From an uncultured Gammaproteobacteria bacterium (GTDB taxonomy: Bacteria > Cyanobacteriota > Vampirovibrionia > LMEP-6097): a DNA stretch of 64,000 bases. Below, one piece after another: positions 1 through 64,000 of this stretch. Positions within the stretch are counted from its first letter, which is position 1. Each line of letters starts with the position of its first letter. Under the pieces are notes generated by a model, which worked only from the letters and a program-made list of their open reading frames with translations, was not told the DNA's origin and did not search any database. The DNA is taken from NCBI GenBank assembly GCA_964551135.1, contig CAZKAT010000003.1, positions 1,514 through 65,513 of the forward strand, given 5' to 3'. Position numbers and translations under genes: made by a program.

Positions 1-574
1 ACTTGGATTAAACACTCTATCTGTAGCTCTATCATTAGCTACATCACGTCTCATAGCATTCACAGCTTTCACACCATCATATAGAGTCCATAAACCGGCC
101 AGCGGGAAAACGATCTGTGGCACTGAATTCATACCCATATAAGGAAGTACACTCGCTGCACCACCAGTACTCATTTGTTGAGCGATTTGAGCCATAGTTA
201 AACCACCATAAGTTTTCACACCTAGGTTCTGCGCTCTTGCTGCATTGATATCATACTGAGCTGCTTGTCCAGCAAACATAGGAATACGTCCCTGACTAGC
301 TCCTTGAGTAATACCACCAGACATAGAATTCATCACTTGATTAAATTGTCCTGCAAGCATTCCTTGCGATGTAGGAGCGATAGCTTGTTGCATATTAGAA
401 TCAAGGAAGCTATATCCTGGATTATTCATATAGCCATATGGTGATCCAGATCCATTTTGAGCCATTTGTGGTTGCCCATAAGGCTGTCCGTATGCTTGTC
501 CACCCATATCTTGACCATATGGTTGTCCATATTGTCCTCCGTATGGTTGTGCGTATGGCATTGTTTCGTACATA
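1..574 (-). CDS. Hypothetical protein with Gln/Gly/Tyr/Pro-rich low-complexity N-terminus (partial; C-terminus lies beyond window start)
   Basis: Reverse-strand ORF starting at ATG 574-572 (MYETMPYAQPYGGQYGQPYGQDMGGQAYGQPYGQPQ...), preceded by AAGAGG about 9 nt upstream; open to position 1. Not in the supplied track because it is truncated. Lies directly downstream of flgG on the same strand. Confidence 0.45.
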
Positions 575-594
575 TTTTTACCTCTTACCCTTTA

Positions 595-1395
595 CTAGAT
601 ATTTCTAGTGATTGTTGAATTCAAGTTTTCTTGCATTTGATCAAGAACTTTAATGATCTTCATTTCAGCTTTAATTGCGGTATTGATCTGAACTATATCA
701 GCCATCTTATCGATAATAGAAACATTAGCTTGCTCTAGATGTCCCTGTCTGACTTGAGTCTGACCTAACATTGGTCCAATCTCTAATTCATGTATGTCAC
801 CAGCTTGCTCAGTTGGAATATATAATCCATCACCAACATCATGTAAACCATCTACATTGGTAAAAGTTACTACACTAAGTTTACCGATAGTATCACCATC
901 ACTAGTTTTAAGAGTCCCGTCATTATCCATCATTACCGTTGAAGCCGTTGGAATGATCACAGCACCCGCATGTATACCAGCATCAAACGAAGGAGCAGCA
1001 CCATCAATCATATCATCATAGTTTTTAGCAATGAATTCAGGATTAGGATTAGCTGTGGTTATAGGATAACCTTGTGCAGAAAGTAACTGACCATCAGAGC
1101 CTATTTTAAAAGCACCATTACGAGTATAAGCTCTAGTACCATCTGGTAACTCTACTTCAAAAAATCCCTTACCTTCTATCGCAAAATCCAATTCTTGATT
1201 GGTTTTACCAGGGACTCCAGGTGTAAAATCCTTACGCTCAGTTACACGCAAACCATTCAAAGTATCATGAAAGGTATTTATTTTAGCTTGGTAGCCAGTA
1301 GTGAAAATATTACTGATATCAGTTACCTTATCACCGAGAACTTTCATGTGACGATTAACTGTACCTAAGCATTGATATGTGTACTGATTATACAT
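595..1395 (-). CDS. flgG: Flagellar basal-body rod protein FlgG
   Basis: 266 aa; C-terminal region GHLEQANVSIIDKMADIVQINTAIKAEMKIIKVLDQMQ matches the conserved C-terminal helix of FlgG/FlgF rod proteins; start codon overlaps the stop of the upstream rod gene (TAATG). Confidence 0.7.
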   Translation of the reverse strand: MYNQYTYQCLGTVNRHMKVLGDKVTDISNIFTTGYQAKINTFHDTLNGLRVTERKDFTPGVPGKTNQELDFAIEGKGFFEVELPDGTRAYTRNGAFKIGSDGQLLSAQGYPITTANPNPEFIAKNYDDMIDGAAPSFDAGIHAGAVIIPTASTVMMDNDGTLKTSDGDTIGKLSVVTFTNVDGLHDVGDGLYIPTEQAGDIHELEIGPMLGQTQVRQGHLEQANVSIIDKMADIVQINTAIKAEMKIIKVLDQMQENLNSTITRNI

Positions 1396-2057
1396 TATAC
1401 ATTCCTTCCATATGTTTCTATTAAAGCCTTATCTACACCGAGTTCCATCGACAGCATACTTTGCACAGTATCTATGTGTCTCTTGATTTGCATTATTTTA
1501 GTTATATTCGCTTGCAAATCTACGTTAGAAGTTTCTAACTTACCTTGAAGTATAAACGCTCTATCTCCAGGCATCTTAGCTTGATAGTCTATAGCGATAC
1601 GACCAACGTAATCTCCATCCACTCTCATTTCACCATTTTGATCGATAGCGATATTACCACCCTTGGACATTGTTTTCCAAGCTGGACTATTAATCTGCTT
1701 ATCAAGGATGACTAATGGTCTACCCGCAGAATCTACTATGTCTCCATCCTTATTAAAATTAAATTGGCCATCTCTAGTTCTAACAGGTTTGCCATCTTCA
1801 TCATCTACTAAGAAAAAAGCTTCAGCGCGCGTTAATGCTAGATCTAGTTTTTGATTAGTTTTAGTAAGAACTCCCTGAGATTCATCTCTGAACACCTCTC
1901 CCATTACGTCTGAAAACATCACCGACTCGGGGTGTATAGACTTAAAAGACACTGTATTAGCGTTCTCTAAGTTGGTCTGGATAATACCAATTCTCCTAAT
2001 GCTCTTTTCCATAGCATCATAGAGATTCGTTACTTCATGATTATATAATTCTGCCAT
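1395..2057 (-). CDS. flgF: Flagellar basal-body rod protein, FlgF-like
   Basis: 220 aa; N-terminal IIQTNLENANTVSFKS resembles the rod-protein N-terminal motif (ANNLANxNTxGFK) and C-terminal ETSNVDLQANITKIMQIKRHIDTVQSM resembles the rod C-terminal motif; AGGA-type RBS upstream; translationally coupled to flgG. Confidence 0.6.
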   Translation of the reverse strand: MAELYNHEVTNLYDAMEKSIRRIGIIQTNLENANTVSFKSIHPESVMFSDVMGEVFRDESQGVLTKTNQKLDLALTRAEAFFLVDDEDGKPVRTRDGQFNFNKDGDIVDSAGRPLVILDKQINSPAWKTMSKGGNIAIDQNGEMRVDGDYVGRIAIDYQAKMPGDRAFILQGKLETSNVDLQANITKIMQIKRHIDTVQSMLSMELGVDKALIETYGRNV

Positions 2058-2134
2058 TCTTTATCCTATATGGGTATAAAGTACTGTATTAGGGTTAAGA
2101 GTTAGTTAAACAAGCAGTTAAAAATTATTAAGTT

Positions 2135-4513
2135 ATGAGCTTTTCCGTCAGTTCTAAATTATTATCCAAGGTTCTAGTAGAAGAAGAAAACCTAGATATC
2201 CCTTTGGTTTTGGGGAAGTTCTTAGATGAATTACAGGATAAAGTATTCTGTGAGCAAGCATTTATAATCGATAAAAACCAAGGTAAGGTTTTCACTTGCT
2301 CTAATATCAGTCCAGCAGACATAAGTTGTTCAGGACAAGGTATTGAAAAATACCTTATCGAAGACTGGGGCTACTTATATGTAGTTAAAGCTGCTAAGAA
2401 AGAAGATGCTAGGTTTTGGGATGAAGTTACTGGATCTCTGTCACTGTTCTTACATAGCGCTGAACTTAAAATTCATACTCACCTCATTAGTAATCTCACT
2501 TCTGATATAAGACGCACTCTAAGACCGGATCTAGCATTAGAGAAGATGTATCAAGCATTGAAAGAATATGCTCAATTAAGTGGTTTTTATTTCTTCAAGA
2601 AACTCATTAACACTGATGATCATGAAAATATTTTCAAAGGATATAGTCTTTATTTTAAAGCTACTCATGATGACCTTAGTAAATTTAGCGAAGAGAGAAT
2701 TTTTAACTTAGATGAGATCAAAGAATTAGGATTCATAAGTAATGATTTAGAGATAGAAGTATTCCAATCTAAGGTTAGAGGCAGAGAATGGGGTATTTTA
2801 GTTGCTACGCGCCAAGAGCCTTGGACACCGGATTTGATCGAGACTTTCGAATTATTCTCAGAGCAAATGGCAAGTGTATTTAATCAACACGAGCTACACT
2901 CAGAGAGCTTAACCATGGCACAACGAGAATTCTTGCTGAACCAGATCACCACTAAGATCAGAGAGTCATTAGTTGTCGATAAAATTATCGAAACTGCAGT
3001 CGCAGAGATAGGACAAGTAATGGGAGTAGAATCCTGCGGTATCGTAGTGCTTAATCGTAAGATCAGAGGTAGCATTGGTCACCAAACTTGGTCTATAGAA
3101 GATGATTTCTCTTCTAAGATGACAGATGCTATTTATAGTACGCTGAGAACCGAATTAGAACCCAATTGGCTAGAGCCTTCTATTCAAGCGCCACGAGGAT
3201 TTCAAGATGGTGAAGAAACAGGAACTAATGGCTGGCAATCTATATCAAGCTTAGGTTTACAATCATATCTATGTTGTGGTTTATTCAGAGACAATACTAG
3301 AGAATTAATCGGTATCCTAGCAGTAGGATTCTTCAATCAAGTACGTAACTGGACTCACGATGAACAGTTACTACTAGAGGGTGTCGCCAAACAATTAGAG
3401 ATAGCACTTATTCAAGCTTCTATCTATCAAGAAGCTCAGCAAACCAAACGCCAAATGGCACTCCTACACAGGCTTAGCAGTGATATCAGAGACAGCTTAG
3501 ATATATCTATAGTATTAGGGCAGATTGCAAGTGGCATTGGTGAAGTATTAGGACTTAACAGATGCTTCGTAAGAAGATTCTCCAATGACTCTAATGTAAT
3601 TAAGACTGAAGAAGAATATTGCTCTAAGGGCTTTGATCCAAGTGCTGATATGATGTTTAATTTCGAGCGAGAGTGGATAACTGAGCTAGCTTCAGGTGAT
3701 AGCGCGCTTAAAGCTGTGGAAGTTCTCAATATAGCTTCAGTGGCATCCAAGCTCAGTGAAGAAAGTCCAGAACTCTTAAAGATAGCTGAGGCTATTCAGC
3801 TTAAAAGTTACCTTTCTATACCCCTAGTAGCACGTGGTAAGATCCTTGGCTCAATCATAGTTCACCAGTGTGATAGAGAACGAAACTTCCTGCCCGAAGA
3901 GATAGAGTTTATATTCAGAGTTGGATCTGAAGCTGCTATCGCTATCGAGCATGCTGAGTTGTTTGATACTATAAATAAATTTAATAAGACCGATCCTGAT
4001 ACTGGACTCTATAATAAACGTTATTTTAGAGAAATAGCAATGCAAGAAATTGCTAAAGCACAAAAAAACTCCAATCCTATATCTTTCATGTTAGTCGACG
4101 TAGACTACCTTAAAGAAATCAATGATGATCCAGATCATGGTGGACACGAAGCAGGTGACGAAGCGATTCAGATACTTGCTACCGTACTCACTAACACCGT
4201 CAGGCAGACTCCTGTAGATGAAGTTAGCAAGCGCATCTCTGATGTAGTTGGAAGATTTGGTGGTGATGAGTTTATGATACTCTTGCCTAATACTCCACTA
4301 GAAGGTGCAGCCACTGTCGCCAAGCGTATTGCAGAGCACTTAGCTAAGGCTAAACATAGTACTTGGAAACGAGCTCTCACTTGCAGCATTGGGATTTCTT
4401 CTGCTCCACATGATCCTTATGACTACGAGCAACTTAAGACCCTTGCCGATAAAGCTCTCTATCTCTCTAAGCATAAGGGTAGAAATGGGTTTAGTATTAC
4501 GACTGAGTTGTAA
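2135..4513 (+). CDS. GAF-domain diguanylate cyclase (GGDEF)
   Basis: 792 aa; C-terminal RFGGDEFMILLPNT GGDEF signature; long N-terminal region consistent with tandem GAF-type sensor domains. Confidence 0.8.
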   Translation: MSFSVSSKLLSKVLVEEENLDIPLVLGKFLDELQDKVFCEQAFIIDKNQGKVFTCSNISPADISCSGQGIEKYLIEDWGYLYVVKAAKKEDARFWDEVTGSLSLFLHSAELKIHTHLISNLTSDIRRTLRPDLALEKMYQALKEYAQLSGFYFFKKLINTDDHENIFKGYSLYFKATHDDLSKFSEERIFNLDEIKELGFISNDLEIEVFQSKVRGREWGILVATRQEPWTPDLIETFELFSEQMASVFNQHELHSESLTMAQREFLLNQITTKIRESLVVDKIIETAVAEIGQVMGVESCGIVVLNRKIRGSIGHQTWSIEDDFSSKMTDAIYSTLRTELEPNWLEPSIQAPRGFQDGEETGTNGWQSISSLGLQSYLCCGLFRDNTRELIGILAVGFFNQVRNWTHDEQLLLEGVAKQLEIALIQASIYQEAQQTKRQMALLHRLSSDIRDSLDISIVLGQIASGIGEVLGLNRCFVRRFSNDSNVIKTEEEYCSKGFDPSADMMFNFEREWITELASGDSALKAVEVLNIASVASKLSEESPELLKIAEAIQLKSYLSIPLVARGKILGSIIVHQCDRERNFLPEEIEFIFRVGSEAAIAIEHAELFDTINKFNKTDPDTGLYNKRYFREIAMQEIAKAQKNSNPISFMLVDVDYLKEINDDPDHGGHEAGDEAIQILATVLTNTVRQTPVDEVSKRISDVVGRFGGDEFMILLPNTPLEGAATVAKRIAEHLAKAKHSTWKRALTCSIGISSAPHDPYDYEQLKTLADKALYLSKHKGRNGFSITTEL

Positions 4514-5093
4514 TTGGCAACCCAAAAACTCTACGGAAATAATTTAGCAGAGGTTTAATCATATTTCCTTGCTCTAATTTACTAAAACCAATAATTTCGG
4601 CTGAATTAATAGATCCTTTCGGATATTTTTTATCAGCATCACTTGCAGTTAATACTGCTGGATCTTTAATTTCGTTAACTCCATATGCCGTTGTCTCAGT
4701 ACTGGTATAATTACCAGTAATCAGAGAAATTAAAAAATTATTCCAACCTGTTACTGTCTGCTCTACTTTTGTTTTAAATTCTTGCATTACCTTAACCGTG
4801 TCATTAAAAGTAGGTCCTAACATGTGACCATCAGAGCATACCAAGATATTAGTATTATTCATTGTATCTTTTTCTTTTGCATGCAAAGCATCTAAACCTA
4901 CTCTCAATTCTTCTGGATTGTTGCATTGAATAATATTATCCTTTTCAAATATCCCTGCACCCTTACAATGTTGATTAAGACCCCAGCGACATATTGGCTC
5001 ATCATCTACAATAAAACAATAATTTTTAACAGCGCCCATATCCAAGATAATATCATCTGCGCTATAAAAAAGCAACTGTAACCATTGCCACAA
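4497..5093 (-). CDS. Hypothetical protein, 3' segment of a frame interrupted by an in-frame TAA
   Basis: 198-aa ORF in the same frame and directly contiguous with ORF 5094..5618; the track start is a TTG immediately after the TAA stop; first ATG is at codon 19. No family recognised. Confidence 0.35.
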   Translation of the reverse strand: MWQWLQLLFYSADDIILDMGAVKNYCFIVDDEPICRWGLNQHCKGAGIFEKDNIIQCNNPEELRVGLDALHAKEKDTMNNTNILVCSDGHMLGPTFNDTVKVMQEFKTKVEQTVTGWNNFLISLITGNYTSTETTAYGVNEIKDPAVLTASDADKKYPKGSINSAEIIGFSKLEQGNMIKPLLNYFRRVFGLPITTQS

Positions 5094-5618
5094 TTATTTA
5101 AATAATTCATTGCACTTAGCTAATAATTTAGGTATTGCTACATGCCAAGTGCCAACTCCTCTGAAAATCTTAAATGGGTTTAAACCATTATTTATAGGTA
5201 AAGTTTCTATACCATCAACAGAATCTGCTTTTGGGATTTTTTCTGCACTTCCAGAATGTAATACAGAGAGGTATGAGCCATTATGTTCACTACTCCATTT
5301 TTCCAAAATTGGGTTGATAGCACTTGGATATTGATTTGATATTACTAATAGTTTATTACAATCTCTTTGTTGTTCAAGAATACTAGATAATTCATTAAGA
5401 TCAGAGACCGTCTGAACATCTAAATCCTTAATACCTTGATCATTTGCACTAGATTTTAGGCTACGTTTTGTTATAGGTAGTCCAGATTTGTAATTGTCAC
5501 AATAAATAACATCAAATTTAGCCATGATATAGATAATAGCATTTGTGCTATAAAAAGAGCAAGTGTCTACAATTGCCGCCATTATTACTGCCCCGGGAAA
5601 CGCCGCTGTATCTATCAT
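5094..5618 (-). CDS. Hypothetical protein, 5' segment of a frame interrupted by an in-frame TAA
   Basis: 174-aa ORF from ATG 5618; alternative ATG at 5525 (MAKFDV...) would avoid the 56-nt antisense overlap with the mnmE start. No family recognised. Confidence 0.35.
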   Translation of the reverse strand: MIDTAAFPGAVIMAAIVDTCSFYSTNAIIYIMAKFDVIYCDNYKSGLPITKRSLKSSANDQGIKDLDVQTVSDLNELSSILEQQRDCNKLLVISNQYPSAINPILEKWSSEHNGSYLSVLHSGSAEKIPKADSVDGIETLPINNGLNPFKIFRGVGTWHVAIPKLLAKCNELFK

Positions 5619-6876
5619 TAAGATCAGTGGTGAGCAGAGCTGGGCTATAGTCTCGTCATTGCGAGGAGATGATAAATTAACTCATCGTCATATAGAAATC
5701 TCATGGATACAAGATGGCGAGAATAAAATAGATCAAGTACTAATTCTTCCTTTCAAAGCACCATATAGTTATACAGGCGAAGATCTAATAGAAATCCATT
5801 CTCATGGTGGCATGTGGATTACCGAGAGAATTTTAAAATTAATTTTAGAAGCAGGAGCTAAGCTAGCTAAGCCTGGGGAGTTCACTGAGAGAGCGTTTCT
5901 AAATCACAAGCTAGATCTATCACAAGCAGAAGCGATCTTAGATATAATTCAAGCGCGCAGCGGTAAGGCTGGCGAAAATGCAATTAAACTTTATCAAGGT
6001 TATTTAGGCAATGCGATTAAAGAGATGCGCCTAACATTACTAAATCTCTTAGGAGAACTTACTGCTTGCATAGACTTCCCAGATGAGGTTGCTGACTACG
6101 ATATAGAGAAATATCAAAAACAAATAGCTAAACAAATACAAAAGATCGAAGAATTACTTGCAGGTGAAGAAGAGGGGCATATACTACGCGAAGGTTACAA
6201 AGTAGCAATAGTAGGTAATCCAAATACTGGTAAATCTACCTTGCTCAATACTCTACTGAAAAAAGAGCGAGCAATAGTTACAGATATACCAGGGACTACT
6301 AGAGATCTAATTGAAGAATCTTATAGTATTAAGGGTCTACCACTGATTCTTCTAGATACTGCAGGAATTCGCAATAGCTCAGACCGCGTAGAACAGATCG
6401 GCATGGAACGCAGTCAGAGAGCCATAGAAGAAGCAGATCTAGTTTTAGTTCTCAAAGAAGCGCAAGACTCAAGTCCTAATACTCAAGGCTCATTATTAGA
6501 TGTAAGTTTCAAATCTAAAAATCATTTAGTGATAGGAACCAAGTTAGATTTATATTCAAATGACAATCATAATGGCTTTGATATTTGTATTTCTTCTAAG
6601 ACTGGAACTAATATAGAAGAGCTTAAGGAATTAATATACTCACGTATCATACATGGCAGTAGCCAAAATCAAGTAAAGATTAATCACAGGCAAGCTGATC
6701 TGTTGCGTAAAGCTCAAGCTGCACTAGAGCACTCTATGAGCTCAACTCACTTAGCAATAGACTTCTGGACTATAGACCTGCGCGCTGCTATCGCTGCACT
6801 CGGTGAGATTACTGGTGAGTCGTTGACAGAAGAATTACTCGACAATATCTTCTCGAGGTTTTGTATTGGGAAATAA
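5563..6876 (+). CDS. mnmE: tRNA modification GTPase MnmE (TrmE)
   Basis: 437 aa; N-terminal TIAAIITAPGNAAVSIIKISG, G-domain P-loop GNPNTGKSTLLN and DTAGIR, C-terminal CIGK tetrapeptide typical of MnmE; GTG start. Confidence 0.9.
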   Translation: MSTIAAIITAPGNAAVSIIKISGEQSWAIVSSLRGDDKLTHRHIEISWIQDGENKIDQVLILPFKAPYSYTGEDLIEIHSHGGMWITERILKLILEAGAKLAKPGEFTERAFLNHKLDLSQAEAILDIIQARSGKAGENAIKLYQGYLGNAIKEMRLTLLNLLGELTACIDFPDEVADYDIEKYQKQIAKQIQKIEELLAGEEEGHILREGYKVAIVGNPNTGKSTLLNTLLKKERAIVTDIPGTTRDLIEESYSIKGLPLILLDTAGIRNSSDRVEQIGMERSQRAIEEADLVLVLKEAQDSSPNTQGSLLDVSFKSKNHLVIGTKLDLYSNDNHNGFDICISSKTGTNIEELKELIYSRIIHGSSQNQVKINHRQADLLRKAQAALEHSMSSTHLAIDFWTIDLRAAIAALGEITGESLTEELLDNIFSRFCIGK

Positions 6877-7449
6877 TAAAGCAACTTCTCTCATAAATTT
6901 ATCTACAAATGTAGCTATTGTTGGTATTCCTTGATTTAATCCCAATACAGAAGTATTTCTCTTCCTTGCATGAAAAGCAGAAGCTCTGTCTCTTATAACT
7001 TGATCCAGAGGATCAGTAGGATTAACTTTTGGAAATAACAGTTGATTTCGTATCGCCCAATCTCCAACAGTAAAATTTGGACTAATTTTCACAATAGCAA
7101 ATCTGTCAGTAGCTTTATATAAAGTTTCAAGAAGTTTATGATAAGTCTGAGACCAATCAGCACGTCTTCCTCCTCCAGTATTTTCTACTGCTTCCTCATC
7201 AACAAAAACTAAAACTGGTGTATTTTTATCTTCTGACATATTTTGCCAAAAATTCCTATTCTCATCGAAGTAAGAAGTTTGAGTACTAGAACCTCTAGAA
7301 TAAACTACTTGATCTTGTCCTAAATTACGAATAGCATTATCAAACCAACCTGCTAATGCGGAATCAGAGAAAACAGCTATTCTCGGTGTCGCTGCTGTTG
7401 GCTTGAATTCTTTTGTTGATTCTGTTGTAATAGGTGCTGTTATAGTCAT
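6835..7449 (-). CDS. Hypothetical protein (possible SGNH/GDSL-like hydrolase fold)
   Basis: 204 aa; IAVFSDSALAG weakly resembles SGNH block I; other blocks not convincing. Convergent with mnmE, overlapping its 3' end by 42 nt. Confidence 0.3.
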   Translation of the reverse strand: MTITAPITTESTKEFKPTAATPRIAVFSDSALAGWFDNAIRNLGQDQVVYSRGSSTQTSYFDENRNFWQNMSEDKNTPVLVFVDEEAVENTGGGRRADWSQTYHKLLETLYKATDRFAIVKISPNFTVGDWAIRNQLLFPKVNPTDPLDQVIRDRASAFHARKRNTSVLGLNQGIPTIATFVDKFMREVALLFPNTKPREDIVE

Positions 7450-7485
7450 AATAAGATATTATATAATATTTCTTATCTAAATAAA

Positions 7486-7977
7486 ATGTCTATATGTAAT
7501 AATAACTGGAAAATGAACGATAGTAAACCAGAATTCTCAATTAAAAATATCGGTGATGCCAAACTTGCAATCATAGTCGCTAGCTGGAATAAACAATTCA
7601 ACATGGAGATGTACGAATCTGGACGCGAAGTTCTTGAGAAAGCAGGAATAAAAAAAATTGATCTTTACGAAGCACCAGGTGCTTTTGAAATACCATTAAT
7701 CGCACAAAAACTTGCTGAGAGTGGTAAATATACTGGCATTATTTGTTACGGCACAGTAGTTCGCGGTGATACTAGACATTTTAAGATAGTGGCTGATGAA
7801 AGTGCACGAGGAGTAATGGATGTAATGCTAAAAACTGGCATACCTGTACTTAACGGTATACTTGCCTGCGAAAACGCTGGACAAGCGGAATTCAGAGCTT
7901 CACGCAAGAAAGAAGACAAGGGTAAGGAAGTTGCGCTTTCGGCATTAAGTTTACTTAGTACTTTAGCCTCATTATAA
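7486..7977 (+). CDS. ribH: 6,7-dimethyl-8-ribityllumazine synthase
   Basis: 163 aa; AKLAIIVASWN and APGAFEIPL motifs typical of lumazine synthase; size matches. Confidence 0.8.
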   Translation: MSICNNNWKMNDSKPEFSIKNIGDAKLAIIVASWNKQFNMEMYESGREVLEKAGIKKIDLYEAPGAFEIPLIAQKLAESGKYTGIICYGTVVRGDTRHFKIVADESARGVMDVMLKTGIPVLNGILACENAGQAEFRASRKKEDKGKEVALSALSLLSTLASL

Positions 7978-7992
7978 ATCTAGACACCTAAC

Positions 7993-9108
7993 TTACTTAG
8001 ATTTATTTGAGTTCATTAATTCTGTAAACTGCTTAAATAAATAATCACTGTCATGCGGTCCAGGAGAGGCTTCTGGGTGGTATTGAACTGAGAATATATC
8101 AGGACGATCCTTCAAACGAATACCAGCGACAGTATCATCATTAATATTCAAATGTGTTATTTCGAGGTTATCTGGTAGATTCTCCTTGCTCACTGCAAAA
8201 CCATGATTATGAGAAGCTATCTCTATATTAGTTGAATCAAGATTCTTGATAGGTTGATTAGAACCACGATGTCCAAACTTAAGCTTGAAAGTTTTCGCTC
8301 CACAAGCAAGTGCTAGAATCTGATGCCCTAAGCAAATACCAAAGATTGGTTTGCGAAATTTCTCTATCAAGGTTTTAACAGTCTCTATTGCATAAGTTAC
8401 GGCAGCTGGATCTCCAGGACCGTTACTAAGGAAAACTCCATCTGGATTAGCTTGAAGAATATAATCTGCTGGCGTAGTAGCAGGCACTACTTCTACCTCA
8501 CAACCATGAGCGAGAAGCTGATTCAGAATGTTTTGCTTAATTCCAAAATCGTAAGCAATAACTTTATAACGCGGATTGATTGATGTAGCTCCCAGAGCAG
8601 TGCTAGAAGCTTGAAACTTCTCCTTACAACTCACTGTAGAAGCTAGGTCTAGACCACTCATCACTGATGAAGCACGAATTTGTTTCAATAATTCACTATT
8701 ACTAATAGTGTCATCACTGCAGATAGCTGCCCGCATTGCACCTTTATTACGTATATGTTTGGTGATAGCTCTAGTATCTACATCATGAATAGCAATGATG
8801 CCATGTTGTTTCAAAAAATCATCTAAAGTTTCTTGTGATTTATAGTTACTTGCTACTGGGCTATAGTTCTTCATTACCATTCCTTTAGCAAAAGAACCCC
8901 TAGACTCCATGTCTTCAGAATTACAACCATAGTTACCTATCTCTGGATAAGTAAAAATTATAATCTGACCAGCATAACTAGGGTCAGTCATAATTTCCTG
9001 ATATCCTGTCATCCCTGTATTAAAAACTATCTCACCAAAACGACTTCCACGAGATCCTAAACCCTTACCTCTAAACTCTCTACCGTCTTCTAGTAATAAA
9101 CGCGCCAT
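7993..9108 (-). CDS. carA: Carbamoyl-phosphate synthase small (glutamine amidotransferase) subunit
   Basis: 371 aa; CarA N-terminal domain followed by class I glutamine amidotransferase domain with GICLGHQ catalytic cysteine motif and HPE. Confidence 0.9.
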
Positions 9109-9124
9109 AAGGCTATTATATCAT

Positions 9125-10768
9125 CTACCTATTTCTATCTATCGCGACTTTAACCAGGTCTAGATCAACATTAGTCATGATCTCAACTCTACCAATACTG
9201 GCTTTAGGGACAATAAATCTAGCCTTACCGTCTTCAACTTTTTTATCATATTTAAATGAATTAATTATATCTTTGGATTTAATATCTTCAGGCACTTTAT
9301 AAGTAAGTCCCAGTTGCTCCATTAAAGCTATTACCGCTTGAGTGTATTTAGACTTAAAGCAATTCAATTCTTCACCTAAGTAACATGCACAAATTACTCC
9401 AATAGCCACAGCTTCACCATGTGAATATCTCTTATAACCTGTAAGCTCTTCTATTGCATGCCCAAAAGTATGCCCCAGATTGAGATGCGCTCTGATGCCT
9501 TTCTCAGTCTCATCTTCAGCAACTACTCCAGCTTTAATTTTAAGACAATGATCTATCACTTCAGTAAGTACATCATGATCTCTATTATTAATCTGATCTA
9601 CATGACCTCGTACATATTCAAAAAAACTATCGCCAATAATATGATCCCATTGCATACCAAGTAAAGTATATTTCACGAGTTCACCTAAACCACATTTATA
9701 TTCTCTATCAGGTAAACTCTTGAGACAATTAACATCTATATGCACTAGATGCGGTTGATAAAAAGTACCAACTAAATTCTTGCCTTCAGGTACATTGATA
9801 GCAGTCTTACCACCTACAGAAGAATCAATCATAGAGAGCAATGTAGTAGGAACCTGCACATAATTAATACCTCGATAATAAGTTGAAGCAGCAAAACCCA
9901 CAGTATCACCAACAACGCCACCACCTAAAGCAAGTAAAGTATCCTTACGTTCGAATTTTAAAGCAAGGAGCTTTTGAATAATCAATTGATAAGTGAAAAA
10001 ATTCTTGGATTCTTCACCATCATCAATGATCATACTAGAGACCTTATATGACTCGCTTATGAGTTGATCTTTAAGCGTCTTAAGATAGTGCTTAGCGATT
10101 GGCTCCTGAGTCACAATGAAAACTTGCGAGCCAGGCTTAATAGTACTGAGATTTATTTTCTCTAGATCTTTATAGACAACCTTATAATCAGAATCAATTC
10201 TAGGAATCTTTATTTCAAGCTCTTGTATTTTAGGTTTACGTAAACCCAATGACTTAATGATTTCTAGGGCAATAACACTGATAGATTTATCAGTAGTGTC
10301 AATCTTAATATGACTATCCATATATGCTGGCTTACGCTCTTCCCATAGCTCCTCAAGAGTAGCTAATTGATCCTTACCCTTCAGTAAAGGACGATTCTTG
10401 CGGCGTTTAACACGATCATAGAGATCTGCCGGATCTGCGATTAAAGCAATCAAATGAGAACCCTTCTTAATAAGCTTACGGTTCTCATCATCAATAATGG
10501 CGCCACCACCAAGTGAAATGACCTGATTATCAACTTCAAGGACTTCTCTTACTAATTCTTTCTCTAGCTTACGAAAATATTTCTCACCATGTTCTTTAAA
10601 TATTTCATTGATAGTCGAACCTTCACGTGCTTCAATAAGGGCATCAGTATCTACGAAGTCTTTTTTCAATAAATACGCCAAATGACGGCCTATTGATGAC
10701 TTACCGCAGCCCATTAGGCCAGTAAGACTAATATTCTCATTATGATTCTTTAACTTAAGCTTAACCAT
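9125..10768 (-). CDS. aroKB: Bifunctional shikimate kinase / 3-dehydroquinate synthase (AroK-AroB fusion)
   Basis: 547 aa; N-terminal P-loop LMGCGKSSIGRHLA (shikimate kinase) followed by the dehydroquinate synthase region GGGVVGDTVGFAASTYYRGINYVQVPTTLLSMIDSSVGGKTAIN and HGEAVAIG. Confidence 0.85.
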   Translation of the reverse strand: MVKLKLKNHNENISLTGLMGCGKSSIGRHLAYLLKKDFVDTDALIEAREGSTINEIFKEHGEKYFRKLEKELVREVLEVDNQVISLGGGAIIDDENRKLIKKGSHLIALIADPADLYDRVKRRKNRPLLKGKDQLATLEELWEERKPAYMDSHIKIDTTDKSISVIALEIIKSLGLRKPKIQELEIKIPRIDSDYKVVYKDLEKINLSTIKPGSQVFIVTQEPIAKHYLKTLKDQLISESYKVSSMIIDDGEESKNFFTYQLIIQKLLALKFERKDTLLALGGGVVGDTVGFAASTYYRGINYVQVPTTLLSMIDSSVGGKTAINVPEGKNLVGTFYQPHLVHIDVNCLKSLPDREYKCGLGELVKYTLLGMQWDHIIGDSFFEYVRGHVDQINNRDHDVLTEVIDHCLKIKAGVVAEDETEKGIRAHLNLGHTFGHAIEELTGYKRYSHGEAVAIGVICACYLGEELNCFKSKYTQAVIALMEQLGLTYKVPEDIKSKDIINSFKYDKKVEDGKARFIVPKASIGRVEIMTNVDLDLVKVAIDRNR

Positions 10769-10940
10769 AGTTACTGTTGATTAATTGTGACATAAATTCA
10801 GGATTCTCATTTACCTGACTAGGGTTTTCGTACTAGACTAAAAGTTGAATTTTGCCAAATTGACTGCAGAGAATGCTCAGCTATCCGATAAACACATATA
10901 TAGCAATAGCAGATTTCATTAAGATTAGGAGAGAATAGCA

Positions 10941-11852
10941 ATGTTAGAACTCAACGCAGCAACCAAAAAAACACTTTTTACACTAGGCGTCGGTGCCTTT
11001 GGTAAGATGTCTGAATTAATTAAGGACACTGACTATCTCCCACAAAAGCCAGCATATTTATTTAAACTGCTAAGAATGGCATATTCCGTTGATATCAAAA
11101 ACAACGATATGGCACAAGAATTAACTAAAGACAAGGATGCAGTTGCACAAGTTCTCAATATTCCTTCTTTAAAAGATAACTATAATAGTATCGATCAAGA
11201 AGATATTGCTAATGCTATTTCTAATCTAGAAAGATCTTTTATTCAAAGTTCACTTGAAGTAGATTTTGCAAAAAAATATCATAGTGCTCTTGCTGATAGA
11301 TTAAATAATGATGCACAAAAAACTAAACTTAATCTTGCTCTTAAATCAGCTGTAATAGCTAAGTCTATTGCTAGATGGGTTGACTATCAGGATAAAGAAG
11401 TTGCATTCTTTGCTGCTTTACTTTCAGACTTACCTGCACAAGTGCTAAGTATTAATGATCCAGAATCACAAGAAAAAATAGATGACAAAATCAGCAAAGG
11501 TATGAGCGAAAAAGAAGCTGAAATGATAGTTCTTGGTTTTGATCATGCTGAGTTTGGAGCTAAATTACTTAAGTATTATTCAATGCCATCACCGGTAGTT
11601 GATTTAATACAAAATGATTTTAAAGCAGATAGAGTTAAACCTAAGAATGAGCAATTAGCTAAGATAGTTAACTTCTCTAAATTCTTAGCTAAATGTTTCT
11701 CTGATAGAACACAAACTCCTTCTAGCATTTGGCTTGAATCACAAAAATCCATTCAAAGTTTAGGATTAAATCTAAGCTCTGAGGAATGGGGTAATAAAAT
11801 TAGTCTTATGTTTGTTAAGGCTATCGAGTTTGAAATGTCTGTAACTGGTTAA
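10941..11852 (+). CDS. HDOD domain-containing signalling protein (degenerate)
   Basis: 303 aa; LGFDHAEFGAKLLKYYSMPSPVVDLIQ resembles the HDOD core (G-DH-E-G-LL--W-LP); the canonical HD residues appear degenerate. Confidence 0.5.
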   Translation: MLELNAATKKTLFTLGVGAFGKMSELIKDTDYLPQKPAYLFKLLRMAYSVDIKNNDMAQELTKDKDAVAQVLNIPSLKDNYNSIDQEDIANAISNLERSFIQSSLEVDFAKKYHSALADRLNNDAQKTKLNLALKSAVIAKSIARWVDYQDKEVAFFAALLSDLPAQVLSINDPESQEKIDDKISKGMSEKEAEMIVLGFDHAEFGAKLLKYYSMPSPVVDLIQNDFKADRVKPKNEQLAKIVNFSKFLAKCFSDRTQTPSSIWLESQKSIQSLGLNLSSEEWGNKISLMFVKAIEFEMSVTG

Positions 11853-11871
11853 TAGTGCTAAAATACGCCTT

Positions 11872-13311
11872 ATGGCAGTATTTTCCCAAGCTTCTAACTT
11901 ACATGATATTCACTTCGGTACCGATGGATGGCGAGCATTAATCGCTAAAGAGTTTACCTATAAAAACCTCAATATTTTCTTAGATGGATTAGCTAATTAT
12001 ATCCTTGAGAACTATGGCACCGATAAACCTTTAGTCATCAGTTATGACGCTAGATTTCTAGCCGATAAATTTGCGAAGTTTGCTTCTGAGATCATTAATT
12101 CTTGGGGCATTGATACTTTATGTACTGATCATCCTATACCGACACCAGTCGTAGCCTTTGCTGCTAAAGAATATAATTCATGCGGTGCTATAACCTTCAC
12201 TGCTAGTCATAACCCACCTGAGTACATGGGTATCAAATATATTCCAGAATACGCTGGTCCAGCTTCTAAAGCAATCACCGATGAAATCCTAGAACAAATA
12301 GAACTGGCTGCTCAAGGTGAACTAGTTAAGAGTGGTAAACAAGGTTCTAGCAGTGTCATCAATCCTAGAGAAGCTTATTTCGCTAAGATCAGAACCTTAG
12401 TAAACTTCGACGCTATCAAAGCAGCTAATCAAAAATCTAAAACTAAACTAATCTATGACCCGCTCTACGGCTGTGGTCGCAATTACACTAATAGATTATT
12501 AGAAGAAGCTGGTTTTCAAGTAGAAACCTTACACGATATTCATGATCCGACTTTCGGTGGTTCTATGCCAGATCCGAAAGAAAGCATATTACAAGAATTA
12601 AAAGCACGCATCATTAGTACTGGAGCTAATCTGGGAGCTGCTAATGATGGAGACTCTGATAGATTTGCATTTATGGATGAAGTAGGGAATTTTTATCCTG
12701 CTAATAAATCATTGCCAATTATTCTTAAATACTTAATTGAGAACCGTGGTTACAAGGGAGTGGTAGCGCGTACTGTAGCCACTACTCACTTACTAGATGA
12801 TGTAGCACATAAGCATGGATTTAATGTGATCGAAACAGCAGTAGGTTTCAAATGGCTTTGTGAAATCATGCGCAGAGAACCAACAATACTATGTGCTGAA
12901 GAATCAGGCGGTATGAGCATACTGGGACACATCCCAGAGAAGGATGGCATACTTGCTATCTTACTTATGGCAGAAGTTTTAGCTATCACTGGCAAGAAAC
13001 TTTCTCAATTATGGACAGAGGTACAGGAGTTTGTTGGTAAAAATTATTTTTATGATAGTTTAAATCTACACCTAGAAGGTGATGCTAAACAAGCTTTCAT
13101 GGATAAGTTTAATGATCCAAATCTAAAAGAAATCGCTAGCTTTAAAGTTCTTAATGTCGACAAGACTGAAGGTGTGAAGATCTATTTAGAACAAGGTACT
13201 TGGTTACTAGCCCGTCCTAGTGGTACAGAAGCCATGTGCAGAGTATATTTCGAGGGCAATGATAAGGCTATTCTAGATACTGTGGTTAAAGCAGTAAGTA
13301 ATATGATTTAA
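11872..13311 (+). CDS. Alpha-D-phosphohexomutase family enzyme (phosphoglucomutase/phosphomannomutase-like)
   Basis: 479 aa; GTDGWRALI N-terminus, catalytic-serine loop TASHNPPEYMG, metal-binding GANDGDSDR and sugar-binding EESGG motifs. Confidence 0.8.
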   Translation: MAVFSQASNLHDIHFGTDGWRALIAKEFTYKNLNIFLDGLANYILENYGTDKPLVISYDARFLADKFAKFASEIINSWGIDTLCTDHPIPTPVVAFAAKEYNSCGAITFTASHNPPEYMGIKYIPEYAGPASKAITDEILEQIELAAQGELVKSGKQGSSSVINPREAYFAKIRTLVNFDAIKAANQKSKTKLIYDPLYGCGRNYTNRLLEEAGFQVETLHDIHDPTFGGSMPDPKESILQELKARIISTGANLGAANDGDSDRFAFMDEVGNFYPANKSLPIILKYLIENRGYKGVVARTVATTHLLDDVAHKHGFNVIETAVGFKWLCEIMRREPTILCAEESGGMSILGHIPEKDGILAILLMAEVLAITGKKLSQLWTEVQEFVGKNYFYDSLNLHLEGDAKQAFMDKFNDPNLKEIASFKVLNVDKTEGVKIYLEQGTWLLARPSGTEAMCRVYFEGNDKAILDTVVKAVSNMI

Positions 13312-13326
13312 CTGGACAACTAAAAA

Positions 13327-13611
13327 ATGGACTGGAAAGATTTAAAAATTACCAGATATTTTCAAGAGCAGGTCTTAAAGAAGAGACCTTATTTAAAGCC
13401 AGAGTGGTGCTTAGCTCTTATGAAGGATAAAAGATACAGCGAAATACAAGAAGATGGTAGAATTCGTTTATGGGGTTATATTGAAGAAGAGAATAAATAT
13501 CTTCGATTGGTTCTGTTAGAAGACGGTCAAACTGTACATAATGCGTTTTTTGATAGAGATTTTAATGAGAAGGAGATGAACTATGAAGTTCCGTTATTAC
13601 CAAGAGACTGA
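13327..13611 (+). CDS. DUF4258-like small protein (putative toxin of a type II TA pair)
   Basis: 94 aa; pattern DGRIRLWGY...YLRLVLLEDGQTVHNAFFDRD matches the DUF4258 core; overlaps the downstream DUF2283-like ORF by 29 nt. Confidence 0.45.
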   Translation: MDWKDLKITRYFQEQVLKKRPYLKPEWCLALMKDKRYSEIQEDGRIRLWGYIEEENKYLRLVLLEDGQTVHNAFFDRDFNEKEMNYEVPLLPRD

Positions 13612-13813
13612 TTCACTGTATATAGACTTAGCTTTAAAAACAAGTTCAGAATCCATCGAAATCTCACCCGGCATAGTTGTTGACTATGATAAAGAAGGGG
13701 ATATCGTAGGTATCGATATAGATCAAGCTAGTACAAAAGTTGACATGTCTATTCTTGAAGCCGACTCACTACCATTTGGAAATTTATCAATTAAAAAAGA
13801 TACTGATGCTTAA
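13583..13813 (+). CDS. DUF2283-like small protein (putative antitoxin)
   Basis: 76 aa; MKFRYYQETDSLYIDL...GIVVDYDKEGDIVGIDID matches the DUF2283 consensus (MKIxYDxExDxLYI ... DxDxxGxIVGIEI). Confidence 0.55.
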   Translation: MKFRYYQETDSLYIDLALKTSSESIEISPGIVVDYDKEGDIVGIDIDQASTKVDMSILEADSLPFGNLSIKKDTDA

Positions 13814-14993
13814 GACTTCTAACTCAATTCTCAACAAAGCCCTAGAAGGCAAGTGCATTAGCGAAGCTGAGGCTGTAGAACTTTTCTATAAAGCTTCACC
13901 ACTAGATCTAGCTTATACCGCTAACGTATTGCGTGAGCGCAAACACGCTAACACTGAACCAACTACTTATGTAGTACAGCGCAATATTAATTACTCAAAT
14001 GTCTGCACTGCTAATTGCACTTTCTGTGCCTTTTATACACCACCATCTGATCCTAACCCTAAAAATCCCGCTTATGTTTTAGATTACGAAACACAAATGA
14101 AACCCAAGATAGAAGAATTAATCGCTATCAACGGCACAGAGATCTTACTACAAGGCGGTCACAATCCAGCTCTTGGCGTAGAATACTATACAGATTTATT
14201 CCAAAGAATTAAGCAAGATTTTCCTGGTATTACACTTCACGCTCTAAGTCCAGCAGAGATAATTCATATCACTGAGAAGAGAATTACTCCTGCAGAAGAT
14301 TATGGTGATGGTACTAATCGCAAGAGTATTAAAGCTCCTAATATGCAAGAGGTGAAAGAAACTTTACTCGCGCTTAAAGCAGCTGGCATGGATTCACTAC
14401 CAGGAGCAGGTGCTGAAGTATTAGTAGAATCTGTACGTAAGATTATTGCTCCGCTGAAGATTACTACTGAAACTTGGCTCAATGTTATGGAAACCGCTCA
14501 CAGTATAGGATTCCGTTCATCTGCAACTATGATGTACGGGCATGTGGAAACTTACGAAGATAGAGTAGAGCATTTCAGAACCTTGCGTGAATTACAAGAT
14601 CGTACTCACGGGTTCACGGCTTTCGTTACTTGGAACTTTCAACGCGGCGACACTCCGCTCGGTAAAATCATGGACTCAATGGAGAAACAAGGTAAATTGC
14701 CTGCTTATAACTCAAACTCTGGCGGCGAAGATTATTTACGTACTACTGCTATCGCTAGAATCTACTTAGATAATTTCGAGAATTTTCAAGCAAGCTGGGT
14801 AACTCAGGGGCATCAATTAGGACAAGTATCTCTTGCGTTTGGATGTAATGATTTAGGCGGTAATATGATGGAAGAGAACGTAGTCTCGGCTGCTAACACC
14901 ACTCATAAAGCCAGTGTTAATGAAATGCGCTACTATATTGAGGCTGCTGGCAAGCAAGCTCATCAGCGAGATACGCAGTATAATTTAGTTTGA
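13806..14993 (+). CDS. Radical SAM enzyme of the MqnC/MqnE/CofH family (probable futalosine-pathway menaquinone biosynthesis)
   Basis: CX3CX2C radical SAM motif (CTANCTFC); ILLQGGHNP, MMYGHVET...HGFTAFVTWNFQ and GCNDLGGNMMEENVVSAA blocks typical of this family. Start placed at ATG 13806 (MLKTSN...), which overlaps the upstream stop by 8 nt; the track start 13740 would overlap the upstream gene by 74 nt. Confidence 0.65.
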   Translation: MLKTSNSILNKALEGKCISEAEAVELFYKASPLDLAYTANVLRERKHANTEPTTYVVQRNINYSNVCTANCTFCAFYTPPSDPNPKNPAYVLDYETQMKPKIEELIAINGTEILLQGGHNPALGVEYYTDLFQRIKQDFPGITLHALSPAEIIHITEKRITPAEDYGDGTNRKSIKAPNMQEVKETLLALKAAGMDSLPGAGAEVLVESVRKIIAPLKITTETWLNVMETAHSIGFRSSATMMYGHVETYEDRVEHFRTLRELQDRTHGFTAFVTWNFQRGDTPLGKIMDSMEKQGKLPAYNSNSGGEDYLRTTAIARIYLDNFENFQASWVTQGHQLGQVSLAFGCNDLGGNMMEENVVSAANTTHKASVNEMRYYIEAAGKQAHQRDTQYNLV

Positions 14994-14994
14994 T

Positions 14995-16086
14995 ATGTAC
15001 CAAGGCACCATTCTTAAATATTCCGAGTACCTTTCTGTTGATAATCGCACACCGATTATTAGCATTAACGAAGGTCAGACTCCACTAGTACCAGCGCCGC
15101 ATATTGCCAAGCTCACTAGCGTACCAGGTCTGAAGGTTTATCTCAAAATAGAAGGACTCAATCCTACTGGTTCTTTTAAAGATCGTGGTATGACCATGGC
15201 TGTTTCTAAAGCTGTAGAAAAAGGTGCTAAGCGTATCATCTGTGCTAGCACTGGCAACACTTCCGCTTCAGCAGCAGCTTACGCAGCACGCGCTAGGGGA
15301 TTAGGTTACGAGCTAGATTGCTATGTGATTATTCCTGCAGGTTACGTTGCACTCGGCAAACTTTCTCAGGCAATGATTTATGGAGCGAAAGTTATACAGA
15401 TAGAAGGTAACTTCGATGCTGCTCTGAATATAGTAAAAGATCTTTCTAGTAACTATCCTATAGAGCTAGTGAACTCTATTAACCCTTATCGTATAGAAGG
15501 ACAGAAAACATCTGCTTATGAAATCTGTGACGAACTAGAAGCAGCTCCTGACTATCTCTGCATCCCCGTAGGTAATGCTGGTAACATTACCGCTTATTGG
15601 GCAGGTTTCAAGGACTATATCAAGAACCCAACAGCAAGACCTAAGATGTATGGCTTCCAAGCAGAAGGTGCAGCGCCAATAGTGAAAGGTCATATTATCG
15701 ATAAACCTGAAACAGTTGGAACAGCAATCCGCATCGGCAATCCAGCTAGCTGGAAACAAGCTGAAGCTGCGCGTGATGAATCTCAAGGACTTATAGACTC
15801 TGTTACTGATGATGAGATGCTTGAAGCTTACCGCATTATCCATGCTTCAGAAGGTTATGCTTGCGAACCTGCTTCTGCAGCGAGTGTCGCAGGTCTACTC
15901 AAAGCCGCTCGTCAAGGCAAGATCATTCCTGAATCTACCGTAGTCTGTGTGCTTACTGGTAACGGACTTAAAGATCCTAAGACTGCAATAGATCAGTCAG
16001 ATTTCAAATCAGCAGAGATAGTTTATAAAGCAGATATAAATGAGATAGCAAAAGCGCTATCGTTAGGTTCAGCATTGAAAGCTTAA
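14995..16086 (+). CDS. thrC: Threonine synthase
   Basis: 363 aa; PLP-lysine motif GSFKDRGMT and overall beta-family PLP enzyme layout matching threonine synthase. Confidence 0.85.
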   Translation: MYQGTILKYSEYLSVDNRTPIISINEGQTPLVPAPHIAKLTSVPGLKVYLKIEGLNPTGSFKDRGMTMAVSKAVEKGAKRIICASTGNTSASAAAYAARARGLGYELDCYVIIPAGYVALGKLSQAMIYGAKVIQIEGNFDAALNIVKDLSSNYPIELVNSINPYRIEGQKTSAYEICDELEAAPDYLCIPVGNAGNITAYWAGFKDYIKNPTARPKMYGFQAEGAAPIVKGHIIDKPETVGTAIRIGNPASWKQAEAARDESQGLIDSVTDDEMLEAYRIIHASEGYACEPASAASVAGLLKAARQGKIIPESTVVCVLTGNGLKDPKTAIDQSDFKSAEIVYKADINEIAKALSLGSALKA

Positions 16087-16090
16087 TCTT

Positions 16091-16888
16091 TTAAAACAGC
16101 AATAAAAATATTGCCAAAACCACCCGGTAGACAATAAAGCCCATTAAATTGTGGTTTTTGAGGAATTTGATCATGAAATCTATAGCTAAATAGCCAACAA
16201 TAAAACTTGTTATAAATCCCAAAAATAAGGGAATAATACTAGAATCAGAGTTTAATCCACCTTCAGCTAAATCTTTTAGTGCTAATAATCCTGCGCCGGC
16301 CACTGCAGGCAAACCTACCAAAAACGAAAATCTTGCAGCAGAGTCTCTACTTAGACCAGTAAATAAACCTGCAGATATAGTTGATCCAGAACGTGATACT
16401 CCTGGGAAAAGTGCAAGTGTTTGCATTAGACCCACGAAAAATATTTCTTTAATTGATAGATCTTCTATAGGCTTGTGTTCTTGACGCTTCTTAGTAAAAG
16501 CATCAGCACAGTACATCAAGACTGAACCGAGTAATAGAGTTATAACTATAGACATAGTAGACCTAATCATCTCAGATCCCCAGAACGCCTTGAAGCCAAA
16601 ACCAATAGCTATCACTGGTATAGTCGCTATCAAAATACCGATAGCAAGTTTACGTTCTGTAGGATTGTTAGAGATGAAACTCTTAAACATCACCAATACT
16701 TCCTTACGAAAATAAATTAGCGTTGCTGCAAGAGTTCCTAAATGCAAGAAAGCATCTACATCTAAGCCTGGGTCACAAAAGCCACAAAGCTTAGGAGCTA
16801 TTACTAAGTGAGCCGAGCTACTAATAGGTAAGAATTCTGTGAGTCCTTGGATAACAGCAAGTATAATTATTTCAATATATTTTTCCAT
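16091..16888 (-). CDS. uppP: Undecaprenyl-diphosphate phosphatase
   Basis: 265 aa polytopic membrane protein; N-terminal GLTEFLPISSSAHL motif characteristic of UppP/BacA. Confidence 0.85.
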   Translation of the reverse strand: MEKYIEIIILAVIQGLTEFLPISSSAHLVIAPKLCGFCDPGLDVDAFLHLGTLAATLIYFRKEVLVMFKSFISNNPTERKLAIGILIATIPVIAIGFGFKAFWGSEMIRSTMSIVITLLLGSVLMYCADAFTKKRQEHKPIEDLSIKEIFFVGLMQTLALFPGVSRSGSTISAGLFTGLSRDSAARFSFLVGLPAVAGAGLLALKDLAEGGLNSDSSIIPLFLGFITSFIVGYLAIDFMIKFLKNHNLMGFIVYRVVLAIFLLLF

Positions 16889-16901
16889 AATAAAATTATA
16901 T

Positions 16902-19900
16902 CTAGATACAAGCTCCAGCGGCTACAAGTCCAACCCAACTAGAACCATCAAAGAAGCATAATTCATTCGTATCAGAATCTACGTAAATATCTCCCAGAGA
17001 AGGCGAACTTGGTGCCGCTGACCTTGGTTCCAAACGCATAAGATCAGAAATATGAACAGTTCGCTGTGGAATATTAGTACCAACTCCTAATCGTTTATTC
17101 ACATTGTCCCAATATAAACTAGATTGGTCTTCAATAAGCACACCAGAAGTATTTGAGAATAATATTGAACCATTAGTAAAGTTACCGTCTAAATTAGCAC
17201 CATTAATAGTTGTGGCCTTAACAGTTGTGATATTACCCGTAGTAAAATTAGCTGTAACACCATTAATTTGTGCAGTTGCATTGATAGTACCAGTAACATC
17301 AAGAGCAGTTGCTGGGCTGGATTGATTTATACCAATCTTAACAGCGGAAGTATCTACATAGAGTTGATCGGTGTTAACAGCAAAATCTCCAGTAGTTGAA
17401 AGAGATACGTTTAAGTTAGTACCTGCTCCTGGGGTGATAGTCATGGCACCAGTACCAGTGAAAATAGTTGAAGCACCATCAAAACTTATATTAGGATCTG
17501 CAATAGAAACTGTCGTACTATTAATATCCAAAGGTGCATCCGCAGCCACAGTAAGAGTTTTACTAGCTTTAGTAAAACTCAATGCACCATTGCCTCCTAG
17601 AGCACTACTATCATTGAATTGAAAATTAGTATTAGCTCCTGCTGCCACAAACGATACACTACCATTAGTTAAATTATATTTAGTGCCACCATCATCCATA
17701 AAGTAAAGCTTAGAGTTAGCGGTATTAACATAGATCTGACCAAAGTTACTGATAGCGGTTCCAGGTGCAGCAACCTCATATAGAGCGGTAATACCATTGA
17801 CAGTAAGCAGAGCATCAGCATTAGTAGTACCCACTCCTAATCTATTAGCTGTTCTATTCCAGTAGAGTTTAGAATTATTCTGACTAATTATCCCAATATT
17901 ATTAGAGAAAAGTATGGAACCGTTAGTGAAATTACCATCTAAGTTAGCACCGTTTATAGTTGTAGAGTTAACCGTAGTTATATTGCCAGTAGTAGCTCCC
18001 ACGGTTGTAGCATTAACAGTAGTTATATTACCAGTAGTAGCTCCCACGGTTGTAGCATTAACAGTAGTTATATTAGCAGTAGTACCTGTATAGGTTCCTA
18101 CATAAGCGTTTGCAAAGCGAATTGCATTGGAACCTAAATCATATAACGCGTTACCATTAGGACCAATATTACCTACTACTTGTAATTTAAAACTACTAGG
18201 CAAGCTAGTTCCTATTCCTACATTCTGCGCAAAATATCCATTCTTAGTTACATGAAGATCACCTACGACATCCAAGTTATAAGCAGGAGTATTAGTTCCA
18301 ATTCCAAGTCTATTAAAAGCATCATCCCAAAAAAAGGATACTTCATCTGCATTAAAGGAACCTGGCGTAAGTCCTCTGAATTGAATTGCACCAGGGATAG
18401 TTCCCTGTGATGTATCAGATCCATTATTGACCACATTTACATTTGCCCAGTAAGCAAAGCCACTAGCATCAGTAGTGAGTACATAACCTACAGTTGCACC
18501 ATCCCTCATGGTAATTCCATTTGTAGTTAATAAACCTCTTACTTCTAATTTACTAGCTGGAGTATTAGTACCAATTCCCATTCTATTATTAGCACTATTC
18601 CAATAAACTTGAGAATTATTTTGGCTTATAGCTCCAGCAACATTTGAAAATAGAAGTGAGCCATTGGTAAAATTCAAATCAACTGTGTTGATATAAGCAT
18701 TTGCAAAGCGAGTTGTGTTTGTACCTAAATCATATAAAGCACTAGCATCAGGTCCAATACTACCTGCTACTTGCAATTTAAAACTACTTGGCGTAGCAGT
18801 CCCGATTCCAACATTAGTAGCGCTGGTATCTACATAAAGATGATTAGTGTTAACAGCAAAATCTCCAGTAGTAGCAAGAGACACATTTAAATTAGTACCA
18901 GCACCTGGAGTAATAGTCATAGCACCGGTCCCAGTGAAAGTAGTTGAAGCTCCATCAAAAGCAATATTAGTATCTGCAATAGAAACAGTTGTACTATTTA
19001 TGTCTAAAGGCGCATCAGCAGGGACAGTTAGAGTTTTACTTGCTTTAGTAAATGTTAGAGCTCCATTACCACCAAGAGCATTATTATCATTAAATTGAAA
19101 ATAAGTATTAGCTCCAGCTACCGTAGAAGCACTACCATTAGTTAGGCTGTAAACCACACCACTATCATCTTTAAAATACAATCTAGAGTTCGTAGAATTT
19201 ACATAAACTTGTCCAAAGTTACTCATTGTACTTGGCACTGTAGTTTTAAATAAAGCCAAAACCCCATTAATAGTCAGCATGGCATCAGCATTACTGGTTC
19301 CAACTCCTAATCTAGAATTAGTTCTATCCCAATAAAGCTTAGAATTGTTTTGAGAAATTACACCAGCAGCATTTGAAAACAGAAGCGAACCATTACTAAA
19401 GTCACCATCAAAGCTAGTCGTAGTACCGTTAAAAATACCAGAGACAATGACGTTAGTAAAGCTTGCATTAACACCATTCACAGAGCCAGATGAAAGAACC
19501 TTAGTTAAATTAGCAGTAGTACCATTAATATTAGTAGTAGATAAAACTTTATTGCTAGTGATAGTGCCGCTTAAATTTGCAGCAGTACCATTGAAATTAG
19601 TAGCTAAAACTGTACCTGCAATATAAGCATCATCATCTACCTCAAGATCATCGGCGGCAATAATATCACCAACACCATTTATAAAAGTAGCAATTCCTCC
19701 TCCTACATCTAATTGAGCTGCAGGACTACTGTCACCAATGGCTACCATATTAGTTGATCCTTGCGCAAAAATCAGATGAGTTTGACTGCTTCCTTCTACT
19801 CTAAAATTCACTGAATTAGCAGCTTCATTGAAAATTGCTCCACCATTAGCATTCAATATGATATCTGCTCCAGTTATAGTAGTACCTCCTATAACTGCAC

Positions 19901-21197
19901 TTTGATTTCCAGAACTAGCCCTAGGATATAAATATGTACCTTGATTAACCCATTCACTAGCAGTCGTAAGTAATTGAAGGTTTTGCCAACTAGCTAAACC
20001 GCTAGCATTAGAAACTAATATAAATCCTGCTCTTTGACTTCCATCTTTGATTTGCAATGATCCATTAAAAATTGCATTACCTTGTACTAATCCATTATGA
20101 GTAAAACTAAAAGGACCATTCACCAGGGTTCGTCCATTTAAAAAAGCATTCTGCAGCTTTCCATTACTAGTAAATGATAAAAGAGCATTTATATTACCAC
20201 CATTAGCAATAGAACCAAGAGGACCTTGCGCACCTTGGGGACCTGGGATACCTTGTGCTCCTGAACCACCTGGAATTCCTGCTGGTCCCCTCGGACCAAT
20301 AGGTCCCTGGGGTCCCTGAGAGCCAAGTATTGACCGCGTTCCATTGCTAGTAAAATAAAAATTTACACCATCGTATTCTATAGCTCCATCTACGATATTA
20401 TTAGTTAAAAGTCCTGCCTCAAATTTAATACCAGGACTTTCTCCATCACCAGCTTTAGCAGTAAAATAAGCAGGCTCAGTAATATCGATAACATTACCAT
20501 TACCTTGACCTCCACCAGATCCTTTGGAACTAGTTGATTTGATATATTGAATTCCTTTTATTGAAATTGGTATGGTAACTTTATAAAATCCCGATCTAGA
20601 TTTTATGACACTAGTAGTAATTTGTTTTTGTGGTTTAGCTTCAAAAACCACGTTATCAAAAATATATTGCAACTGACAATCATTAAAATTATTCTGATTA
20701 CAATCTGCATTAGTAAAGGCTTTCAGGGTTTCATTATTTTGGCCTGATAAATTTATAGCAGAGATAGTAGTTTGATAAGTATTTATTAGATTCTTATTAC
20801 TGTTATAAACTTCAAACTGAAGCGTTTTAGAATTCTTAGTAAAATATCCAATATTTATATTTAGTGTTCTGATTTTAGTTTCAGGAGCAAAGGTTATATT
20901 TTGAGTATTGAGAAATGTTCTAATATTGTTATTGATTTCAAAACAATCTATTTTAAAACTACTATTATTGTTGTTATTACTTATATAAAGATCTGTTGAA
21001 TCTATTTTAATATTAATACTATGCGTCTCTTTAAGATTAAGTTCTTGATCTTGCTTAAGTAAATAAAATTTTAGATTTGGATCAGAACCACTTATGAAAT
21101 CTATTGCAATATATGGATCAGATACGGCATTAACATAGCAAAAATTAAGAAGAAGCAAAAATATAAAAATTCTTCTGGTTAATTTATATTTATTCAT
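16902..21197 (-). CDS. Large secreted collagen-like repeat protein (possible surface fibre/adhesin)
   Basis: 1431 aa; N-terminal signal-peptide-like segment; collagen G-X-Y run (GSQGPQGPIGPRGPAGIPGGSGAQGIPGPQGAQGP); two roughly 240-aa near-identical internal modules; recurrent motif NGS(I/L)LFSN...LYW(D/N)...RLG(V/I)GT; very T/N/G/S-rich. Confidence 0.7.
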   Translation of the reverse strand: MNKYKLTRRIFIFLLLLNFCYVNAVSDPYIAIDFISGSDPNLKFYLLKQDQELNLKETHSINIKIDSTDLYISNNNNNSSFKIDCFEINNNIRTFLNTQNITFAPETKIRTLNINIGYFTKNSKTLQFEVYNSNKNLINTYQTTISAINLSGQNNETLKAFTNADCNQNNFNDCQLQYIFDNVVFEAKPQKQITTSVIKSRSGFYKVTIPISIKGIQYIKSTSSKGSGGGQGNGNVIDITEPAYFTAKAGDGESPGIKFEAGLLTNNIVDGAIEYDGVNFYFTSNGTRSILGSQGPQGPIGPRGPAGIPGGSGAQGIPGPQGAQGPLGSIANGGNINALLSFTSNGKLQNAFLNGRTLVNGPFSFTHNGLVQGNAIFNGSLQIKDGSQRAGFILVSNASGLASWQNLQLLTTASEWVNQGTYLYPRASSGNQSAVIGGTTITGADIILNANGGAIFNEAANSVNFRVEGSSQTHLIFAQGSTNMVAIGDSSPAAQLDVGGGIATFINGVGDIIAADDLEVDDDAYIAGTVLATNFNGTAANLSGTITSNKVLSTTNINGTTANLTKVLSSGSVNGVNASFTNVIVSGIFNGTTTSFDGDFSNGSLLFSNAAGVISQNNSKLYWDRTNSRLGVGTSNADAMLTINGVLALFKTTVPSTMSNFGQVYVNSTNSRLYFKDDSGVVYSLTNGSASTVAGANTYFQFNDNNALGGNGALTFTKASKTLTVPADAPLDINSTTVSIADTNIAFDGASTTFTGTGAMTITPGAGTNLNVSLATTGDFAVNTNHLYVDTSATNVGIGTATPSSFKLQVAGSIGPDASALYDLGTNTTRFANAYINTVDLNFTNGSLLFSNVAGAISQNNSQVYWNSANNRMGIGTNTPASKLEVRGLLTTNGITMRDGATVGYVLTTDASGFAYWANVNVVNNGSDTSQGTIPGAIQFRGLTPGSFNADEVSFFWDDAFNRLGIGTNTPAYNLDVVGDLHVTKNGYFAQNVGIGTSLPSSFKLQVVGNIGPNGNALYDLGSNAIRFANAYVGTYTGTTANITTVNATTVGATTGNITTVNATTVGATTGNITTVNSTTINGANLDGNFTNGSILFSNNIGIISQNNSKLYWNRTANRLGVGTTNADALLTVNGITALYEVAAPGTAISNFGQIYVNTANSKLYFMDDGGTKYNLTNGSVSFVAAGANTNFQFNDSSALGGNGALSFTKASKTLTVAADAPLDINSTTVSIADPNISFDGASTIFTGTGAMTITPGAGTNLNVSLSTTGDFAVNTDQLYVDTSAVKIGINQSSPATALDVTGTINATAQINGVTANFTTGNITTVKATTINGANLDGNFTNGSILFSNTSGVLIEDQSSLYWDNVNKRLGVGTNIPQRTVHISDLMRLEPRSAAPSSPSLGDIYVDSDTNELCFFDGSSWVGLVAAGACI
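17080..17900. repeat. Internal direct repeat, copy 2, within the collagen-like gene (approximate bounds)
   Basis: Near-identical antisense ORFs at 17371..17622 and 18847..19098 (about 90% identical over 83 aa) show two copies of a roughly 0.8-kb segment spaced 1476 bp apart. Confidence 0.7.
17986..18075. repeat. Perfect 45-bp tandem repeat (2 full units plus partial flanking copies) inside the collagen-like gene
   Basis: Units 17986-18030 and 18031-18075 are identical (ccagtagtagctcccacggttgtagcattaacagtagttatatta); encodes repeated TTVNATTVGATTGNI; unit length is a multiple of 3. Confidence 0.8.
18560..19380. repeat. Internal direct repeat, copy 1, within the collagen-like gene (approximate bounds)
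   Basis: Same as copy 2; protein-level modules NGSLLFSNAAGVISQNNSKLYWDRTNSRLGVGT... and NGSILFSNNIGIISQNNSKLYWNRTANRLGVGT... Confidence 0.7.
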
Positions 21198-21304
21198 ATA
21201 GTTTAACTTTTATTAAACTACCATTGAATCAAGTTTTCCGGACTTGTCTTTACGGTTCAACCAATTTCAAATAATATTAAATGATCGAAATATAAATAGC
21301 TATG

Positions 21305-22051
21305 TTATTTAGTTAGCTTAATCGCTTGTGTAAGTCTCCAAAGAAATATCTTCTTATGGTCTCCTTGTTCTAATACTTTCGGCACCTTCTCTCCTCTGAA
21401 GTCCGCTGGGCGAGTGTAATGGGGATATTCGGATAATTTTAAATTCTCTAAATCTTCTTTCTTTAGTCCGGTCTCATCAAGTAATGCTTGTAGTTCTCTC
21501 TTAGTAACTTGCAGCTCTTCTAGTTTCTTTAAATAATTTATTTCAGAATGGGTTTCTTCTTCGATACTAGTCTCGTCTCCTAACACTCCCGGGATATGGC
21601 GTAAAGTAGCATCGATAATAGTCAGCGCCGGCAACTCACCACCAGTGAGCACATAATCACCAACCGAGACTTCCATAGTCGCTCTATCTCTAATCCTCTG
21701 ATCAAAGCCTTCATAACGTCCACATAAAATTATCAGATGTTCTTTCTTTGATAATTCTTGAGCAAGTCTTTGATCAAACTTTCTGCCAGAAGGACTAGTA
21801 ACTATGATCTCAGCCTTAGCATAATTAGGAATAGCTTCCAAACAATCTATCATTGGCTGGCATTGTAAGACCATTCCAGCACCACCACCATAAGGAGTAT
21901 CATCTACACGCTTGTGCTTATCCTTAGTATAGTCACGAGGATTGTGCACATAAAGTTCATAGAGCTTTTGCACTTGAGCTATACCCAAGATACTTGCTTC
22001 ACAGTAGCTAGTGACCATATCTGGAAACAAACTTAGTACATCAATTCTCAT
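21305..22051 (-). CDS. trmD: tRNA (guanine37-N1)-methyltransferase
   Basis: 248 aa; MRIDVLSLFPDM N-terminus, YGGGAGMV and C-terminal YPHYTRPADFRG...VP motifs typical of TrmD. Confidence 0.9.
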   Translation of the reverse strand: MRIDVLSLFPDMVTSYCEASILGIAQVQKLYELYVHNPRDYTKDKHKRVDDTPYGGGAGMVLQCQPMIDCLEAIPNYAKAEIIVTSPSGRKFDQRLAQELSKKEHLIILCGRYEGFDQRIRDRATMEVSVGDYVLTGGELPALTIIDATLRHIPGVLGDETSIEEETHSEINYLKKLEELQVTKRELQALLDETGLKKEDLENLKLSEYPHYTRPADFRGEKVPKVLEQGDHKKIFLWRLTQAIKLTK

Positions 22052-22055
22052 ATAC

Positions 22056-23180
22056 CTATAGATCCAAGAGCTCAGTGATAAGTTTAATCTTAGAAGATCT
22101 AAGATACTTAGCTCTAAAAGAGACCTGTATCAAATCTTCTAATCTATCTTGATTAAGTTTCTCAGTAAAAATCACTTTCTTAAAGCTAGCGAGCAAGAAA
22201 TCATATTTCATTTCTTTTTTGGTCATTCTTTGTAAATGTGCCTGAATCAAGCTTATAGACTCTGCTTGATTAGTTTGAAGATATTTAAGTACTTGATCTT
22301 GTTCTTTCACAAAATTATCTACTAGATCTTTATTTATCTCATAGAACTCGCTATCTACAACCAGTAGTGTAGTAGGAAACTTATTAATAAATTTCAATTG
22401 ATCAAAAATAAACGCATTCTCACTACCTTCTAATTCTTCTATGACACCATAAGGTGGTCTTTCAGCCAGCTCTGTTACATTAATCATGCCTTTAGAAGTA
22501 AGTAAAGTACCCCAAGGCTCAGCAACTAAAGCAGCATCTATAGAGCCAGTGAAGAATGCCATCTCTAACTCAGCAGGGTGTATCGGAATATATTGCAATT
22601 TTTTATCAAATGATATTAACGGTAACTCCATTAATGACTGGATCTGAGGATGAGAAGCATCATATCTCTTAGCTTGATCTTGCAAACGATTCACCAGAAT
22701 CTTAGCTAGCAAATCTTGAGTATTACCCCACTGCGGCACTGCGATCTTCTTAACATTGAAACCCTTATCAGGTTCATAGTAGCTAGGTAATATCAAACTA
22801 TTACCACCAATGCAGCTAAGCTTAAGTAACTTGAGTTTCACGCCTTTACTGAGAGCATTAATATATGGACCAGGACCTATATAACCTAAATCCAGATTAT
22901 GAGTTAGAAGTGCATCTAATAAATAACCACCCGAGGTAAATGATAATGACTTTGTCTTCGTGAACTTACCAGCTTCCAAACCCACTATAGGGACAGCATG
23001 CGTCATATTCAGTAAATAACCTAGGCGTAATTTATCAACCTTAGTCACTTGCATGCGCTTAGAGCATGACGTTAGAAATAAGGATAGACCTATAATCAGC
23101 ACGAAGGTAGGTGCCGTCATCCTGAGGAGCCTGCGAAGCAGGCGACGTAAGGATCCACTTATACTAAAGTTTTTCTCCAT
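22056..23180 (-). CDS. Substrate-binding lipoprotein, NMT1/SsuA-like (ABC transporter periplasmic component)
   Basis: Lipoprotein signal with lipobox LTSC; body resembles NMT1/THI5/SsuA-type binding proteins. Start set at ATG 23180 (MEKNF...); alternatives are 23120 and the track start 23330. The N-terminal region overlaps palindromic element A. Confidence 0.5.
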   Translation of the reverse strand: MEKNFSISGSLRRLLRRLLRMTAPTFVLIIGLSLFLTSCSKRMQVTKVDKLRLGYLLNMTHAVPIVGLEAGKFTKTKSLSFTSGGYLLDALLTHNLDLGYIGPGPYINALSKGVKLKLLKLSCIGGNSLILPSYYEPDKGFNVKKIAVPQWGNTQDLLAKILVNRLQDQAKRYDASHPQIQSLMELPLISFDKKLQYIPIHPAELEMAFFTGSIDAALVAEPWGTLLTSKGMINVTELAERPPYGVIEELEGSENAFIFDQLKFINKFPTTLLVVDSEFYEINKDLVDNFVKEQDQVLKYLQTNQAESISLIQAHLQRMTKKEMKYDFLLASFKKVIFTEKLNQDRLEDLIQVSFRAKYLRSSKIKLITELLDL

Positions 23181-23226
23181 TATAGTGGATCCTGACGGTC
23201 GGGCTTCGCCCTCCCTCAGGATGACG
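23115..23226. repeat. GC-rich palindromic element A (RPE-like), 112 bp
   Basis: Perfect 13-bp terminal inverted repeat CGTCATCCTGAGG (23115-23127) / CCTCAGGATGACG (23214-23226) plus inner inverted GGATCCACT/AGTGGATCC; GC-rich island in AT-rich DNA; related to elements at 39469-39577 and 41697-41797. Confidence 0.75.
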
Positions 23227-23262
23227 ATTTTCGACTTACGTTTATGCTTATGCATTACTTTG

Positions 23263-23941
23263 TTACTTTGCTTTCTTGTTGTTATGATTCCAAGACTTAA
23301 CACCAGAAGTTTTAATAGAAACCACTGCACCAGGCTTACCTGAAACTGGTCCCTTAACTAATAAAAGTCTTTGCTCTGGGTCATACTTAACTACTTTCAC
23401 TTTAGTGATAGTTACTACATTGTCACCCATTCTTGCAGGCATGCGCTTACCAGGAAACACACGACCTGGAGTTGTACCAGCACCAAGTGAACCAATGATA
23501 CGCTTAGATTTAGAACCGTGACTACGTCTACCAACTCTCATGTTATAGAGCTTAATACCACTCTGAAACCCTTTACCAATCGAAGTGCTAGTAATATTAA
23601 CTTTCTCAAGATCTTTGAAAAAATCTTCAGCATTAACTGCATCCCCAATATTCACACCTTCGATATTCTCGTTAGTTCTAAATTCTTGTAACTTAGATAA
23701 ACTTGGTAAATTTTTCTTTTGTAAATTTCCTCTTTCAGGTTTAGTTAAAAGTGTGTCTCTCTTCTTGAAAGCTCCAAGTTGAAGCGCATAATAACCATCA
23801 CGCTCTTTAGTTTTAATATCAGTTATGATGTTCTCTGCAATCTGAATAACTGTTACTGGTACTACGTCACCCTCAGCATCAAAGACTTGAGTCATGCCTA
23901 GTTTCTTACCGATTAATCCGAAATCTTTAGTTGTTGTTGCC
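23263..23941 (-). CDS. rplC: 50S ribosomal protein L3
   Basis: Start at ATG 23941 (MATTTKDFGLIGKKLGMTQVF) preceded by AGGAGA RBS; conserved L3 blocks KGFQSG, HGS, PGRVFPGKRM; the track start 24000 adds 19 non-conserved residues. Confidence 0.85.
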
Positions 23942-24147
23942 ATAATTTTCTCCTGTTTTTTTATTAGACTTTGTTTCACATTAGAGTAATTCCGAGACAA
24001 GTCTATCTATACAAGGCCCTAATAAATTAAGACCTACACCTAAGCACAGTATTCTATGGCTAGAACCTTCATGCATAAGGCGTAAGGCTAGATTCTAGCA
24101 ATTGAAGATGCCTAAGTATTATTAAGAAAAGATTCAACAATAGTATC

Positions 24148-24177
24148 TTGACAGGTTCACAAAAAATCTGACATAAT
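24148..24177 (+). promoter_or_regulatory. Sigma70-like promoter candidate upstream of the 24210 ORF
   Basis: TTGACA (24148-24153), 18-nt spacer, CATAAT (24172-24177), about 30 nt upstream of the ATG at 24210. Confidence 0.35.
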
Positions 24178-24209
24178 GATACCGCTCAGATCAAATAAGA
24201 TTCAAAATT

Positions 24210-25925
24210 ATGACAAGAATTCCTCGAACAACTCCCGACAGATCATTTCGCCCTATAATTCCAGGACATTATCATAGTCGCAGTTATATTACTTCCACTG
24301 AGGATACTTTTCTAAATTATGATGATTACACTCCACGAATAAGACCTGTCGTTATTAGTCATGATTTTAAACCTCAACGAACAATTGAAATAAACAATGC
24401 TCAATCTAGACAAAAAATTAAGCATCAAATTTACAAAGCCTTAGTAAAGGAAAAGGTTAAAGACGATGCATTAATAGCAATATCTGAAGTTCACGGTGGC
24501 ACAAATAGCTCTCTTATTTACTCAGGTATCAAAGATCCTACAAAACCTGCCGAAACTTTACACTCTCTTCAATTTAAATTAAAGGGTGATCATCCTGAGC
24601 ACGATATTTCTATCGCCAGGGACATTATTGGACAAGTTGGACGCCAAGCTAAGAACTGTGGAGATCTATTTGGTGAACTCTGTGTTGCAAGCTGGCATAA
24701 AGGCGGTAAAGCAGATATTGCTAATGATGATGCTTCAGACTGGAAACACAAGCCAGGCTATTGGGCACATGTCAATCGTGCAATTGTTGATAGAGCTAAA
24801 GATTACGGTAAAAACGAACCATATAGTTTTGGAGAAGCTACTCAAAGTCGATTCGATGACCATTCATTAAACTTACATTCTAGTGTCACTAACGGTCCAG
24901 ATGGAACCCATCACTTATCAGCTAAAAATAAGCAAGGTATTGCTAGAAGGTATCACTCCAATATACAAAACGATGGTAGCTATGGACTCCAGTCATTTAG
25001 AGACTTATATGGAATACCAAAAGAAGAAACCATTGCAACTTTAATTTATGGTTCTGGTTATAACACCAATATCGGGCAGGGAAATATGATTGTTAATACC
25101 GAGAATGGACATATCACCAGGAAAACTTGTCCTGCATTACAGCAAGACTGGGATCAATATGGTCAATTTTTAGAACTGCAGAGAGTTGGTTCTAGCCAAG
25201 AGTTTGGTAATCTTGAAAGACATGAATTAATAGTCGCTGGAGGTAATACTGATAATCAATATGCTGGTCCTAAATTAGCAGCAAACAATATTATCAACTC
25301 AATTACTGAAGACTTAGCTCGTGATGGACAAGCTTCTGCAGTTACAAGTCAAATGTTGAAACTATTAGGGATTAGCTTTGAAGATGCTAAAGTAAGTGAT
25401 TTAATTGATATTAAACGAGAAAGAAATATTGACAATCCAGATATAGATAGAAGTATTCTTACTAATTACAATGACGGAACAGTGTCCCAGAAAGGCTTAC
25501 TGGCACTGAAAATATATGAAAACTTAGCTCATAGAGCTGGAACTATACTTGCTAAATTCTTCGATGACAGTCAAGTTAAGAAGGAACAAGAATTAACTAT
25601 TGATTTTAGAAAAGCAACTAAGATCGGTATCATTGGAAGCCAAGGCAAAGGAATGTATGATAGGAAAATGCCACCATCAATTCTAGGAAATTTCGTTAAT
25701 GCTCTCAATCAAGTTAGACCTAACAATCCATTATATGCAAACGATGTAATAATTCATGCACCGATACAAGACGGTGCCTATGCTGCAGCTCTAGCAAGAT
25801 TAGGAATTCAAATGCGATCATCTGACATTCAAGTTTCTAGCAACATAGATTCTGAAACTGAAGTTGCTAACACTATTAGAGGAGGAGGGTTTAGAGGTGT
25901 GAAGCATCTTGCACAAACTTCTTAA
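24210..25925 (+). CDS. Hypothetical protein (571 aa), no recognisable family
   Basis: Long ORF with a promoter-like element upstream; no motif recognised by eye. Confidence 0.45.
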   Translation: MTRIPRTTPDRSFRPIIPGHYHSRSYITSTEDTFLNYDDYTPRIRPVVISHDFKPQRTIEINNAQSRQKIKHQIYKALVKEKVKDDALIAISEVHGGTNSSLIYSGIKDPTKPAETLHSLQFKLKGDHPEHDISIARDIIGQVGRQAKNCGDLFGELCVASWHKGGKADIANDDASDWKHKPGYWAHVNRAIVDRAKDYGKNEPYSFGEATQSRFDDHSLNLHSSVTNGPDGTHHLSAKNKQGIARRYHSNIQNDGSYGLQSFRDLYGIPKEETIATLIYGSGYNTNIGQGNMIVNTENGHITRKTCPALQQDWDQYGQFLELQRVGSSQEFGNLERHELIVAGGNTDNQYAGPKLAANNIINSITEDLARDGQASAVTSQMLKLLGISFEDAKVSDLIDIKRERNIDNPDIDRSILTNYNDGTVSQKGLLALKIYENLAHRAGTILAKFFDDSQVKKEQELTIDFRKATKIGIIGSQGKGMYDRKMPPSILGNFVNALNQVRPNNPLYANDVIIHAPIQDGAYAAALARLGIQMRSSDIQVSSNIDSETEVANTIRGGGFRGVKHLAQTS

Positions 25926-25927
25926 GC

Positions 25928-27355
25928 TCAAGAATATAAGAGACGCGCCATAGCCATCTTACCTTCTAATACATCGATAAGACCATCCATAGCACCACGA
26001 TCATGCTTGAGAATTTTTAGATCGTTTAAACCATGTTTAGCTCTAAATTTTTGAATAGTACCGATAAACGCATTTTCTCCACCAGGTACTTCTAAAATAC
26101 CATGTAGTAAATGAGATCCGACCATAGCAAACGCAGTAGTCTTAGAGTTTTTCAAGAAATCTGCAAATTTAGTTATAGTAAAGTTTGCCGAACGCTCTGC
26201 TAGAGACAGAGTTAGAGCTAATGCTAAAGAATCACCTTTCTTAGCTTCTTTTTCTATCTCCTCTGCTTTATCTTTTATAGCTAAATCTGGTGAACTTACA
26301 ATTTGAAGTATTTTAGGATTATATTCAATAAAATTAGGAGAACCTAATGTCCCAACTGTTAATTTATGAGTACCATTTATAATAGATATGGCTAACTGTT
26401 TCTCCACTGGCAGATATTTATTCAAGTGTAATAGAACATTTGGAATATTTAGCATGTTCTCTCTTGTAGTTGCATTTTCCAATATCGATTTCAAAGTTTG
26501 ACATTGTCTAACTAATGATCCACCAGCAAGAACCTCTTCTGTATTAAGATCTTTATTTGCTCCTTCATAAATTGCATCTAAAGGAGATTTAAATTTATAG
26601 ATAGATTGATTAGCTTCTGTATTAGGAAGTGGGGGCTGACCTGATTCTGTGTTTTGGGTTCTTCTGAACTGACCAGTCCTAGTGTCATAATCTTCACCAA
26701 TACCTAAATTAAATCCAGTACCATCTACTAGACCAAGTGCGTTTTCACCTTCTTTAAGATGTTGGCCAGCACTAGCTGCAATCGCAACAGTATCGTTTAA
26801 TACAGTAGCTCTTAATCCAGTTTCAGTATCTAAATTACTAATACAATCAATATGATCATTCATTGCTTCATCTCGGTAACTAAGACTGATCTCAGCTCCA
26901 TTAGCTATGTCTCTCATATCACCTAAGGCATCCCAATTAAGTCCTGCCTTATCATTAGCGTTAGCCATGTATATATGTCCTTCTTCTGGGACTTGTGAAC
27001 ATAGTTGATTCAAGGCAACATTCTCTTTTGCATTAGTCGCATATCCTGCTACACCAAAGACTAGATCCATTATTGGTTGACTGACTGCTTTAGCTTGCTT
27101 GACGCAAGTTGCAAGTATCTCCTTCACTACTTTTAAGTCAGCCGTATGGTTAGCTATCGTTGACTTTGATCTCTCAGCTTTGATATCAATATGAATTGGA
27201 TCTTTATGCAAACCTGAAACTGCCATATCAACGCCACTACCACCAACTCTAACTACTGCAGCAAGAGGCTGTTTAGACTCAATAGATTGAGACTGAAGCC
27301 AGTTTGTCCAGTCTGCCGAACTAGTAATATTTACATCTGTAGTATTCATTGCCAT
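25928..27355 (-). CDS. Hypothetical protein (475 aa), possibly actin-like ATPase / sugar-kinase fold
   Basis: Gly-rich segments VVRVGGSGVDMAV and LGLVDGTGFNLGIG loosely resemble phosphate-binding loops of ASKHA-superfamily kinases; assignment weak. Confidence 0.3.
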   Translation of the reverse strand: MAMNTTDVNITSSADWTNWLQSQSIESKQPLAAVVRVGGSGVDMAVSGLHKDPIHIDIKAERSKSTIANHTADLKVVKEILATCVKQAKAVSQPIMDLVFGVAGYATNAKENVALNQLCSQVPEEGHIYMANANDKAGLNWDALGDMRDIANGAEISLSYRDEAMNDHIDCISNLDTETGLRATVLNDTVAIAASAGQHLKEGENALGLVDGTGFNLGIGEDYDTRTGQFRRTQNTESGQPPLPNTEANQSIYKFKSPLDAIYEGANKDLNTEEVLAGGSLVRQCQTLKSILENATTRENMLNIPNVLLHLNKYLPVEKQLAISIINGTHKLTVGTLGSPNFIEYNPKILQIVSSPDLAIKDKAEEIEKEAKKGDSLALALTLSLAERSANFTITKFADFLKNSKTTAFAMVGSHLLHGILEVPGGENAFIGTIQKFRAKHGLNDLKILKHDRGAMDGLIDVLEGKMAMARLLYS

Positions 27356-27406
27356 AACAGCTAGATAATATCATCCCGAGATAAGATTTACAAGATAAAG
27401 AGTTAT

Positions 27407-29452
27407 TTAACCCTTCACAAAGCCCTTAACCTCAGAAACATAAGGCATAAATCCTTGTTGTACTTCAGCAGGCAAATCTACTAATCCATAATTTTTAGAA
27501 TCTACAAACATTAGTATTTGTTTACCCTTACCCACTAATTCACCCTTAAGGTCAAGTATCTGATGTTCAAGAGTAACAAACTTACGATTGTAATCAGCAA
27601 TCCTAATCTGGATAGTCACTTCATCAAACTCCTTAATCTCCTTCTGGAATTTATGATCAATACTACGAGTAAGAATTAAATATGGTGAGGTCTTAGGATC
27701 AAAGTTAGGCAAGACATGCGCAAAAAATAATTCACGAGTTTTACCAACCCACATTAAATACATTGCAAAGTAAACATTACCAACAGAATTAGTATCCTGA
27801 TAAGTAGGAATAAAGCTGTGTACAAACCAATGATCCTTAATGTAGCAACCCTTAATACTCACAGGAACTGCACCTACAGGTAAATGACTAAGATCAACAG
27901 GTTTAATCTCTATAGCTTGAAAACCACCAATCTCTACTCTTGATTCAGGAATAAGCTTGCCTTCATTAATAATCCCAGACTGGGTTTGCGAGATCTTATT
28001 AGTTTCAATAGTCCAACCATACCAAAAAGGCATCAATGCAGCAATGCCCATAAGAATAGGATTCTCACTAAAATAACCAATTCCGAAGATCGCTATACTA
28101 GAAAGAGCTGAAGCAAAAAGCTTGAGAGAAGAGAAAGTTTCTCTAGGAGCCAGTCTTCCCGAAACAGCTCTATAAAGCACTACTGAATACACTAAGAAAA
28201 AAGATGCAAAGAACGCTAGATAGTATTCAAGTTCAAATCTGAAGAATCTCTCCAGGTTTGGATCAAAACGTGCAATAAACTTACCTGCTTCAGTAAAGTG
28301 CAAAGTACAGATAGCAGAAACTACACAAAAGGTAAACCAAAGTATTCCAGAATTAAGCAACTTCACTGGCACAAACGAAAATATAAGATTCTTAGAATCT
28401 TTCAGAATTGATTCTGTATACCATTTATAAGTTATATAACCACTATCGAAGGTAGCAAGCACGGCAAAACCAATAAAGGTCATATAGAAACTTAATAAGT
28501 AATTAAAACTAGGCTCCCATTTCAAAACTTGAGTAATAGTACTTTTAGCAGAAAATAGTAAACTACTACTATCTATATGAGAAAGACTTGCAAGCACTTC
28601 TGGGAAAGTAGTTTGACCATACATGTAACAAGCGAGGGCAATCATACCATCAGCCATCAATACTAACCAGAAAATTAAACCAGCAACAATATAACTCTTA
28701 GCTACAGAAGTATTCTCCTTCTTGATTTGCACCACACGCTGCCAATTCTGTAAGTCAAGCCAAGGACCACAAAGGAAACCAAGCAGAATCGGAATCCAAA
28801 ACATATAGTAAGCAAGTGCTGACTTGAAATGAAATAGACCTGGATAATTAAAAGCCTTCTCAAACCAAGATAGAGTCTCTTGATTCAAGGAGACTTTCGC
28901 AACTAAACCAGTATCATCTGAATTGAATACAGCAGAAATTAAAGAATCATTACTAAAGAGTTTAGAGTCCAAAAGCACCCATAGGGAAACAAACATAATC
29001 AATGCATAAGCAGCATGACTATATTTGATCTTATTAATAGGAAATTCTTCACCCAAAAATATCACCGCTCCGATAAACATCATGGCTACAAGGAAGGAAA
29101 AAATTCCCAGTGGCAAGGTTATATATTTAAGACAGCAGAATATAGTTAAAGTTATAGCTAAGAATTGATAGAAGAGTAGCGCAAACTTAAAATTGGCAGC
29201 TTGTTTCAAAAATTCTTTCTCGAATTCTTCGCCGCTAGCATAATGACTGGTAATCTTTGCATTAATAAGCCCAAACAAGGTCAGCCCCAGAGCATCAATA
29301 GTTACAAAAGCAATCAAAGCCTGAAAGCCAAACTGAATCGCCACCTGTACCGCAAAAAATAAACCAATACCCCAAGTCCAAGTTAAAGCAACTGAGTTAC
29401 CCCATAGTATGGTGTTAGTTGCTCTAGAAATAAAGTTAGATTTGGCTTGCAT
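27407..29452 (-). CDS. Polytopic membrane protein with C-terminal hotdog-fold (4HBT-like) thioesterase domain
   Basis: 681 aa; roughly 500 aa of repeated hydrophobic helices, then a soluble C-terminal domain (VGNVYFAMYLMWVGKTRELFF...) resembling 4HBT/YbgC-type acyl-CoA thioesterases. Confidence 0.45.
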   Translation of the reverse strand: MQAKSNFISRATNTILWGNSVALTWTWGIGLFFAVQVAIQFGFQALIAFVTIDALGLTLFGLINAKITSHYASGEEFEKEFLKQAANFKFALLFYQFLAITLTIFCCLKYITLPLGIFSFLVAMMFIGAVIFLGEEFPINKIKYSHAAYALIMFVSLWVLLDSKLFSNDSLISAVFNSDDTGLVAKVSLNQETLSWFEKAFNYPGLFHFKSALAYYMFWIPILLGFLCGPWLDLQNWQRVVQIKKENTSVAKSYIVAGLIFWLVLMADGMIALACYMYGQTTFPEVLASLSHIDSSSLLFSAKSTITQVLKWEPSFNYLLSFYMTFIGFAVLATFDSGYITYKWYTESILKDSKNLIFSFVPVKLLNSGILWFTFCVVSAICTLHFTEAGKFIARFDPNLERFFRFELEYYLAFFASFFLVYSVVLYRAVSGRLAPRETFSSLKLFASALSSIAIFGIGYFSENPILMGIAALMPFWYGWTIETNKISQTQSGIINEGKLIPESRVEIGGFQAIEIKPVDLSHLPVGAVPVSIKGCYIKDHWFVHSFIPTYQDTNSVGNVYFAMYLMWVGKTRELFFAHVLPNFDPKTSPYLILTRSIDHKFQKEIKEFDEVTIQIRIADYNRKFVTLEHQILDLKGELVGKGKQILMFVDSKNYGLVDLPAEVQQGFMPYVSEVKGFVKG

Positions 29453-29469
29453 AAGTAATACATTATAAC

Positions 29470-29964
29470 TTATTTATAAGCACAACCCTTATCATGATCA
29501 TTAACCATACCTACTGCTTGCATGAAAGCATAACAAATAGTCGCTCCGACAAATTTAAACCCATGCTTCTTAAGATCCTTGCTCATAGTATCAGCATCTT
29601 TAAAAGACCAAAGATAATCATTAAAGCTTAGACCTTCTTTCTTGAGCTGTAAGTATGCTTTAGCGTTGATGATCACAGAGTTAATTTTAAGTCTATTGCG
29701 AATGATACCAGCATTATTCATAAGCTTCTCTACCTGCTTTTCAGTAAACTTAGAGACCTTCACTGGATCGAAATTCATAAACGCCTTTCTATAATTCTCG
29801 CGCTTATTAAGCACAGTCTCCCAGCTCAATCCAGCCTGTGCACCTTCAAGGCAAAGCATCTCAAACAATTTCTGATCATCATAGATAGGTACTCCCCATT
29901 CCTTATCATGATAGTCAACGTATAAGGGGTTAGCCAAATTAACCCAATGACAACGCTTCTTCAT
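29470..29964 (-). CDS. tag: DNA-3-methyladenine glycosylase I
   Basis: 164 aa; YHDKEWGVP and LEGAQAGLSWETVL motifs typical of Tag; start overlaps the mutS stop by 4 nt. Confidence 0.85.
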   Translation of the reverse strand: MKKRCHWVNLANPLYVDYHDKEWGVPIYDDQKLFEMLCLEGAQAGLSWETVLNKRENYRKAFMNFDPVKVSKFTEKQVEKLMNNAGIIRNRLKINSVIINAKAYLQLKKEGLSFNDYLWSFKDADTMSKDLKKHGFKFVGATICYAFMQAVGMVNDHDKGCAYK

Positions 29965-32717
29965 AGACTCGATTCAAACAACGGCAACTTACCTATATCA
30001 AGCGAACCATCTTCACTAATAGCATCAGTAATATCGTGCTGATCAAGTTGCTTTTTAGTCATACCAAGCTTGCGGCTACGCTGTGCCTGAAGCTGATTAT
30101 TAATCGCTTTCGCTCTATCCAATACTGACTTCGGCAAACCTGCTAAGCGAGCGACTTCTATACCATAGCTGCGATCAGCTGAACCTTCCACTACTTTATG
30201 CAAGAACTCTATTCTAGTCTTAGCATTAGGACTATCATTTTCTACTACTAATACTTGATAGTTTTTAATACAAGGATATAACCTGTCTAAATTTGCAAGC
30301 TCATGATAGTGAGTTGCAAATATAGTGCGCGCTTGAGTAGTCTTAGCAATATGCTCAACTATAGACCAAGCAATCGCTACACCATCATAAGTACTAGTAC
30401 CTCTACCGATCTCATCTAAAACTATAAAACTTCTATCAGTCATAGAATTAATTATGGTCGCTGTCTCGTTCATCTCCACCATAAACGTAGATCTACCAGA
30501 TGCTAGATCGTCACTTGCGCCAATACGCGTGAAAATTCTATCTACTAATCCAATACATGCTTTAGTCGCTGGCACATAGCTACCCATCTGCGCAAGCAGG
30601 ATGATAAGAGCATTTTGGCGCATATAAGTACTTTTACCTGCCATGTTGGGACCAGTTAAAATCATCAGCTTACATTCCCTGCGAAAATCGTCATCTGCTG
30701 CGTTACGCTCGTCCCTCGAACTGCTCATTGACGTTCTAGTCAACTCCGCGTTCTCGGGACTCGCAAGCCTTGCATCTGAACGATTTTCGGCGGGGATATT
30801 TCCCACACCGAGCGTTATATCATTCGGCACAAACTCTCCAAACTTAAGCTTCTGCTCAAGAACAGGATGTCTTCCTTCTTCGATATACAGTTCATGAGAA
30901 TTAAGAAGTTCAGGACGCTTATAGTTTCTTTCTAGTGCAAGTAATGCCATAGACAGTAAAGCATCTAGCTGTGCGACTTGCAGTGCTATTTGTTTAATAA
31001 TCGGTGACTTAATTGCAAGTGATTTACGTAAACCAGAATAGATCTCATATTCTAAAGCATTACGCCTAGATTCTGCATGAGTAACTTTCTCCTCAAACTC
31101 AATTAGTTCCTCGGTTACAGCTCTGATGGTATTCACCATGGTCTGCTTGATCACATAGTGCTCTGGAAGTTTCTTTTCATTAAGTCTAGAGGTCTCGATA
31201 AAATAACCGTGTACCTTATTAAAACTTACTTTAAGGTTTTTAATGCCAAGCTTCTCTCGCTCAGCATCTTCAAAGTTCTTCATCCAAGCTTCAGAATCTT
31301 CTACTAAAGAAATCAATTCATCCAACTCTGCATTATAACCATGTTTAAGAATATTACCCTCGGTAACAGCAAGAGCCGGATCATCTTTCACCGCATTATC
31401 CACTACTCTAATAAAGTCCAAAGCTTGCTCTGGAATATATTTCAAGCTTGTAAGCAAACCAGATTGCAAACCCTGCATCAAAGCAGAGAGCTGCGTCACT
31501 ATAACCATTGAATGTTTCAATGCCACAGCTTCGCGTGGACTGATAAGTTCACTTGCAAGTCTATTAGAAAGCCTATCTATATCATAAGTCTGTGCTAGTA
31601 AATCCTTAAGTTCATTACATAGACTTGGATCTGAGACCAGTTCAGTAACAGCATCCAATCTAGCGTTAATAGCAGGGATATCATATAGTGGTTGCTCCAT
31701 CCATGCACGCAGTTTACGTCTGCCAAGTTTCGAAGACGTGCGATCTATCGCTGAGAAAAACGAACCAGCACTATTACCTCCCAAGGTTTTATTAAGCTCA
31801 AGATTGCGGCGAGTGCTTGCATCAAGCATCATATACTCACTTACATGATAGCTACGAATTTGATCAAAATTCTTAGCTGAGTTATTAGAGAACTCTGCTC
31901 CTTGAGTTTCTTTCAGATATTCAATAATCGCACCAGCAGCACGAAGTGCATAGCCATTGCTTTCTGTGCCCAAACTATCCTCAATCTGTTTCACTGAATT
32001 AAGCTTGAAGAGATCTTCTATATTTTGCACCGCAAGCTTAGTATCAAAATTCCGGTAATTAAATCCACTCAGATAAAATTCAATATTCAACTGATCTAAA
32101 TTAAACATCAATTCTTCTTCTCTGACGATTTGTCCTTCTAGCTTGCCGGCAGGTTTAGATGGCACTATGATTTCTGAAGCATTAATTCTTGCTAACTCTT
32201 GTTCTAAGTATTCAGCTTTAATTTCAGTAAGATAGAACTCGCCTGTAGAGATGTCTGCATAAGCCAAACCATAATGAGAATATGGAGTAGTCGAGTAAAT
32301 CGCGAGAATAAAATTATTCTGATATGAATCTAGAAACTCGAGATCATTGATAGTGCCAGGAGTGAAAACTTTAGTAATCTCGCGCGGCACTAAACCCTTG
32401 CAAGTTTTAGGGTCAGCCATCTGCTCAGCGATATAAACCTTATAATTGCGCTCGAGTAATTTAGCGACATAAGGTCTAATAGCGCGTGCTGGCACTCCTG
32501 CCATAGGAATACGCCCACCTGGATAAGTACTTTCAGGACGTCCGGTTAGAGTTATTTCCAGTTCTTTAGCAATAGTCTCAGCATCTTCAAAAAAGGTCTC
32601 ATAAAAATCCCCCATTCTAAATAAAAGTACTGCTCTACCTTGAAGCCTAAGCCTGGCATTGAGGTATTGCTGCATTACTGGAGTAAAATTAGAGAAATCT
32701 TGAGTTGGGGTCGACAT
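29961..32717 (-). CDS. mutS: DNA mismatch repair protein MutS (carries an in-frame repeat-element insertion)
   Basis: 918 aa; N-terminal mismatch-binding region (MQQYL...GDFYE) and ABC ATPase Walker A GPNMAGKST; about 33 extra residues immediately N-terminal of the Walker A are encoded by repeat element C. Confidence 0.9.
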   Translation of the reverse strand: MSTPTQDFSNFTPVMQQYLNARLRLQGRAVLLFRMGDFYETFFEDAETIAKELEITLTGRPESTYPGGRIPMAGVPARAIRPYVAKLLERNYKVYIAEQMADPKTCKGLVPREITKVFTPGTINDLEFLDSYQNNFILAIYSTTPYSHYGLAYADISTGEFYLTEIKAEYLEQELARINASEIIVPSKPAGKLEGQIVREEELMFNLDQLNIEFYLSGFNYRNFDTKLAVQNIEDLFKLNSVKQIEDSLGTESNGYALRAAGAIIEYLKETQGAEFSNNSAKNFDQIRSYHVSEYMMLDASTRRNLELNKTLGGNSAGSFFSAIDRTSSKLGRRKLRAWMEQPLYDIPAINARLDAVTELVSDPSLCNELKDLLAQTYDIDRLSNRLASELISPREAVALKHSMVIVTQLSALMQGLQSGLLTSLKYIPEQALDFIRVVDNAVKDDPALAVTEGNILKHGYNAELDELISLVEDSEAWMKNFEDAEREKLGIKNLKVSFNKVHGYFIETSRLNEKKLPEHYVIKQTMVNTIRAVTEELIEFEEKVTHAESRRNALEYEIYSGLRKSLAIKSPIIKQIALQVAQLDALLSMALLALERNYKRPELLNSHELYIEEGRHPVLEQKLKFGEFVPNDITLGVGNIPAENRSDARLASPENAELTRTSMSSSRDERNAADDDFRRECKLMILTGPNMAGKSTYMRQNALIILLAQMGSYVPATKACIGLVDRIFTRIGASDDLASGRSTFMVEMNETATIINSMTDRSFIVLDEIGRGTSTYDGVAIAWSIVEHIAKTTQARTIFATHYHELANLDRLYPCIKNYQVLVVENDSPNAKTRIEFLHKVVEGSADRSYGIEVARLAGLPKSVLDRAKAINNQLQAQRSRKLGMTKKQLDQHDITDAISEDGSLDIGKLPLFESSL
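30692..30790. repeat. Repeat element C (about 97 bp), in frame within mutS
   Basis: About 90% identical to 38316-38412 in gatB (shared core catctgctgcgttacgctcgt...cattgacgt...agtcaactccg...actcgcaagccttgcatctg); GC-rich relative to flanks. Confidence 0.8.
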
Positions 32718-32751
32718 CTAAACCTAATAATAGCGTACCTTAAGTAGTAAA

Positions 32752-33222
32752 TTAATTGTACGGAGTGAGTAGGCTACCTGCTCTTTCTCGTGCTGCTTCA
32801 CGTTCTGGAGAAACTTCAACTTTCCCATTTCCTTGTCCTAGACAATGCTGGTTTATGTAAGCATTAAATTGTCTAGTTCCCACAGAACCCTTCGTTGTAG
32901 CTACTGGCGTAGTAGAACCATTTCTAAAATAACACAAATAAGGTATGTGTTGACTATAAAAATGACTATCAATGTCTTTAACTTTATCTGAGTCAATTTT
33001 TAGTATATTGACTTTGCTAGCAAAATTTTGAGCTAGGGTAGGTAAAGCCCTATCTACTGTCCGGCAAGGCGGACACCAATCAGCTCCAATTTTCAAGAAA
33101 CTGGGCTTATCTGTTGTTCTTAAAAAATCAAGAAGACTATCTAAGCTAGTAAATTCAATTATATTATCAAAACTTCGACTGTATGCCGGAGGTCCCACTA
33201 AATTAGTTTGAGAAATTTCCAT
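32752..33222 (-). CDS. Thioredoxin-family protein
   Basis: 156 aa; WCPPCR active-site motif (variant of WCGPCK). Confidence 0.7.
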   Translation of the reverse strand: MEISQTNLVGPPAYSRSFDNIIEFTSLDSLLDFLRTTDKPSFLKIGADWCPPCRTVDRALPTLAQNFASKVNILKIDSDKVKDIDSHFYSQHIPYLCYFRNGSTTPVATTKGSVGTRQFNAYINQHCLGQGNGKVEVSPEREAARERAGSLLTPYN

Positions 33223-33276
33223 AATAGAAGTAATGATAATACCTTTATATTAAAACTACAAGCCCTAAAAGAAAAA

Positions 33277-33314
33277 ACACCTCAGACCGACCAAATCTGA
33301 GGTGTTTTTATTTT
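33277..33314. terminator. Intrinsic (rho-independent) terminator-like hairpin, potentially bidirectional
   Basis: Perfect 10-bp stem ACACCTCAGA/TCTGAGGTGT with 9-nt loop, followed by TTTTTATTTT on the plus strand and preceded by an A-run (T-run on the minus strand). Confidence 0.5.
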
Positions 33315-33495
33315 CAAATTTAAATCCAAAAACAAACTTTTTTTTAAAATTGTGGTTTTCGGCTTGCACCGGTTGTCCCACCGAGTTGTTTCTGAACCTT
33401 ACTTAAATGATAGTAGCACAGTTTCCTTAAGATTTCACTATTTTTTTATAAATTCTTTTTAATGTTACAATTAAAATTGTAGAGAGGAAATCGTG

Positions 33496-33744
33496 ATGTC
33501 CAAACAAGCAACACTCAATAAAGAAGAGAAAGAGTTAAACAAATTAGTAGACGTTTACCAAAAACATATTAAAGACAAAGGCGAAATAGAGAGTTGGTCA
33601 GACTCTTTTCTAATGACGATACGTGACAAATTTAGAAAAATAGCAAGAATAACCAGGGGTTATTGGACTTTTGACTTCTATGAAACTTTACAAGCTATAA
33701 ATAAGGAAAGCATTAAAAGAGACCTAGTGGCTGAAACTAAATAA
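33496..33744 (+). CDS. Small hypothetical protein (82 aa)
   Basis: ATG at 33496 with GAGAGGAAA RBS 5 nt upstream; basic/acidic helical-looking sequence; no family recognised. Confidence 0.4.
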   Translation: MSKQATLNKEEKELNKLVDVYQKHIKDKGEIESWSDSFLMTIRDKFRKIARITRGYWTFDFYETLQAINKESIKRDLVAETK

Positions 33745-33778
33745 GAAAACCAATGCTGGAGACAAAAAGCTGGTTAAA

Positions 33779-33967
33779 TTATTGTTGAGCTGGTTCTTCG
33801 GCTGCTTTATAAGAGCATTCTGCTGTATCTGCAAACTCTAGAACTTCCCCAAGTCCTTTAAGTTTATTTTCGTACTTGATTATTAAACTATCAAGTTCTT
33901 TTCTTGTTCGATAAAGAGTACCCAATTCCTTAGCGTACTTTTTGAACTCATCGACTATATTTTCCAT
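33779..33967 (-). CDS. Small hypothetical protein (62 aa)
   Basis: ORF only; coiled-coil-like sequence; no family recognised. Confidence 0.25.
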   Translation of the reverse strand: MENIVDEFKKYAKELGTLYRTRKELDSLIIKYENKLKGLGEVLEFADTAECSYKAAEEPAQQ

Positions 33968-34191
33968 TCCATATCTCCTACGTCAGTCATTACCTAAATT
34001 GAAAAGCGAGCAAGGCCACTAGAATATTCAGTTAGCAGCACTCCCTCTTTATAATCGGACAGTCGGGCGCAAAACTTGAGCTCTATTTAGCTGAATTTTT
34101 GCTGCATAATCTATATTTTATTATACGTATGACGGATCTAGAAGGCTTTTGAGCAAAAATACGCTAAATGATCTAGGTCAAATGGGGGAGA

Positions 34192-36714
34192 CTAGAGGCT
34201 AAACACTGACTTCTCTTCCGCTTCTGGAGCTATTTCTAGCTTAGGTCTATATTTTTCTATATCTGCAGGACTTGCAAGCCTATCATAACCACAACCCTTA
34301 GTATCAGAGCAGGCTACTTTATCACCACGCTTAAGAGTTTTATACATCATTAATTTATTGCATTGCGGGCAATGCTCATTGATTGGCGGATACCAGAACA
34401 CTGCATCACACTTAGTCTTAGACCAAGAGTTACAACCATAGAAAATCTTACCGAAGCGTGATTTCTTCTCAACTATCTCACCTTCACAACCTTCTTTAGG
34501 ACAATGTACACCAGTTTTCTTTTGTATAGGCGAAGTATGTTTGCAATCCTTAGTAGTACAAGCAAGGTAGTCACCATAACGTCCATAACGAATCACTAGC
34601 GAACCGTGCTTCTTACAGTCAGGACAATCTTCCTCTGCATAAGGTCTATCATCTGGAGCAGGCTTGCCTTCCTTAGTTAAATTAATAATGGTCTGACAAT
34701 CTGGATACTTAGAACAACCTAAGAAGGGTCCGAAACGAGATGACTTGAGATTCATAGTCGCACCACAACTAGGACAGTTATATTCTGTTGGTATAACAAT
34801 ATTCTCTATCTCACCTGATGCTTTCTTGACTATATCAATGAAGCCAGGGTCTAAACCTTCAGCAGGATCTTTCTCAACCTTAGCAGTCTTAGCATCTGAA
34901 TCTTCTTTTTTCTTCTTGCCGCCACGTTTAGGTTTGATCTTCTCTTTTTTCTTCCAATCTTTACCGAAATAAAATTCCTTGAGCATCACTATCCAATCTT
35001 GACCATGCTCTGCTACTGCATCTAAGCCGCTCTCCATCTGCGAAGTGAAATCTACATTAATATACTTACCAAAGTACTGTACCAATAACTCATTAACTTG
35101 CACACCGAGTCGGGTAGGTCTGAGTGCAGTACCATTCTCTACTTTCTCAACATACTTACGATCTTGAATAGTAGCAATAGTCGGTGCATAAGTAGAAGGT
35201 CTTCCTATGCCCAATTCCTCTAATACCTTCACCAAGCTTGCTTCATTGAACCTTGGTGGACCTTCAGTGAAATGTTGTTCTGGGCTAGCTTTGATCAGCT
35301 TGATTAGAGTGCCTTCTTTAATATCATCAGAGAACTTAGAATCTACTTCTTGAGCTTCCATATCCTCATTAATCTCATGACCACCATCAAATACTATTGA
35401 ATAACCTGCAAATATTTTCTTGGAGTTACTTGCTCTAAATAGCAGATCGCCCTTCTCAGATTCAATCTCCACAGTCTGTATCTCAAGCTTCATTGCCGTC
35501 ATCTGAGACGACATAAACCTCTGCCAGATTAGCTTATAGAGCTTGTATTGTTCATCAGTCAGATAGCTCTTAATTGATTCAGGAGTTTTGTCGATATAAG
35601 TAGGTCTAATCGCCTCGTGTGCATCTTGTTCGTTTGCTTTTTTGACCTTACCGTAAATATTTGGAGGATCAGGATAGTATTTATCTCCCCACTTATTAAG
35701 AATGTATTGTTTAGCTTCTGCCTGAGCTTCTTCAGCAATGCGTAAGCTATCAGTTCTCATATAGGTAATCAAACCAACTTGATCATTGCCACCAAGCTTG
35801 ACACCCTCATAAAGCCCCTGCGCTACCTGCATAGTACGTCTAACGGTAAATCCAAGCGCATTACTTGCTGCTCGCTGTAAAGTAGAAGTCTTAAAAGGAG
35901 CTTGTGATTTCTTGCTATTAGGTTTAGTAGAGATCTTAGTAACACTGAGCTTTGCAGATTTAATACGCTCAGTAATCTTATCCACTTCTGCTTTAGAACT
36001 AATCACCATCGCCTTAGTAGCATCGTAATCCTTCAGTGGGCTAACGATACGTTTAGAATCGACTTGCGCTAAAGCAACTCTAAAAGGATGATCTTTAGCA
36101 GCTTCTGTGACATCAGCATCTACTGACCAATATTCTTCAGGTATAAACTTAAGTATCTCTGCTTCTCTTTCACAAATTAATCTCACCGCAATAGACTGTA
36201 CTCTACCAGCACTACGTCCACCAATCTTGCGCCATAATAACGGACTGATCTTATAACCAACTAACCTATCCAAAATTCTTCGAGCTTGCTGAGCATCTAC
36301 CAGAGCTTGATTGATCTCCCTTGGATGCGCCACAGCACTTTTAACAGCATCAGGAGTGATTTGATTAAACGCAATTCTAGAAAACTTTTTACTCTTAATA
36401 ATCTGAGATAAATGCCACGCAATAGCTTCTCCTTCACGGTCAGGGTCGCTTGCTAGATAGATATGCTCAGCCTTCTTAGCAAACTCATTAAGCTCATCAA
36501 CAACCTTCTTCTTACCGGTCATAATCTCATAGCTTGGCTCAAAGTTATTCTTAACATCTATGCCTAAACCCTTAGCTGCAAGATCACGAATATGTCCAAC
36601 ACTTGATTTAACCAAGAAATCAGCCCCTAGTATCTTCGTAAGGGTCTTGGATTTAGCAGGTGACTCAACTATCACCAGGTATTTAAAATCTTTCTCTGAA
36701 CTTGTTTTAGCCAT
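34192..36714 (-). CDS. topA: DNA topoisomerase I
   Basis: 840 aa; N-terminal TOPRIM (LVIVESPAKSKTL), type IA topoisomerase core, C-terminal Cys4 zinc-ribbon repeats (CPSCGATM...CSKYPDC). Confidence 0.9.
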   Translation of the reverse strand: MAKTSSEKDFKYLVIVESPAKSKTLTKILGADFLVKSSVGHIRDLAAKGLGIDVKNNFEPSYEIMTGKKKVVDELNEFAKKAEHIYLASDPDREGEAIAWHLSQIIKSKKFSRIAFNQITPDAVKSAVAHPREINQALVDAQQARRILDRLVGYKISPLLWRKIGGRSAGRVQSIAVRLICEREAEILKFIPEEYWSVDADVTEAAKDHPFRVALAQVDSKRIVSPLKDYDATKAMVISSKAEVDKITERIKSAKLSVTKISTKPNSKKSQAPFKTSTLQRAASNALGFTVRRTMQVAQGLYEGVKLGGNDQVGLITYMRTDSLRIAEEAQAEAKQYILNKWGDKYYPDPPNIYGKVKKANEQDAHEAIRPTYIDKTPESIKSYLTDEQYKLYKLIWQRFMSSQMTAMKLEIQTVEIESEKGDLLFRASNSKKIFAGYSIVFDGGHEINEDMEAQEVDSKFSDDIKEGTLIKLIKASPEQHFTEGPPRFNEASLVKVLEELGIGRPSTYAPTIATIQDRKYVEKVENGTALRPTRLGVQVNELLVQYFGKYINVDFTSQMESGLDAVAEHGQDWIVMLKEFYFGKDWKKKEKIKPKRGGKKKKEDSDAKTAKVEKDPAEGLDPGFIDIVKKASGEIENIVIPTEYNCPSCGATMNLKSSRFGPFLGCSKYPDCQTIINLTKEGKPAPDDRPYAEEDCPDCKKHGSLVIRYGRYGDYLACTTKDCKHTSPIQKKTGVHCPKEGCEGEIVEKKSRFGKIFYGCNSWSKTKCDAVFWYPPINEHCPQCNKLMMYKTLKRGDKVACSDTKGCGYDRLASPADIEKYRPKLEIAPEAEEKSVFSL

Positions 36715-36929
36715 CTTGGTCTTAAATTTTAGTTGATTGATATTCCTTATATATGTTTCTAAGCAGGTCTAATATTACATAGCTATACCACAATTTTTAA
36801 AACTAGTAGAGAAATAAATTATTAATAGGTGTTTTCATTCATATTATTTATGATTATCGTAACGGAGCTATACAAATTAGATCTCAATACGCTAATATTA
36901 ATACATATTAACAGTTTAAGGAGTTGAAT

Positions 36930-37025
36930 ATGATCAAGCAATTAATCGCTGAAATCTTGGCCACAATCACTAATCTGATTCTGGGCCGAAGATATGCATA
37001 TCAAGTAGTGAAACGTAAATCCTAA
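36930..37025 (+). CDS. Candidate small hydrophobic peptide (31 aa)
   Basis: ATG 36930 preceded by AAGGAG with 6-nt spacer; encodes MIKQLIAEILATITNLILGRRYAYQVVKRKS; below the length cutoff of the supplied ORF track. Confidence 0.3.
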   Translation: MIKQLIAEILATITNLILGRRYAYQVVKRKS

Positions 37026-37057
37026 GGAGTCCGACCATAGTACCAGCTAACCTACAA

Positions 37058-37882
37058 GTGAATACAAACTCTAGGCGTGATGCTGATTATGATTTCTCAC
37101 GCCGTTCTAGAATAGATCCTATTTTCAGTCAGACACAAAAACCAAAAAGTTTCATTGCTGATAATGGTGGAAGTTTTATGGGGGATTTACACAATCCTCT
37201 CTTAGAAAACAGTATACATGCCCCTGCTAGATTAGATTACAGACCTAAATTTACTGAATATGGCTTAGATGATTTAATGCATCCAGAAACAATAGACAAA
37301 GCAAAAGACTGGACTGAAAAAATTACCGACTTCTTTAAGATCGCAGGTGATGCTACAAACAAAGTATTCTCACAACTCGGAGATATAACTAATGTTGGAA
37401 TTAATAAAACAGCAAGCAATCCTATGATCGTTACTGCTGGTGCAGCAATCGTAGGATTAATAGCTGGACTTAAAGCTGTAAAAAATATTCTCCATGGTAT
37501 TAAAGTAGCAATGGATCCTAAAAGTGATCCTAAACTAGGCTGGTTGCCACATGAGATATTAGGTATATTACAGGGTGGTTTATTCTTTGGTCTAACTTCT
37601 TCATTCTTTGGTAAGAGAAATTTCCTTACTGAATTCCAAAATGGTAAGCCAGTAGTAAAAGTCAAATCAATTATAGGAGTAGGCGTAGCTGCCCTTGGTT
37701 TAAGTGTCGCAATGGCACTCGCTAAGAGCACTTCAGTATTCCGCAAAGTTCCATTAATAGGACCTGCTATGCAAGAAATCAGTGAAACTGTATTTGGAGC
37801 AGCTAAAGAAGTAACTGTACCAACAGAAGACAATCAGAATGCTGCTGGACACGGAGCTGCTTTACCTGGAATGCCAGGCTAG
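37058..37882 (+). CDS. Hypothetical membrane protein
   Basis: 274 aa with several Gly/Ala-rich hydrophobic helices; start uncertain (GTG 37058 or ATG 37178 with GGTGGAAG upstream). Confidence 0.4.
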   Translation: MNTNSRRDADYDFSRRSRIDPIFSQTQKPKSFIADNGGSFMGDLHNPLLENSIHAPARLDYRPKFTEYGLDDLMHPETIDKAKDWTEKITDFFKIAGDATNKVFSQLGDITNVGINKTASNPMIVTAGAAIVGLIAGLKAVKNILHGIKVAMDPKSDPKLGWLPHEILGILQGGLFFGLTSSFFGKRNFLTEFQNGKPVVKVKSIIGVGVAALGLSVAMALAKSTSVFRKVPLIGPAMQEISETVFGAAKEVTVPTEDNQNAAGHGAALPGMPG

Positions 37883-39444
37883 AGTAATTTAGCAAGTATC
37901 TCATTTACCATTGCTGGCGAAGCTTTACCCTGCGTAAGTTTCATAACCTGTCCCACAAAAAACCCTTGAATCTTTGCGTTACCAGATTTATATTGTTCTA
38001 CTTGTTTTGGATTAGCAGAGATCACTTCTTTAATAACAGTCTCCAAAGCTCCTGTATCAGTAATCTGTGCTAGACCTTTATCATCAATTAACTTCTGCAC
38101 TGAACCACCATTAACCAAAAGCTCATTAATAATATCGTTCTTAGCAATATTATCCGAAATAATGCCTTGATCTATCAGTTTAATCATCTCAGCTAGTAGA
38201 GTTGCTGTAAGTTTAGTTTCTCTGATACTGAGTTTACTCTCGTTGAGGTAAGCAGCTACAGGACCTACCAACCAATTAGCAGCCTTAACAGCATTAGAGC
38301 CTATCCGCAAAGTCCCATCTGCTGCGTTACGCTCGTTCCTCGGACTACTCATTGACGTCTCAGTCAACTCCGTGTCCTCGGAACTCGCAAGCCTTGCATC
38401 TGGGAGCTTTTCGGATAGGCTCTTAATAACCTCTTCAAAATAGATCGCCGTATCCACTTCATCTGTAAGCGTAGTCGCTGTATCTTCATTAATATTAAAC
38501 TCTGCTATATATCTACTACGCTTCTGTTGCGGTAATTCTGGCAGAGAAGTTTTAGCTGTATCAATTTGCTTTTGGTTTAAAGTGAGAGGTAATAAATCTG
38601 GCTCAGGGAAATATCTATAATCATGAGCATCTTCTTTCGATCTCATAGAATGGGTTTTACCAGTGTTCTCATCGAAAAGTCTAGTCTCTTGAACCACAGT
38701 ACCAGCTTGATCTAATATTTCTGATTGACGTTTATATTCATACTCTATAGCGCGAGAAATAGATCTAAAGCTATTAACATTCTTGATCTCAGCGCGAGTA
38801 CCGAACTTCTCAGCACCAGGTTTATTCAATGAAATATTAATATCACATCTAAGCGAGCCTTCTTGCATATTGCCATCACATACTCCTATATATAGAAGTA
38901 TTTTACGCAACTCTTTCACGTAAGCCACAGCCTCATCAGCAGAACGTATATCAGGCTCTGAAACTATCTCTATAAGCGGCGTTGAAGCACGATTAAGATC
39001 TACTAGTGAATAATCTGAACCATGTAATCTCTCAGCACCTGAGTGTACTAACTTACCCGCATCTTCTTCCATGTGAATTCTTAATATGCGCACATCTTTA
39101 GAACCAATATTTAGCTTGCCATGATTACAGATAGGCTTATCGTATTGAGAGATCTGGTAACCCTTAGGTAGATCTGGATAGAAGTATTGCTTGCGATCGA
39201 ATTTAGAATTAAGATCTATCTGACAACCTAATGCTAGTCCAGCTTTAATCGCATACTCTACTGCGCGCTCATTCAATACTGGTAAAACTCCTGGATAACC
39301 CATACATACTGGGCAGGTATTCGCGTTCGGCTCTGCTCCAAACTTAGTAGAACAAGAACAAAATAACTTAGACTCAGTTCTGAGCTGAGCATGGACTTCT
39401 AGTCCGATAACGATTTGGTATTTTAATGCAGTTTCTGTTGCCAT
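37879..39444 (-). CDS. gatB: Asp-tRNA(Asn)/Glu-tRNA(Gln) amidotransferase subunit B (carries an in-frame repeat-element insertion)
   Basis: N-terminal YQIVIGLEVHAQL and CSC...CPVCMGYPG motifs; start set at ATG 39444 (MATETALKYQ...) matching canonical GatB N-termini; the track start 39522 would extend into palindromic element B. Confidence 0.9.
   Translation of the reverse strand: MATETALKYQIVIGLEVHAQLRTESKLFCSCSTKFGAEPNANTCPVCMGYPGVLPVLNERAVEYAIKAGLALGCQIDLNSKFDRKQYFYPDLPKGYQISQYDKPICNHGKLNIGSKDVRILRIHMEEDAGKLVHSGAERLHGSDYSLVDLNRASTPLIEIVSEPDIRSADEAVAYVKELRKILLYIGVCDGNMQEGSLRCDINISLNKPGAEKFGTRAEIKNVNSFRSISRAIEYEYKRQSEILDQAGTVVQETRLFDENTGKTHSMRSKEDAHDYRYFPEPDLLPLTLNQKQIDTAKTSLPELPQQKRSRYIAEFNINEDTATTLTDEVDTAIYFEEVIKSLSEKLPDARLASSEDTELTETSMSSPRNERNAADGTLRIGSNAVKAANWLVGPVAAYLNESKLSIRETKLTATLLAEMIKLIDQGIISDNIAKNDIINELLVNGGSVQKLIDDKGLAQITDTGALETVIKEVISANPKQVEQYKSGNAKIQGFFVGQVMKLTQGKASPAMVNEILAKLL
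38316..38412. repeat. Repeat element D (about 97 bp), in frame within gatB
   Basis: About 90% identical to 30692-30790 in mutS; encodes ARLASSEDTELTETSMSSPRNERNAADG, paralleling ARLASPENAELTRTSMSSSRDERNAADD in MutS. Confidence 0.8.
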
Positions 39445-39468
39445 ATATGGAGATTTTATCATATTAGT

Positions 39469-39577
39469 CGTCATCGCGAGGAGCGAGCGCAGCGAGTGAC
39501 GTCGCGATCCAGACGAATGCACAATATTTATGACTGGATCCCGACGTCGTCCACTTCGTGGACTCCTCGGGATGACG
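39469..39577. repeat. GC-rich palindromic element B (RPE-like), 109 bp
   Basis: Terminal inverted repeats CGTCATCGCGAGGAG (39469-39483) / CTCCTCGGGATGACG (39563-39577) and inner GGATCCAG/CTGGATCC; same family as element A; sits between gatB and nfi, and the nfi ORF terminates inside it. Confidence 0.75.
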
Positions 39578-40289
39578 GAACTAAAATATCTCCTACTTTT
39601 ACAAGCTTCTTTACTTCCTTGGAATACTGATCCGCTAACCTGGTTGCCTTGGGTATTCTATAGCCATCACAAAATTTAGTAATTATTTCTAAACTAGTTG
39701 GATGATCGATAAGATATCCAGGTGAAATAAAGACCGGATTACATTTAGCTTTAGTTCTGAGTACCGTACCAATAAGTTCATGGCTTTTAGGATCAAGAAG
39801 TTTGGAAGTGGAGAATCGTTCTTCAGCAAGCTTAGAATATTCACCATAGAGTAAAGATTTAGCGCAACCAATGGTCGGTTTATTTATCATCAAACCCATA
39901 TGCGAAGCAATTCCCAAGCGCCTTGGATGAGCGACTCCCTGTCCATCAAAGATATAAATATCAGCATTAATATTATGCTGCTCTATCAGTGCTAAATATA
40001 GAGAACATTCGCGAAAGCTCAGTAAGCCTGGAATATAAGGGAACTTAATCTCACCCACATAGTAATAACGATTAATAATTTCAAGCTCAGGGAAACTAAA
40101 AAGAACAGAAACAGCATAAGCTTGTCCCTGAGCTGTTCCAGCAGAAATAAACCTAGGATTAAGTTCTAAAGCTAAATCAAAAGCAGCTATAGTCTTGATC
40201 TCATCTAAAGAACCAAAAGAATTTTTTAAAACAATTTGTGAGGTCAATTGTTTTTGCAATTGGATTGCATCTTGAGGAGAAACTAGCAT
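39528..40289 (-). CDS. nfi: Endonuclease V
   Basis: 253 aa; AAFDLA, YIPGLLSFRE, HPRRLGIASHMG and PTIGCAKS motifs typical of endonuclease V; the last about 17 codons lie inside palindromic element B. Confidence 0.8.
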   Translation of the reverse strand: MLVSPQDAIQLQKQLTSQIVLKNSFGSLDEIKTIAAFDLALELNPRFISAGTAQGQAYAVSVLFSFPELEIINRYYYVGEIKFPYIPGLLSFRECSLYLALIEQHNINADIYIFDGQGVAHPRRLGIASHMGLMINKPTIGCAKSLLYGEYSKLAEERFSTSKLLDPKSHELIGTVLRTKAKCNPVFISPGYLIDHPTSLEIITKFCDGYRIPKATRLADQYSKEVKKLVKVGDILVPSSRGVHEVDDVGIQS

Positions 40290-40326
40290 TAAGCGTTAAT
40301 TATAGCTATTTGCTATTATATTATGT

Positions 40327-41124
40327 ATGCTTGGAATCTATATCACCGCTGGCTACCCAAATACTCAGAGCACTATTAAAGCTCTCAAAATTCTTGACGA
40401 GGCTAATGTTGATTTAATAGAACTTGGAGTTCCTTTCTCTGATCCTTTAGCTGACGGTCCAGTAATTCAAAAAGCTGCATATCAAGCACTGCAGCAAGGC
40501 ATGAACCTGGATAAAATTTTTGCTCTATTAGAAGAAGCTCGCAGCCAAGGTATCAAGGCAAGTTCAGGCAAAGGCTTAAACAATGTAATCTTGTTCTCCT
40601 ACTATAATCCACTCTATGCTTATGGCTGGGATAAGTTAATCAAACAATGTCAAGCACATCAAATACGCGGCGCACTAATTCCTGACTTACCTGTAGATGA
40701 AGCAGAAGTTCTATCTAAAAAATTTAAAGATGCTGGATTAGATTTAATTCTACTAGCAGCTATAACCAGTACTGATGAGCGCTTGCGTAAGATCTATGAT
40801 CTATCATCACCATTTATTTACTTAGTTAGCCGCATTGGTATCACTGGAAGCGACAGTGATGTTCAATCCTTGAAAGGTAACAGCTCTACTAGCGTTGACC
40901 GTCCGCTCTCAAGTGTTATTAGCAAGCTTAAGTCTTTTGGTAATAAGCCTATTGCTTTAGGTTTTGGTATAGATTCACGCACCAAAGTAGAAGATGCTTA
41001 TAAGACAGGAGCAGATATGGCAATAGTAGGAACCAAGGCGGTAAGAGTGCTTGAAGCCTGCGATGAAAGCTTGAATTGTTTTAAAGAATTTATTAAAGCT
41101 CTAAGAGCACCAGTAGAGGTATAA
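40327..41124 (+). CDS. trpA: Tryptophan synthase alpha chain
   Basis: 265 aa; ELGVPFSDPLADGPVIQ signature; no trpB adjacent. Confidence 0.85.
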   Translation: MLGIYITAGYPNTQSTIKALKILDEANVDLIELGVPFSDPLADGPVIQKAAYQALQQGMNLDKIFALLEEARSQGIKASSGKGLNNVILFSYYNPLYAYGWDKLIKQCQAHQIRGALIPDLPVDEAEVLSKKFKDAGLDLILLAAITSTDERLRKIYDLSSPFIYLVSRIGITGSDSDVQSLKGNSSTSVDRPLSSVISKLKSFGNKPIALGFGIDSRTKVEDAYKTGADMAIVGTKAVRVLEACDESLNCFKEFIKALRAPVEV

Positions 41125-41126
41125 TA

Positions 41127-41606
41127 GTGGACTTCTCACCTTATCAATTAATTGATTATTCAGCTGAATATCATGACGAGCTGATAGTGTTTCTAGATCA
41201 AGGTTATAAGTTTGTTGGTTACACTAGTTTAGAATTAGATACTTTAGATGATGATCTGTTGAATATAGAAGAAGTTTATGCTCAGCCATCTTGTTTTAAA
41301 TTATTACTAAAAGGCGAAAGCATTATAGGCAGTGTCGCTGTAAAAATTAGTGCTAATGAAGCAGAACTGAAAAGAGTCTTCGTTAATCCCAGTCTCCATG
41401 GTCAAGGCATAGGTAAGAATCTCTCACTCTGGGCATTTGACTATGCTAAAGAGCAAGGTTGCCATACTATGCATATCTGGTCTGGCACCCTCTGTGAAAC
41501 AGCCCATAGCCTCTACGAATATTTAGGCGCAACAAACACTCAAGAGCAACGTTTTATAGGTGGGCAGGATGATTGCTATGAATACTACTTCATAAAGAAG
41601 CTTTAA
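41127..41606 (+). CDS. GNAT-family N-acetyltransferase
   Basis: 159 aa; acetyl-CoA binding motif RVFVNPSLHGQGIGKNL. Confidence 0.75.
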   Translation: MDFSPYQLIDYSAEYHDELIVFLDQGYKFVGYTSLELDTLDDDLLNIEEVYAQPSCFKLLLKGESIIGSVAVKISANEAELKRVFVNPSLHGQGIGKNLSLWAFDYAKEQGCHTMHIWSGTLCETAHSLYEYLGATNTQEQRFIGGQDDCYEYYFIKKL

Positions 41607-41696
41607 ACATAGTCTTAATCAGGGAATGATATAATCAATAGCAACTAAGGTATTTAGTCTGTAAACTGACAATTTGGTAAACCCAATAATTATAAG

Positions 41697-41797
41697 ACGC
41701 AGTTATTTTGTCATTATTCGAGGCAGTTTGCTCCTGAGCGACCGGAGTGTATATGAACATACATGAGGATCGCGAAGGAGCAAACTAACGAAGAAGA
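41697..41797. repeat. Palindromic element E (about 100 bp), upstream of ssrA
   Basis: Imperfect inverted repeat TTTTGTCATTATTCGAGGCAGTTTGCTCCTGAGCGA / TCGCGAAGGAGCAAACTAACGAAGAAGAATGACAAAAG; termini resemble the GTCAT...GAGG ends of elements A and B. Confidence 0.6.
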
Positions 41798-41823
41798 ATG
41801 ACAAAAGAACAAGTCTTCTTTAT

Positions 41824-42228
41824 GGGGGCGTATAGCTTTGACAGGGGTCAGAGATGGTAAAACGCGAGTCCAGGTAGCCTAGGTCCTGGTAAAGCCAAGG
41901 CAAAACATAAGTGTAAATGAATTTGAAGTAACTGTAGCGCAAGCTACACCTGCTGAGCGTTTCGCTCAAGCAGCTTAGTCCCGACATACTGCGGACACTT
42001 CCTCGCTGCTTAACGGCTAACCGGTTAGGATTGTGAGGCACTAAACAGGTCAGTGCATGAATCATACTTTGATAAGTTTAGTATGAGGAGTAAAGATCAT
42101 AAGCTTAGAACCCGTTGAGTGTCTATGCTCTTAAGCACGGCAACAGCTTAGATTTATAGACTACACTCGTAGTGGTTTATCGTTGAAAACTTTTGGACGC
42201 GAGGGGCAGTTCCTCGCCGCCTCCACCA
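41824..42228 (+). ncRNA. ssrA: tmRNA (transfer-messenger RNA), standard one-piece form
   Basis: 5' GGGGGCG pairs with 3' CGCCUCC (7-bp acceptor stem with G3:U70 alanine identity pair) followed by encoded ACCA; 5' GGGGGCGUAUAGCUUUGACAGGGG resembles the tmRNA tRNA-like domain; T-arm GCGAGG/CCUCGC; internal open frame ending ...AQATPAERFAQAA then UAG, consistent with an Ala-Ala-terminated tag. The overlapping 81-aa minus-strand ORF is considered spurious. Confidence 0.75.
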
Positions 42229-42288
42229 TTTTTAATTAAAATATCCAAAATCTAGACATAATCATCAATTTTAGATAATATTACAATT

Positions 42289-43602
42289 ATGAGTACCAAT
42301 ATTATAAATGGAACTTTTATTCAAAGCCCAATGGTAGAAAGTCCTACCAAACCAAATTCTTATTTAGGTAAACGAATAAGAAAGATAACGCCACCTCTTA
42401 AATTACATCATAGACAATTACATTTATCTACAAAAGACTTGTTAAAACTTAGTCTTGAAAAACTCTTTAAAACAAATCCCAATCCAGATGTTGACCAAAT
42501 TTCTGCAGCCATAGACCCAATATTAGTTCCAAGCGAATATGAGCAAGCTTCTAATTCACAACTAATTTGCAAACTATGTGTGCATCGTATTAATGATGCT
42601 TGGGATATTTTTCAAAAATTAAAATCTGATTTGAAACTTGAAAATCCTCAAATAGACTTGGAGTTTGCAAAATCTATTCATGAATCTTATATAACATTAG
42701 TTGAGTCAGAACAAGATCCATTGTCAAACGAAGAGCTAGCGGAGCTAACTCTTAAGGTTATTAAAAAAACTAAATTCATGATAGATCCACGTATTTATAA
42801 AGCTATATTTGGAAACAATGGTAGCTTTAATGTCAAATCTTTTTTGATTCCAGTAACAATTCATGATCAAGCAATTAGACCTGATTCTTCTGAACACAAT
42901 GATTTAAAAAGATTTTTTAAAAATTATGATATAGATATCTCTAATATAGAAATTCCTCCACTGATTGAAACTGATACAGCGTCTGAAGTTGCAGGTCATT
43001 GTGCCACAAATTATATAATTTCTTACCCTCTTGATTCATCTAAAAAGTTATATAGGGAAACTATTGAAACACTTAGAGACTCTTCATTAAAAACACAACT
43101 ATTGTATGAAATAAATAACTATAGTAGCAGTGTTCTATCACATGAACTAACTCATTATTTCCTTAAAGTTAAAGTGCCAAATATTAGGTCTACAGAACCA
43201 ACAGATTTAAACGCAAAAATCTATATTTCGCCTGAAAATTATATTAATTGTGTTATACCTTCAAATGAAATGGCTCGTGAAATGATTGCATATACTATGA
43301 GCTTGTTTACTGATCCAATTTTTTCTATTGCTACAATGCTCGAAAGTAAAGATTCTTGCTTAGAACTTAGCAAGCCAATAATAATAATTTGCAAGGGATT
43401 GGCTTTAGGGTCTCTAGCAAAGGATCAAGCTGAGTTTGATGCAGATTTACAACTCTTACGCAATATGACTGGGATTAACTATATGATTTATATGTTTCAT
43501 AGACTAGGTCAAGAAAAATTTGATCAGTTTGTTAAAACAGTCCAAGAAGTTTTTAAATCTATTTCAGGGCAATTGCTAGCTCAGACACAAGCTCAAAAGT
43601 AG
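42289..43602 (+). CDS. Hypothetical protein with HExxH motif (possible zinc metalloprotease)
   Basis: 437 aa; SHELTHYF HExxH motif with a downstream Glu (PSNEMAREM) that could be a third ligand; otherwise unrecognised. Confidence 0.4.
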   Translation: MSTNIINGTFIQSPMVESPTKPNSYLGKRIRKITPPLKLHHRQLHLSTKDLLKLSLEKLFKTNPNPDVDQISAAIDPILVPSEYEQASNSQLICKLCVHRINDAWDIFQKLKSDLKLENPQIDLEFAKSIHESYITLVESEQDPLSNEELAELTLKVIKKTKFMIDPRIYKAIFGNNGSFNVKSFLIPVTIHDQAIRPDSSEHNDLKRFFKNYDIDISNIEIPPLIETDTASEVAGHCATNYIISYPLDSSKKLYRETIETLRDSSLKTQLLYEINNYSSSVLSHELTHYFLKVKVPNIRSTEPTDLNAKIYISPENYINCVIPSNEMAREMIAYTMSLFTDPIFSIATMLESKDSCLELSKPIIIICKGLALGSLAKDQAEFDADLQLLRNMTGINYMIYMFHRLGQEKFDQFVKTVQEVFKSISGQLLAQTQAQK

Positions 43603-43643
43603 TAACTAAAGCAAGACTGGATTGTATCTAGCTAGGATCCTAG

Positions 43644-44843
43644 TTAATTTGATGCAGCAGCCAATTGTTTTTGTTTTTGATAATAAAGCGTTGCCATAAC
43701 TTTGGCACCATTATGGTCATTCTCTATAGCTATAGGACTATCACTTAATCTATGAAGTTGAGAACCTTTAAACTCCTCAAGGAAAGCTTTTTTATTCTCA
43801 TCATTCGATAAAACATTAGTCAGTGGACTTGCTTGAACAATAAATTGAGCTTGTTGAATTTTAGAATTAGCTTTTATTACATAAGCTAAAACTTTCGCTA
43901 CAACAATTTGAATAGCTTGAAATACTATATCGTCTGTCTGTGGATTAAAGACTTGAGCCATACCATATTTATCACCATTAGTACCTATCTCAGAAGCTTG
44001 TATCTTATGCCTATCAGTTTTCAAATATTCCTCTAATTGTTCAATCAATTTAGGAGTATTAATTACACTTCTTAATTTAGCTAAAGCCACGTCTCTAGAT
44101 CTATTTAAGAGACTAACTATATGCTTTGCAATCGCAAGCAAACCTTCTCGCTCATTAGTTGGCGAGAATAATTCACCCAATTTCACAGCAACTTTTGGTA
44201 ATAGATCTTCAAAAACACCTTGAGGCTTGAATTCTGCATCGTAAAGATTGTGTTTAATTATTCCTTTATTGAAATCATTTTTTTCTTGATTAACATCTTG
44301 ACCCTCTGTTACAGTAAATTTCCCTGAACCAAGATCTATGAAAGCAAGATTCTGAGCAACTTGTATACTTGGAATAGATAAACCTGCAAAGAGTTTAGCA
44401 ATATTTGCACCAATAACTTTAATCTCTAAACCAGCTGCTTTAACACAATCTGATAAAGTTTCTAATGTCTTGCTTAGCGAAGCTTGAAAAACATCTTCAA
44501 ATTTTAAAAGATCTTGAGAATAAGTAGCATTTGGATCCACAAAAAATAATGTAGATGGTCTTTCTAATTTATGAAATTCATAATCAAGATTGGTTAAATT
44601 AGTTAAAGATTGTTTTAATCTAGTGTTCTCTCTATTTAATATCACAGCATTATAAGAACTTGGCTGAACAGATTTTTGGGGATCTCTTGGCAACTCTGAA
44701 TAATTTTGAATAGTTAAATCACCCTTAGTTTTCTTAGCAGAAGGCGGTTCATGCAAAACACAAGCTTTAAAAGACAAGCCTGCTGGTTGCGAAGTATGGG
44801 TACCGGTAATAAAAGACGTTTGCACGACATAATAGACTAGCAT
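43644..44843 (-). CDS. Hypothetical protein (399 aa)
   Basis: ORF only; AFIDLGSGKFTV loosely resembles a phosphate-binding loop of actin-like/Ppx-GppA ATPases but the context is unconvincing. Confidence 0.4.
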   Translation of the reverse strand: MLVYYVVQTSFITGTHTSQPAGLSFKACVLHEPPSAKKTKGDLTIQNYSELPRDPQKSVQPSSYNAVILNRENTRLKQSLTNLTNLDYEFHKLERPSTLFFVDPNATYSQDLLKFEDVFQASLSKTLETLSDCVKAAGLEIKVIGANIAKLFAGLSIPSIQVAQNLAFIDLGSGKFTVTEGQDVNQEKNDFNKGIIKHNLYDAEFKPQGVFEDLLPKVAVKLGELFSPTNEREGLLAIAKHIVSLLNRSRDVALAKLRSVINTPKLIEQLEEYLKTDRHKIQASEIGTNGDKYGMAQVFNPQTDDIVFQAIQIVVAKVLAYVIKANSKIQQAQFIVQASPLTNVLSNDENKKAFLEEFKGSQLHRLSDSPIAIENDHNGAKVMATLYYQKQKQLAAASN

Positions 44844-44975
44844 GAATTACCTGTAAATAACAATCTATGCTGCATTGCCACTATTCATCTTTCTACATAA
44901 TATTCCCAGCATTTGTCTAATGTCTAGCTATGACCCAATTACTTAACCTATTAAATCAAACAACATAATTCATAT

Positions 44976-47888
44976 GTGATAAAATCCACATTCGAAATGT
45001 TGATTAAACCACAATTAATTTTTCAAGCACCAGATAAGGATTTACCAGGCGTAAATCCTAAATCTGGTAATACCAATATTCCAAGTAATTCTTCTTTGCA
45101 ATTAAGACGTAATCTAGCAGCAACGTTATTAACTTATGAAGATACCAGACGTGCCAAATTTTTTGGAGCCATTAATGGAACTCCTCTGGAGTCTTATTTA
45201 CCTAAAGTAAAGTCTCCAATAGAAAAATTCCTGAAAACTAATCCCAGTGATAAATTAATTCAGGCTTGTGCTACAGATTTGCGTAATGGTAGTAGGGAAG
45301 AAGCTATATTAAAAGAAACATTGTCTATTTACGAATCTTTATCCAAAGCCAAGATAGATGATCGCTTTATACCTGTGTTTCAGTCTTTAGTCCGTGCAAA
45401 TGAAGACAATAAACAATATTCTAGACCTCAATTAGTAGAAGTAGTAATAGTTCCTCTATCAAGAATACAAAATTTTAGTGATAAATTACTAACCAAAGCT
45501 ACTAATGATTTAAGTTATTTAGTTGGTAAAAATGGACAAGATGAATCTAAGTTGGCTGAATATATAAAAGTAGCCCAAAATATAGCTGGATACAAACCTA
45601 CTGCTGACATTCGGAATCTTTACAACAATATCCTTAATGCTGTCTGTGCTACTAATGCAGAAGAGTTGAGATTAACAGCAGATTTAAATCGATTCTTCAA
45701 ACGACTTTCAAATTTATCGATATCCTATGATGTTCAAACTGAATTAGAGAAACAAATTCAATATACTGGTACTCAATTTGGATCAGTACCAAATAGCATA
45801 GATAAATATTTATTATCAGTTATAACTTCTTTTATAAACTTTAATGATCGCCTAACTATGTTTTCATCTGATCGTAGAACTCAAGTCGTAGCACATTACA
45901 ATGAATTAGTTCAAATTACAAAAGATTCTGGCATGCATTTGGATACTCTTAATGATTTATTTACAAGAGGAATAAAAGACGATTTTATAACTGAAGAACT
46001 GGATATTGCAAATTCACTTTATCGATCTTCTTTACATTCCACTAAAAGTGGTCTAGCTGATTTAATTGCATATAGAGGAGAGTCTGCTTTAGAGTTAAAA
46101 CGAAGCCTTCGTGACTTGTATCTTAAAGCAAATGACAAAGATAATGCAGTAGCTAAATCGCTGATCTCTAATTTCAACTCGCTTGCTTTATACTGTCCCA
46201 CTAATTGGGTGTCTGATCCTGGTTCATCTACTTTATATGAAGTACCCAACTTAAAACCTTTATTACCGATAGTTAAATGTTTCGACGCCTTAATCGATTC
46301 TAATAATTTCCGTAACAATACTGTTCATATTTTAACTGAAAGATTCAAAGATTCACTGGATGAAAGTCACTATCCATCAGATCTTGCTTATAACAAATTC
46401 GTTAGTGCTATCAAAGCAAAAGGTTATGATGCAGCTCAATTGAAGCGTCAATTAATATTGATTACTGCACATGATATTTTAATGCACAATATCTCTAACA
46501 CGGGAAAGGTACCAGATTGGAAATATTTTAGTGAAATATTCCATAATGGTGATCTTCCTTTTCGTCATGGTACTCCAGAATATGATCAATGCCTGAGAGA
46601 AAGCCAAATTATTATGAGAGCTAGTTTCAATGCTCACTATGGTTTTGGAGCTTTAGCAAACGATGCCAAAGGTTGGAAAGATTCCATCCTGGCAAGATTT
46701 GGAAGAGATGTTGCATTTCAAGAAGTACAGGCACCTCGTTGTAAAGATGGTAATGCTTTTCCTGGAATGGGTTATGTGATAACTGGTCTCAATGATGATT
46801 TTTTACGTATTCCTGATCCAGCAAGAGAGATGAATGGTGATGAGGCATATCAAGACTTTTTAGCAAATTATCCTTTCTTAGCTGCTGTTGCTGATGATAT
46901 AAGTTCTACTCAGTTTACATTTCTTAGGGGAATGGTGGTAATAACTAATACAAAAGATAAATATTGTTTGCCAGATCGTAATCATCAAATGATACCTTAC
47001 TCTCTCGTTATTTATAATGATCATTTTCATAATAATGGTTATGATATTGCTTTCTTAGTTCCTTCAAAAATACTTTTAGATAAAATGAAACCGACCTTAT
47101 TCTCTATCTATGATACAGATGCGCCTGCTACAATACCCCAAAATATTAATGATGTACCACTTGATATTGAGAGTCTTAGAAAAGAAGCTCATGACATGAA
47201 TGCAAGCATTCTTAGTTTAGGTTCATCATCTAATATTGCAGGCTTAAGTAATGCTTGGGAGCCTAATAGAAGACCATATTGGGCATGGGAAGCTGAAAAA
47301 AATCAAGATTGGCGAGACCTTGATGGACATAAACATAAATGGTTTGCGATGGCACGTCATGAACGGTTTTGGACCCCAGAGAATGAAGAAGAAATGAAAC
47401 CTTTTCAAAGAGTACATAAAGAAGTTTATGGAGTTGCAAAATCATTATTTGATAATTTAAATTCATTTAAATTATTTCTCTCAGCTTACAAGCATGGTTA
47501 TTTAGGTAATTTTGCTAGCAAAAAAAGTTCAGCTACAAGGGATGAATCAATAAGAACGTTTGCTAGTTCAGACAGTTTTCAAACCAGTTCTGACAACGAT
47601 ATGATGTTTGATCAAGCATATCTACTAAGGCAAGCAGCTTTAAAAAGAAAAGCCACAAATTTCCCTAAATTAGTTGTTTATGATACTTATAAATGGTCTT
47701 CCGAACCTATTGAAGGTTTTGAGCTTGATTTAGCTAATATGCAATTAACTTGGAATGGACAGACTCATCAATTAAATTTGGATAAACCAACAGCTACAGA
47801 TAGATCCTTATGGAGAAGAGTATTTAACCAATTTACAGGTTTGAATTATGATTTTAGATTTTATGAAAAGGGTTTAAATCAACATTAA
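44976..47888 (+). CDS. Large hypothetical protein (970 aa)
   Basis: Long uninterrupted ORF without recognisable motifs; no signal peptide apparent. Confidence 0.45.
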   Translation: MIKSTFEMLIKPQLIFQAPDKDLPGVNPKSGNTNIPSNSSLQLRRNLAATLLTYEDTRRAKFFGAINGTPLESYLPKVKSPIEKFLKTNPSDKLIQACATDLRNGSREEAILKETLSIYESLSKAKIDDRFIPVFQSLVRANEDNKQYSRPQLVEVVIVPLSRIQNFSDKLLTKATNDLSYLVGKNGQDESKLAEYIKVAQNIAGYKPTADIRNLYNNILNAVCATNAEELRLTADLNRFFKRLSNLSISYDVQTELEKQIQYTGTQFGSVPNSIDKYLLSVITSFINFNDRLTMFSSDRRTQVVAHYNELVQITKDSGMHLDTLNDLFTRGIKDDFITEELDIANSLYRSSLHSTKSGLADLIAYRGESALELKRSLRDLYLKANDKDNAVAKSLISNFNSLALYCPTNWVSDPGSSTLYEVPNLKPLLPIVKCFDALIDSNNFRNNTVHILTERFKDSLDESHYPSDLAYNKFVSAIKAKGYDAAQLKRQLILITAHDILMHNISNTGKVPDWKYFSEIFHNGDLPFRHGTPEYDQCLRESQIIMRASFNAHYGFGALANDAKGWKDSILARFGRDVAFQEVQAPRCKDGNAFPGMGYVITGLNDDFLRIPDPAREMNGDEAYQDFLANYPFLAAVADDISSTQFTFLRGMVVITNTKDKYCLPDRNHQMIPYSLVIYNDHFHNNGYDIAFLVPSKILLDKMKPTLFSIYDTDAPATIPQNINDVPLDIESLRKEAHDMNASILSLGSSSNIAGLSNAWEPNRRPYWAWEAEKNQDWRDLDGHKHKWFAMARHERFWTPENEEEMKPFQRVHKEVYGVAKSLFDNLNSFKLFLSAYKHGYLGNFASKKSSATRDESIRTFASSDSFQTSSDNDMMFDQAYLLRQAALKRKATNFPKLVVYDTYKWSSEPIEGFELDLANMQLTWNGQTHQLNLDKPTATDRSLWRRVFNQFTGLNYDFRFYEKGLNQH

Positions 47889-47907
47889 AATATGCTATTA
47901 TGTTGCC

Positions 47908-48213
47908 ATGATTAAGAATCAAATAATTTATACTGGCCTCAATAAACCTTTCTATGAAAGAACTCTACCTGTTATTGCACCTGAATCTAATTCTATAAGC
48001 ACATTGAGCAGTAGAGACTTACGTAATATTTTTATACCAGTCAATATGCCTGCCTCTCCTCTTCCAGATGCTCCTACAACTCCAACTACTCCAACTCCTG
48101 ATAAAGATGTACCAACAAGAAGCGTACCTTTACCAGCAAACCCTCAACAAGATCCCGATGGTGCTCCAAGTTCGGTACCTTGTCCTCCTAGTGAATGTCC
48201 TCATCCAAGATGA
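47908..48213 (+). CDS. Small Pro/Thr-rich hypothetical protein
   Basis: 101 aa; C-terminal PTTPTTPTPD...CPPSECPHP low-complexity; 20 nt downstream of the 970-aa ORF. Confidence 0.3.
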   Translation: MIKNQIIYTGLNKPFYERTLPVIAPESNSISTLSSRDLRNIFIPVNMPASPLPDAPTTPTTPTPDKDVPTRSVPLPANPQQDPDGAPSSVPCPPSECPHPR

Positions 48214-48271
48214 AACTCTTTGATTAAGACCATTTCAAAGCTACGTTTAGCATTTTAAATCTCTTAGCAAA

Positions 48272-49432
48272 TTAGTTAAAAATATACCAATCAATTATTT
48301 TCCACACATCTTGATTACCAAGCTCTGATGCCATCTCTAATCTAGATTGTGCCGCTGTCTTGCCAACACAGTAAATGCCTGCTTGACTAAGATTTCCTAT
48401 CATTTCGACAAGATGTTCTTGAGCTAATTTGTCTCCTGGAAATAGCTTTGGCATATAAGCATGAACCATATTTTGTAAAATAGCATTGAAAGTAAATAGA
48501 GTTGGCCAAGTGATCATTTCTGCTCTAGTTCTATCTCTGAGCTTTCCTAAGTCATCAGGATTAATTCCTTTCTTAAGTTCTCCGGCAATTACATCTCTTA
48601 AAATATATGCTGAACCAACTATCCCTCCTAAAGCTTTTCCTGAACTAGCATTCAGCTTTAAACCTAACGCAAAACTCAATCCAAAAATCAATAAATCAAT
48701 TGCTGATCTTTTCAAATTGAGTTCTTTTGTAGAAATTTTCTCAATACCCTCATTAGCTTTTTCAAGATCTTTTTTTCTTTCACAAAGATTTTTTACTAAT
48801 ATAGTTAAAGGAATATTTCTCGGGTCGTTTCTATATTCATCTGGATACTTATTTAATTCTGCTTTTACAACGTCACGAAGTTCACTAAGGATAGGATTTC
48901 TGAGATATTTAACTTCTCCAATAATAGTATAGTAACTAAGCATGCTGGCAAATCTAGATTGCATTTGCACAGAATCTGTAAATGATGCAGCAAGAAAATT
49001 AGCAGGATATCTTGCAAGCAGGGCACCTAACTGTATAATCAAACCAGCCCAGGGCCTGCAATAAGCATCAGCATTATCATAACGAAGTGCATCTTCAGAA
49101 CTATGAGGATCTTCTGCATGCTTAACAAAATTATTAGCAATTAAAACTTTCGCTTCATAAAATTCAGCTCCAATAGCAGGCAATGATGAACTAAGGGTGG
49201 GATTAACACAATGCATTACATGATTAACTAATGGAGCTTTTGTTTTTTTATTAGTCTTTTGTGCTAATGCTTTATTAGTTAGCTCTTCAGCATTAGATTG
49301 ATTTTTTTGCTCAGGTTGTTTTTTAATTTCATTTGTTGCATGACCACTAACCGTAAGCAAACCTAGGGGCAAAACTTTTAAAAAATTTCTTCTACTTATT
49401 GGGTGAACCAGCACTGGGCAAAATAATATCAC
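48272..49432 (-). CDS. Hypothetical protein with twin-arginine (Tat) signal
   Basis: 386 aa; N-terminal ISRRNFLKVLPLGLLTVSGHA matches the Tat consensus (S/T-R-R-x-F-L-K plus hydrophobic region and AxA-like site); GTG start. Confidence 0.5.
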   Translation of the reverse strand: MILFCPVLVHPISRRNFLKVLPLGLLTVSGHATNEIKKQPEQKNQSNAEELTNKALAQKTNKKTKAPLVNHVMHCVNPTLSSSLPAIGAEFYEAKVLIANNFVKHAEDPHSSEDALRYDNADAYCRPWAGLIIQLGALLARYPANFLAASFTDSVQMQSRFASMLSYYTIIGEVKYLRNPILSELRDVVKAELNKYPDEYRNDPRNIPLTILVKNLCERKKDLEKANEGIEKISTKELNLKRSAIDLLIFGLSFALGLKLNASSGKALGGIVGSAYILRDVIAGELKKGINPDDLGKLRDRTRAEMITWPTLFTFNAILQNMVHAYMPKLFPGDKLAQEHLVEMIGNLSQAGIYCVGKTAAQSRLEMASELGNQDVWKIIDWYIFN

Positions 49433-49483
49433 AAGAACACGCGCAACCTGTTATTTTAATCATCATGCTATTATTTTTAATCT

Positions 49484-50788
49484 GTGAAAATAGCTGAAGT
49501 TCAAAAATTAGTAAATAGAACAGAAATAGTGGGTCAGAAAAGACCTACAATTCTTGAAGATCTTTTTGCCTATTTAAACACTCTAGTTACTCAATTTCAC
49601 AAAGCAAAGCAAAATATTTTTGATAAAACTGAGATTGATTTTCAAGAGCCTCTAAAAATAGTAGCAAATGATTTACAAATTAATAATCTTCAACCAATAG
49701 TAGAAACAGAAGATTTCAATTTAGTACGGAATTTAAATTTGGTAGATTTTGCTACATTCCTGGATATAGTAATTAGGACTGTTGCCGTAAAAAATTCTGA
49801 TTTGATTAAGCTTACAGATTTAGCTGCTAAGAATATTTTTAGAACTCATATTAATAAACAAATTTCAGATAGATTAGGAAAAATGTTTTTTGAAGATCAT
49901 TTGGAACCATGGACAAATGATTACATTGATTCATTATCAAGTTCTGAAATTAGCCTTGAAACTCAAGATTTACAGAAAACAATGTTTGATCATGAGAGAA
50001 ATCATTTTTATATTTTTGATATTGATGGAACTCTTAAAGAAGAAGAATCAAATTGTGTAAGCCATGTTATACCAAACATAGATGATCAAGTTAGAAAGGA
50101 TTTGATTACTCTTAGCCAAAAACCTAACACCACCGTCTTAATATTAACATCAAGACCTACGGATGCAATCCAGGAGTCTAATCTACCATATAATATAATC
50201 CCTATGATTACTGGTGCTGGTCGAGAACTTATTAATGGTAATAGACATGAAGTCTTAGTTGGTGATGCATTAATGTCAGAGACAGAAAAGTTTGTAAATC
50301 ATTTACATACTCTGTTAAAGAATCTAAATATATCAAGAGATAAGTATCTTATAAGACAATATGCTGGCTCTCTTTATATTCAGTTCATAGAAAATAATTT
50401 CACTAAAGCAAAAGTTACAGCTATGAAAGCATTGGAAGTATTAATGGCAAACTCTCTTTCAGGCTGGTCAATTGAAAATAGTGATAGTAAATATATCTAC
50501 TTTAAGAACTCTCAATTTCAATATGACAAAGGAATGGCATTGAAAGAAATTCTTACTAATTATAGAGATCAAATAAATGATAAAACGAATATCTATGTTC
50601 TTGGTGATACTTCAAGTGATTATACCGCTATGAAAGCTCTTAAAGAAGCTGATCTGCCAAATGGAGTTAGAAAAGTTAATATTGCAGTTGGTAAAGAATT
50701 AACTGATACAAAGAAATATCCACATGTAGATAAGAGATTAAGTTCGTATCATGCTGTAGCAGATCTATTAAACTGGCTTGCAGTATAA
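49484..50788 (+). CDS. HAD-IIB family phosphatase-like protein (trehalose-phosphatase/Cof-like C-terminal domain) with unknown N-terminal domain
   Basis: 434 aa; HAD motif I FDIDGTL, motif II LILTSR, and motif IV YVLGDTSSD preceded by conserved KG. Confidence 0.5.
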   Translation: MKIAEVQKLVNRTEIVGQKRPTILEDLFAYLNTLVTQFHKAKQNIFDKTEIDFQEPLKIVANDLQINNLQPIVETEDFNLVRNLNLVDFATFLDIVIRTVAVKNSDLIKLTDLAAKNIFRTHINKQISDRLGKMFFEDHLEPWTNDYIDSLSSSEISLETQDLQKTMFDHERNHFYIFDIDGTLKEEESNCVSHVIPNIDDQVRKDLITLSQKPNTTVLILTSRPTDAIQESNLPYNIIPMITGAGRELINGNRHEVLVGDALMSETEKFVNHLHTLLKNLNISRDKYLIRQYAGSLYIQFIENNFTKAKVTAMKALEVLMANSLSGWSIENSDSKYIYFKNSQFQYDKGMALKEILTNYRDQINDKTNIYVLGDTSSDYTAMKALKEADLPNGVRKVNIAVGKELTDTKKYPHVDKRLSSYHAVADLLNWLAV

Positions 50789-50848
50789 TTATTAAGTGGA
50801 CAATTTCCTTTAATTTCAACTCAAATCATTTGAGGTATAATATACTTA

Positions 50849-51913
50849 ATGCCAAAACTAGAATTGAAACCTAGGACATATATAATTCTAGCTATCATCA
50901 TAGCTTTAATAATTGTCGTGCATTTGTATTTAGCAGTATGGGTGAAACATTATGTCAATAAAAAGATGGCAGATTTAAACGGATATAGTGGTTCAATAGA
51001 AAAAATTGAAATACATCTATGGCGAGGAGCTTATAAAATTGACGGTCTGAATATTTATAAAGAACTGGGTGGACTGAAAAAGCCTTTTTTCTCCACAGAA
51101 ACTATGGATATCTCTGTTGATTGGCGTGCACTGTTGAAGGGTGCCATAGTTGCAGAGATTACGTTTAATAAGCCTAAAATTAATTTCGCTAAAACCCAGA
51201 CGGGAGAAAACGCTGGATGGGGTGATTTTATTGACTCACTTGCTCCTTTTGAAATCAACCGTCTAAATGTAAAAAAAGGGAAATTATCCTATATCGATTA
51301 TTCAGCTGAACCAGATGTAAATCTATTTATTGACAATGTTAACGCACAGGTCACTAATCTTAATAACATTGATCATAAGAGTAATGCCCTTCCTTCAACT
51401 CTTAGGGTAACTGGTAAATCTATTGGCAATGGTAATTTAACAGTAAATGGAAGTATGAATATTTTGACTGATATACCAAGTTTTGATCTTGATTTAAAAC
51501 TTACCAAAGCCAAATTAACTGCATTCAATGATTTTATACATGATGCAGCTGGCATAACTTTTGAAGAAGGGAATATAGGAATCTTCTGTGAACTAGCTTC
51601 TACTAAAGGAGAAGTGAAAGGCTATGTTAAGCCTATTCTTACCCATGTTCGCATAATAGATATTAAAAAGGATAAAAATCCATTTAACCTAATCTGGGAA
51701 TCACTTGTATCAGTATTTATGGAAGCCTTCAAAAATCAGCATAAGGACCAATTCGCTATGCGTATACCAATAGAGGGTAAACTAGAAAATCCAAAAGAAG
51801 ATTCATGGAGAGGCTTCTTGAGCATTTTCAGTAATGCTTTTAAACATGCCTTCAAAAGAAATGTAGACGGAACTATAAGCTACAAGGATATACTTGTAGA
51901 AGCCAGAACCTGA
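50849..51913 (+). CDS. DUF748/AsmA-like membrane-anchored protein
   Basis: 354 aa; single N-terminal TM helix (YIILAIIIALIIVVHLYLAVW) followed by a beta-rich region resembling DUF748/AsmA-family proteins. Confidence 0.4.
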   Translation: MPKLELKPRTYIILAIIIALIIVVHLYLAVWVKHYVNKKMADLNGYSGSIEKIEIHLWRGAYKIDGLNIYKELGGLKKPFFSTETMDISVDWRALLKGAIVAEITFNKPKINFAKTQTGENAGWGDFIDSLAPFEINRLNVKKGKLSYIDYSAEPDVNLFIDNVNAQVTNLNNIDHKSNALPSTLRVTGKSIGNGNLTVNGSMNILTDIPSFDLDLKLTKAKLTAFNDFIHDAAGITFEEGNIGIFCELASTKGEVKGYVKPILTHVRIIDIKKDKNPFNLIWESLVSVFMEAFKNQHKDQFAMRIPIEGKLENPKEDSWRGFLSIFSNAFKHAFKRNVDGTISYKDILVEART

Positions 51914-51939
51914 ATACCTGATAAAATTTATAATGCTCG

Positions 51940-53257
51940 ATGTTTGAACTATGGTTAAAGCGTATATTTTTCTCTAAGATAGACATCTCTATTATTGCTT
52001 ATTTCAGAATTGTTTTTGGACTCTGCATGTTAATCAATAGTATCCAGCTCTTTACTGAAGATTACATTGAATATTACTGGTTGAGACCACGTTTTCATTT
52101 TCATTACCTAGGTCTAGAATGGATACATGCTCTACCAGGTAAGGGCATGTATATTCTATGCTTTATTATTAGTCTGAGTTCTTTGTTTATAATGCTTGGA
52201 TTCTTCTATCGATTAAGTATTATAGTTTTTTTCTTCAGTTGGACTTATACATGGTTAATCGGTCAGAGTACTTATAACAATCATTATTACCTTATTTCCC
52301 TTCTTAGTTTTCTAATGATTTTCATTGCAGCTAATGGAAAGTATGCATTAGATGACATGATATTCCCAAATATCCAAACAGACGAACTAGCGTCCTGGAC
52401 TTTATTTATACTGCGTTTCCAGATTGCGATTCCTTATATCTATGGAGGTATCGCTAAACTTAATGAAGATTGGTTTCATGGTGAACCAGTAAGAACATGG
52501 TTAACAAACACAGGAGGATTTGTTGATCAAGAATGGTTTGTATATTTTGTTTCATATGGAGGACTGATCTTTGACTTGACTATTATTCCTTTACTTATTT
52601 GGCAAAGAACAAGGTTGCTAGCATTTATCGCAGTTATTGGCTTTCATCTTAGTAATCACTTCGCGTTTTCAGATATCAGTATTGGAATATTTCCATGGTT
52701 GATGATTGCAGCGACTGCCTTGTTTTTTGAGCCTAGTCAATTCTCCAAATTATTTATGAGGATTAAGCATGTTAAGTAAAATAGAAAAACTAATTTCCTT
52801 ACTCTTAATTTTGTTCATTTTGATACAGATCATTGTTCCTTTTCGATATTTATATTACCCAGGACCTTCTGCCTGGAATGAAGAAGCACATAAATTTATT
52901 TGGCATATGAAACTCGCACACAAGAAGGCTTACGCTCAATTTATCGTATTCAGCCCAAGTCTGAACAAATCATATAAAGTTGATACAAGAAAATTTCTTA
53001 CTAGCTGGCAATATGAAGTGATGGTATCCAATCCCAGATTGATACTACAGTTTGCTCACTATTTAAGAGACTTATATAAAGAACGGGGCATCAATGACAT
53101 AGTAATTAAAGTTGAAGCCAAAACTTCACTCAATAATAGACCGCTACAATATCTCGTAGACCCTAATGTAGATTTAGCCAAGAAAGAAAACACTTTAAAG
53201 CATTTTGATTGGATTATGCCGTTAAATGTTAAGGTAGTACCTAAACATTCATTATAA
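51940..53257 (+). CDS. HTTM-domain (vitamin K-dependent gamma-carboxylase-like) membrane protein, apparently split by a +1 frameshift into ORFs 51940..52779 and 52769..53257
   Basis: First ORF carries HTTM hallmarks (AYFRIVFG, PRFHFHYLGLEW, LGFFYRLS, NNHYYL); second ORF (overlapping by 11 nt in another frame) begins ...PFRYLYYPGPSAWNEEAHKFIWHMKL, which reads like the continuation of the same domain. Confidence 0.5.
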
Positions 53258-53289
53258 TTTCTAATAATGACAAATAACTCTTTCTCAAT

Positions 53290-53478
53290 ATGTCCCTCAG
53301 GTATCATTCAAATACAAGTGCTAGATTAAACTCTTTTATTCAAACAAGAAATAAAACACTAAAACTAATCGAAAACTTAAATGAAGAAGATGCTTACATT
53401 CAGTCCATGCCAGATGTAAGTCACATTAAGAGTGGAATAGCTCTAATTCTTATAGTTTTATTTTTCTGTTCAATTTAA
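53290..53478 (+). pseudogene. Remnant of an egtB-like N-terminus (truncated paralogous fragment)
   Basis: SFIQTRNKTLKLIENLNEEDAYIQSMPDVS aligns with LFIQVRNKTLDLVRDLNEEDTCLQSMTDAS at the N-terminus of the egtB gene at 53867, then diverges and terminates. Confidence 0.5.
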
Positions 53479-53641
53479 ATTCTACCGAGTCACCTTCATC
53501 TTGTTTAACTTCTGGCTGCACTACTCTGACGGTTTCTTTAATAACATCAGGTTGTTTTACTTTGTTTTTATCTATGATTAAGTAAATACCCACCATAACC
53601 AATACTGTTAATAGGGCGATAATAATTCCATTGTTGTTCAT
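53450..53641 (-). CDS. Candidate small membrane protein (63 aa)
   Basis: N-terminal TM helix IIIALLTVLVMVGIYLII, charged tail; AAAGGAA RBS about 7 nt upstream. Confidence 0.3.
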   Translation of the reverse strand: MNNNGIIIALLTVLVMVGIYLIIDKNKVKQPDVIKETVRVVQPEVKQDEGDSVEFKLNRKIKL

Positions 53642-53866
53642 AAGAAATTCCTTTTAGTTCAATACATTACTACTCAAAACTTTTTTGTAATTTCATACAA
53701 AACAAATCTCAAATATATGTTCTATAGACTATTATACACCTTATTATGCCATTTATCACGCATTTCAGATCATATAATAACAGTAATTCTAGATATAGGC
53801 TTCATAATTTAATAATTTGATGTATAATCATTTGTATTCAAACTAAATGGGGTATAAGTTTTATAT

Positions 53867-55201
53867 ATGCATTTAATCAATCCACAAACTCCTAAAATAA
53901 ATTCAACTAGTACAAATACTATATTAAATCTATTTATTCAAGTAAGGAATAAAACTTTAGATTTAGTTAGAGATTTAAATGAAGAAGATACTTGCTTACA
54001 ATCAATGACAGATGCAAGTCCCACTAAATGGCACCTAGCACATAGCTCGTGGTTCTTTGAAACTTTCTTACTTAAAAAATTTAAAACTAATTACAAAGAG
54101 TTTAATCCTGATTTTAATTTTCTATTTAACTCTTACTACAACTCTATAGGTAGAAACCGCTTCCCGCGTTCAAAACGAGGCTTAATCTCAAAACCAACTC
54201 TCCAAGAAGTTATAAATTATAGAAAACATATTGATAATAGCATCATAGAATTAATGGAGAAAGGTCTTCTAGAATCCAAAGCAAACACTGTGCATGAGAT
54301 TATTAGCATATTAACCTTAGGAATTCATCATGAACAACAACATCAAGAACTAATCATTACTGATATTAAGCATGTTCTATCGAAGAATCCGCTGAAGCCT
54401 ATTTTCTCAGACTATACACGTAAAATAATTTTAGGTAGCAAATCTACAATTAGCAAAAAGTCTGAATATATATACCAGCCAGGCGGCATAGTCGAAATTG
54501 GTTATCGAGACGGGGACTCTACTACTGATTTTTGTTTTGATAATGAAATACCAAGCCATCCAGTCTATCTTGAACCATGTTTGATTAGCTCTCAATTAGT
54601 TACTAATAGTGAGTTTCAAGAATTTATGGAAGATGATGCTTATAATCGTCCTGAATTATGGCTAGCAGATGGTTTTGATTTTATTAAAGCTAATAATATT
54701 CATTGTCCACTATATTGGTTTAAAGAAGATAGTAAATGGCAAATCTTTACACTTGGTGGCGTATTCAAACTGAATCCTAAGGAACCAGTTGTACATGTCA
54801 GTTTCTATGAAGCAGAAGCCTTTGCTAGATGGCGTAAAGCAAGGTTAGTGCGTGAAGCAGAATGGGAATCTTTTGCAGAAGAACCATTTAGTAAGAGAAA
54901 TATACTAACTAGTAATTTCCAAGAAAATAATATTTTCCATCCTCTCGCTACTAACGAGTTACAAGTATATGGCAACCTATGGCAATGGACCATGAGTGCA
55001 TATAGTCCATATCCAGGTTATAAAGAACTACCAGGGGCGCTAGGAGAATATAACGGTAAATTTATGATCAATCAAATGGTACTCAAAGGTGGTTCCTGTG
55101 CGACTCCTAGATCACATATTAGATCAAGCTATCGCAATTTTTTCTATCCTCAGCAAAGATGGCAATTTATGGGGATTAGACTTGCCCAAGATGTTTCATA
55201 A
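53867..55201 (+). CDS. egtB: Ergothioneine biosynthesis sulfoxide synthase EgtB-like (DinB_2 plus FGE-sulfatase domains)
   Basis: 444 aa; N-terminal DinB-like metal site (HLAHSSWFFETF, GIHHEQQHQEL) and C-terminal FGE-like domain (GNLWQWTMSAY...KGGSCATP...RWQFMGIRLA). Confidence 0.75.
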   Translation: MHLINPQTPKINSTSTNTILNLFIQVRNKTLDLVRDLNEEDTCLQSMTDASPTKWHLAHSSWFFETFLLKKFKTNYKEFNPDFNFLFNSYYNSIGRNRFPRSKRGLISKPTLQEVINYRKHIDNSIIELMEKGLLESKANTVHEIISILTLGIHHEQQHQELIITDIKHVLSKNPLKPIFSDYTRKIILGSKSTISKKSEYIYQPGGIVEIGYRDGDSTTDFCFDNEIPSHPVYLEPCLISSQLVTNSEFQEFMEDDAYNRPELWLADGFDFIKANNIHCPLYWFKEDSKWQIFTLGGVFKLNPKEPVVHVSFYEAEAFARWRKARLVREAEWESFAEEPFSKRNILTSNFQENNIFHPLATNELQVYGNLWQWTMSAYSPYPGYKELPGALGEYNGKFMINQMVLKGGSCATPRSHIRSSYRNFFYPQQRWQFMGIRLAQDVS

Positions 55202-55212
55202 AGGAGAAAGAT

Positions 55213-56184
55213 ATGAGAAATACAATGACAATGATGAAGACTTACTTAGAACCTAACTTAGCTATTTGCAATGAAATTTATAACAGTTTAAGCCAAGTTA
55301 ATAAATCTCTTTCAAGTAAATTTTTCTATGATGAATATGGTTCAAAACTTTTTGAAGATATATGTGAACTTGATGAGTACTATGTGACCAGAGCTGAGAT
55401 GGAAATTATGGAAAAACAACTATCAGTGTTTGCAAACCTAGCAAAGAAAAAACTATTAGTGATTGAATTAGGTAGTGGTAACACTACTAAAATACGACAC
55501 TTATTGGACAATTTTCCCAATATTCAAACCTATCTCCCCATTGATATTTCAGGAGATTACCTCAAAATCCAAACAGAGAAATTAGCTAATAACTATATAA
55601 ATCTTAATATTCAAATGCTAGCAGCTGACTACACGCATCCTTTTGTTTTACCTAGATTAGAAAATAATTTCGAAGAGATTTTAATTTATTATCCAGGTTC
55701 TTCTATTGGTAATTTTGAACCAATGCAAGCTAGGGTAATCTTACAAAGAATCATTACTTTAATTAAAGAGAGCTATACCTCTTTACCAGTGAAGATGTTA
55801 ATTGGAGTTGACTTGATTAAGGACTCGCAGATTCTTAATCAAGCCTATAATGATTCAAAAGGCATTACTGCTAAATTTAATTTAAATCTTCTTAATAACT
55901 TAAATAATATAGCTGCAACTGATTTCGATTTAAATAAATGGGCACACTTTGCTTATTATAATAATCTACAGAAACGCATTGAAATGCATTTAATTAGCCT
56001 TCATCAACAAACAATCAAAATTGATAATAGAGAGATCTCTATACTGCCTGGTGAAAACATTCGCACTGAATATTCTTACAAATATACAATTGAAGATTTC
56101 TCACAATTATTCGAACCAGTATTTAAACTCGAAAAATGCTTAACCGATGCGAATAATTATTTTGGATTGTTCTTATTCTCCTAA
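55213..56184 (+). CDS. egtD: L-histidine N-alpha-methyltransferase EgtD-like
   Basis: 323 aa; EYYVTRAEMEIM and LVIELGSGNTTKIRHLL motifs typical of EgtD-type SAM methyltransferases; 11 nt downstream of egtB. Confidence 0.75.
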   Translation: MRNTMTMMKTYLEPNLAICNEIYNSLSQVNKSLSSKFFYDEYGSKLFEDICELDEYYVTRAEMEIMEKQLSVFANLAKKKLLVIELGSGNTTKIRHLLDNFPNIQTYLPIDISGDYLKIQTEKLANNYINLNIQMLAADYTHPFVLPRLENNFEEILIYYPGSSIGNFEPMQARVILQRIITLIKESYTSLPVKMLIGVDLIKDSQILNQAYNDSKGITAKFNLNLLNNLNNIAATDFDLNKWAHFAYYNNLQKRIEMHLISLHQQTIKIDNREISILPGENIRTEYSYKYTIEDFSQLFEPVFKLEKCLTDANNYFGLFLFS

Positions 56185-56290
56185 AAACATATTGGGTGAT
56201 AGCTCTAGGACTTTAACTAAAAATTCTTAGATCCAAGGAAATTATGATCTTTAGCTTCAACTATATGCTTATAAGCATTGTGCAATAAAG

Positions 56291-57067
56291 TCATTGAAGT
56301 TTTAGCCGAACTAGAAACTGCCTAGCTAATATACCTCCTTCAAACTTGAATCTATTTTTTTGTTCTTCTTGTCTTTTCTTTTCTAAATGATCAAAATGCT
56401 CCTCATCAGCTTTTCTTCTTTCTCTCATCTTGCTGGGTTTTGAACCTCTACTAATTATTCCTTGAATCTCATTTTTCATTTTTGCTTTTCCATTTTCATC
56501 ATCTGGATTAAGATTTAAAGCACGCTTAGCTAAATCAGCAAGCACTGTTACATTAGAATCATTCTCTAAAGTATCTGGATTAAGTGTATAAGGAATTTCA
56601 CCTTTGATAGCTTCTGGAGGATAATCTGGGGTTCTATAACCTAAAGCGGCTTTTAAAGATTCTATTTGTGCTTCATCCAGTACTCTACTTCTAATTAATA
56701 CTCCTATTTCATTCTGAGCTTGGTTTAAATCTTGAATTACTATGTTAGTTAAAATACTGATGATGATAGTCTCTCTACCTTCTTTCTTGGCTCTTAATTT
56801 TTCATGCTCTTGTTCAGCTGGGATGATTTCATTAATTTGCTTTAAAAGCCAATCTCTGTCAGCTTGATTAATTTCATGCATTGCAAATGCCTTATTAACA
56901 AGTTTAGTATTAGCTTCATCAATAACAGGCTTAGCTAATTCTTCAGGACTAACTTTTACTTTAGTCGTCACAGGATTTGGTTTAGCAACTTCTTTAGTGC
57001 AACCTAAAGCTAAAACTGGCATTAATGCCATAGAAGTAATAGTTCTCAAATTATTGCCTAGAAACAC
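56291..57067 (-). CDS. Hypothetical lipoprotein
   Basis: 258 aa; signal with lipobox LALGC (likely start at internal M, MALMPVLALGC); charged, helical C-terminal half. Confidence 0.45.
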   Translation of the reverse strand: MFLGNNLRTITSMALMPVLALGCTKEVAKPNPVTTKVKVSPEELAKPVIDEANTKLVNKAFAMHEINQADRDWLLKQINEIIPAEQEHEKLRAKKEGRETIIISILTNIVIQDLNQAQNEIGVLIRSRVLDEAQIESLKAALGYRTPDYPPEAIKGEIPYTLNPDTLENDSNVTVLADLAKRALNLNPDDENGKAKMKNEIQGIISRGSKPSKMRERRKADEEHFDHLEKKRQEEQKNRFKFEGGILARQFLVRLKLQ

Positions 57068-57091
57068 AATTCACAATAATACTACATATGC

Positions 57092-58213
57092 TTAGTATGG
57101 CGCAACTACATATTCTGCATAAAGTACTAGCTTTCCAGCAGTAAGCGCTTCACCAGCCACTACCATTGTGATATTGCGGCTTGCGGTAGTCTTCTCGGAG
57201 ATATTAGTTACTAAGCCATTCTGAATAGTACTATGTGCACCCAACGCCCATGGAGTAGTACCGTCAGAGATAGCAATAGGAGCCAAAATACCATTAGCAT
57301 CATCAGTTGGAATACTGAAAGATATAGTGGAAGCACCAGATGCAGAAGTGAGAGCCGTGAGAACCTCATACCAAGCACGAGTGACACGCGCTTTATTTGG
57401 CAGAGTAGCATTACGTAGAGTAATACTACCTACAGTACCACCATCGGTAGCAAAACTATATTCACCACGTAAAGTTCCAGCTATAAATCCAGCACTTGGC
57501 AAAGTGATACTTACAGCACCATTACCACTATTCAGTAACATTCTGTTAGTACCAGCTACAGAGAGTGTTGTATTGCCATTACTAATACTTGCAGCTTGTA
57601 TCTTACCAGCACCTGTAGAAATCACATGACTGTTCCATGACAATGCACCATTATATGAGCTAAGTACAATACCATTCATGGTAATTTTTTTAGGCACTAA
57701 GGTACCAGTATTGTCTACAACTTTTTTACTATTCCAAAGTAAATTACCATTAGCATCTCCTGATAAAGGAGTATCTTGGAAAACAACACTACCAGTTGTA
57801 ACAGTTGTCACATTAAGCTCGTCATCTGGTGGATCAGGATCAGGAGAACTTAAATCAGGTGTATTAAAAATCACTAAAGGAAAATCTTGAGGCTCTTCTT
57901 CTTTTACATCTCCACCAGTTACTCTCAGAATAAGAGTTTTGGTAGAAGTAACTGTAGGTGCTGTAAATTTAAATTTAGTAGGAGCAAGAGTTAATTCCAG
58001 GTCTTCTCCAAATTGTTCAGCATTGCCATCTATTAAGATTGCTCTGACAGGATTAGCAGCAGAAGTAAACTTCAGACCAGTTGCTATAACAGTGTTGCCT
58101 TCAAAAACAAAACTTGAAGAAAGTTTATTGACCTTAGCATTAACTAGTCCCATGCTAGTGATAAGTAGTAAAAACAAAAATAAACGCAGCATATTTCCAA
58201 TATACCATGACAT
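57092..58213 (-). CDS. Secreted Thr/Ser/Gly/Asn-rich hypothetical protein (beta-rich surface protein candidate)
   Basis: 373 aa; N-terminal signal-peptide-like LRLFLFLLLITSMGLVNA; low-complexity T/S/G/N-rich body. Confidence 0.45.
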   Translation of the reverse strand: MSWYIGNMLRLFLFLLLITSMGLVNAKVNKLSSSFVFEGNTVIATGLKFTSAANPVRAILIDGNAEQFGEDLELTLAPTKFKFTAPTVTSTKTLILRVTGGDVKEEEPQDFPLVIFNTPDLSSPDPDPPDDELNVTTVTTGSVVFQDTPLSGDANGNLLWNSKKVVDNTGTLVPKKITMNGIVLSSYNGALSWNSHVISTGAGKIQAASISNGNTTLSVAGTNRMLLNSGNGAVSITLPSAGFIAGTLRGEYSFATDGGTVGSITLRNATLPNKARVTRAWYEVLTALTSASGASTISFSIPTDDANGILAPIAISDGTTPWALGAHSTIQNGLVTNISEKTTASRNITMVVAGEALTAGKLVLYAEYVVAPY

Positions 58214-58237
58214 ATATTTTTAGGATATGTCAGCATC

Positions 58238-59350
58238 TTAGTGCCACATTTTTTGCAACGCCTCTCCGGCCTTATTCAGTGCTTCATTAACCGCCTGCGT
58301 TGCAACTTGTCCCACAGCTCCCACTAAATCAGGACGAATTTGTGGTTTATCAGTACGTCCTGTGATTTTAAGAGGAATGGTACCGCCAGGTAGTACTTGA
58401 CCAACTTTAAGGGGAACAATTCTATCAAGTCCATGGACAAATATACTTAAGTCCATATTATTGTCAAACCCAATAGAGCCTTGTCCTGTTGCCGAAAGTA
58501 ATTTATTGGAGAGTGATAAATTAGAAAGGTAAACTTTCTGATCACGAATGGAGAAGTTACTACTTAGCTTATCAAAATTATCACCTTGCTCTACTTCGCT
58601 TGACTCAGAAGATACTTTCAAACTATCAATTATAGGTTTTATTAAATTAATAAATTTAAATTCTCCTTGATATAAATTAAAACTTCCTTGACCAGTAATA
58701 TTGGTTAAAGGATCAATCTTGTCACTAGCGCTAAAACTGAGTTCAAATTTAGGGACTTCTACCTCTGCTCTAATCTGGTCAGTATCAGCATTTAAGCACG
58801 CTAATGTTTTGTTCAATGCTCCACGTGATAAAGCTCCATGCAATTGCACTATAGAAACTTCTGTCTTCATATCAGTATCCACTACACCATTTGCATGCAA
58901 ATTACTATTACCTAATGTCAATAAAGCATTACTAATAATGATATGTGGATTCTTTTGTTTTTCAGGAATATAAGGGACACATATAAAATCCAAACCACCA
59001 CTGCAACCAGAGATCGCTCGATGCCCTAGATAGATCTTCTCAGCAGCAGCATGACCATCTAAACAATAATTAGGTTGATAAGTATTTTTAGCGATTCTAG
59101 TAATCTCAATATTCTCAAGATTGATAGTTGCTTCTCCTTCGCCTACCGCTAAAAGCTTCAGAGTTATTTTCCTCTGCTCTTTGCTGAATGATTTAGCTAA
59201 ATTAAAGTTCGCACCTCGAACTTTAATTGGCATTTTAAAATCTTTTGTCAATTGGTATGAAATGATTTGATCTTTTACATAAAAGAAAAATACCAAAATC
59301 AATATGGCAACAATTAATATTGCAATCAAAGCTGTAGTCTTCTTATTCAT
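58238..59350 (-). CDS. AsmA-family-like membrane-anchored protein
   Basis: 370 aa; N-terminal TM anchor (ALIAILIVAILILVFFFY); C-terminal region (GTIPLKITGRTDKPQIRPDL) resembles the conserved AsmA C-terminus. Confidence 0.45.
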   Translation of the reverse strand: MNKKTTALIAILIVAILILVFFFYVKDQIISYQLTKDFKMPIKVRGANFNLAKSFSKEQRKITLKLLAVGEGEATINLENIEITRIAKNTYQPNYCLDGHAAAEKIYLGHRAISGCSGGLDFICVPYIPEKQKNPHIIISNALLTLGNSNLHANGVVDTDMKTEVSIVQLHGALSRGALNKTLACLNADTDQIRAEVEVPKFELSFSASDKIDPLTNITGQGSFNLYQGEFKFINLIKPIIDSLKVSSESSEVEQGDNFDKLSSNFSIRDQKVYLSNLSLSNKLLSATGQGSIGFDNNMDLSIFVHGLDRIVPLKVGQVLPGGTIPLKITGRTDKPQIRPDLVGAVGQVATQAVNEALNKAGEALQKMWH

Positions 59351-59448
59351 AAATGATTATTGTAGCAAAAATAGCTTGAAAACTAAAGATTCGTACTGAT
59401 ATTATTAATGCTATAATATTAACCAGAAATTTACTCAAGGAGAATCAA

Positions 59449-59898
59449 ATGACAACTACAATCAAGAAATCAAAAACAGTAACTGAGCTTAAGAATTGCT
59501 TGGCTGATACTTACACACTGCTACTTAAAACACATAATTATCATTGGAATGTTACTGGTCCTAACTTTTTTAGTCTGCATACTTTATTTGAAGGGCAATA
59601 CAATGAGTTATTTCTAGCAGTAGATGAGATAGCTGAAAGAATCAGAGCTTTAGGAGAAAAATCCCCTGGATCATTCTCAGAGTTCTCAAACTTAAGTCAC
59701 ATTACTGAAGCTAATAGTAATCTAGATGCTAGCGCTATGATTCAAGATCTTTACAATAGTAATGAACAAGCAATTGAAACTCTTATCAAGCTAAGAGATA
59801 CTGCTGAAGAAGAGAATGATGCTGAAACTGAAGATTTAGCTATAGCTAGAATTAAAGCTCATCAGAAAAGCGCTTGGATGTTAAAGTCAAGTAAGTAA
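59449..59898 (+). CDS. dps: Dps-family DNA-protection / ferritin-like protein
   Basis: 149 aa; ferroxidase-centre region THNYHWNVTGPNFFSLHTLFEGQYNEL...DEIAERI typical of Dps. Confidence 0.8.
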   Translation: MTTTIKKSKTVTELKNCLADTYTLLLKTHNYHWNVTGPNFFSLHTLFEGQYNELFLAVDEIAERIRALGEKSPGSFSEFSNLSHITEANSNLDASAMIQDLYNSNEQAIETLIKLRDTAEEENDAETEDLAIARIKAHQKSAWMLKSSK

Positions 59899-59902
59899 TT
59901 AA

Positions 59903-60547
59903 TTAGGTAAGTCTTCTAAACACAATGATATTCTTATCATTGCTATGTATTATTTCCATGGAGAATAATTCAGCAAGCTTCTCAAAAGTTTGCCTTGAAT
60001 AAAAAGCAATATGCGTTACATCATCTTTATAACGCCATGCTTTGAAATCTTCATAAGAGCAAGCAAAGCTAGTCATAATGGCAAGATAGCCTCTAGACTT
60101 AAGCAAACCTGTAATGAGCTTAAACTCTTTTAACGGATCTTGAAAATGCTCAAAAGTTTCTGTGGAAACTATCAAATCATACTGAGATTGTTTAATTAGA
60201 TCTCTTGGAGCATAATAAGGATCGTAGATATCTACATCATATTTGCAGTCTTTAAGTAGTTTAGCTAGAACAGGATTAGGTCCAGATCCATAATCCAATA
60301 GCTTATGGACTACATAAGGCTTAATTGCAATTTCAATAAAATCACTTAGTAACTTTAAATATCTAGAATCTTCTAAGGAGTTTTCATGCTTATCGTAACG
60401 CGCCTTCTCTTCATCTACACTAAGCAAGGAGTGTGAATCAATACTAATAAATCCACATGCATCACAATGATAAAAAATCCGAGAATTTTTTAGAGTAGTT
60501 AATTTCTCAATTGATGCTTTACAGATTTTACAATTGGGATTAATCAT
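59903..60547 (-). CDS. Class I SAM-dependent methyltransferase with N-terminal zinc-ribbon
   Basis: 214 aa; CKICK...CDACG Cys4 ribbon and methyltransferase motif I LDYGSGPN. Confidence 0.6.
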   Translation of the reverse strand: MINPNCKICKASIEKLTTLKNSRIFYHCDACGFISIDSHSLLSVDEEKARYDKHENSLEDSRYLKLLSDFIEIAIKPYVVHKLLDYGSGPNPVLAKLLKDCKYDVDIYDPYYAPRDLIKQSQYDLIVSTETFEHFQDPLKEFKLITGLLKSRGYLAIMTSFACSYEDFKAWRYKDDVTHIAFYSRQTFEKLAELFSMEIIHSNDKNIIVFRRLT

Positions 60548-60651
60548 GATCGAATATTATCATACACATGACTGCCATCGAATTCTTAAATATTAGAAGA
60601 TTCGCATATAGCACTTGTTTAAATTTGTTCAACAGTTCAGAATATTAGACT

Positions 60652-61629
60652 ATGGACATAGGAACGAGTATCGCGAATAATTTTCTGCACCCACCTGTTT
60701 TATTCTTTGTCTTGGGTTTACTTGCCGTAGTAGTCAAGTCGGACTTAGAAATACCACCAGCAATTGGTAAATTTTTAGCTCTATATTTACTGTTTGATAT
60801 TGGTCTTAAAGGTGGCGAAGAGCTCTTCCATAGTGGTTTTACTCTATCTATAATCCAAGTATTAATTACTTGTGTTGCATTATCACTGTTTATACCTTTA
60901 ATTTGCTACAAAATTTTAAGATTAAAACTAGATCCATATAATGCTGGTGCTATCGCAGCAACGTATGGTTCTATTAGCGCCGTTACCTTTATCACAGCTT
61001 CTTCCTTCCTTGATGCTCACCACATACCTTTTAGTGGTTTCATGGTAGCTTGTATGGCATTAATGGAGTCTCCAGCAATTATTTCTGGACTATTGATTAT
61101 TAAATCTGCAATTAAAGATGAAAACGGTAAAAAACAAAACTCTATTATGCATGTACTGCATGAAGCATTTACCAATGGTTCAGTTTTTCTTTTAATGGGT
61201 AGCTTGGTAATTGGTTATATCTCAGGTAGTGCAGGTGAAGCTGAACTTAAACCCTTTATTAGTGATATTTTCAAAGGAATGCTTTCTTTATATATGTTAG
61301 ACATGGGGCTTATTGCTGGTAGTAAACTTTCTAGTCTTAAACAATCTGGCTTATTCTTAAGTGGTTTTGCTTTATTCTATCCTATATGTGCATCGATCCT
61401 AGGTATCACACTTGCAAAATTACTAGGATTAGAGCCAGGTAATGCTCTATTGCTCACAATACTGACAGCTAGTGCTTCCTATATCGCAGTACCAGCAGCC
61501 ATGAGACTTGCCGTACCACAAGCTAACTTAAGCTTACTATTACCAATGAGCTTAGGTATCACCTTCAGCTTCAATGTTATTTTTGGGATACCACTTTACT
61601 ATTCAGTCATTGAAAGATTCTGGCAATAA
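60652..61629 (+). CDS. SbtA-like permease (DUF897, sodium-dependent bicarbonate transporter family)
   Basis: 325 aa polytopic membrane protein; N-terminus LHPPVLFFVLGLLAVVVKSDLEIP...LFDIGLKGGEEL matches the SbtA/DUF897 N-terminal signature. Confidence 0.5.
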   Translation: MDIGTSIANNFLHPPVLFFVLGLLAVVVKSDLEIPPAIGKFLALYLLFDIGLKGGEELFHSGFTLSIIQVLITCVALSLFIPLICYKILRLKLDPYNAGAIAATYGSISAVTFITASSFLDAHHIPFSGFMVACMALMESPAIISGLLIIKSAIKDENGKKQNSIMHVLHEAFTNGSVFLLMGSLVIGYISGSAGEAELKPFISDIFKGMLSLYMLDMGLIAGSKLSSLKQSGLFLSGFALFYPICASILGITLAKLLGLEPGNALLLTILTASASYIAVPAAMRLAVPQANLSLLLPMSLGITFSFNVIFGIPLYYSVIERFWQ

Positions 61630-61640
61630 GCATCTTAAGC

Positions 61641-63800
61641 TTATACGTTTAAAACAACTACTGGACATTTAGCATGTTGAATCATATATTCAATTCTTGA
61701 ACCAAGGAATAATCTATCAGAGCCTGATTTAACGCTAGTACCAAGAATTATTAAATCAGCCTTTTCTATCTCTGAAATTTTTAGTATGGTTGATTCGACA
61801 TCATCACCAATTTCAATTATATCTTTGACTGCAACCTCATATATTGAGGCTAATTGCTTAATATTATTAATAGCATTAACAGCTACTTCTGTTTGCCTAT
61901 CAAATGCATACTGATTTACATTCTGCGACCAAGCGGAATTTGTTCCAGTTAAGACACTTAGCAGTGTCACAGTATTAGAAGGTCCAGCGATAGACAATCC
62001 AAGTTCAGCAGCATATTTGGTAGCAGGAGAATTACTCACAGCAATTAAAATATTATGGGGTTGCCAATCTGGATCCAAATGATTTGCATAAATCAAAACT
62101 GTTGGACAAGGTGACATACGAACAACATCACTAATAATGGGGGAAAAGAAATCTATTGATTGTCCTTGATTAGTCGATCCCAAAACCATCAAATCATAAC
62201 CCTTTTCTGCTTCATCCAATATAGCAGTAGATATTTCACTACTCTTACTCTTTGCTATCTTCAAAGCAACATCAAGCTTCCAATTATTTTCATTTATTAA
62301 ATTCAAAGTCTTTTTACCATCGGATTTCTCACTGATTATAGGATTAACATGCAATATCGTAAGTGAAAGCTTCCTCTTACTTGCAATTCTCTCCAAAATT
62401 TTAAATCTCAAAATTTGCCAATCTGATAATTTATCTTCCCTAGGCTCTCTAATTGGTAATAAAACTCTTTGCATTTTAGCAATCGGACTCTCATGCAATA
62501 ATTTCTCTTCTTCAAGTCGTTTCAATTCTTCATCGACTGGTTCCATATGCTTGAGAATCGTTTGCAACAATGCTGGCGCCATTACTGATGTAGTTAACGC
62601 CATAATAACAATGATGGAGAACATTTCTTGAGATAGAATTCCTGCAGCCAGTCCGATAGTAGCTATGATAATTTCCATTGCACCACGAGCATTCAGTGCT
62701 GCACCAAACCCAAGTGCAGTCCAATGATCTGTATGTCCTATAAACCTTGCCCCCAGATAGGCTCCTACAACTTTCCCGAAGCAGGCAACAGCAATAACAG
62801 CTAAAGTTATTAGCATATAATCTATAGTCATTAGGTTATAAATATTAACTTTCAAACCAGCAATAGCAAAAAATACCGGTGAAAAAATAGCCATGGCAAT
62901 ACTTTGCAATTTAGCTTTTACTTCGTAATGGAAACGAGGGATTTCTCCAATAATAATTCCTACTATAAACACTCCGAGTAAAGGTTCAAAGGAAAGAGAC
63001 TTGCTAAGTGAGCCCCAGAGAAAAGCTAACCCAACTATCAAAGTTAAAAACTTATCTTGCGATTTCACTTCATCTTGTACAAAATTAAAGACTACTTCTA
63101 TACACCACTTACCAATAGTAAAACTGAAAATAATGAATCCAGAGATAACCATGAGTGGAGTCATTACCGACATTAAATCAATCTTCTGTCCGCTTGCCAC
63201 CCCTGTTACTAAGGACAATAAAATCCAACCAACAGTATCATCTATCATTCCTGCTGCAATTATGCTCTGTCCTAAATTACGTCGCATTAATTTCATATCA
63301 ATCAATACTCTTGAAATTACGGGGATAGCAGATATAGACATCGCAGTCGCAAGGAACAAAGTAAAAACCAATCTACGATTAGGATCTGCAAGTAAATAAT
63401 CAGGAATAAAATATTGTCCTAATATAAACCCAGAGATGAATGGTAGAAATATTCCTCCAAGAGCAGTGCCTAAAGTAAATCTAGCTAATCTTTTGATTAA
63501 AGGAAGATCAGTTTCAAGACCAGTGATTAACAAGAGAAACATTGCACCGAACAAACCGACCACTTCCAGTAAATGTCCCTGTATTTTAGTAGCAGGCAGT
63601 GCAAAGCCTATTAACTCTGGGAAAATTCTCCCAAGAAAAGATGGACCCCAAAAAACGCCAGCCAAAATTTCACCAATAACTGAAGGTTGCCCGCATCTCT
63701 GGAAAATTTCACCAAAAATTCTCGCGGTAAACAGTAGTACGCTAATCTGAGTAATTAGCCCCAAGATATCTTGATAAGGTGCTGCGGTGAAAACTGGCAT
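61641..63800 (-). CDS. Cation:proton antiporter with C-terminal universal-stress-protein (Usp) domains
   Basis: 719 aa; N-terminal roughly 420-aa Na+/H+-exchanger-type membrane domain, then two Usp-like alpha/beta modules (VLLPIREP..., ILIAVSNSPAT...DLIILGTSVKSG). Confidence 0.7.
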   Translation of the reverse strand: MPVFTAAPYQDILGLITQISVLLFTARIFGEIFQRCGQPSVIGEILAGVFWGPSFLGRIFPELIGFALPATKIQGHLLEVVGLFGAMFLLLITGLETDLPLIKRLARFTLGTALGGIFLPFISGFILGQYFIPDYLLADPNRRLVFTLFLATAMSISAIPVISRVLIDMKLMRRNLGQSIIAAGMIDDTVGWILLSLVTGVASGQKIDLMSVMTPLMVISGFIIFSFTIGKWCIEVVFNFVQDEVKSQDKFLTLIVGLAFLWGSLSKSLSFEPLLGVFIVGIIIGEIPRFHYEVKAKLQSIAMAIFSPVFFAIAGLKVNIYNLMTIDYMLITLAVIAVACFGKVVGAYLGARFIGHTDHWTALGFGAALNARGAMEIIIATIGLAAGILSQEMFSIIVIMALTTSVMAPALLQTILKHMEPVDEELKRLEEEKLLHESPIAKMQRVLLPIREPREDKLSDWQILRFKILERIASKRKLSLTILHVNPIISEKSDGKKTLNLINENNWKLDVALKIAKSKSSEISTAILDEAEKGYDLMVLGSTNQGQSIDFFSPIISDVVRMSPCPTVLIYANHLDPDWQPHNILIAVSNSPATKYAAELGLSIAGPSNTVTLLSVLTGTNSAWSQNVNQYAFDRQTEVAVNAINNIKQLASIYEVAVKDIIEIGDDVESTILKISEIEKADLIILGTSVKSGSDRLFLGSRIEYMIQHAKCPVVVLNV

Positions 63801-64000
63801 TTATCAACTCCTGTTCATTTTCAGAACAATTTCTTCCAAAAAGAAGAAAACTTTTTCTTCTTACTTCTGTATCTTACATGCTTGGTATTAACGCAAGAAT
63901 TTGGTTTTAAGATAGTAATATTTGGATAATGAATTAATCTGGCTCTTAATTGATCCAAGTTACTGCAATTAATAGTACGATTGAAACGCAGATCAACTGA

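Follow-up and report, generated by a model that had tools for sequence, protein, structure and literature searches.

The question raised by this locus was whether a long minus-strand reading frame with a TAA in its middle belonged to one broken gene or to two intact ones. The locus lay in a 64,000-nucleotide stretch of DNA, here called the window. A sequence-only reading had described the minus-strand ORFs 5094..5618 (174 aa) and 4497..5093 (198 aa) as contiguous in the same frame with the TAA at 5094-5096 as their sole divider, and had presented them as one interrupted frame of about 372 aa, for which it offered a nonsense mutation, a pair of genes or an error in sequencing as explanations. 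The coordinates proved accurate. Inspection of the sequence also confirmed that a start at ATG 5618 gives an opposite-strand overlap of 56 nt with mnmE (GTG 5563), and that a start at ATG 5525 leaves a spacer of 37 bp to mnmE (5526-5562).

Two neighbouring genes at the locus

Our analysis showed that the region holds two complete neighbouring genes, A and B, both intact, with nothing broken (Table 1). We consider it likely that these are separate receiver-like genes, each expressed from its own promoter cassette as a leaderless mRNA, and that they became a tandem pair by segmental duplication.

Table 1. Features of the mnmE to GAF-GAF-GGDEF interval, in window coordinates
Feature	Position	Strand	Description and basis
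GAF-GAF-GGDEF diguanylate cyclase gene	2135..4513	+	Convergent with gene B; translation, Pfam domains
Gene B	4497..5039	-	180 codons + stop; predicted divergent receiver-like protein
Gene B putative cassette	5040..5075	-	Within the 54-nt A-B spacer; sequence comparison
Gene B putative -10, TATTAT	5047-5052	-	Followed by CTTGGAT (7 nt, 5040-5046), then ATG
Gene B putative -35, TTGCTT	5070-5075	-	Followed by a 17-nt spacer ending in TGA
Putative relic of antisense mnmE codons 3-8	5081..5098	-	AATAATTGTGGCAATGGT compared with AATAATGGCGGCAATTGT at 5569-5586
TAA stop of gene A (the "interrupting" stop)	5094..5096	-	Three identical assemblies; stop of the L006 ortholog
Gene A	5094..5525	-	143 codons + TAA; predicted divergent receiver-like protein
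Gene A putative cassette	5526..5562	-	Whole mnmE-A spacer; sequence and 8-copy comparison
Gene A putative -10, TATTAT	5533-5538	-	Followed by CTATATC (7 nt, 5526-5532), then ATG
Gene A putative -35, TTGCTC	5557-5562	-	Followed by an 18-nt spacer ending in TGC
mnmE	5563..6876	+	GTG start, divergent from gene A; Pfam TrmE_N, MnmE_helical, MMR_HSR1

In five related metagenomic genomes, the interval between mnmE and the GAF-GGDEF gene contained gene A alone (as in L006), a B-type gene alone, or two genes out of frame with each other (offset by 41 nt in L002), and an A-B fusion was found in none of the five. The relatives' genes were separate and began at the conserved downstream ATG, so the interrupted 372-aa frame was refuted by the very observation that the sequence-only reading had named as contrary to it, and ATG 5525 was the right choice for the start of gene A. 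Which family genes were present differed between relatives, and every relative examined carried at least one member at the same site. A protein covering both halves was absent from both databases searched, including one of 1.84 billion representatives. The A and B read-through concatenate used as a protein query gave no match in a database that contains both proteins; this was put down to the search tool and given no weight.

The MnmE N-terminus MSTIAAIITAPG was kept in relatives, and the diguanylate cyclase retained its GGDEF motif and RxxD I-site (RISDVVGRFGGDEF). Its gene adjoined a family gene in seven of the eight loci, and in the window it overlapped the 3' end of gene B by 17 nt. No kinase gene adjoined the locus.

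A divergent receiver-like family

As part of the same explanation, A and B are likely to be distant paralogs from a small family, confined to one lineage, whose members are small, very divergent single-domain proteins that fold like receivers (CheY-like). The predicted fold was of the (beta-alpha)5 flavodoxin-like type with a parallel five-stranded sheet, and each half alone was predicted to form a complete receiver-like domain. None of the nine family members matched PF00072 even at E<=10, and Pfam returned only sub-threshold noise (DUF1177 and DUF5910), whether the query was A, B, either of the extended ORFs or any of the nine members. Profile-profile comparison with a hand-made CheY/Spo0F/PhoB alignment gave E values of 2e-5 and 1.6e-4; a profile search of PDB sequences yielded nothing significant, with one receiver domain at E 0.86. 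BLASTP found no match when A was compared directly with B, and the homology of the two was deduced from the profiles, the intermediate 169-aa protein of L002, and the shared cassette and site. The family had eight matches among the 1.84 billion representatives. A 204-aa ORF after mnmE was considered as a further member and rejected (E 0.61).

The residues at the positions of the receiver active site differed between the two types. The acidic pair after b1, aligned to D12 and D13 of CheY, was D12 and D13 in gene B and was half kept in gene A (D10 and N11). The phospho-acceptor position after b3, aligned to D57 of CheY, was occupied by D70 in gene B (SDGHM) and by N64 in gene A (SNQYP), the latter also in its orthologs. 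The Ser/Thr position after b4 was filled by T108-G in gene B and by S91-G in gene A. At the Lys position after b5, where the alignment was uncertain, the window proteins had F152 in B (with K154 two residues on) and R122 in A, while P0005, P0008 and P0009 had KP and most other members had K. B-type members kept DD, Asp and Ser/Thr at the phosphorylation site, and most relatives had Lys-Pro as well; A-type members had Asn at the phospho-acceptor position.

The B-type proteins resemble single-domain response regulators (CheY, Spo0F, DivK and MrrA; PF00072), which work via protein-protein contacts (PMC5964349). The likeness includes a stand-alone length of about 120-180 aa, the (beta-alpha) receiver fold, the acidic pair, a Ser/Thr after b4 with a small residue next to it and, in most relatives, an apparent Lys-Pro after b5; the Asp after b3 lies in an S-D-G-x-M context, compared with S-D-W-N-M in CheY. 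Unlike these regulators, the family lacks any PF00072 match, and in place of helix a4 it has an insertion of 30-50 residues that was modelled poorly. Its own features are an NNxx(N/D)P motif preceding b5 and a C-terminus that reads LF(A/G)LP; there is no adjacent kinase gene, and any phosphorylation is predicted here from the residues.

A receiver-type domain counts as a pseudo-receiver when any of DD, D, T or K is missing, and as aspartate-less when the D is missing (PMC12632262); the receiver of FrzS and the pseudo-receiver of ShkA are examples of this kind. Judged by its sequence, gene A falls into the aspartate-less class because of N64, which leaves it without the phospho-acceptor Asp, and it also has N11 and R122. 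Replacement of the second DD position by Asn and of Lys by Arg, as in N11 and R122, is common in pseudo-receivers (PMC12632262). Two differences should be noted: the pseudo-receivers of that study are domains recognised by PF00072, whereas gene A fits the definition and is not recognised, and the commonest replacement at the D position there is Glu, whereas gene A has Asn. The missing Asp implies a phosphorylation-independent role for gene A (PMC12632262, PMC1974792, PMC7010744). The locus adds a receiver-like family missed by standard domain models. Its members may be phosphorylated where the site is kept and may be functionally linked to the neighbouring GAF-GGDEF cyclase; as a working guess, they could use protein-protein contacts to adjust signalling by c-di-GMP or signalling in motility.

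The putative promoter cassette and probable leaderless expression

Each family ATG was preceded by a conserved cassette of about 37 nt (TTGCTn, 17-18 nt, TGnTATTAT, 7 nt, ATG), which reads as a sigma-70 extended -10 promoter. The TGnTATTAT element was invariant in 8/8 copies from six genomes, and the gap from the -10 element to the ATG was 7 nt in seven copies and 6 nt in L059. A pyrimidine directly preceded the conserved family ATG in 7/8 copies; in the eighth, L002_169, a G precedes the ATG of a 5' mini-ORF. A generic promoter scan listed neither cassette of the window because TTGCTC and TATTAT fell below its scoring rule. A sigma-54 or sigma-28 promoter was rejected by eye since the GG/GC spacing does not fit. 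When metagenomes were scanned with the cassette pattern, 98 of the 99 loci found were chance matches, and only L059 encoded a family member.

The cassettes had no Shine-Dalgarno sequence, with weak predicted duplex energies (+2.2 for A and -3.1 for B), and all family genes started with ATG. These are the sequence features of leaderless genes: a -10 element 6-8 nt before the start, AUG, and no Shine-Dalgarno. The 37-bp spacer between mnmE and gene A corresponds to exactly one core promoter (6+18+6+7 nt) up to the ATG, which implies a leaderless transcript. With the ATG 7 nt below the -10 element, a pyrimidine before it and no Shine-Dalgarno, transcription most likely starts at the A of the ATG. 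Each gene would thus be transcribed from its own cassette, and the transcripts of A and B are probably leaderless. The earlier concern that 37 bp could hardly serve two divergent promoters is thereby largely resolved for gene A. The same -10-to-ATG geometry recurred at many genes in the window, about 27% of the long ORFs, examples being carA (9108), pgm (11872) and the ATGs at 16888, 40327 and 50849, and leaderless design looks common in this genome.

The lambda cI gene is a leaderless bacterial gene. Leaderless genes of bacteria share a -10 box adjoining the ATG, the lack of a Shine-Dalgarno sequence and a strict ATG start (PMC3898074, PMC4007540, PMC8459731), as do A and B. Nucleotides added ahead of the ATG, in the range of 1-5 nt, are expected to lower leaderless translation about 2-fold each (PMC8459731). 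The comparison sets come from transcriptomes of M. tuberculosis, Deinococcus and Caulobacter, whereas the geometry here is known from sequence, and the cassette differs from these systems in having a -35 hexamer as well as an extended -10. The organism is labelled a gammaproteobacterium, and in that group leaderless mRNAs are regarded as rare, with a share of 0.7% in E. coli (PMC8459731). The locus illustrates clearly how a whole promoter can fit into a divergent spacer of 37 bp if the mRNA is leaderless. The genome-wide pattern is the more valuable lead: should mapping of transcription start sites confirm the geometry, the way in which this uncultured gammaproteobacterial lineage initiates translation would mark it as an outlier.

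The cassette might also serve as an operator or as a 5'-UTR element, or belong in part to the mnmE promoter, with leadered mRNAs lacking a Shine-Dalgarno transcribed from further upstream. This reading draws on the spacer segment TTTTTATAG, which is conserved beyond the needs of a sigma-70 spacer, on the plus strand of the same bases, which reads TGcTATAAA 8 nt before the mnmE GTG, and on the lack of a terminator between A and B (the generic promoter/terminator scan listed no terminators), which would permit transcriptional readthrough from A into B. We judge it unlikely. The -35, TG and -10 elements stand at sigma-70 spacing, followed in 7/8 copies by a pyrimidine and then the A of the ATG, and the cassette is conserved in L011, where mnmE is absent. 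Upstream of the cassette in A, L003, L006, L007 and L059 lies the mnmE coding sequence on the other strand, leaving no room for another promoter. The exclusive use of ATG, which leaderless translation requires (PMC8459731), and the recurrence of the geometry in the window also argue for the promoter reading.

Probable duplication and rapid evolution of the locus

A segment overlapping the end of gene A resembled the antisense strand of mnmE codons 3-8, with 15/18 nt identical and collinear with the -35 hexamers; its score was matched by only 10 of 2000 dinucleotide shuffles. By this sequence match, the segment appears to be a relic marking a segmental duplication of the mnmE 5' end together with the promoter. 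The duplication, carrying the first mnmE codons, would have made the tandem pair, and the TAA of gene A would fall inside the relic.

The family evolved fast. Pairwise identities of members were 17-40% between genomes whose flanking genes were 84-93% identical. The dN/dS was 0.26 for the sole well-aligned ortholog pair and 0.6-0.76 for divergent pairs, in which substitutions were saturated. Gene A was under purifying selection, and start codon, promoter and length were conserved in all family members. The low identities beside well-conserved flanks, the dN/dS of the divergent pairs, the small size of the family and the variable gene presence could point to fast-decaying orphan ORFs with no signalling role, whose receiver-like fold would be vestigial or an artefact of modelling. 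We find this improbable, given the dN/dS of 0.26, the constancy of start codon, promoter and length, the conserved active-site positions of B-type members, and the fact that each relative examined has kept at least one member at this site. A speculative and equally improbable reading is a turnover locus between mnmE and the GAF-GGDEF gene, in which modules of promoter plus a gene for a hyper-divergent receiver or pseudo-receiver would be duplicated, swapped and lost through cassette recombination under diversifying selection. The products would be interchangeable and would modulate c-di-GMP or motility signalling or act as decoys in it, in a gammaproteobacterial lineage that, unusually, would have at least a quarter of its genes leaderless.

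The TAA and the open frame

With A and B taken as separate receiver-like genes, the appearance of one interrupted frame has a simple explanation: the TAA lies in the putative relic, and the cassette is by chance open in the ATG frame. In the window, 35% of random 54-nt stretches were open in a given frame; multiplied by the chance of 1/3 that the frames agree, this predicts an open, in-frame arrangement for about 12% of gene pairs of this kind, so that the contiguity is not above chance. Most cassette copies elsewhere were also open in the ATG frame.

Programmed readthrough or recoding of the TAA, giving an A-B fusion alongside A, would make use of the 54-nt spacer being open in frame, but it is very improbable: the frame relation was not conserved (the offset pair of L002, a single gene in other relatives), the arrangement is expected by chance at the frequency given above, and the spacer is filled by the conserved cassette. 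No Rfam element was present either; a scan of 4300-5900 returned only STnc430, which was rejected since its 29 bits fell short of the gathering score of 47.

A recent nonsense mutation in an ancestral gene of about 372 aa, leaving a pseudogene, is just as hard to sustain. The contiguous in-frame ORFs divided by one stop codon and the absence of a recognisable Pfam family in either half give the locus the look of an interrupted pseudogene. The likeness is one of appearance. Unlike pseudogenes, A and B have separate orthologs, and each encodes a full domain, starts at a conserved ATG and follows a cassette of its own. The stop is also old: the L006 ortholog of gene A (73% amino acid identity, dS 0.71) ends in ...ELFKD-TAA, one codon later than the TAA of the window. 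The absence of the fusion from relatives and from database proteins, and the purifying selection on gene A, likewise speak against the mutation, which the orthologs refute. A sequencing or assembly error, suggested by nothing beyond the in-frame appearance, has a negligible chance, as the contigs of three separate accessions (ERZ3430527, SRR17828886 and SRR7369907) showed 100% identity over the 1601 bases around the TAA and orthologs stop at the same place.

Of the earlier options, that of two genes was therefore the right one, and the annotation should call two genes starting at ATG 5525 and ATG 5039, neither as a pseudogene nor as the longer ORFs. One public gene call takes the TTG at 5093 as a start.

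Two separate genes between mnmE and the GGDEF gene

The minus-strand ORFs 5094..5618 (174 aa) and 4497..5093 (198 aa) lay in the same frame with only the TAA at 5094-5096 between them. A start at the ATG at 5618 produced a 56-nt overlap with the mnmE start (GTG 5563), and a start at the ATG at 5525 left a 37-bp spacer to mnmE. The sequence-only reading had described this layout accurately, and its option of two genes was borne out by comparison with orthologs. Loci in related metagenomic genomes (L-numbers) were retrieved via mnmE, the family proteins and the cassette, the putative promoter block upstream of each family ATG. In L002, L003 and L006, mnmE was 84-93% and the GAF-GAF-GGDEF gene 90-92% identical to those of the window, and the gene content between them differed among loci (Table). 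No fused A-B ORF was present in L002, L003, L006, L007 or L059, and neither a profile search against 5.8 billion clustered proteins nor exhaustive HMMER searching of 1.84 billion representatives recovered a protein spanning both halves. The concatenated A+B query gave zero matches in a word-indexed protein search, though the database contains both proteins; a profile query recovered both, and negatives of the word-indexed search should not be over-read.

A single frame broken by a nonsense mutation, the first suggestion of the earlier reading, was ruled out because the relatives had separate genes, no fusion existed, and the stop of the L006 gene A ortholog was at most one codon from the TAA of the window despite a dS of ~0.7 between the lineages. 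The same evidence excluded conserved readthrough of the TAA. A sequencing error was rejected since 1601 nt around the TAA were identical in contigs of three accessions (ERZ3430527, SRR17828886, and SRR7369907). The boundaries of the two genes agreed with most public gene calls. Within the window, 35% of random 54-nt stretches were open in a given frame, giving a chance of ~12% for the open in-frame arrangement (35% x 1/3 for frame match), which is statistically unremarkable. The flagged feature is thus ordinary, two neighbouring genes in frame by happenstance. The ORF listing extended both genes upstream because several copies of the cassette were open in the ATG frame (for 52 codons upstream at gene A, 36 at L003, and 18 at L007).

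Table. Genes, loci and other features (window coordinates unless a locus is named)
Feature	Position	Strand	Size	Remark
Gene A	5094-5525	minus	143 aa	
Gene B	4497-5039	minus	180 aa	
Window locus				A, then B, between mnmE and GGDEF gene
L006			144 aa	A alone; ends ELFKD-TAA, GGDEF gene end directly after
L003			185 aa	Single B-type gene
L007			183 aa	Single B-type gene
L059			176 aa	Single gene
L002			169 aa, 147 aa	169-aa gene, then A-type gene; 41 nt between, hence out of frame
Example leaderless-type ATGs	11872, 40327, 47908, 50849	plus		
Example leaderless-type ATGs	9108 (carA), 16888, 59350, 60547	minus		
Spacer segment TTTTTATAG	5547-5556, 5061-5070; L011 ~205-214	minus (window)		
mnmE-antisense match	5081-5098		18 nt	Upstream of the -35 of gene B
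3' overlap of gene B and GGDEF gene	4497-4513		17 nt	20 nt in L007, 4 nt in L059
Orphan ORF	6835-7449	minus	204 aa	
STnc430 match	5473-5589	plus		29.2 bits, E 0.038
tmRNA gene	41824-42228	plus		RF00023, 93.6 bits

A putative promoter cassette and predicted leaderless starts

The same block preceded the ATGs of both genes: TTGCTn, 17-18 nt ending in TGn, TATTAT, 7 nt with a final pyrimidine, and ATG. Over 8 copies from 6 genomes the column identity was 78% with TGnTATTAT invariant, and the proteins behind these copies were just 17-40% identical. By sequence, the mnmE-A spacer equalled one core promoter exactly and nothing more (6+18+6+7 nt). The cassette was kept in L011 though the upstream neighbour was not mnmE, which indicates that its conservation serves the receiver-like gene itself. 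The spacer segment TTTTTATAG was conserved beyond the needs of a sigma-70 spacer, also in cassette copies without adjoining mnmE; its plus strand read TGcTATAAA, 8 nt ahead of the mnmE GTG. Candidate roles for the segment are those of an operator, an antisense start or a back-to-back promoter.

Initiation by sigma-70 is favoured 7-8 bp past the -10 element, at a purine with a preceding pyrimidine. This position would place +1 at the A of the ATG, and the cassette geometry thus predicts leaderless mRNAs for genes A and B. All family genes started with ATG, and an upstream in-frame alternative start was absent in 4 of the 10, with a TAA two codons upstream of the ATG in L006. No Shine-Dalgarno sequence preceded gene A or gene B (predicted duplex +2.2 and -3.1 kcal, respectively). 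Leaderless translation needs a 5'-terminal AUG, and its efficiency drops with each added nucleotide (PMC8459731). The sole exception, a natural leadered variant that serves as a control, is the 169-aa gene of L002 (L002 7938-7975, minus), in which a 26-nt insertion separated the cassette from the ATG, a GAGG Shine-Dalgarno (duplex -6.9 kcal) preceded the new ATG, and a 7-codon mini-ORF (MLEIAEV*) was retained at the old leaderless position, an arrangement similar to that of 5'-uAUG transcripts (PMC4965119).

Across the window, a TATAAT-like box, often with a TGn extension, was found 6-8 nt before the start ATG in 13 of the 48 ORFs with 150 aa or more, versus 2% of internal ATGs, and a decent Shine-Dalgarno in just about one third of the 48. 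The box of carA was also present in L002. Leaderless-type starts thus look common in this genome, and this geometry adds confidence to the leaderless reading of genes A and B. Such a frequency would be unusual for a MAG labelled Gammaproteobacteria and stands out as the most interesting side result.

A tandem that probably arose by duplication

The segment upstream of the -35 of gene B agreed in 15 of 18 positions with antisense sequence from mnmE codons 3-8. This match was collinear with the cassette, its score was equalled in only 10 of 2000 shuffles, and the TAA of gene A fell within it. This collinear relic indicates that the A-B tandem came from duplication of a unit comprising the mnmE 5' end and promoter, possibly with the gene.

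Divergent receiver-like and pseudo-receiver proteins

Pfam gave no match for gene A or B, and PF00072 was absent even at E<=10 in all nine family members. The AlphaFold2 models, moderately confident at pLDDT 66.8 (A) and 59.1 (B, in which residues 1-107 were well modelled), showed b1-a1-b2-a2-b3-a3-b4, a long low-confidence insertion and a C-terminal helix. Against a hand-made CheY/Spo0F/PhoB alignment, the whole-family profile scored E 2e-5 and the B-type profile E 1.6e-4 across 119 columns, in which DD, D, T and KP lined up. By the five-residue receiver definition of PMC12632262, gene B has D12 D13, D70 (in SDGHM) and T108-G, with an uncertain Lys position (F152 or K154). In gene A these positions read D10 N11, N64 (in SNQYP), S91-G and R122; with N64 in place of the phospho-acceptor Asp, it is an aspartate-less pseudo-receiver by this definition. 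Asn at the second DD position and Arg for Lys are common substitutions in pseudo-receivers (PMC12632262), and N11 and R122 of gene A are of these two kinds. The homology between A-type and B-type profiles was weak (E 3.7e-4, probability 36%), but it was supported by the L002 and L059 intermediates, the shared LF(A/G)LP (C-terminal) and NNxx(N/D)P motifs, the common site and the cassette. Genes A and B appear to encode new, very divergent receiver and pseudo-receiver proteins.

The family is tiny, with 8 matches among the 1.84 billion representatives, of which P0006 was a spurious repeat protein. Gene A was 73% identical to its L006 ortholog with a dN/dS of 0.26, against 0.05-0.07 for the flanking genes, and 40% identical to the A-type protein of L002; by these sequence measures the family is fast-evolving. 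Gene B shared just 21% identity with the L003 B-type protein while the flanking genes of both were 91% identical. This value, too low for simple orthology at that distance, points to different paralogs retained or swapped at one site.

Neighbouring genes

Single-domain receivers and pseudo-receivers work by protein contacts (PMC5964349, PMC12632262, PMC1974792). At 7 of the 8 loci, the family gene and the GAF-GAF-GGDEF gene were convergent, often with overlapping 3' ends (Table); the latter had its GGDEF motif and RxxD I-site intact. An HDOD gene and genes for the flagellar rod lay in the neighbourhood. That A and B modulate c-di-GMP or motility signalling is a doubtful working guess; mere inheritance may explain the synteny, which was absent from L010. 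No intrinsic terminator was predicted within 4300-5900, so convergent transcription of gene B and the GGDEF gene may collide.

The orphan ORF, with no Pfam family, was convergent with mnmE and overlapped its 3' end by 42 nt. It had a TATAAT 8 nt ahead of its ATG and evolved fast (dN/dS ~0.6 versus L003); on testing, it did not belong to the receiver-like family. L002 had no such ORF and L059 carried a PIN-like 126-aa gene in its place, so the far side of mnmE is variable too. The match to the enterobacterial sRNA STnc430, which covered the A/mnmE spacer, was below the gathering score of 47 and judged a chance hit. Within the window, no Rfam family other than tmRNA exceeded its gathering score.

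Follow-up and report, generated by a model that had tools for sequence, protein, structure and literature searches.

A probable toxin-first toxin-antitoxin gene pair, formed by an unannotated family distantly akin to DUF4258 and a DUF2283 protein, in a pgm-mqnC gene string

Introduction

Systems composed of a BECR toxin and a small protein antidote are of a well-known type. Among the described systems, those near to the gene pair considered here are the toxin-first BECR pairs BrnT/BrnA (Brucella abortus; PF04365), HigB/HigA and MqsR/MqsA, together with the CdiA-CT tRNase toxins (of K. pneumoniae 342 and of E. coli NC101 and O32:H37) and colicin D, each with immunity proteins. The colicin-like group of BECR RNases has a topology of a pre-alpha helix, an alpha helix and four strands, beta1-beta4; the active site follows the pre-alpha helix and beta4 and usually includes a conserved His with Arg or Lys nearby, and the characterised members mostly cut tRNA (bioRxiv 10.64898/2026.08.28.747851). 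DUF4258, a family that overlaps Ntox49, has been placed in the same group (bioRxiv 10.64898/2026.08.28.747851), and a review in which DUF4258 is listed states that nothing is known of its function.

In Synechocystis, the stop codon of slr1421, a DUF4258 gene, overlaps the start of the conserved 71-aa ncr1610-sORF1, and this type of arrangement recurs in cyanobacteria, Pseudomonadota and Chloroflexota. Toxin and antitoxin roles have been proposed for the two products, a proposal that is computational except for the proven production of the small protein (bioRxiv 10.64898/2025.12.20.695498). In size and arrangement this pair equals the one described below. The association of DUF4258 with DUF2283, the family of our second gene, is already visible in databases; our literature search found no paper naming both families, and a search for 'YuzE' returned author names only. 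The FseA/QseM family of activators we take to be DUF2285, not DUF2283. A mention of FseA/QseM as 'DUF2283', a transcriptional activator family (PMC4755241), was disregarded as a probable misprint.

Results and discussion

Layout of the gene pair

The stretch of DNA analysed, 64,000 nucleotides long, is called the window throughout. The pair consists of ORF1 (13327..13611, + strand, from ATG 13327 to TGA 13611; 94 aa), the putative toxin, and ORF2 (13583..13813, + strand, from ATG 13583 to TAA 13813; 76 aa), a DUF2283 (YuzE-like) protein and putative antitoxin. The 3' end of ORF1 and the 5' end of ORF2 overlap by 29 nt (13583..13611, + strand), so that the original prediction of two overlapping same-strand reading frames was exact in coordinates, lengths and overlap. 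Both are real genes, since homologues of each are kept in hundreds of genomes and dN/dS against syntenic relatives is ~0.08-0.1; the possibility of spurious ORFs was rejected on the same grounds. A Shine-Dalgarno sequence for ORF2, AAGGAG, was read directly at 13570..13575 (+ strand), within ORF1 and 7 nt upstream of the ATG, and GGAGG-like sites occupy the same position upstream of ORF2 equivalents among 80 homologous loci. The 15 nt between the pgm stop and the ORF1 start hold no comparable Shine-Dalgarno sequence for ORF1.

The flanking genes lie outside the module and serve as syntenic anchors. Upstream is pgm, a phosphogluco/phosphomannomutase gene (11872..13311, + strand) with matches to PGM_PMM I-IV, itself preceded by a gene for an HDOD-domain protein (10941..11852) that recurs in the conserved string of every relative examined. 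Downstream is mqnC (13806..14993, + strand), which encodes a CofH/MqnC-family radical SAM protein. Its start and the ORF2 stop share 8 nt (13806..13813, + strand; ATGCTTAA), and the predicted overlap of a radical SAM menaquinone gene with the DUF2283 stop thus stands with the start given by the gene caller, ATG 13806 (identical 288-kb public metagenome contig, ENA ERZ3430527); the mechanical ORF list starts the gene at TTG 13740. The mqnC product scores 406.9 bits against TIGR03699, the MqnC equivalog of the futalosine pathway, just under the cut-off of 428.1, and passes TIGR00423, the CofH-family subfamily model. 'MqnC' is the best name for the 13806-14993 product, though the score under the equivalog cut-off means that NCBIfam's own threshold leaves the name unsecured.

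A consensus scan, which may not cover the promoter type of the host, found no sigma-70-like promoter at the module boundaries, the 15-nt pgm-ORF1 gap included, and a scan of the same boundaries found no terminator near the module. The sole nearby promoter-like match is weak and lies inside ORF2 (13680-13707); across 10700-16300, the promoter scan, with the same reservation as to promoter type, gave 6 matches against 18 expected. The module seems to share a transcript with the neighbouring genes.

The ORF1 family and its relation to DUF4258

An exhaustive profile search recovered 1823 cluster representatives of the ORF1 family at 50% identity (E<=1e-3), 806 of them at E<=1e-10, the typical protein being ~78 aa long; 138 homologues came from a word-indexed search, and of the 120 matches listed not one has a precomputed Pfam domain. 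The family consensus is MKTTxYFxxxVLxxRPYIKxEW...IQEDGRIRxWG...KYLRVVLLEDGxTVHNAFFDRxF, of which the part from IQEDGRIRxWG to the end is the core motif present in ORF1 of the window. In window numbering, W27, Q41, W49, L59, D66, H71, N72, A73 and D76 are invariant and R20, R45, R60 and R77 are >=90% conserved in the family alignment; ORF1 of the window retains every invariant and nearly invariant residue. It also carries two clade-specific extensions, MDWKDLK at the N-terminus and a C-terminal tail (EKEMNYEVPLLPRD), the latter modelled with low confidence.

ORF1 has no accepted match in Pfam, even at E<=10, nothing was found for it in NCBIfam or PADLOC, and neither phmmer with the single protein nor the family profile found anything among PDB sequences. 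Matches of ORF1 to a phage portal protein (E 0.13) and to CobW (E 0.018) were taken as noise. A search of one-genome-per-species contigs with the peptide pattern HNAFFDRx[FY] gave at least 556 confirmed loci, of which 80 genome loci were kept for neighbourhood analysis. These loci place the pair in Melainabacteria, Armatimonadota, Alphaproteobacteria, Acidobacteriota, Chloroflexota and Myxococcota, in Actinomycetota, Aquificota, Nitrospirota, Planctomycetota, Gemmatimonadota and further phyla, and in one archaeal, Methanosarcinales MAG, and the spread across phyla is patchy. Among 50,697 phage genomes there was no match to the ORF1 family, and there was one in IMG/VR; a phage origin of the pair was rejected on the basis of this near-absence.

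The original prediction assigned ORF1 a DUF4258 core, and this held only in part. ORF1 gives no match to the DUF4258 HMM (PF14076; gathering score 25 bits) even at E<=10. In a scan of 48 aligned members of the ORF1 family at E<=10, no family recurred except DUF4258, with matches in 6/48 members, all colinear and all below the gathering score (best E 2.4e-4); P0049, for instance, reaches 21.4 bits against the cut-off of 25, its residues 8-63 aligning to profile positions 3-61/71. The other 42/48 members, like ORF1 of the window, have no DUF4258 match at E<=10. An hhalign comparison of the ORF1-family alignment with a DUF4258 subfamily gave a probability of 0.1, a figure of low sensitivity given how narrow that subfamily is (72-91% identity). 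As PF14076 is defined, ORF1 falls outside it, and its kinship with DUF4258 is remote, at the level of the fold or superfamily (colicin-like BECR) and of the shared genetic partner. Since the HMM and profile-profile matches fail and the fold offers the better link, 'DUF4258-like' is right for superfamily and partner only.

The other part of that prediction, that DUF4258 and DUF2283 genes recurrently occur together, was borne out. At L021, a DUF4258 gene (3258-3527; Pfam E 1.4e-5) is followed by its own DUF2283 gene (3524-3739), and this pair lies immediately upstream of an ORF1-family/DUF2283 pair (L021:3258-4458). Three more DUF4258-subfamily proteins, kin of the L021 gene product, have DUF2283 directly downstream in 7/7 further places (L173-L179), in TA-rich islands; two of the three have weak PF14076 matches and one, P0489, has none.

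Pairing with DUF2283

In 80/80 ORF1 genome loci a DUF2283 gene lies directly downstream on the same strand, the stop and start overlapping by 4 nt (ATGA) in 57/80, by 1 nt in 5/80 and by 11 nt in 2/80. Pairwise identities of ORF1 and DUF2283 proteins correlate (r=0.79, 76 loci), and around the pair no further conserved neighbour was seen in the 80 loci. Recurrent neighbours in these loci are HicB-like antitoxins (7 loci) and restriction-modification-like genes; over genome and metagenome loci together, HicB-like, PIN, HigBA-like, MNT/HEPN and restriction-modification genes recur near the pairs. We regard the pair as autonomous because it has no other conserved neighbour, because toxin-antitoxin and restriction-modification genes lie nearby, because a copy, annotated in RefSeq as 'hypothetical protein' beside 'DUF2283 domain-containing protein', sits on a Rhodothermus plasmid, and because its distribution is patchy.

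A second set of loci was seeded with DUF2283 in metagenomes, where 78 loci were assessable. An ORF1-family gene stands upstream of DUF2283 in 63 of these and an intact ORF1 is missing in 15, two of which hold a degraded ORF1 (a frameshift in L160, a remnant in L128), the other 13 being orphans. The orphan state is therefore asymmetric, ORF1 without DUF2283 occurring in 0/80 and DUF2283 without intact ORF1 in 15/78 (Fisher p=1.2e-5). Nonsense codons interrupt ORF1 at the invariant W49 in L052 and at the likewise invariant Q41 in L058, which together with L160 makes three ORF1 pseudogenes, with DUF2283 intact in each. This asymmetry matches what is expected for an antidote-dependent toxin. The original reading of a TA-type pair accordingly gained ground, from the obligate pairing, the translational coupling, the varied context, the toxin-gene pseudogenes and the existence of orphan antitoxin genes with no orphan toxin genes. 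Pairing of small co-oriented genes across unrelated genomes, a toxin-like gene that is never alone, and the occurrence of orphan DUF2283 and of inactivated ORF1 are features of type II systems.

Several orphan DUF2283 loci (e.g. L100, L108, L109) lie amid PIN, HicA, HigBA-like or AbrB-like genes. Judged by sequence motif only, the orphan in L108 (419-928) stands directly downstream of an AbrB/MazE-like antitoxin gene with HicA before that, and the orphan in L109 (202-1064) directly downstream of a VapB-like and PIN pair. These two DUF2283 genes may have been recruited to other toxins, or the places may merely be TA islands.

Predicted structures

The AlphaFold2 model of ORF1, built from the family alignment (pLDDT 88.5), has helices at residues 10-19 and 25-33 and strands at 37-40, 46-52, 57-63 and 70-75. 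The predicted structure thereby shows the colicin-like BECR topology of pre-alpha helix, alpha helix and four beta strands, with the invariant His71-Asn72 on beta4 and with T9, Y11, F12 and R20 on or adjoining the pre-alpha helix. The closest structures to the model are all toxins (score in brackets): a Salmonella TA toxin, 7vd7_A (7.1), BrnT, 3u97 (6.6), the CdiA-CT toxins of K. pneumoniae 342, 6cp9 (6.2), E. coli O32:H37, 8ey4 (5.9), and E. coli NC101, 5i4q (5.8), colicin D, 5znm_B (5.3), and RelE1, 9g12_B (5.0). Foldseek returned no significant match of the model to the PDB, and for this reason we consider the structural evidence for the fold moderate, not strong.

ORF2 matches PF10049 (DUF2283) at 59.5 bits (cut-off 23, E 3.6e-16), its residues 2-50 covering profile positions 1-49/49, so the family named for it from sequence was correct; 46/46 aligned ORF2 homologues match the same profile. 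Its model has a five-stranded beta core (residues 2-47), then a short helix and a C-terminal tail. The tail is conserved (LExxxLP, with P64 invariant in the ORF2-homologue alignment A4), and confidence drops along it (pLDDT 79 over 61-70 and 60 over 71-76). No DNA-binding Pfam family was found in ORF2, and the protein is all-beta; a DNA-binding antitoxin that autoregulates its own promoter, which is typical of type II systems though not universal, was not found here. An antitoxin without a DNA-binding domain, in a module for which the consensus scan gave no promoter of its own here, departs from the textbook type II system, and we count this against that classification.

Searching the PDB with the DUF2283 profile gave only a weak match, to residues 12-57 of 3bu2_A (E 0.037). 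In that Staphylococcus 'putative tRNA-binding protein' the match falls in the N-terminal domain, and on the DUF2283 side it falls in the core, DsLYidL...VvDyd..G.iVGIdI..AS. The match may be due to chance or may hint that the DUF2283 fold also occurs in RNA-associated proteins, and we treated it as insufficient.

Proposed mechanism

We propose that the two genes form a type II TA-type pair in toxin-first order, ORF1 being a BECR toxin and ORF2 its antidote, an assignment we hold to be likely, though with considerable room for doubt. ORF1 would most likely be a small, stand-alone, cytoplasmic endoribonuclease of the colicin-like BECR type, from a family just outside Pfam DUF4258, and its active site would be formed by His71 and Asn72 on the last strand, beta4, together with R20, R45, R60 and R77. 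By analogy with the structural neighbours, tRNA would be the likeliest class of substrate, the least certain step of the scheme. ORF2 would be made in excess of ORF1, an expression ratio that we infer from the strong Shine-Dalgarno sequence and the stop/start overlap that couples its translation to ORF1. It would then bind ORF1 directly and mask the face bearing the active site, probably by means of the conserved C-terminal tail, a part modelled at reduced confidence. In the lineage of the window the pair is immobile, passed on vertically within the pgm-ORF1-ORF2-mqnC-thrC string and seemingly transcribed with it.

Inheritance and ORF1 loss at the pgm-mqnC locus

The gene string HDOD-pgm-[ORF1]-DUF2283-mqnC-thrC-bacA is common to related metagenome-assembled genomes, the nearest named relatives of the window being Candidatus Melainabacteria MAGs. 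Amino acid identity to the window is 92.7% for PGM and 92.1% for DUF2283 in L083 and 76.9% and 68.5% in L085, both without ORF1; in L089 the values are 70.3% and 77.6%, and ORF1 is present at 70.2%. Among the window and its syntenic relatives, dN/dS of the module genes is 0.08-0.14, similar to that of the flanking genes, and the G+C content of the module (34%) is close to that of the window (36%). The original prediction took the setting to suggest insertion into a metabolic context. This did not hold: the pair occupies the same pgm-mqnC site in relatives down to ~70% protein identity, and a recent horizontal insertion at the locus was rejected on the co-divergence, synteny and genome-like G+C. 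Rather, since synteny, dN/dS values like those of the flanks and matching G+C all point the same way, the pair has been at this site since the common ancestor and was inherited vertically.

These same properties would suit a domesticated, non-toxic pair, in which ORF1 binds or processes RNA and DUF2283 acts as its partner or regulator in the service of the pgm-mqnC-thrC operon or of translation. Vertical descent at one locus, divergence at the pace of pgm, mqnC and thrC, dN/dS and G+C no different from the surroundings, boundaries with no sigma-70-like consensus promoter or terminator, the coupling to mqnC, and the purifying selection that persists on DUF2283 once ORF1 is gone are all as such a role would have it. 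Outside the clade of the window, however, the pair stands in unrelated contexts, often amid TA or restriction-modification genes; ORF1 is dispensable, having been lost at least twice in close relatives and struck by nonsense mutations elsewhere, yet it never occurs without DUF2283, and its closest structures are all toxins. We therefore consider domestication unlikely and keep to the toxin-antidote reading.

As for the losses, the synteny check proposed at the outset showed the pair kept at the site in the more distant L088-L090 and ORF1 absent in L083-L087, where tblastn found nothing at E<=10 either in L083/L084, the closest relative, or in L085-L087. Since ORF1 is still present in the distant genomes, at least two independent losses among the relatives are the most parsimonious account. 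In the genomes that have lost ORF1 (L083-L087), DUF2283 is still intact and evolves under purifying selection, dN/dS being 0.10 between the window and L083 and 0.12 between L083 and L085. This local pattern fits a toxin that is dispensable and an antidote that is not lost first, and it is also compatible with a role of DUF2283 that does not depend on ORF1. One such role would be that of a generic immunity protein against BECR RNases, an 'anti-addiction' or anti-toxin shield; another would be co-option for a cellular function of the mqnC operon. The idea arises because DUF2283 is kept after the two or more ORF1 losses, pairs with at least two BECR families and is often orphan or in tandem, and we give it a small chance of being correct; if it is, the ORF1 family would be an unrecognised and very widespread clade of tRNase-type toxins.

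A less probable account, which we doubt, is that ORF1 of the window is a decaying or neutralised remnant, inactive in this genome and kept only through its embedding in the operon. ORF1 of this clade is indeed atypical: it is extended at the N-terminus, reads through into a C-terminal tail that is modelled at low confidence, and overlaps ORF2 by 29 nt, not 4 nt; in sister genomes it has been lost wholly. Against this, all invariant and nearly invariant residues are in place, and a dN/dS of 0.08 relative to the 70%-identical L089 orthologue means that purifying selection acts on the ORF1 protein. Finally, a reversal of roles, DUF2283 being the toxic or effector part and ORF1 the antitoxin or regulator, would agree with the upstream position of the antitoxin gene in many type II systems and with the A/T order that Gerdes gives for DUF4258, but it is very improbable because DUF2283 exists alone and intact in L083-L087 and in ~13/78 metagenome loci, which would be lethal for a toxin without its antidote, while ORF1 is never alone (0/80), the nonsense mutations fall in ORF1, and the toxin-like BECR fold belongs to ORF1, not to DUF2283.

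In L083 (GCA_964512985.1, CAZELI010000021.1) a G+C-rich element of 126 bp (5832-5957) fills the pgm-DUF2283 gap in place of ORF1. Its ends form 26-nt inverted repeats, 85% complementary (TACCCGTTCGCCGTCATCGCGAGGAG / CTCCTCGCAATGACGGATTACGGGTA). The element resembles a miniature inverted-repeat element and has 0 matches in the window with up to 3 mismatches allowed. The syntenic series may thus be regarded as a natural experiment in TA decay and antitoxin retention, with the pair present, the toxin deleted, or the toxin replaced by an inverted-repeat element.

The string varies in other ways. Between mqnC and thrC, L083 and L084 (7459-8188 in both) carry a nucleotidyltransferase/HepT-like pair of the MNT-HEPN type, absent in the window; the string can thus hold another small module of TA type, which some close relatives have and others lack. 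Only the relative represented by L085 (9588-10754) and L086 (5146-6312) has a Fic/Fic_N gene between bacA and trmD, and in L085 a 62-aa antisense ORF lies between DUF2283 and mqnC, where the window has the 8-nt overlap.

Comparison with DUF4258 pairs

The DUF4258 pairs found here (L021, L173-L179) resemble the ORF1 pairs in their DUF2283 partner, in the toxin-first order with stop/start overlap, in the size class of ~80-90 aa and in the predicted colicin-like BECR topology. They differ in that the DUF4258 subfamily has an N-terminal His-x3-R-x2-ERG motif where the ORF1 family has T-x-YF...RPY, and in that the invariant TVHNAFFDR strand is peculiar to the ORF1 family. What is new is that ORF1 represents a large unannotated sister family of DUF4258 using the same DUF2283 partner. 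The family comprises at least 1800 clusters at 50% identity; Pfam, NCBIfam and PADLOC have no entry for it, its label in RefSeq is 'hypothetical', and it constitutes a branch missed by Pfam-based censuses of RelE/ParE/BECR toxins. The constant partnership gives DUF2283 a concrete, testable role, that of antitoxin for DUF4258-type and related toxins, and the asymmetric counts, the nonsense codons at invariant residues and the repeated syntenic deletion of the putative toxin provide a first, reasonably strong computational argument for DUF2283 as the probable antidote. No concept is changed thereby; this would be one more TA pair.

A few features of the DUF4258 islands are recorded here. L175 (446-1798) has apparent side-by-side pairs as in L021, the 82-aa upstream gene being without a Pfam match. 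In L173 (474-1982) and L174, three DUF2283 genes are packed into 1.5 kb, and two of the three have no partner upstream. In L179 (92-1770), a DUF4258 and DUF2283 pair begins 2 nt behind a folC-like (Mur_ligase) gene, much as the pair in the window stands behind pgm.

Follow-up and report, generated by a model that had tools for sequence, protein, structure and literature searches.

A predicted cell-surface fibre protein with a collagen-like segment, organised like the MAT fibres of Bdellovibrio bacteriovorus

The open reading frame at 16902..21197 (minus strand, as for all coordinates given below) of the 64,000-nucleotide stretch of DNA analysed here (the window) encodes, by ORF analysis, a protein of 1431 aa. 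This long protein most likely forms a three-stranded cell-surface fibre, as predicted from parts that are common to phage tail fibres and to the prey-grabbing fibres of Bdellovibrio. We consider it probable that the gene specifies a phage-tail-fibre-type surface fibre whose organisation is closest to that of the non-S74 members of the mosaic adhesive trimer (MAT) fibres of Bdellovibrio bacteriovorus, among which is Bd2133 (8OND) (Caulton et al. 2024, PMC10769870). The evidence consists of the order of the domains, the homology of the repeats to MAT capping loops, a conserved N-terminal end that is joined to exchangeable tips, the presence of several copies per genome and a housekeeping gene context. 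The first-pass annotation had proposed an adhesin-type architecture, and the likeness of the protein to a secreted, collagen-containing fibre supports this as far as sequence analysis reaches; the protein would be an adhesin of an interesting though not unprecedented kind.

In the mechanism that we propose, the Sec signal would direct export of the chain and the conserved N-domain (an Ig-like sandwich followed by a disulfide-pair subdomain) would anchor the fibre to the cell envelope. The 13-triplet collagen segment would then bring three chains into register, and the remaining ~1100 residues would build a shaft in which the three chains intertwine as a beta-helix; it would have about nine units, and a capping loop of the form (V/L)G(I/V)(G/N)xxxPxxxL would close each of them. 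At the end of the shaft, a small Cys-pair tip would contact a ligand on another cell or particle. For the MATs, display on the surface and binding of a ligand have been shown; for the protein described here we infer export, anchoring by the N-domain, trimerization beyond the collagen segment, surface display, adhesion and a ligand from the sequence.

The signal peptide that had been called in the first reading is seen as a Sec-like N-terminus (aa 1-24, 21126..21197), predicted from MNKYKLTRR, a 13-residue hydrophobic core, IFIFLLLLNFCYV, and then VNA followed directly by VS, between which the leader would be cleaved. This leader is the sole hydrophobic segment of the whole protein and contains no lipobox. 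It is followed directly by the first subdomain of the N-domain (aa 25-148, 20754..21125), which has an Ig-like beta-sandwich fold in the predicted model (pLDDT 73-91), and by a second subdomain (aa 149-240, 20478..20753) that was modelled with low confidence (pLDDT 31-71) and carries the invariant pair C166/C174 and a FEAKPQKQ motif, columns that never vary in the family alignments. The MATs likewise have a signal peptide followed directly by a conserved beta-rich N-domain, although the domain here is ~215 aa in length compared with ~130 aa, and the two are placed together by presence and position, not by homology. The N-domain leads into a beta-helix-end unit (aa 241-291, 20325..20477; YFTAKAGDGESPGIKFEAGLLTNNIVDGAIEYDGVNFYFTSNGTRSI), in which all 10 aligned family members have GA[IL]E[YF][DN]G..[LFI]YFT and which recurs many times in giant proteins. 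A family profile over this unit, independent of the module A profile described below, matches residues 191-250 of the Bd2133 chain in PDB 8OND (E 1.6e-4), that is, the capping loop plus 'IKFPDGSVQTTA', and Bdellovibrio MAT fibres are the only PDB matches of the family N-terminal profile.

The collagen G-X-Y run noticed at first reading stands, as 13 uninterrupted triplets (aa 292-330, 20208..20324) with Pro at X in six and Gln at Y in five. Its score against Pfam Collagen (PF01391), 21.8 bits, is under the gathering cut-off of 27.2 because the run is shorter than the 60-residue model; in the PDB, it matches collagen peptides only. By established collagen chemistry such a run implies a trimer, and thirteen triplets are few for a collagen helix that is to be stable on its own. 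The segment accounts for just 39 of the 1431 residues; most of the protein is tail-fibre-type shaft. Fibres with a Peptidase_S74 domain (phage K1F endosialidase, the T5 L-shaped tail fibre and eukaryotic MyRF) have the capping-loop motif in common with this protein, but S74 is absent here, a scan of the 107 family members found no SD.R.K motif in this one, and by the MAT criteria the protein would be classed as non-S74. The registration of a trimer must therefore come from another part of the chain, and the collagen segment is the first to suggest itself.

Trimeric beta-helix fibres have a capping loop, and the repeated "RLGIGT..P…L" motif of the remaining chain is, judged by its consensus, this loop; in MAT fibres, the consensus V-G-G/N-pi-x-x-P-x-x-x-L closes the beta-helix shaft domains (PMC10769870, from which both the motif definition and the assignment of PDB codes to proteins are taken). 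A regular expression found seven such motifs, where 0.23 were expected from shuffles, and two more, each one residue longer, can be read by eye at aa 796 and 992. The shaft begins with a segment (aa 331-595, 19413..20207) of NG-rich strands with one capping-loop module (VAIGDSSPAAQL at aa 485), which recurs in the proteins P0004, P0005, P0006 and others. It continues with module A1 (aa 596-840, 18678..19412), which has capping loops at aa 630 and 796 and a highly conserved GAMTITPGAGTNLNVSLATTGDFAVNTNHLYVDTSATNVGIGT; module B (aa 841-1085, 17943..18677), with loops at aa 873, 964 and 992; and module A2 (aa 1086-1335, 17193..17942), a diverged duplicate of A1 with loops at aa 1120 and 1288. Module B is 38% identical to A1 and 72% identical to P0162, the closest relative, and ends in 15-aa tandem units.

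When a profile of module A was compared with the PDB, it matched four solved MAT structures, whose PDB entries contain C-terminal fragments only: Bd2133 (8OND, E 3.4e-7) and Bd3182 (8OJN, 1.4e-6) significantly, and Bd2439 (8OL4, 0.017) and Bd1334 (8ON4/8OML, about 0.05) marginally, as it did MyRF (7DC3, 1.3). All of these matches centre on the capping-loop region. The likeness to MAT structures comes mainly from stretches of ~35-60 residues around the loop; it is consistent with a long shaft that, as in the MATs, is broken by capping loops. Searches of the PDB with single sequences gave no matches, and an AlphaFold2 model of the module A monomer (pLDDT 65.6, low confidence) was mostly extended chain with no significant Foldseek match. 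The resemblance of the repeats to phage tail-fibre or surface-fibre repeats, suggested in the first-pass annotation, is supported by the capping-loop motif and by the occurrence of the shaft module in viral tail-fibre ORFs.

That annotation had also described two modules of about 240 aa that were near-identical at the nucleotide level. Both modules are present, with a DNA spacing of 1470-1476 nt, and by self-BLAST aa 596-814 matches aa 1086-1305 (BLASTP E 1e-105), but the near-identity does not hold: A1 and A2 are 73% identical in amino acids and about 71-75% identical in nucleotides (75% over 619 nt, 82% in the best 300 nt and 71% over 239 aligned codons), and the longest exact run that they have in common is 26 nt. 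The recurrent motif reported with them, NGS(I/L)LFSN…RLG(V/I)GT, is found in four copies, with NGS[IL]LFSN at aa 607, 850, 1097 and 1347. The only perfect repeat of the gene is held in a 45-nt tandem array (17959..18093; 2.8-3 copies, encoding TGNITTVNATTVGAT).

The C-terminal tip (aa 1336-1431, 16905..17192) comprises an NGSILFSN…RLGVGT unit and then LGDIYVDSDTNELCFFDGSSWVGLVAAGACI with Cys1414 and Cys1430, so that the protein ends in a 30-residue Cys-pair hairpin motif; it has no Pfam match. A YadA-type trimeric autotransporter adhesin was rejected, there being no Pfam match to a YadA membrane-anchor barrel or to YadA head and stalk repeats at E values up to 1 and a Cys-pair hairpin at the C-terminus. 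At least 107 cluster representatives make up the unnamed family of which the protein is a member, and the N-domain is N-terminal in every one. Six or more consecutive G-X-Y triplets occur in 49 of the 107, mostly just after the N-domain, and a Peptidase_S74 domain above the Pfam cut-off ends three. At least five tip classes recur across the family, and the identity of tip and shaft is decoupled from that of the N-domain: the tip class seen here is present in 11 of the 107 members, and is 62% identical between proteins whose N-domains are just 25-28% identical. Mosaic shaft modules and exchangeable tips seem to be common to all family members. There are two to three copies per MAG; the records of some of these MAGs are titled Melainabacteria or Caenarcanales, and those of others 'uncultured Gammaproteobacteria'. 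Variable, exchangeable tips with or without an S74 chaperone, and several copies per genome, are likewise features of the MATs. In contrast to the MATs, about half of this family has a collagen segment between N-domain and shaft, and the host lineage is one of MAGs titled Caenarcanales or Melainabacteria; the main text of the MAT paper does not mention collagen, and its supplementary table gives a 'collagen-like' tip for one MAT, from Saprospiraceae (PMC10769870).

The viral relatives of the shaft raise the alternative that the gene encodes a tail fibre of a phage, prophage or tailocin residing in the chromosome, which would make it a component of a particle and not a cell-surface protein. The protein matches phrog_5906 (function unknown, E 9e-23, five stretches) and the tail-fibre family phrog_366 (1.6e-6), module A1 is 69-78% identical in amino acids over about 55 residues to ORFs on the viral contigs L023-L026 (IMG/VR) that themselves match tail-fibre PHROGs, and Peptidase_S74 occurs in many proteins having the shaft modules in common. 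Phage tail fibres that join collagen-like repeats to beta-helix modules are exemplified by the uncultivated-virus ORF L023:4747-7677 and by the PHROG tail-fibre families phrog_366, phrog_6320 and phrog_1806. The L023 ORF is collagen-rich and shares both G-X-Y triplets and a GxxTIxPxxGxNLNxxLSxTGDFAVNTNxLYVDTSxGNVGxGT module with the protein. However, it differs in its phage-like gene neighbours, its much longer collagen region and its lack of a signal peptide and of the family N-domain, whereas a hydrophobic, Sec-type leader precedes the N-domain here and in 79 of the 86 family members whose N-termini are complete. The same patterns that found the N-domain at 17 genomic loci did not find it in 2.9 million viral contigs, and tblastn against 50,697 GenBank phage records gave no match. 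A phage virion tail fibre would be expected within a phage structural module and without an export signal; the fibre gene instead has housekeeping genes as its neighbours (trmD, uppP, thrC, mutS and topA, with a radical-SAM enzyme gene also flanking it), neither the Pfam-annotated 16-kb locus nor a scan of ten large ORFs of the window showed any phage genes, and its GC (0.357) is in line with that of its surroundings (0.361 for the window). The homologue loci examined also have housekeeping surroundings, and MAT genes too lie in a chromosomal, non-phage context. We therefore regard a particle component as quite improbable. The placement of uppP next to the gene was confirmed, the BacA/UppP gene (16091..16888) lying on the same strand, downstream of a 13-nt gap in which no terminator-like site was seen; uppP was not found beside the fibre gene at the homologue loci examined, and the adjacency is therefore given no functional weight.

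The protein could also be part of a non-specific structural coat, such as a hair-like nap (as the BclA nap of Bacillus exosporia), a sheath or an S-layer-associated filament, with a role in spacing, protection or hydrophobicity instead of specific target recognition, and perhaps with reversed polarity, the N-domain being an exposed head as in the streptococcal Scl proteins. Like Scl1 and Scl2 of Streptococcus and BclA of Bacillus, it would be secreted with a globular N-terminal region before its G-X-Y stalk; it has a high content of Asn, Thr, Gly and Ser and 49 NxS/T sites, it has no recognisable lectin or enzyme tip, and at the homologue loci the adjacent genes encode more large fibre-like proteins that have the common shaft modules without the N-domain. 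Against this, LPXTG motif, C1q-like domain and SLH domain were not found, and the NCBIfam Scl models score far under their cut-offs (NF038330, 21.5 bits against 400; NF038329, 16.9 against 325), so that an LPXTG-anchored Scl1/Scl2 protein was rejected. One conserved end with several tip classes, swapped between distant members, is moreover what would be expected of recognition fibres rather than of a uniform coat, and we hold a coat to be unlikely, though less so than a phage particle. Barely credible is the last alternative, in which misassembly created the repeat structure or the ORF is a pseudogene in decay, and the architecture has no biological meaning. The sequence comes from a metagenome assembly, and genes rich in repeats misassemble readily, but the 4.3-kb reading frame is unbroken, and the same 1431-aa protein is found, identical, on four contigs in NCBI and ENA records. 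About one nucleotide position in four differs between A1 and A2, and just 55% of their identical amino acids use the same codon, which is far too diverged for an assembler to have produced or collapsed; P0162 aligns collinearly with aa 595-1430 (71% identity), both A copies included.

A1 and A2 are an old duplication that is also present in P0162. Being old and diverged, they cannot be an assembly duplication or collapse, and they would be poor substrates for homologous recombination. The repeat-driven length variation that the first reading had predicted is consequently not supported, the large repeats not being identical in nucleotides. The differences in length between the surface fibre proposed here and P0162 lie in a 259-aa segment (aa 336-594) that is missing from P0162, in an internal deletion that has shortened the A2 of P0162, and in the 45-nt array, at the position of which P0162 has about one unit; on this comparison the large repeats are not the cause of the difference. 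The copy number of the 45-nt array is the only site where misassembly could plausibly have occurred.

The minus-strand ORF at window 16902..21197 encodes, as the first-pass annotation stated, a protein of 1431 aa, and the simple features ascribed to this fibre protein were likewise recovered. Its sole hydrophobic segment is the N-terminus (MNKYKLTRR, IFIFLLLLNFCYV, VNA|VS), which resembles a Sec signal and agrees with the signal peptide proposed there. The collagen-type run, earlier put at about 12 G-X-Y triplets, consists of 13 unbroken triplets (aa 292-330), and the recurrent motif NGS[IL]LFSN occurs four times (aa 607, 850, 1097 and 1347). The BacA/UppP gene does lie next to the fibre gene on the same strand, 13 nt downstream, and a single terminator-like site sits after uppP; a promoter scan, with fewer hits than shuffled sequence would give, was uninformative.

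Standard libraries were nearly silent on this protein. Single-sequence searches of Pfam, NCBIfam and the PDB returned sub-threshold collagen matches alone, with Pfam Collagen below its cut-off and the NCBIfam Scl models scoring far under theirs. The PHROG family phrog_5906, of unknown function, matched five stretches of the protein (E 9e-23), and weak tail-fibre PHROG families matched over the collagen part. A search with aa 598-1086 retrieved 105 proteins, whose sources include Patescibacteria, Chlorobi and viral metagenomes; many carry Peptidase_S74 or PF26209 (Phage_phiTE_241_C), and a few are named 'tail fiber domain-containing protein'. When a 26-sequence profile of module A, the paired shaft module (copies A1, aa 596-840, and A2, aa 1086-1335), was searched against PDB sequences, it matched the Bdellovibrio fibres Bd2133 (8OND, E 3.4e-7) and Bd3182 (8OJN, E 1.4e-6) significantly; the matches to Bd2439 (8OL4, E 0.017), Bd1334 (8ON4/8OML, E ~0.05) and MyRF (7DC3, E 1.3) were not significant at the default threshold of the search. 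The Bdellovibrio and MyRF matches all pass through a '…NVGIGTTxPxxKLxV…' stretch. Designed beta-propeller ('Bagel') proteins ranked higher, but through another region of the profile (positions 26-87) and mostly without an individually significant stretch.

These four Bdellovibrio proteins belong to the superfamily of mosaic adhesive trimer (MAT) fibres, trimeric and displayed on the surface, in which intertwined beta-helix domains are closed by capping loops with a consensus motif and the end is formed by an S74 chaperone or, alternatively, by one of a diverse set of non-S74 tips (Caulton et al. 2024, PMC10769870). On the strength of this consensus and the profile matches, the recurrent motif, previously called reminiscent of phage tail-fibre or surface-fibre repeats, is the MAT capping loop. 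A regular expression for it matches seven times, where shuffled sequences would give 0.23, and two variants that are one residue longer (aa 796 and 992) bring the number to nine, at aa 485, 630, 796, 873, 964, 992, 1120, 1288 and 1370. An independent profile of the family's N-terminal part matched solely Bdellovibrio MAT fibres in the PDB, through the unit directly before the collagen, which aligns to Bd2133 at ~852-911, comprising the last capping loop and 'IKFPDGSVQTTA'. A monomer model of module A was mostly extended and of low confidence, and Foldseek returned nothing significant with it, as would be expected if the chain can fold only in trimeric form.

Homology searches divided the protein in two, a head confined to its family and shaft modules that are widely shared. 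Just ~10 proteins matched across the N-terminal 290 residues, the nearest (45% identity) from a MAG named Candidatus Caenarcaniphilales. Alignment of these N-terminal matches revealed a conserved domain (the N-domain, aa 25-240) with two invariant cysteines, C166 and C174, followed by GA[IL]E[YF][DN]G..[LFI]YFT and then usually by collagen. An exhaustive HMMER search over 1.84 billion cluster representatives gave 123 proteins at E < 1e-30; combined with the earlier matches, the N-domain is present in 107 proteins and is N-terminal in every one. A hydrophobic leader precedes it in 79 of the 86 members with complete N-termini, and six or more G-X-Y triplets are present in 49 of the 107. The head is conserved and the tip variable, with at least five recurrent C-terminal classes and a Pfam Peptidase_S74 end above cut-off in three of the 107. 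Neither Pfam nor NCBIfam holds a model for this family, which has at least 107 representatives at 50% clustering. In species-representative genomes the N-domain occurs at 17 loci, with two to three copies per MAG, in records titled Caenarcanales, Melainabacteria, 'uncultured bacterium' or 'uncultured Gammaproteobacteria' (the last being automated TPA assemblies); the putative taxonomic position of the window follows from its nearest homologues. The pre-collagen unit (capping loop plus …GA(L/I)E(Y/F)DG..LYFT) also recurs, up to 27 times per protein, in giants of 2000-5000 aa without the N-domain, among them P0164 and P0194.

The large internal repeats had been described as near-identical DNA spaced 1476 bp apart. 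The repeats exist at that spacing (1470-1476 nt), but they are not near-identical. Self-BLASTP, run on separate segments to reveal the match, aligned A1 (aa 596-814) with A2 (aa 1086-1305) at 73% protein identity (E 1e-105); the DNA is 75% identical over 619 nt, 82% in the best 300 nt and 71% across 239 aligned codons. The same codon is used at just 55% of identical residues, and the longest exact run in common is 26 nt. The sole perfect repeat in the gene is a 45-nt tandem array (17959-18093, 2.8 copies) encoding TGNITTVNATTVGAT. Two 83-aa ORFs antisense to the fibre gene, at 17371-17622 (+) and 18847-19098 (+), are near-copies of one another that arise from the A1/A2 repeat, and they were rejected as independent genes.

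P0162 (1101 aa), the closest relative, aligns collinearly with aa 595-1430 (71% identity) and has both A copies, so the A1/A2 duplication is older than the split between the two proteins. P0162 has no counterpart of aa 336-594, an internal deletion in A2, and roughly a single 15-aa tandem unit where the fibre protein has three. Identity across relatives is mosaic: to P0162 it is 54% in the N-domain and 80% in both A1 and the tip (aa 1336-1431), while the tip is 62% identical to those of P0236 and P0238 where the N-domains share merely 26-28%, and P0226 shows 61% and 25%, respectively. Length change in the family is thus attributable to gain and loss of modules and to the short tandem array. 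Recombination between A1 and A2 is not its source, and the argument for recombinational length variation should be dropped; these are old, diverged copies, not an artefact and not a hotspot of recombination.

Could the gene encode a fibre of a phage or tailocin? IMG/VR viral contigs contain the best-conserved shaft stretch (GAMTITPGAGTNLNVSLATTGDFAVNTNHLYVDTSATNVGIGT) at 69-78% identity. One of them (L023, UViG_3300042448_000896) encodes at 4747-7677 a 977-aa protein with long collagen repeats and the conserved shaft module (…LTISPTSGQNINLTLSGTGDFAVNTNHLYVDTSTGNVGVGTATP…); it matches many tail-fibre PHROGs and has no signal peptide. Against this origin, which we consider improbable, patterns that recovered 17 genomic loci detected no N-domain among 2.9 million viral contigs, and tblastn of the shaft modules against 50,697 GenBank phage records gave no match. 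The context is not that of a phage: the surrounding genes are housekeeping ones (trmD, uppP, thrC, a radical-SAM enzyme, mutS, topA and gatB), the GC content of the gene equals that of the window, and homologue loci are likewise chromosomal. BLASTN and BLASTP of the window genes against all homologue loci fetched found no flanking genes in common, so conserved synteny is absent; the uppP adjacency was seen at none of them. Some carry runs of additional large fibre-like genes that share shaft modules and lack the N-domain. At L020 (13532-23513) and L021 (13809-23809), three more large genes (~700 to 1900 aa) follow the N-domain fibre gene, most of them sharing shaft modules while lacking the N-domain, and one with a weak YadA_head match; at L022 an 11,241-aa ORF precedes the fibre gene.

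We consider it reasonably likely that the product is an exported trimeric fibre. Sec would export the chain, the conserved N-domain would hold it at the envelope, and the collagen segment would register three chains as a trimer. The shaft would then form a beta-helix with some nine capped units and end in a small tip with a disulfide bond (LGDIYVDSDTNELCFFDGSSWVGLVAAGACI), presented to a ligand; scaled roughly from the Bd2133 fragment, the fibre might measure about 50-60 nm. The analysis itself shows the domain architecture, the homology of the capping-loop units to MAT fibres of solved structure, the constant head and changing tips of the family, and a setting that is not phage. A non-specific surface coat, or a fibre of reversed polarity, is an alternative that we regard as unlikely; one conserved end with several recurrent C-terminal classes would be expected of recognition fibres rather than of a uniform coat. 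An artefact or pseudogene, which a repetitive gene might suggest, is scarcely credible beside the collinear P0162.

Neither the MAT concept nor tail fibres with collagen are new; what is new is best called a MAT-like family, from an uncultured lineage, that has an N-domain of its own without a library model and a putative collagen element for chain register. To our knowledge, MAT-type fibres have been experimentally characterised in Bdellovibrio only. Within the paper library searched, six papers use the phrase 'mosaic adhesive trimer', none of them on Melainabacteria, judging from title or abstract, and a search for Melainabacteria with collagen gave just gut-microbiome papers. By analogy with Bdellovibrio MATs, we speculate, with considerable doubt, that the family may mark a lineage-specific set of target-recognition fibres in Caenarcaniphilales and other Melainabacteria, relatives of the cyanobacteria that do not photosynthesise; this would imply that these uncultured organisms live attached, as epibionts or as predators. 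In this view a short collagen helix has taken over chain registration from S74, and phages of the same habitat exchange shaft and tip modules with the cells. If so, MAT-type fibres, which are tail-fibre components that cells have turned into surface adhesins, would reach a deep-branching uncultured sister lineage of cyanobacteria, and a sizeable family would be defined whose conserved N-domain is a candidate envelope anchor. Collagen beside beta-helix units offers a testable idea, trimerisation without the S74 chaperone, and how many tips a genome encodes, and how varied they are, could provide a genomic proxy for a cell-to-cell attachment lifestyle in metagenome-only organisms.

Elsewhere in the window, a full-length tmRNA lies at 41824-42228 (+) (Rfam RF00023, 93.6 bits, E 3.5e-35), although ARAGORN found no tRNA or tmRNA gene in the whole 64 kb. 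GC is 0.31-0.34 over ~42000-56000, against 0.36-0.43 elsewhere, and this stretch may be a compositionally distinct island. Two ORFs had no Pfam match at 1e-5, one of 571 aa (24210-25925, +) and one of 970 aa (44976-47888, +) that sits in the lower-GC stretch; the latter was rejected as a fibre paralogue, its sequence being helical and charged, unlike the fibre. A radical-SAM/CofH_C-type enzyme (13740-14993, +) adjoins thrC and could be of the futalosine-pathway or FO-synthase type.

Follow-up and report, generated by a model that had tools for sequence, protein, structure and literature searches.

We believe that the perfect 45-nt repeat in a fibre gene of the window, which is the whole 64-kb stretch of DNA that was analysed, arose very recently, when one structural unit of 15 residues was duplicated in tandem and in frame, and we put the probability of this reading at roughly 75%. 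The unit belongs to a short array, and this array makes up the spacer that links two modules of a putatively secreted, collagen-like and tail-fibre-like protein, which is probably a trimer. The duplication is a clean example of the growth of a fibre protein, in which a structural repeat was copied in frame, and it matters little as it stands. The unit, which is a side result, is possibly more useful than the duplication itself. The positions of all features are listed in Table 1.

Table 1. Features of the fibre gene and its tandem array, in positions of the window
Feature	Position	Strand	Basis
Putative secreted fibre protein gene, 1431 aa	16902..21197	-	ORF; exact protein called on public contigs
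Predicted signal peptide, aa 1-24, MNKYKLTRRIFIFLLLLNFCYVNA	21126..21197	-	read by eye from translation
Family-defining N-terminal domain, aa 25-291	20325..21125	-	alignment A1
Collagen-like tract, 13 G-X-Y triplets, aa 292-330	20208..20324	-	regex on protein
Spacer B (paralogous), aa 836-841, INTVDL	18675..18692	-	alignment A3
Spacer C, aa 1033-1088, holds the tandem array	17934..18101	-	translation; alignment A3
Older degenerate partial unit, upstream in coding sense, GTTANI (related to ATTGNI)	18076..18093	-	repeat family D5
Perfect 45-nt unit, upstream copy in coding sense	18031..18075	-	identical to 17986-18030
Perfect 45-nt unit, downstream copy in coding sense	17986..18030	-	identical to 18031-18075
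Older degenerate partial unit, downstream in coding sense, ITTVNSTTI	17959..17985	-	TRF array start 17959
Part of module X2, diverged duplicate (82% nt identity) of 18805-19104	17329..17628	-	D2, D4, D9
Spacer D (paralogous), aa 1302-1338	17184..17294	-	D5 copy 17209-17253; alignment A3

The perfect pair and its array

The original prediction described two identical 45-bp units with partial copies on either side, and the DNA bears this out. The two units agree letter for letter, and degenerate partial units were found at both ends of the pair. The unit length is divisible by 3 and the units lie in frame in the ORF, so the reading frame is always kept. The peptide repeat quoted in that prediction, TTVNATTVGATTGNI, does occur twice (aa 1044-1058 and 1059-1073), but its coding blocks in that register are not identical in DNA. 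The blocks at 18024-18068 and 17979-18023 differ by 1 synonymous change (GGT vs GGC), and the perfect DNA repeat is shifted by 7 nt relative to the quoted peptide.

The TRF results showed an array at 17959-18084 with a period of 45, 2.8 copies, 93% matches and a score of 217, and a 15-bp period is nested within it. This array is by far the top-scoring tandem repeat of the window, where all others score 63 or less, and the 45-nt pair is the sole exact direct repeat of at least 30 nt in the window. The array is made up of 2 perfect and about 2 degenerate copies inside the ORF. Within repeat family D5, the identity is 91% between the copy at 17959-18003 and the next copy and 76% between the copy at 18049-18093 and the reference copy. 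The downstream degenerate unit runs on as NG below 17959. The site has the make-up of an in-frame intragenic tandem repeat of the VNTR (variable-number tandem repeat) type, with head-to-tail units whose length is a multiple of 3 and whose nucleotide sequences agree closely (no difference over the 45 nt of the perfect pair). Given identical peptides, the probability that the same 15 codons would be drawn twice from the gene's own codon usage is about 1e-5, which excludes chance as the source of the 45-nt identity.

The fibre protein and its spacers

On public contigs, the fibre gene has trmD on one side and uppP on the other. The context genes are housekeeping genes (trmD, uppP, and thrC) and none is of phage type, which indicates that the fibre gene is not part of a prophage. 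The gene is chromosomal and lies in a Melainabacteria genome related to Caenarcaniphilales, the taxon being taken from the relatives of TopA, among which P0039 of the closest relative is 85% identical, and the host is a non-photosynthetic relative of the cyanobacteria.

The protein consists of a signal peptide, a family-specific N-terminal domain, a short collagen-like tract, and duplicated tail-fibre-like modules that are linked by Thr/Asn-rich spacers. Read by eye, the predicted signal peptide has a basic n-region, a hydrophobic core, and VNA before the likely cleavage site; on this reading the protein would be exported, and the Pfam matches of the protein include no anchor domain. A search for relatives matched 11 proteins at E<=1e-5, the query itself among them. 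The N-terminal domain is common to P0002, P0003, and P0004, with 36-49% identity and many invariant columns in alignment A1, including FEAKPQ(K/R)Q, and by reading the same region is also carried by P0007-P0009.

The gene had been called collagen-like, and this name is partly apt: the protein has 13 uninterrupted G-X-Y triplets, but the tract is short. Pfam Collagen gave 21.8 bits, under its cut-off of 27.2, and the NCBIfam Scl models gave 17-22 bits against cut-offs of 325-400. PDB collagen peptides matched the tract at E=0.009, and TRF found a 9-bp period at 20221-20255 within it. The tandem repeat itself lies outside the tract, about 714 residues downstream. PHROG 5906 (unknown function) matched the modules in 5 stretches (8.8e-23), and the tail-fibre collagen PHROGs matched only around the collagen tract, with the best stretches within aa 219-349. 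The copies of repeat families D2, D4, and D9 are about 1470-1476 nt apart, and part of module X2 is a diverged duplicate of 18805-19104, which indicates that the gene grew through duplication at several scales. Two ORFs on the plus strand, at 17371-17622 and 18847-19098, overlie the fibre gene and were rejected as antisense shadows of its duplicated modules.

Spacer C runs from an RFANAY motif to the next NFTNGS module and consists of about eleven Thr/Asn-rich 5-residue sub-repeats. Spacer D ends in the same TTGNITTV(K)ATTINGANLDG as spacer C and is one 15-residue unit shorter. Spacer B has the same flanking motifs without the run of sub-repeats and is 50 aa shorter. The orthologous spacer of P0002 (45% identity) is shorter by exactly 30 residues, which equals two units. 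The gaps in alignment A3 are accordingly exactly 30 columns for P0002, 50 for spacer B, and 15 for spacer D. On this alignment evidence, spacer C has, compared with its orthologue and paralogues, become longer or shorter by multiples of 5 and 15 residues.

The 15-residue unit in other proteins and the origin of the pair

The unit, TTGNITTVNATTVGA, is composed of three 5-residue sub-repeats, TTGNI-TTVNA-TTVGA. The unit was recovered by a phmmer search of 1.84 billion representative proteins, in which 21 proteins matched at E<=1e-3 and inspection left about 17 as genuine; P0019, P0031, P0033, and P0036 were set aside as unrelated low-complexity repeats. Without a single letter changed, the unit reappears in trimeric autotransporters with a YadA anchor, in tail-fibre-like proteins, and in one protein of a virophage-like contig; the arrays there hold 1-4 units. 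For example, P0022 (YadA_anchor) and P0035 (YadA head, stalk, and anchor) carry it in arrays of 3, in P0022 within the segment aa 170-250, and the contig of P0018, another carrier, also has a Sputnik-type capsid gene. An ORF on an IMG/VR viral contig carries the unit as well, and the exact back-translated pattern matched this single contig in IMG/VR. The results showed that the unit is a conserved fibre building block under purifying selection on the peptide and not a private low-complexity sequence.

The unit had no meaningful match in sequence searches of Pfam, PHROG, NCBIfam, or PDB, and matches to rotavirus VP8* at E of about 2 were regarded as noise. The Pfam YadA head and stalk models did not match the unit, and a tblastn search of GenBank phages with the spacer returned no match, probably because the low-complexity filter was on. 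Literature searches for the peptide string of the unit and for a pentapeptide stalk in trimeric autotransporters found no paper. A unit that has no family in Pfam, PHROG, NCBIfam, or PDB and is conserved letter for letter in adhesins and viral fibres, from organisms of very different G+C content, deserves in our view to be considered for definition as a new repeat family and for structure determination. We also speculated, as a bolder reading that we rate as unlikely, that this unit of 5-residue quanta is a stalk repeat of trimeric fibres that has so far gone undescribed and is scattered widely (in trimeric autotransporters, in fibres of phages and virophages, and in the melainabacterial collagen-like protein), that its copy number sets the fibre length, and that the perfect pair is a polymorphism still segregating in a natural population.

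The DNA of identical-peptide neighbouring units was compared in two arrays outside the window. In P0015, whose own array has a 45-bp period, 2.8 copies, and 89% matches, 5 of 45 nt differ, and in P0022 8 of 45 nt differ, with 0 amino-acid changes. The absence of any difference in the window, set against 5-8 in 45 there, indicates that the duplication is recent. From the divergence in P0015 and P0022, it looks as though such structural repeats are usually stable.

Perfect identity would equally result from gene conversion between two older adjacent units, which would then have been recently homogenised (concerted evolution) and not newly duplicated. The older degenerate copies at the flanks are consistent with this, as they place an array there before the perfect pair. 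However, the spacer of P0002 is shorter by exactly two units, which points to a net gain here or a loss there, and the adjacent identical units of P0015 and P0022 have not been homogenised in DNA. We consider gene conversion highly improbable. For the recent duplication that we favour, the older imperfect copies, which lie 45 nt apart and share, for example, the exact 11-nt AATATAACTAC, may have allowed replication slippage or unequal recombination to produce the new unit. The two perfect 45-nt direct repeats would then be the spot in the gene most prone to more gain or loss, and any further change there would be ordinary low-frequency repeat instability and would involve no dedicated switch.

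AlphaFold2 predicted a periodic beta pattern over the array, with a 15-residue period, short strands, and pLDDT of about 68-74, and the mean pLDDT of two runs was 57-58, which is modest confidence. Foldseek searches of the PDB with the AlphaFold2 models found nothing at E<=0.001, and left-handed beta-helix enzymes that appeared at E of 2 or more were not taken as evidence for the fold. The protein is probably trimeric, judging from the collagen tract and the proteins in which the unit is found elsewhere. An added unit may be one more structural unit in a beta-structured stalk and would lengthen the fibre. The gain would be roughly 1.4 nm in a three-chain beta-helix with one rung per 5-residue sub-repeat, and about 0.5 nm in a single-chain solenoid with 15 residues per coil. 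Because the AlphaFold2 confidence is modest and Foldseek gave no match at that cut-off, the length effect per unit is something that we only infer.

Possible length variation and comparison with known systems

The original prediction had taken the pair for a candidate slipped-strand variation site. This holds insofar as the protein is of the fibre type and predicted to be secreted, the repeat keeps the frame, the duplication is recent and of a type to which slippage or unequal recombination gives rise, and the spacer has changed in length over evolutionary time by steps of 5 and 15 residues. It does not hold in the sense of a classical contingency locus, as there are two perfect 45-nt units. 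We believe that the site could vary in length, and the four contigs with the whole gene have no variant on record. All 4 encode the same 1431-aa protein, and these contigs may not be independent samples. The 90% cluster of the protein has 1 member. The exact TrmD and UppP proteins were found on 5 contigs, 4 with the whole fibre gene plus Logan contigs that end in the repeat, and no different fibre allele was found beside them on public contigs. A scan of genome contigs with the 1431-aa protein gave only distant matches (27-48%) and no close relatives, a scan of JGI metagenomes with the N-terminal-domain alignment gave 5 loci at 28-42% and no close relatives, and a word-index protein search with the 1431-aa protein gave no match between 100% and 45% identity.

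A stronger claim would be that this is an active site of frequent length change, where units are often gained and lost so that the population is mixed, for surface variation or for evasion of phages or predators. The in-frame repeat, the perfect identity of its units, the putatively secreted fibre protein, and the different spacer lengths among the paralogues and the orthologue are in line with this. Studies have shown that the polymorphic intragenic repeats of Legionella pneumophila are on average more internally conserved than the monomorphic ones (PMC2639597), and that host range changed when a collagen-like gene of a virophage lost 81 nt of repeats in frame (PMC7242381). On the other hand, polymorphism was seen in only 7 of the 26 intragenic repeats of the Legionella survey (PMC2639597). 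There are just two perfect units here, public contigs hold no alternative allele, the 90% cluster is single-membered, and the related arrays, of 1-4 units, have diverged at synonymous sites where examined (two arrays). We regard frequent variation as improbable. Given strains or long reads, the array is the one place in the fibre gene to seek length polymorphism.

The count of two units might also be an assembly artefact, through the collapse of a longer array or through a mis-join in a short-read de Bruijn assembly. The name of the reference contig is SPAdes-style, and the largest default k of metaSPAdes is 55; with this k, three or more perfect 45-nt units in a row close into a loop, and the shortest way through it contains exactly two of them. 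In the only other assembly of the strain, the Logan assembly (k=31) of SRR17828886, the sequence breaks inside the repeat; contig L019 ends at 18046, contig L017 starts at 18015, and both have 0 mismatches to the window outside the break. These ends are, however, as expected for two or more units. With a longest exact repeat of 45 nt, k=55 leaves no ambiguity in the two-unit path, reads of 100-150 nt would be long enough to cross the array, and the identical protein is present on four contigs. An artefact is quite improbable in our opinion. Since the repeat breaks k=31 assemblies, unit counts at such sites in short-read MAGs should be treated as provisional.

Among known systems, the site is an ordinary in-frame duplication of the VNTR kind and not a demonstrated variation switch. 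It shares with contingency loci the proposed mechanism, which is misalignment of tandem repeats during replication. Those loci have many copies of 1-9-nt units, and in them a frameshift or a change in promoter spacing turns expression on or off, whereas here the unit is 45 nt, two copies are present, and the frame stays intact.

A close parallel is the collagen-like gene lpg2644 (Lcl, Lpms31) of Legionella pneumophila, which is annotated as tail-fibre-like and has a 45-bp in-frame unit whose number changes the protein length without frameshift (PMC2639597). In Lcl the G-X-Y region itself is encoded by the units, of which there are 19 copies with 85% identity, and 12 alleles have been recorded (PMC2639597). 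In contrast, the copies of the window gene (2 perfect, about 2 degenerate) belong to a Thr/Asn-rich spacer at a long distance from the G-X-Y tract, and one allele was observed. In the class of Scl1/2, BclA, and Lcl, the variable repeat encodes G-X-Y, and here the repeated peptide at aa 1044-1073 is TTVNATTVGATTGNI. The fibres of phages and of virophages (Guarani/Sputnik ORF8) likewise come from repetitive fibre genes with a collagen-like tract, and P0018 places the unit on a virophage-like contig. In the virophage, spontaneous in-frame repeat loss has a phenotype, namely host range (PMC7242381). The viral repeats are 27-nt collagen repeats, whereas the window gene is chromosomal (trmD-uppP) and its unit is different.

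The spacer also resembles PF00805 and other short-repeat beta-solenoids in its 5-residue periodicity and in its end, GANLDGNFTNG, which is similar to A(D/N)LXX. Its central residues are Ala/Ile/Val-Thr and not Leu/Phe, and the conserved super-period is 15 and not 20 residues. Pfam Pentapeptide was not among the matches listed for the spacer (maximum E-value 10, where the HMMER filters drop most hits above about 0.1) or for the whole protein (E<=1), and the spacer is not assigned to PF00805. Finally, the YadA family of trimeric autotransporters has the identical 15-residue unit in P0022 and P0035, and these proteins are trimeric fibres of modular build, with the repeat number determining how long they are. 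The window protein differs from them in having no YadA anchor, head, or stalk domain in Pfam and no C-terminal YadA-like membrane anchor, and what it has in common with this family is the unit alone.

Perfect 45-bp repeat and its origin

The original prediction was that two identical 45-bp units (17986–18030 and 18031–18075) with partial copies at their sides lie in the collagen-like gene (here called the fibre gene). Both parts were confirmed: the two 45-mers match letter for letter in the window, and degenerate copies with 76% and 91% identity flank them. Tandem Repeats Finder gave a single array at 17959–18084 (period 45, 2.8 copies, 93% matches, score 217) with a far weaker nested 15-bp period, and the other tandem repeats of the 64-kb window scored 63 or lower. 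The pair is the sole exact direct repeat of at least 30 nt within the window. The array is on the minus strand within ORF 16902–21197, which encodes the fibre protein (1431 aa), and TTVNATTVGATTGNI occurs at aa 1044–1058 and aa 1059–1073. The blocks coding for TTVNATTVGATTGNI differ by one synonymous base (GGT vs. GGC), since the peptide register lies 7 nt away from that of the perfect DNA repeat. Chance or codon bias was ruled out as the source of the 45-nt identity: given identical peptides, the probability that 15 of 15 codons coincide is about 1e-5 with the codon usage of the fibre gene itself.

The repeat lies outside the collagen-like tract, approximately 714 residues downstream, in a spacer (spacer C) between a motif ending in LGSNAIRFANAY and the following module, NFTNGSILFSN. 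Spacer C is composed of 5-residue sub-repeats (GTTAN ITTVN ATTVG ATTGN ITTVN ATTVG ATTGN ITTVN STTIN GANLD). Both flanking motifs also occur earlier in the protein, nearly spacer-less (INTVDL, aa 836–841), and ahead of the C-terminal module there is another, related spacer (aa 1302–1338). The gaps between spacer C and its orthologous and paralogous spacers indicate that spacer length evolved by 5- and 15-residue steps. N-x-S/T sequons (NIT, NAT, NST) are dense, with 6 in the 56-residue spacer and 49 in the whole protein; this may merely mirror the Asn/Thr-rich composition.

Synonymous sites drift even in units whose peptide is held constant by selection, so 0 differences in 45 nt indicate a recent event, and the degenerate partial copies on either flank indicate that an older array pre-existed. 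We believe that replication slippage or unequal recombination is the simplest mechanism for the perfect pair: the older imperfect copies, 45 nt apart, supply microhomology, such as an exact 11-nt match, AATATAACTAC, seen in the aligned rows, and one unit would then be duplicated. Gene conversion between two old units could also make them identical. Two findings make it less likely: the orthologous spacer of homologue P0002 is two units shorter, and in neither of the identical-unit arrays examined elsewhere (P0015 and P0022) had the DNA of the units been homogenised.

Features of the window, the fibre protein and the proteins carrying the unit
Feature	Position	Strand	Remark
Signal-peptide-like sequence	N-terminus of fibre protein	-	read by eye
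N-terminal domain	aa 25–291	-	36–49% identity to homologues P0002, P0003, P0004
Collagen-like tract	aa 292–330, window 20208–20324	-	13 uninterrupted G-X-Y triplets
Asn/Thr/Gly-rich modules	rest of fibre protein after the tract	-	duplicated inside the gene
Spacer C	aa 1033–1088, window 17934–18101	-	56 residues, repeat-bearing
Orthologous spacer, P0002			exactly 30 gap columns vs. spacer C, spacer alignment A3
Paralogous spacer B			50 gap columns vs. spacer C, A3
Paralogous spacer D			15 gap columns vs. spacer C, A3
GAF-GGDEF protein gene	2135–4513
ORF, 571 aa	24210–25925	+	large; no Pfam match at E<=1e-5
ORF, 475 aa	25928–27355	-	large; no Pfam match at E<=1e-5
MutS gene	29961–32717
Topoisomerase I gene	34192–36714
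tmRNA gene	41824–42228	+	Rfam RF00023, 93.6 bits
ORF, 970 aa	44976–47888	+	large; no Pfam match at E<=1e-5
Letter-for-letter TTGNITTVNATTVGA	window 17979–18068 (aa 1044–1073); L024/L025 3001–5349; L026 3001–4641; L020 893–1843; L027 23–2704		L numbers: other loci
P0022			unit carrier; YadA_anchor
P0035			unit carrier; ESPR, YadA_head, YadA_stalk, YadA_anchor
P0018			unit carrier; Sputnik-type major capsid gene on same contig
P0030			unit carrier; pectate-lyase-like domain
P0016, P0021, P0023, P0026, P0028, P0034			unit carriers; tail-fibre look (by reading)
893-aa ORF	L027		exact unit; IMG/VR viral contig

The fibre gene and its host

By reading, the N-terminal-domain region is also present in homologues P0007–P0009. 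Pfam Collagen scored 21.8 bits on the fibre protein, under the 27.2 cut-off. The numbers of G-X-Y triplets in the window protein, P0002, P0003, and P0004 were 13, 10, 12, and 7, respectively, and by sequence comparison this tract is a second length-variable segment of the family. Module copies of 300 nt with 82% identity lie 1476 nt apart, and members of further intragenic repeat families are about 750 and 1470 nt apart. Antisense to the gene run two plus-strand ORFs of 83 aa each (17371–17622 and 18847–19098) that are nearly identical; they mirror the 1476-nt module duplication, and very likely neither is a gene. PHROG 5906 (unknown function) matched five stretches, matches of tail-fibre PHROGs were confined to the surroundings of the collagen tract, and no solved structure matched apart from collagen peptides. 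The neighbouring genes are trmD, uppP (BacA), thrC, and cofH-like, which indicates that the fibre gene is chromosomal and outside any prophage.

The nearest homologue is P0002, from a Candidatus Caenarcaniphilales MAG (45% identity); none with a higher identity was returned from any genome. The window topoisomerase I has 76% identity to a Candidatus Melainabacteria protein, 72% to Caenarcaniphilales, and approximately 51% to Obscuribacterales. These relationships indicate that the host is a melainabacterium near Caenarcaniphilales. The G+C content is 36%. A closer relative exists, whose TopA (P0039, on an NCBI contig of 63.7 kb) has 85% identity to that of the window; in this relative the fibre gene may be missing, may not have been assembled, or may evolve fast.

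The 15-residue unit and its predicted structure

With the spacer region as query, a word-index search returned three metagenomic proteins (P0015–P0017) with the repeat alone in common. In a phmmer search of aa 1034–1090 against 1.84 billion representative proteins, 21 proteins were found at E<=1e-3; 4 were rejected on inspection as unrelated low-complexity repeats, and the others bear TTGNITTVNATTVGA or near-identical units. The in-phase arrays hold 1–4 units each, in DNA with a G+C content of 36% to 58%. In P0015 and P0022, adjoining units have the same amino acids, yet 5 and 8 of 45 nt differ, respectively; such synonymous-only divergence marks a peptide under purifying selection. A 45-bp array (2.8 copies, 89% matches) is present in P0015 (L020) as well, and P0015 shares a C-terminal domain with P0018 (546 aa), which consists mostly of 5-, 10-, and 15-residue units of the same kind. 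On the 15-kb JGI contig L026 (883–2895 and 3001–4641), the Sputnik-type major capsid gene adjoins P0018. P0018 and P0015 are probably virophage fibre proteins.

The unit matched no entry in Pfam, PHROG, NCBIfam, or PDB, and its peptide string was absent from the literature searched. Judged from these comparisons, it is a repeat conserved among fibre proteins and not low-complexity sequence private to the window protein. Letter for letter, it recurs in fibre proteins that are otherwise unrelated: YadA-type trimeric autotransporters, tail-fibre-like proteins, a protein on a virophage-like contig, and an ORF on a viral contig. It thus seems to be a fibre-stalk repeat that has not been classified and that adhesins and viral fibres have in common; this is the most interesting by-product of this study, and we regard the unit as a candidate undescribed stalk repeat.

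The unit seems to occur in obligate trimers (trimeric autotransporters and collagen-like proteins), and indels come in a quantum of 5 residues (gaps of 15, 30, and 50 in A3, and 10-residue variants in P0018). We infer that this fits a three-chain beta-structure with one sub-repeat per rung, in which each unit would add approximately 1.4 nm. AlphaFold2, run on the monomer only, gave a periodic EEEEE--EE--EE-- pattern (period 15 residues, pLDDT about 68–74 within the array; mean pLDDT 57.8 and pTM 0.49 overall), and a second model was similar. This would instead suggest a single-chain solenoid with 15 residues per coil and approximately 0.5 nm per unit. Foldseek gave no significant match for either of the two AlphaFold2 models. 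Under the three-chain and solenoid models alike, the duplication would lengthen the stalk by one structural unit and leave the flanking modules undisturbed.

Length variation at the repeat

The array had been proposed as a candidate slipped-strand variation site, which is partly supported. A genuine recent slippage-type in-frame duplication stands, as does the change of spacer length in evolution; for ongoing or programmed variation we found no evidence. Four contigs carry the exact 1431-aa protein, and no other sequence is in its 90% cluster. The exact flanking proteins TrmD and UppP were on the same 4 contigs and on two Logan contigs of run SRR17828886. The Logan contig L019 ends at window 18046 (3' end) and L017 begins at window 18015 (5' end), both within the repeat, with 0 mismatches to the fibre gene over 3152 and 1114 nt, respectively. 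This assembly is of the same strain (0 mismatches), with the gene split in two exactly inside the repeat. Because Logan assemblies are built with k=31, an exact repeat of 45 nt necessarily breaks them; the contig ends are consistent with at least two units and do not give their number, and short-k assemblies cannot give a count here. The reference contig name is SPAdes-style, and the default largest k of metaSPAdes is 55. If this was used, two units are unambiguous and at least three perfect units could collapse to two, so the two-unit count is provisional. No close relative was found in genome or JGI metagenome collections.

The repeat belongs to a known class, the in-frame intragenic tandem repeats of fibre or surface proteins, and comparative evidence on its variation points both ways. 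Perfect copies in the window number just two, arrays elsewhere hold 1–4 units with DNA-level divergence where examined, and only 7 of 26 intragenic repeats varied in a Legionella survey (PMC2639597). In that survey, however, polymorphic repeats were on average better conserved internally than monomorphic ones, and the collagen-like lpg2644 of Legionella pneumophila has a 45-bp unit with 19 copies and 12 alleles (PMC2639597). In a virophage, in-frame deletion of 81 nt of repeat sequence from a collagen-like gene altered host range (PMC7242381).
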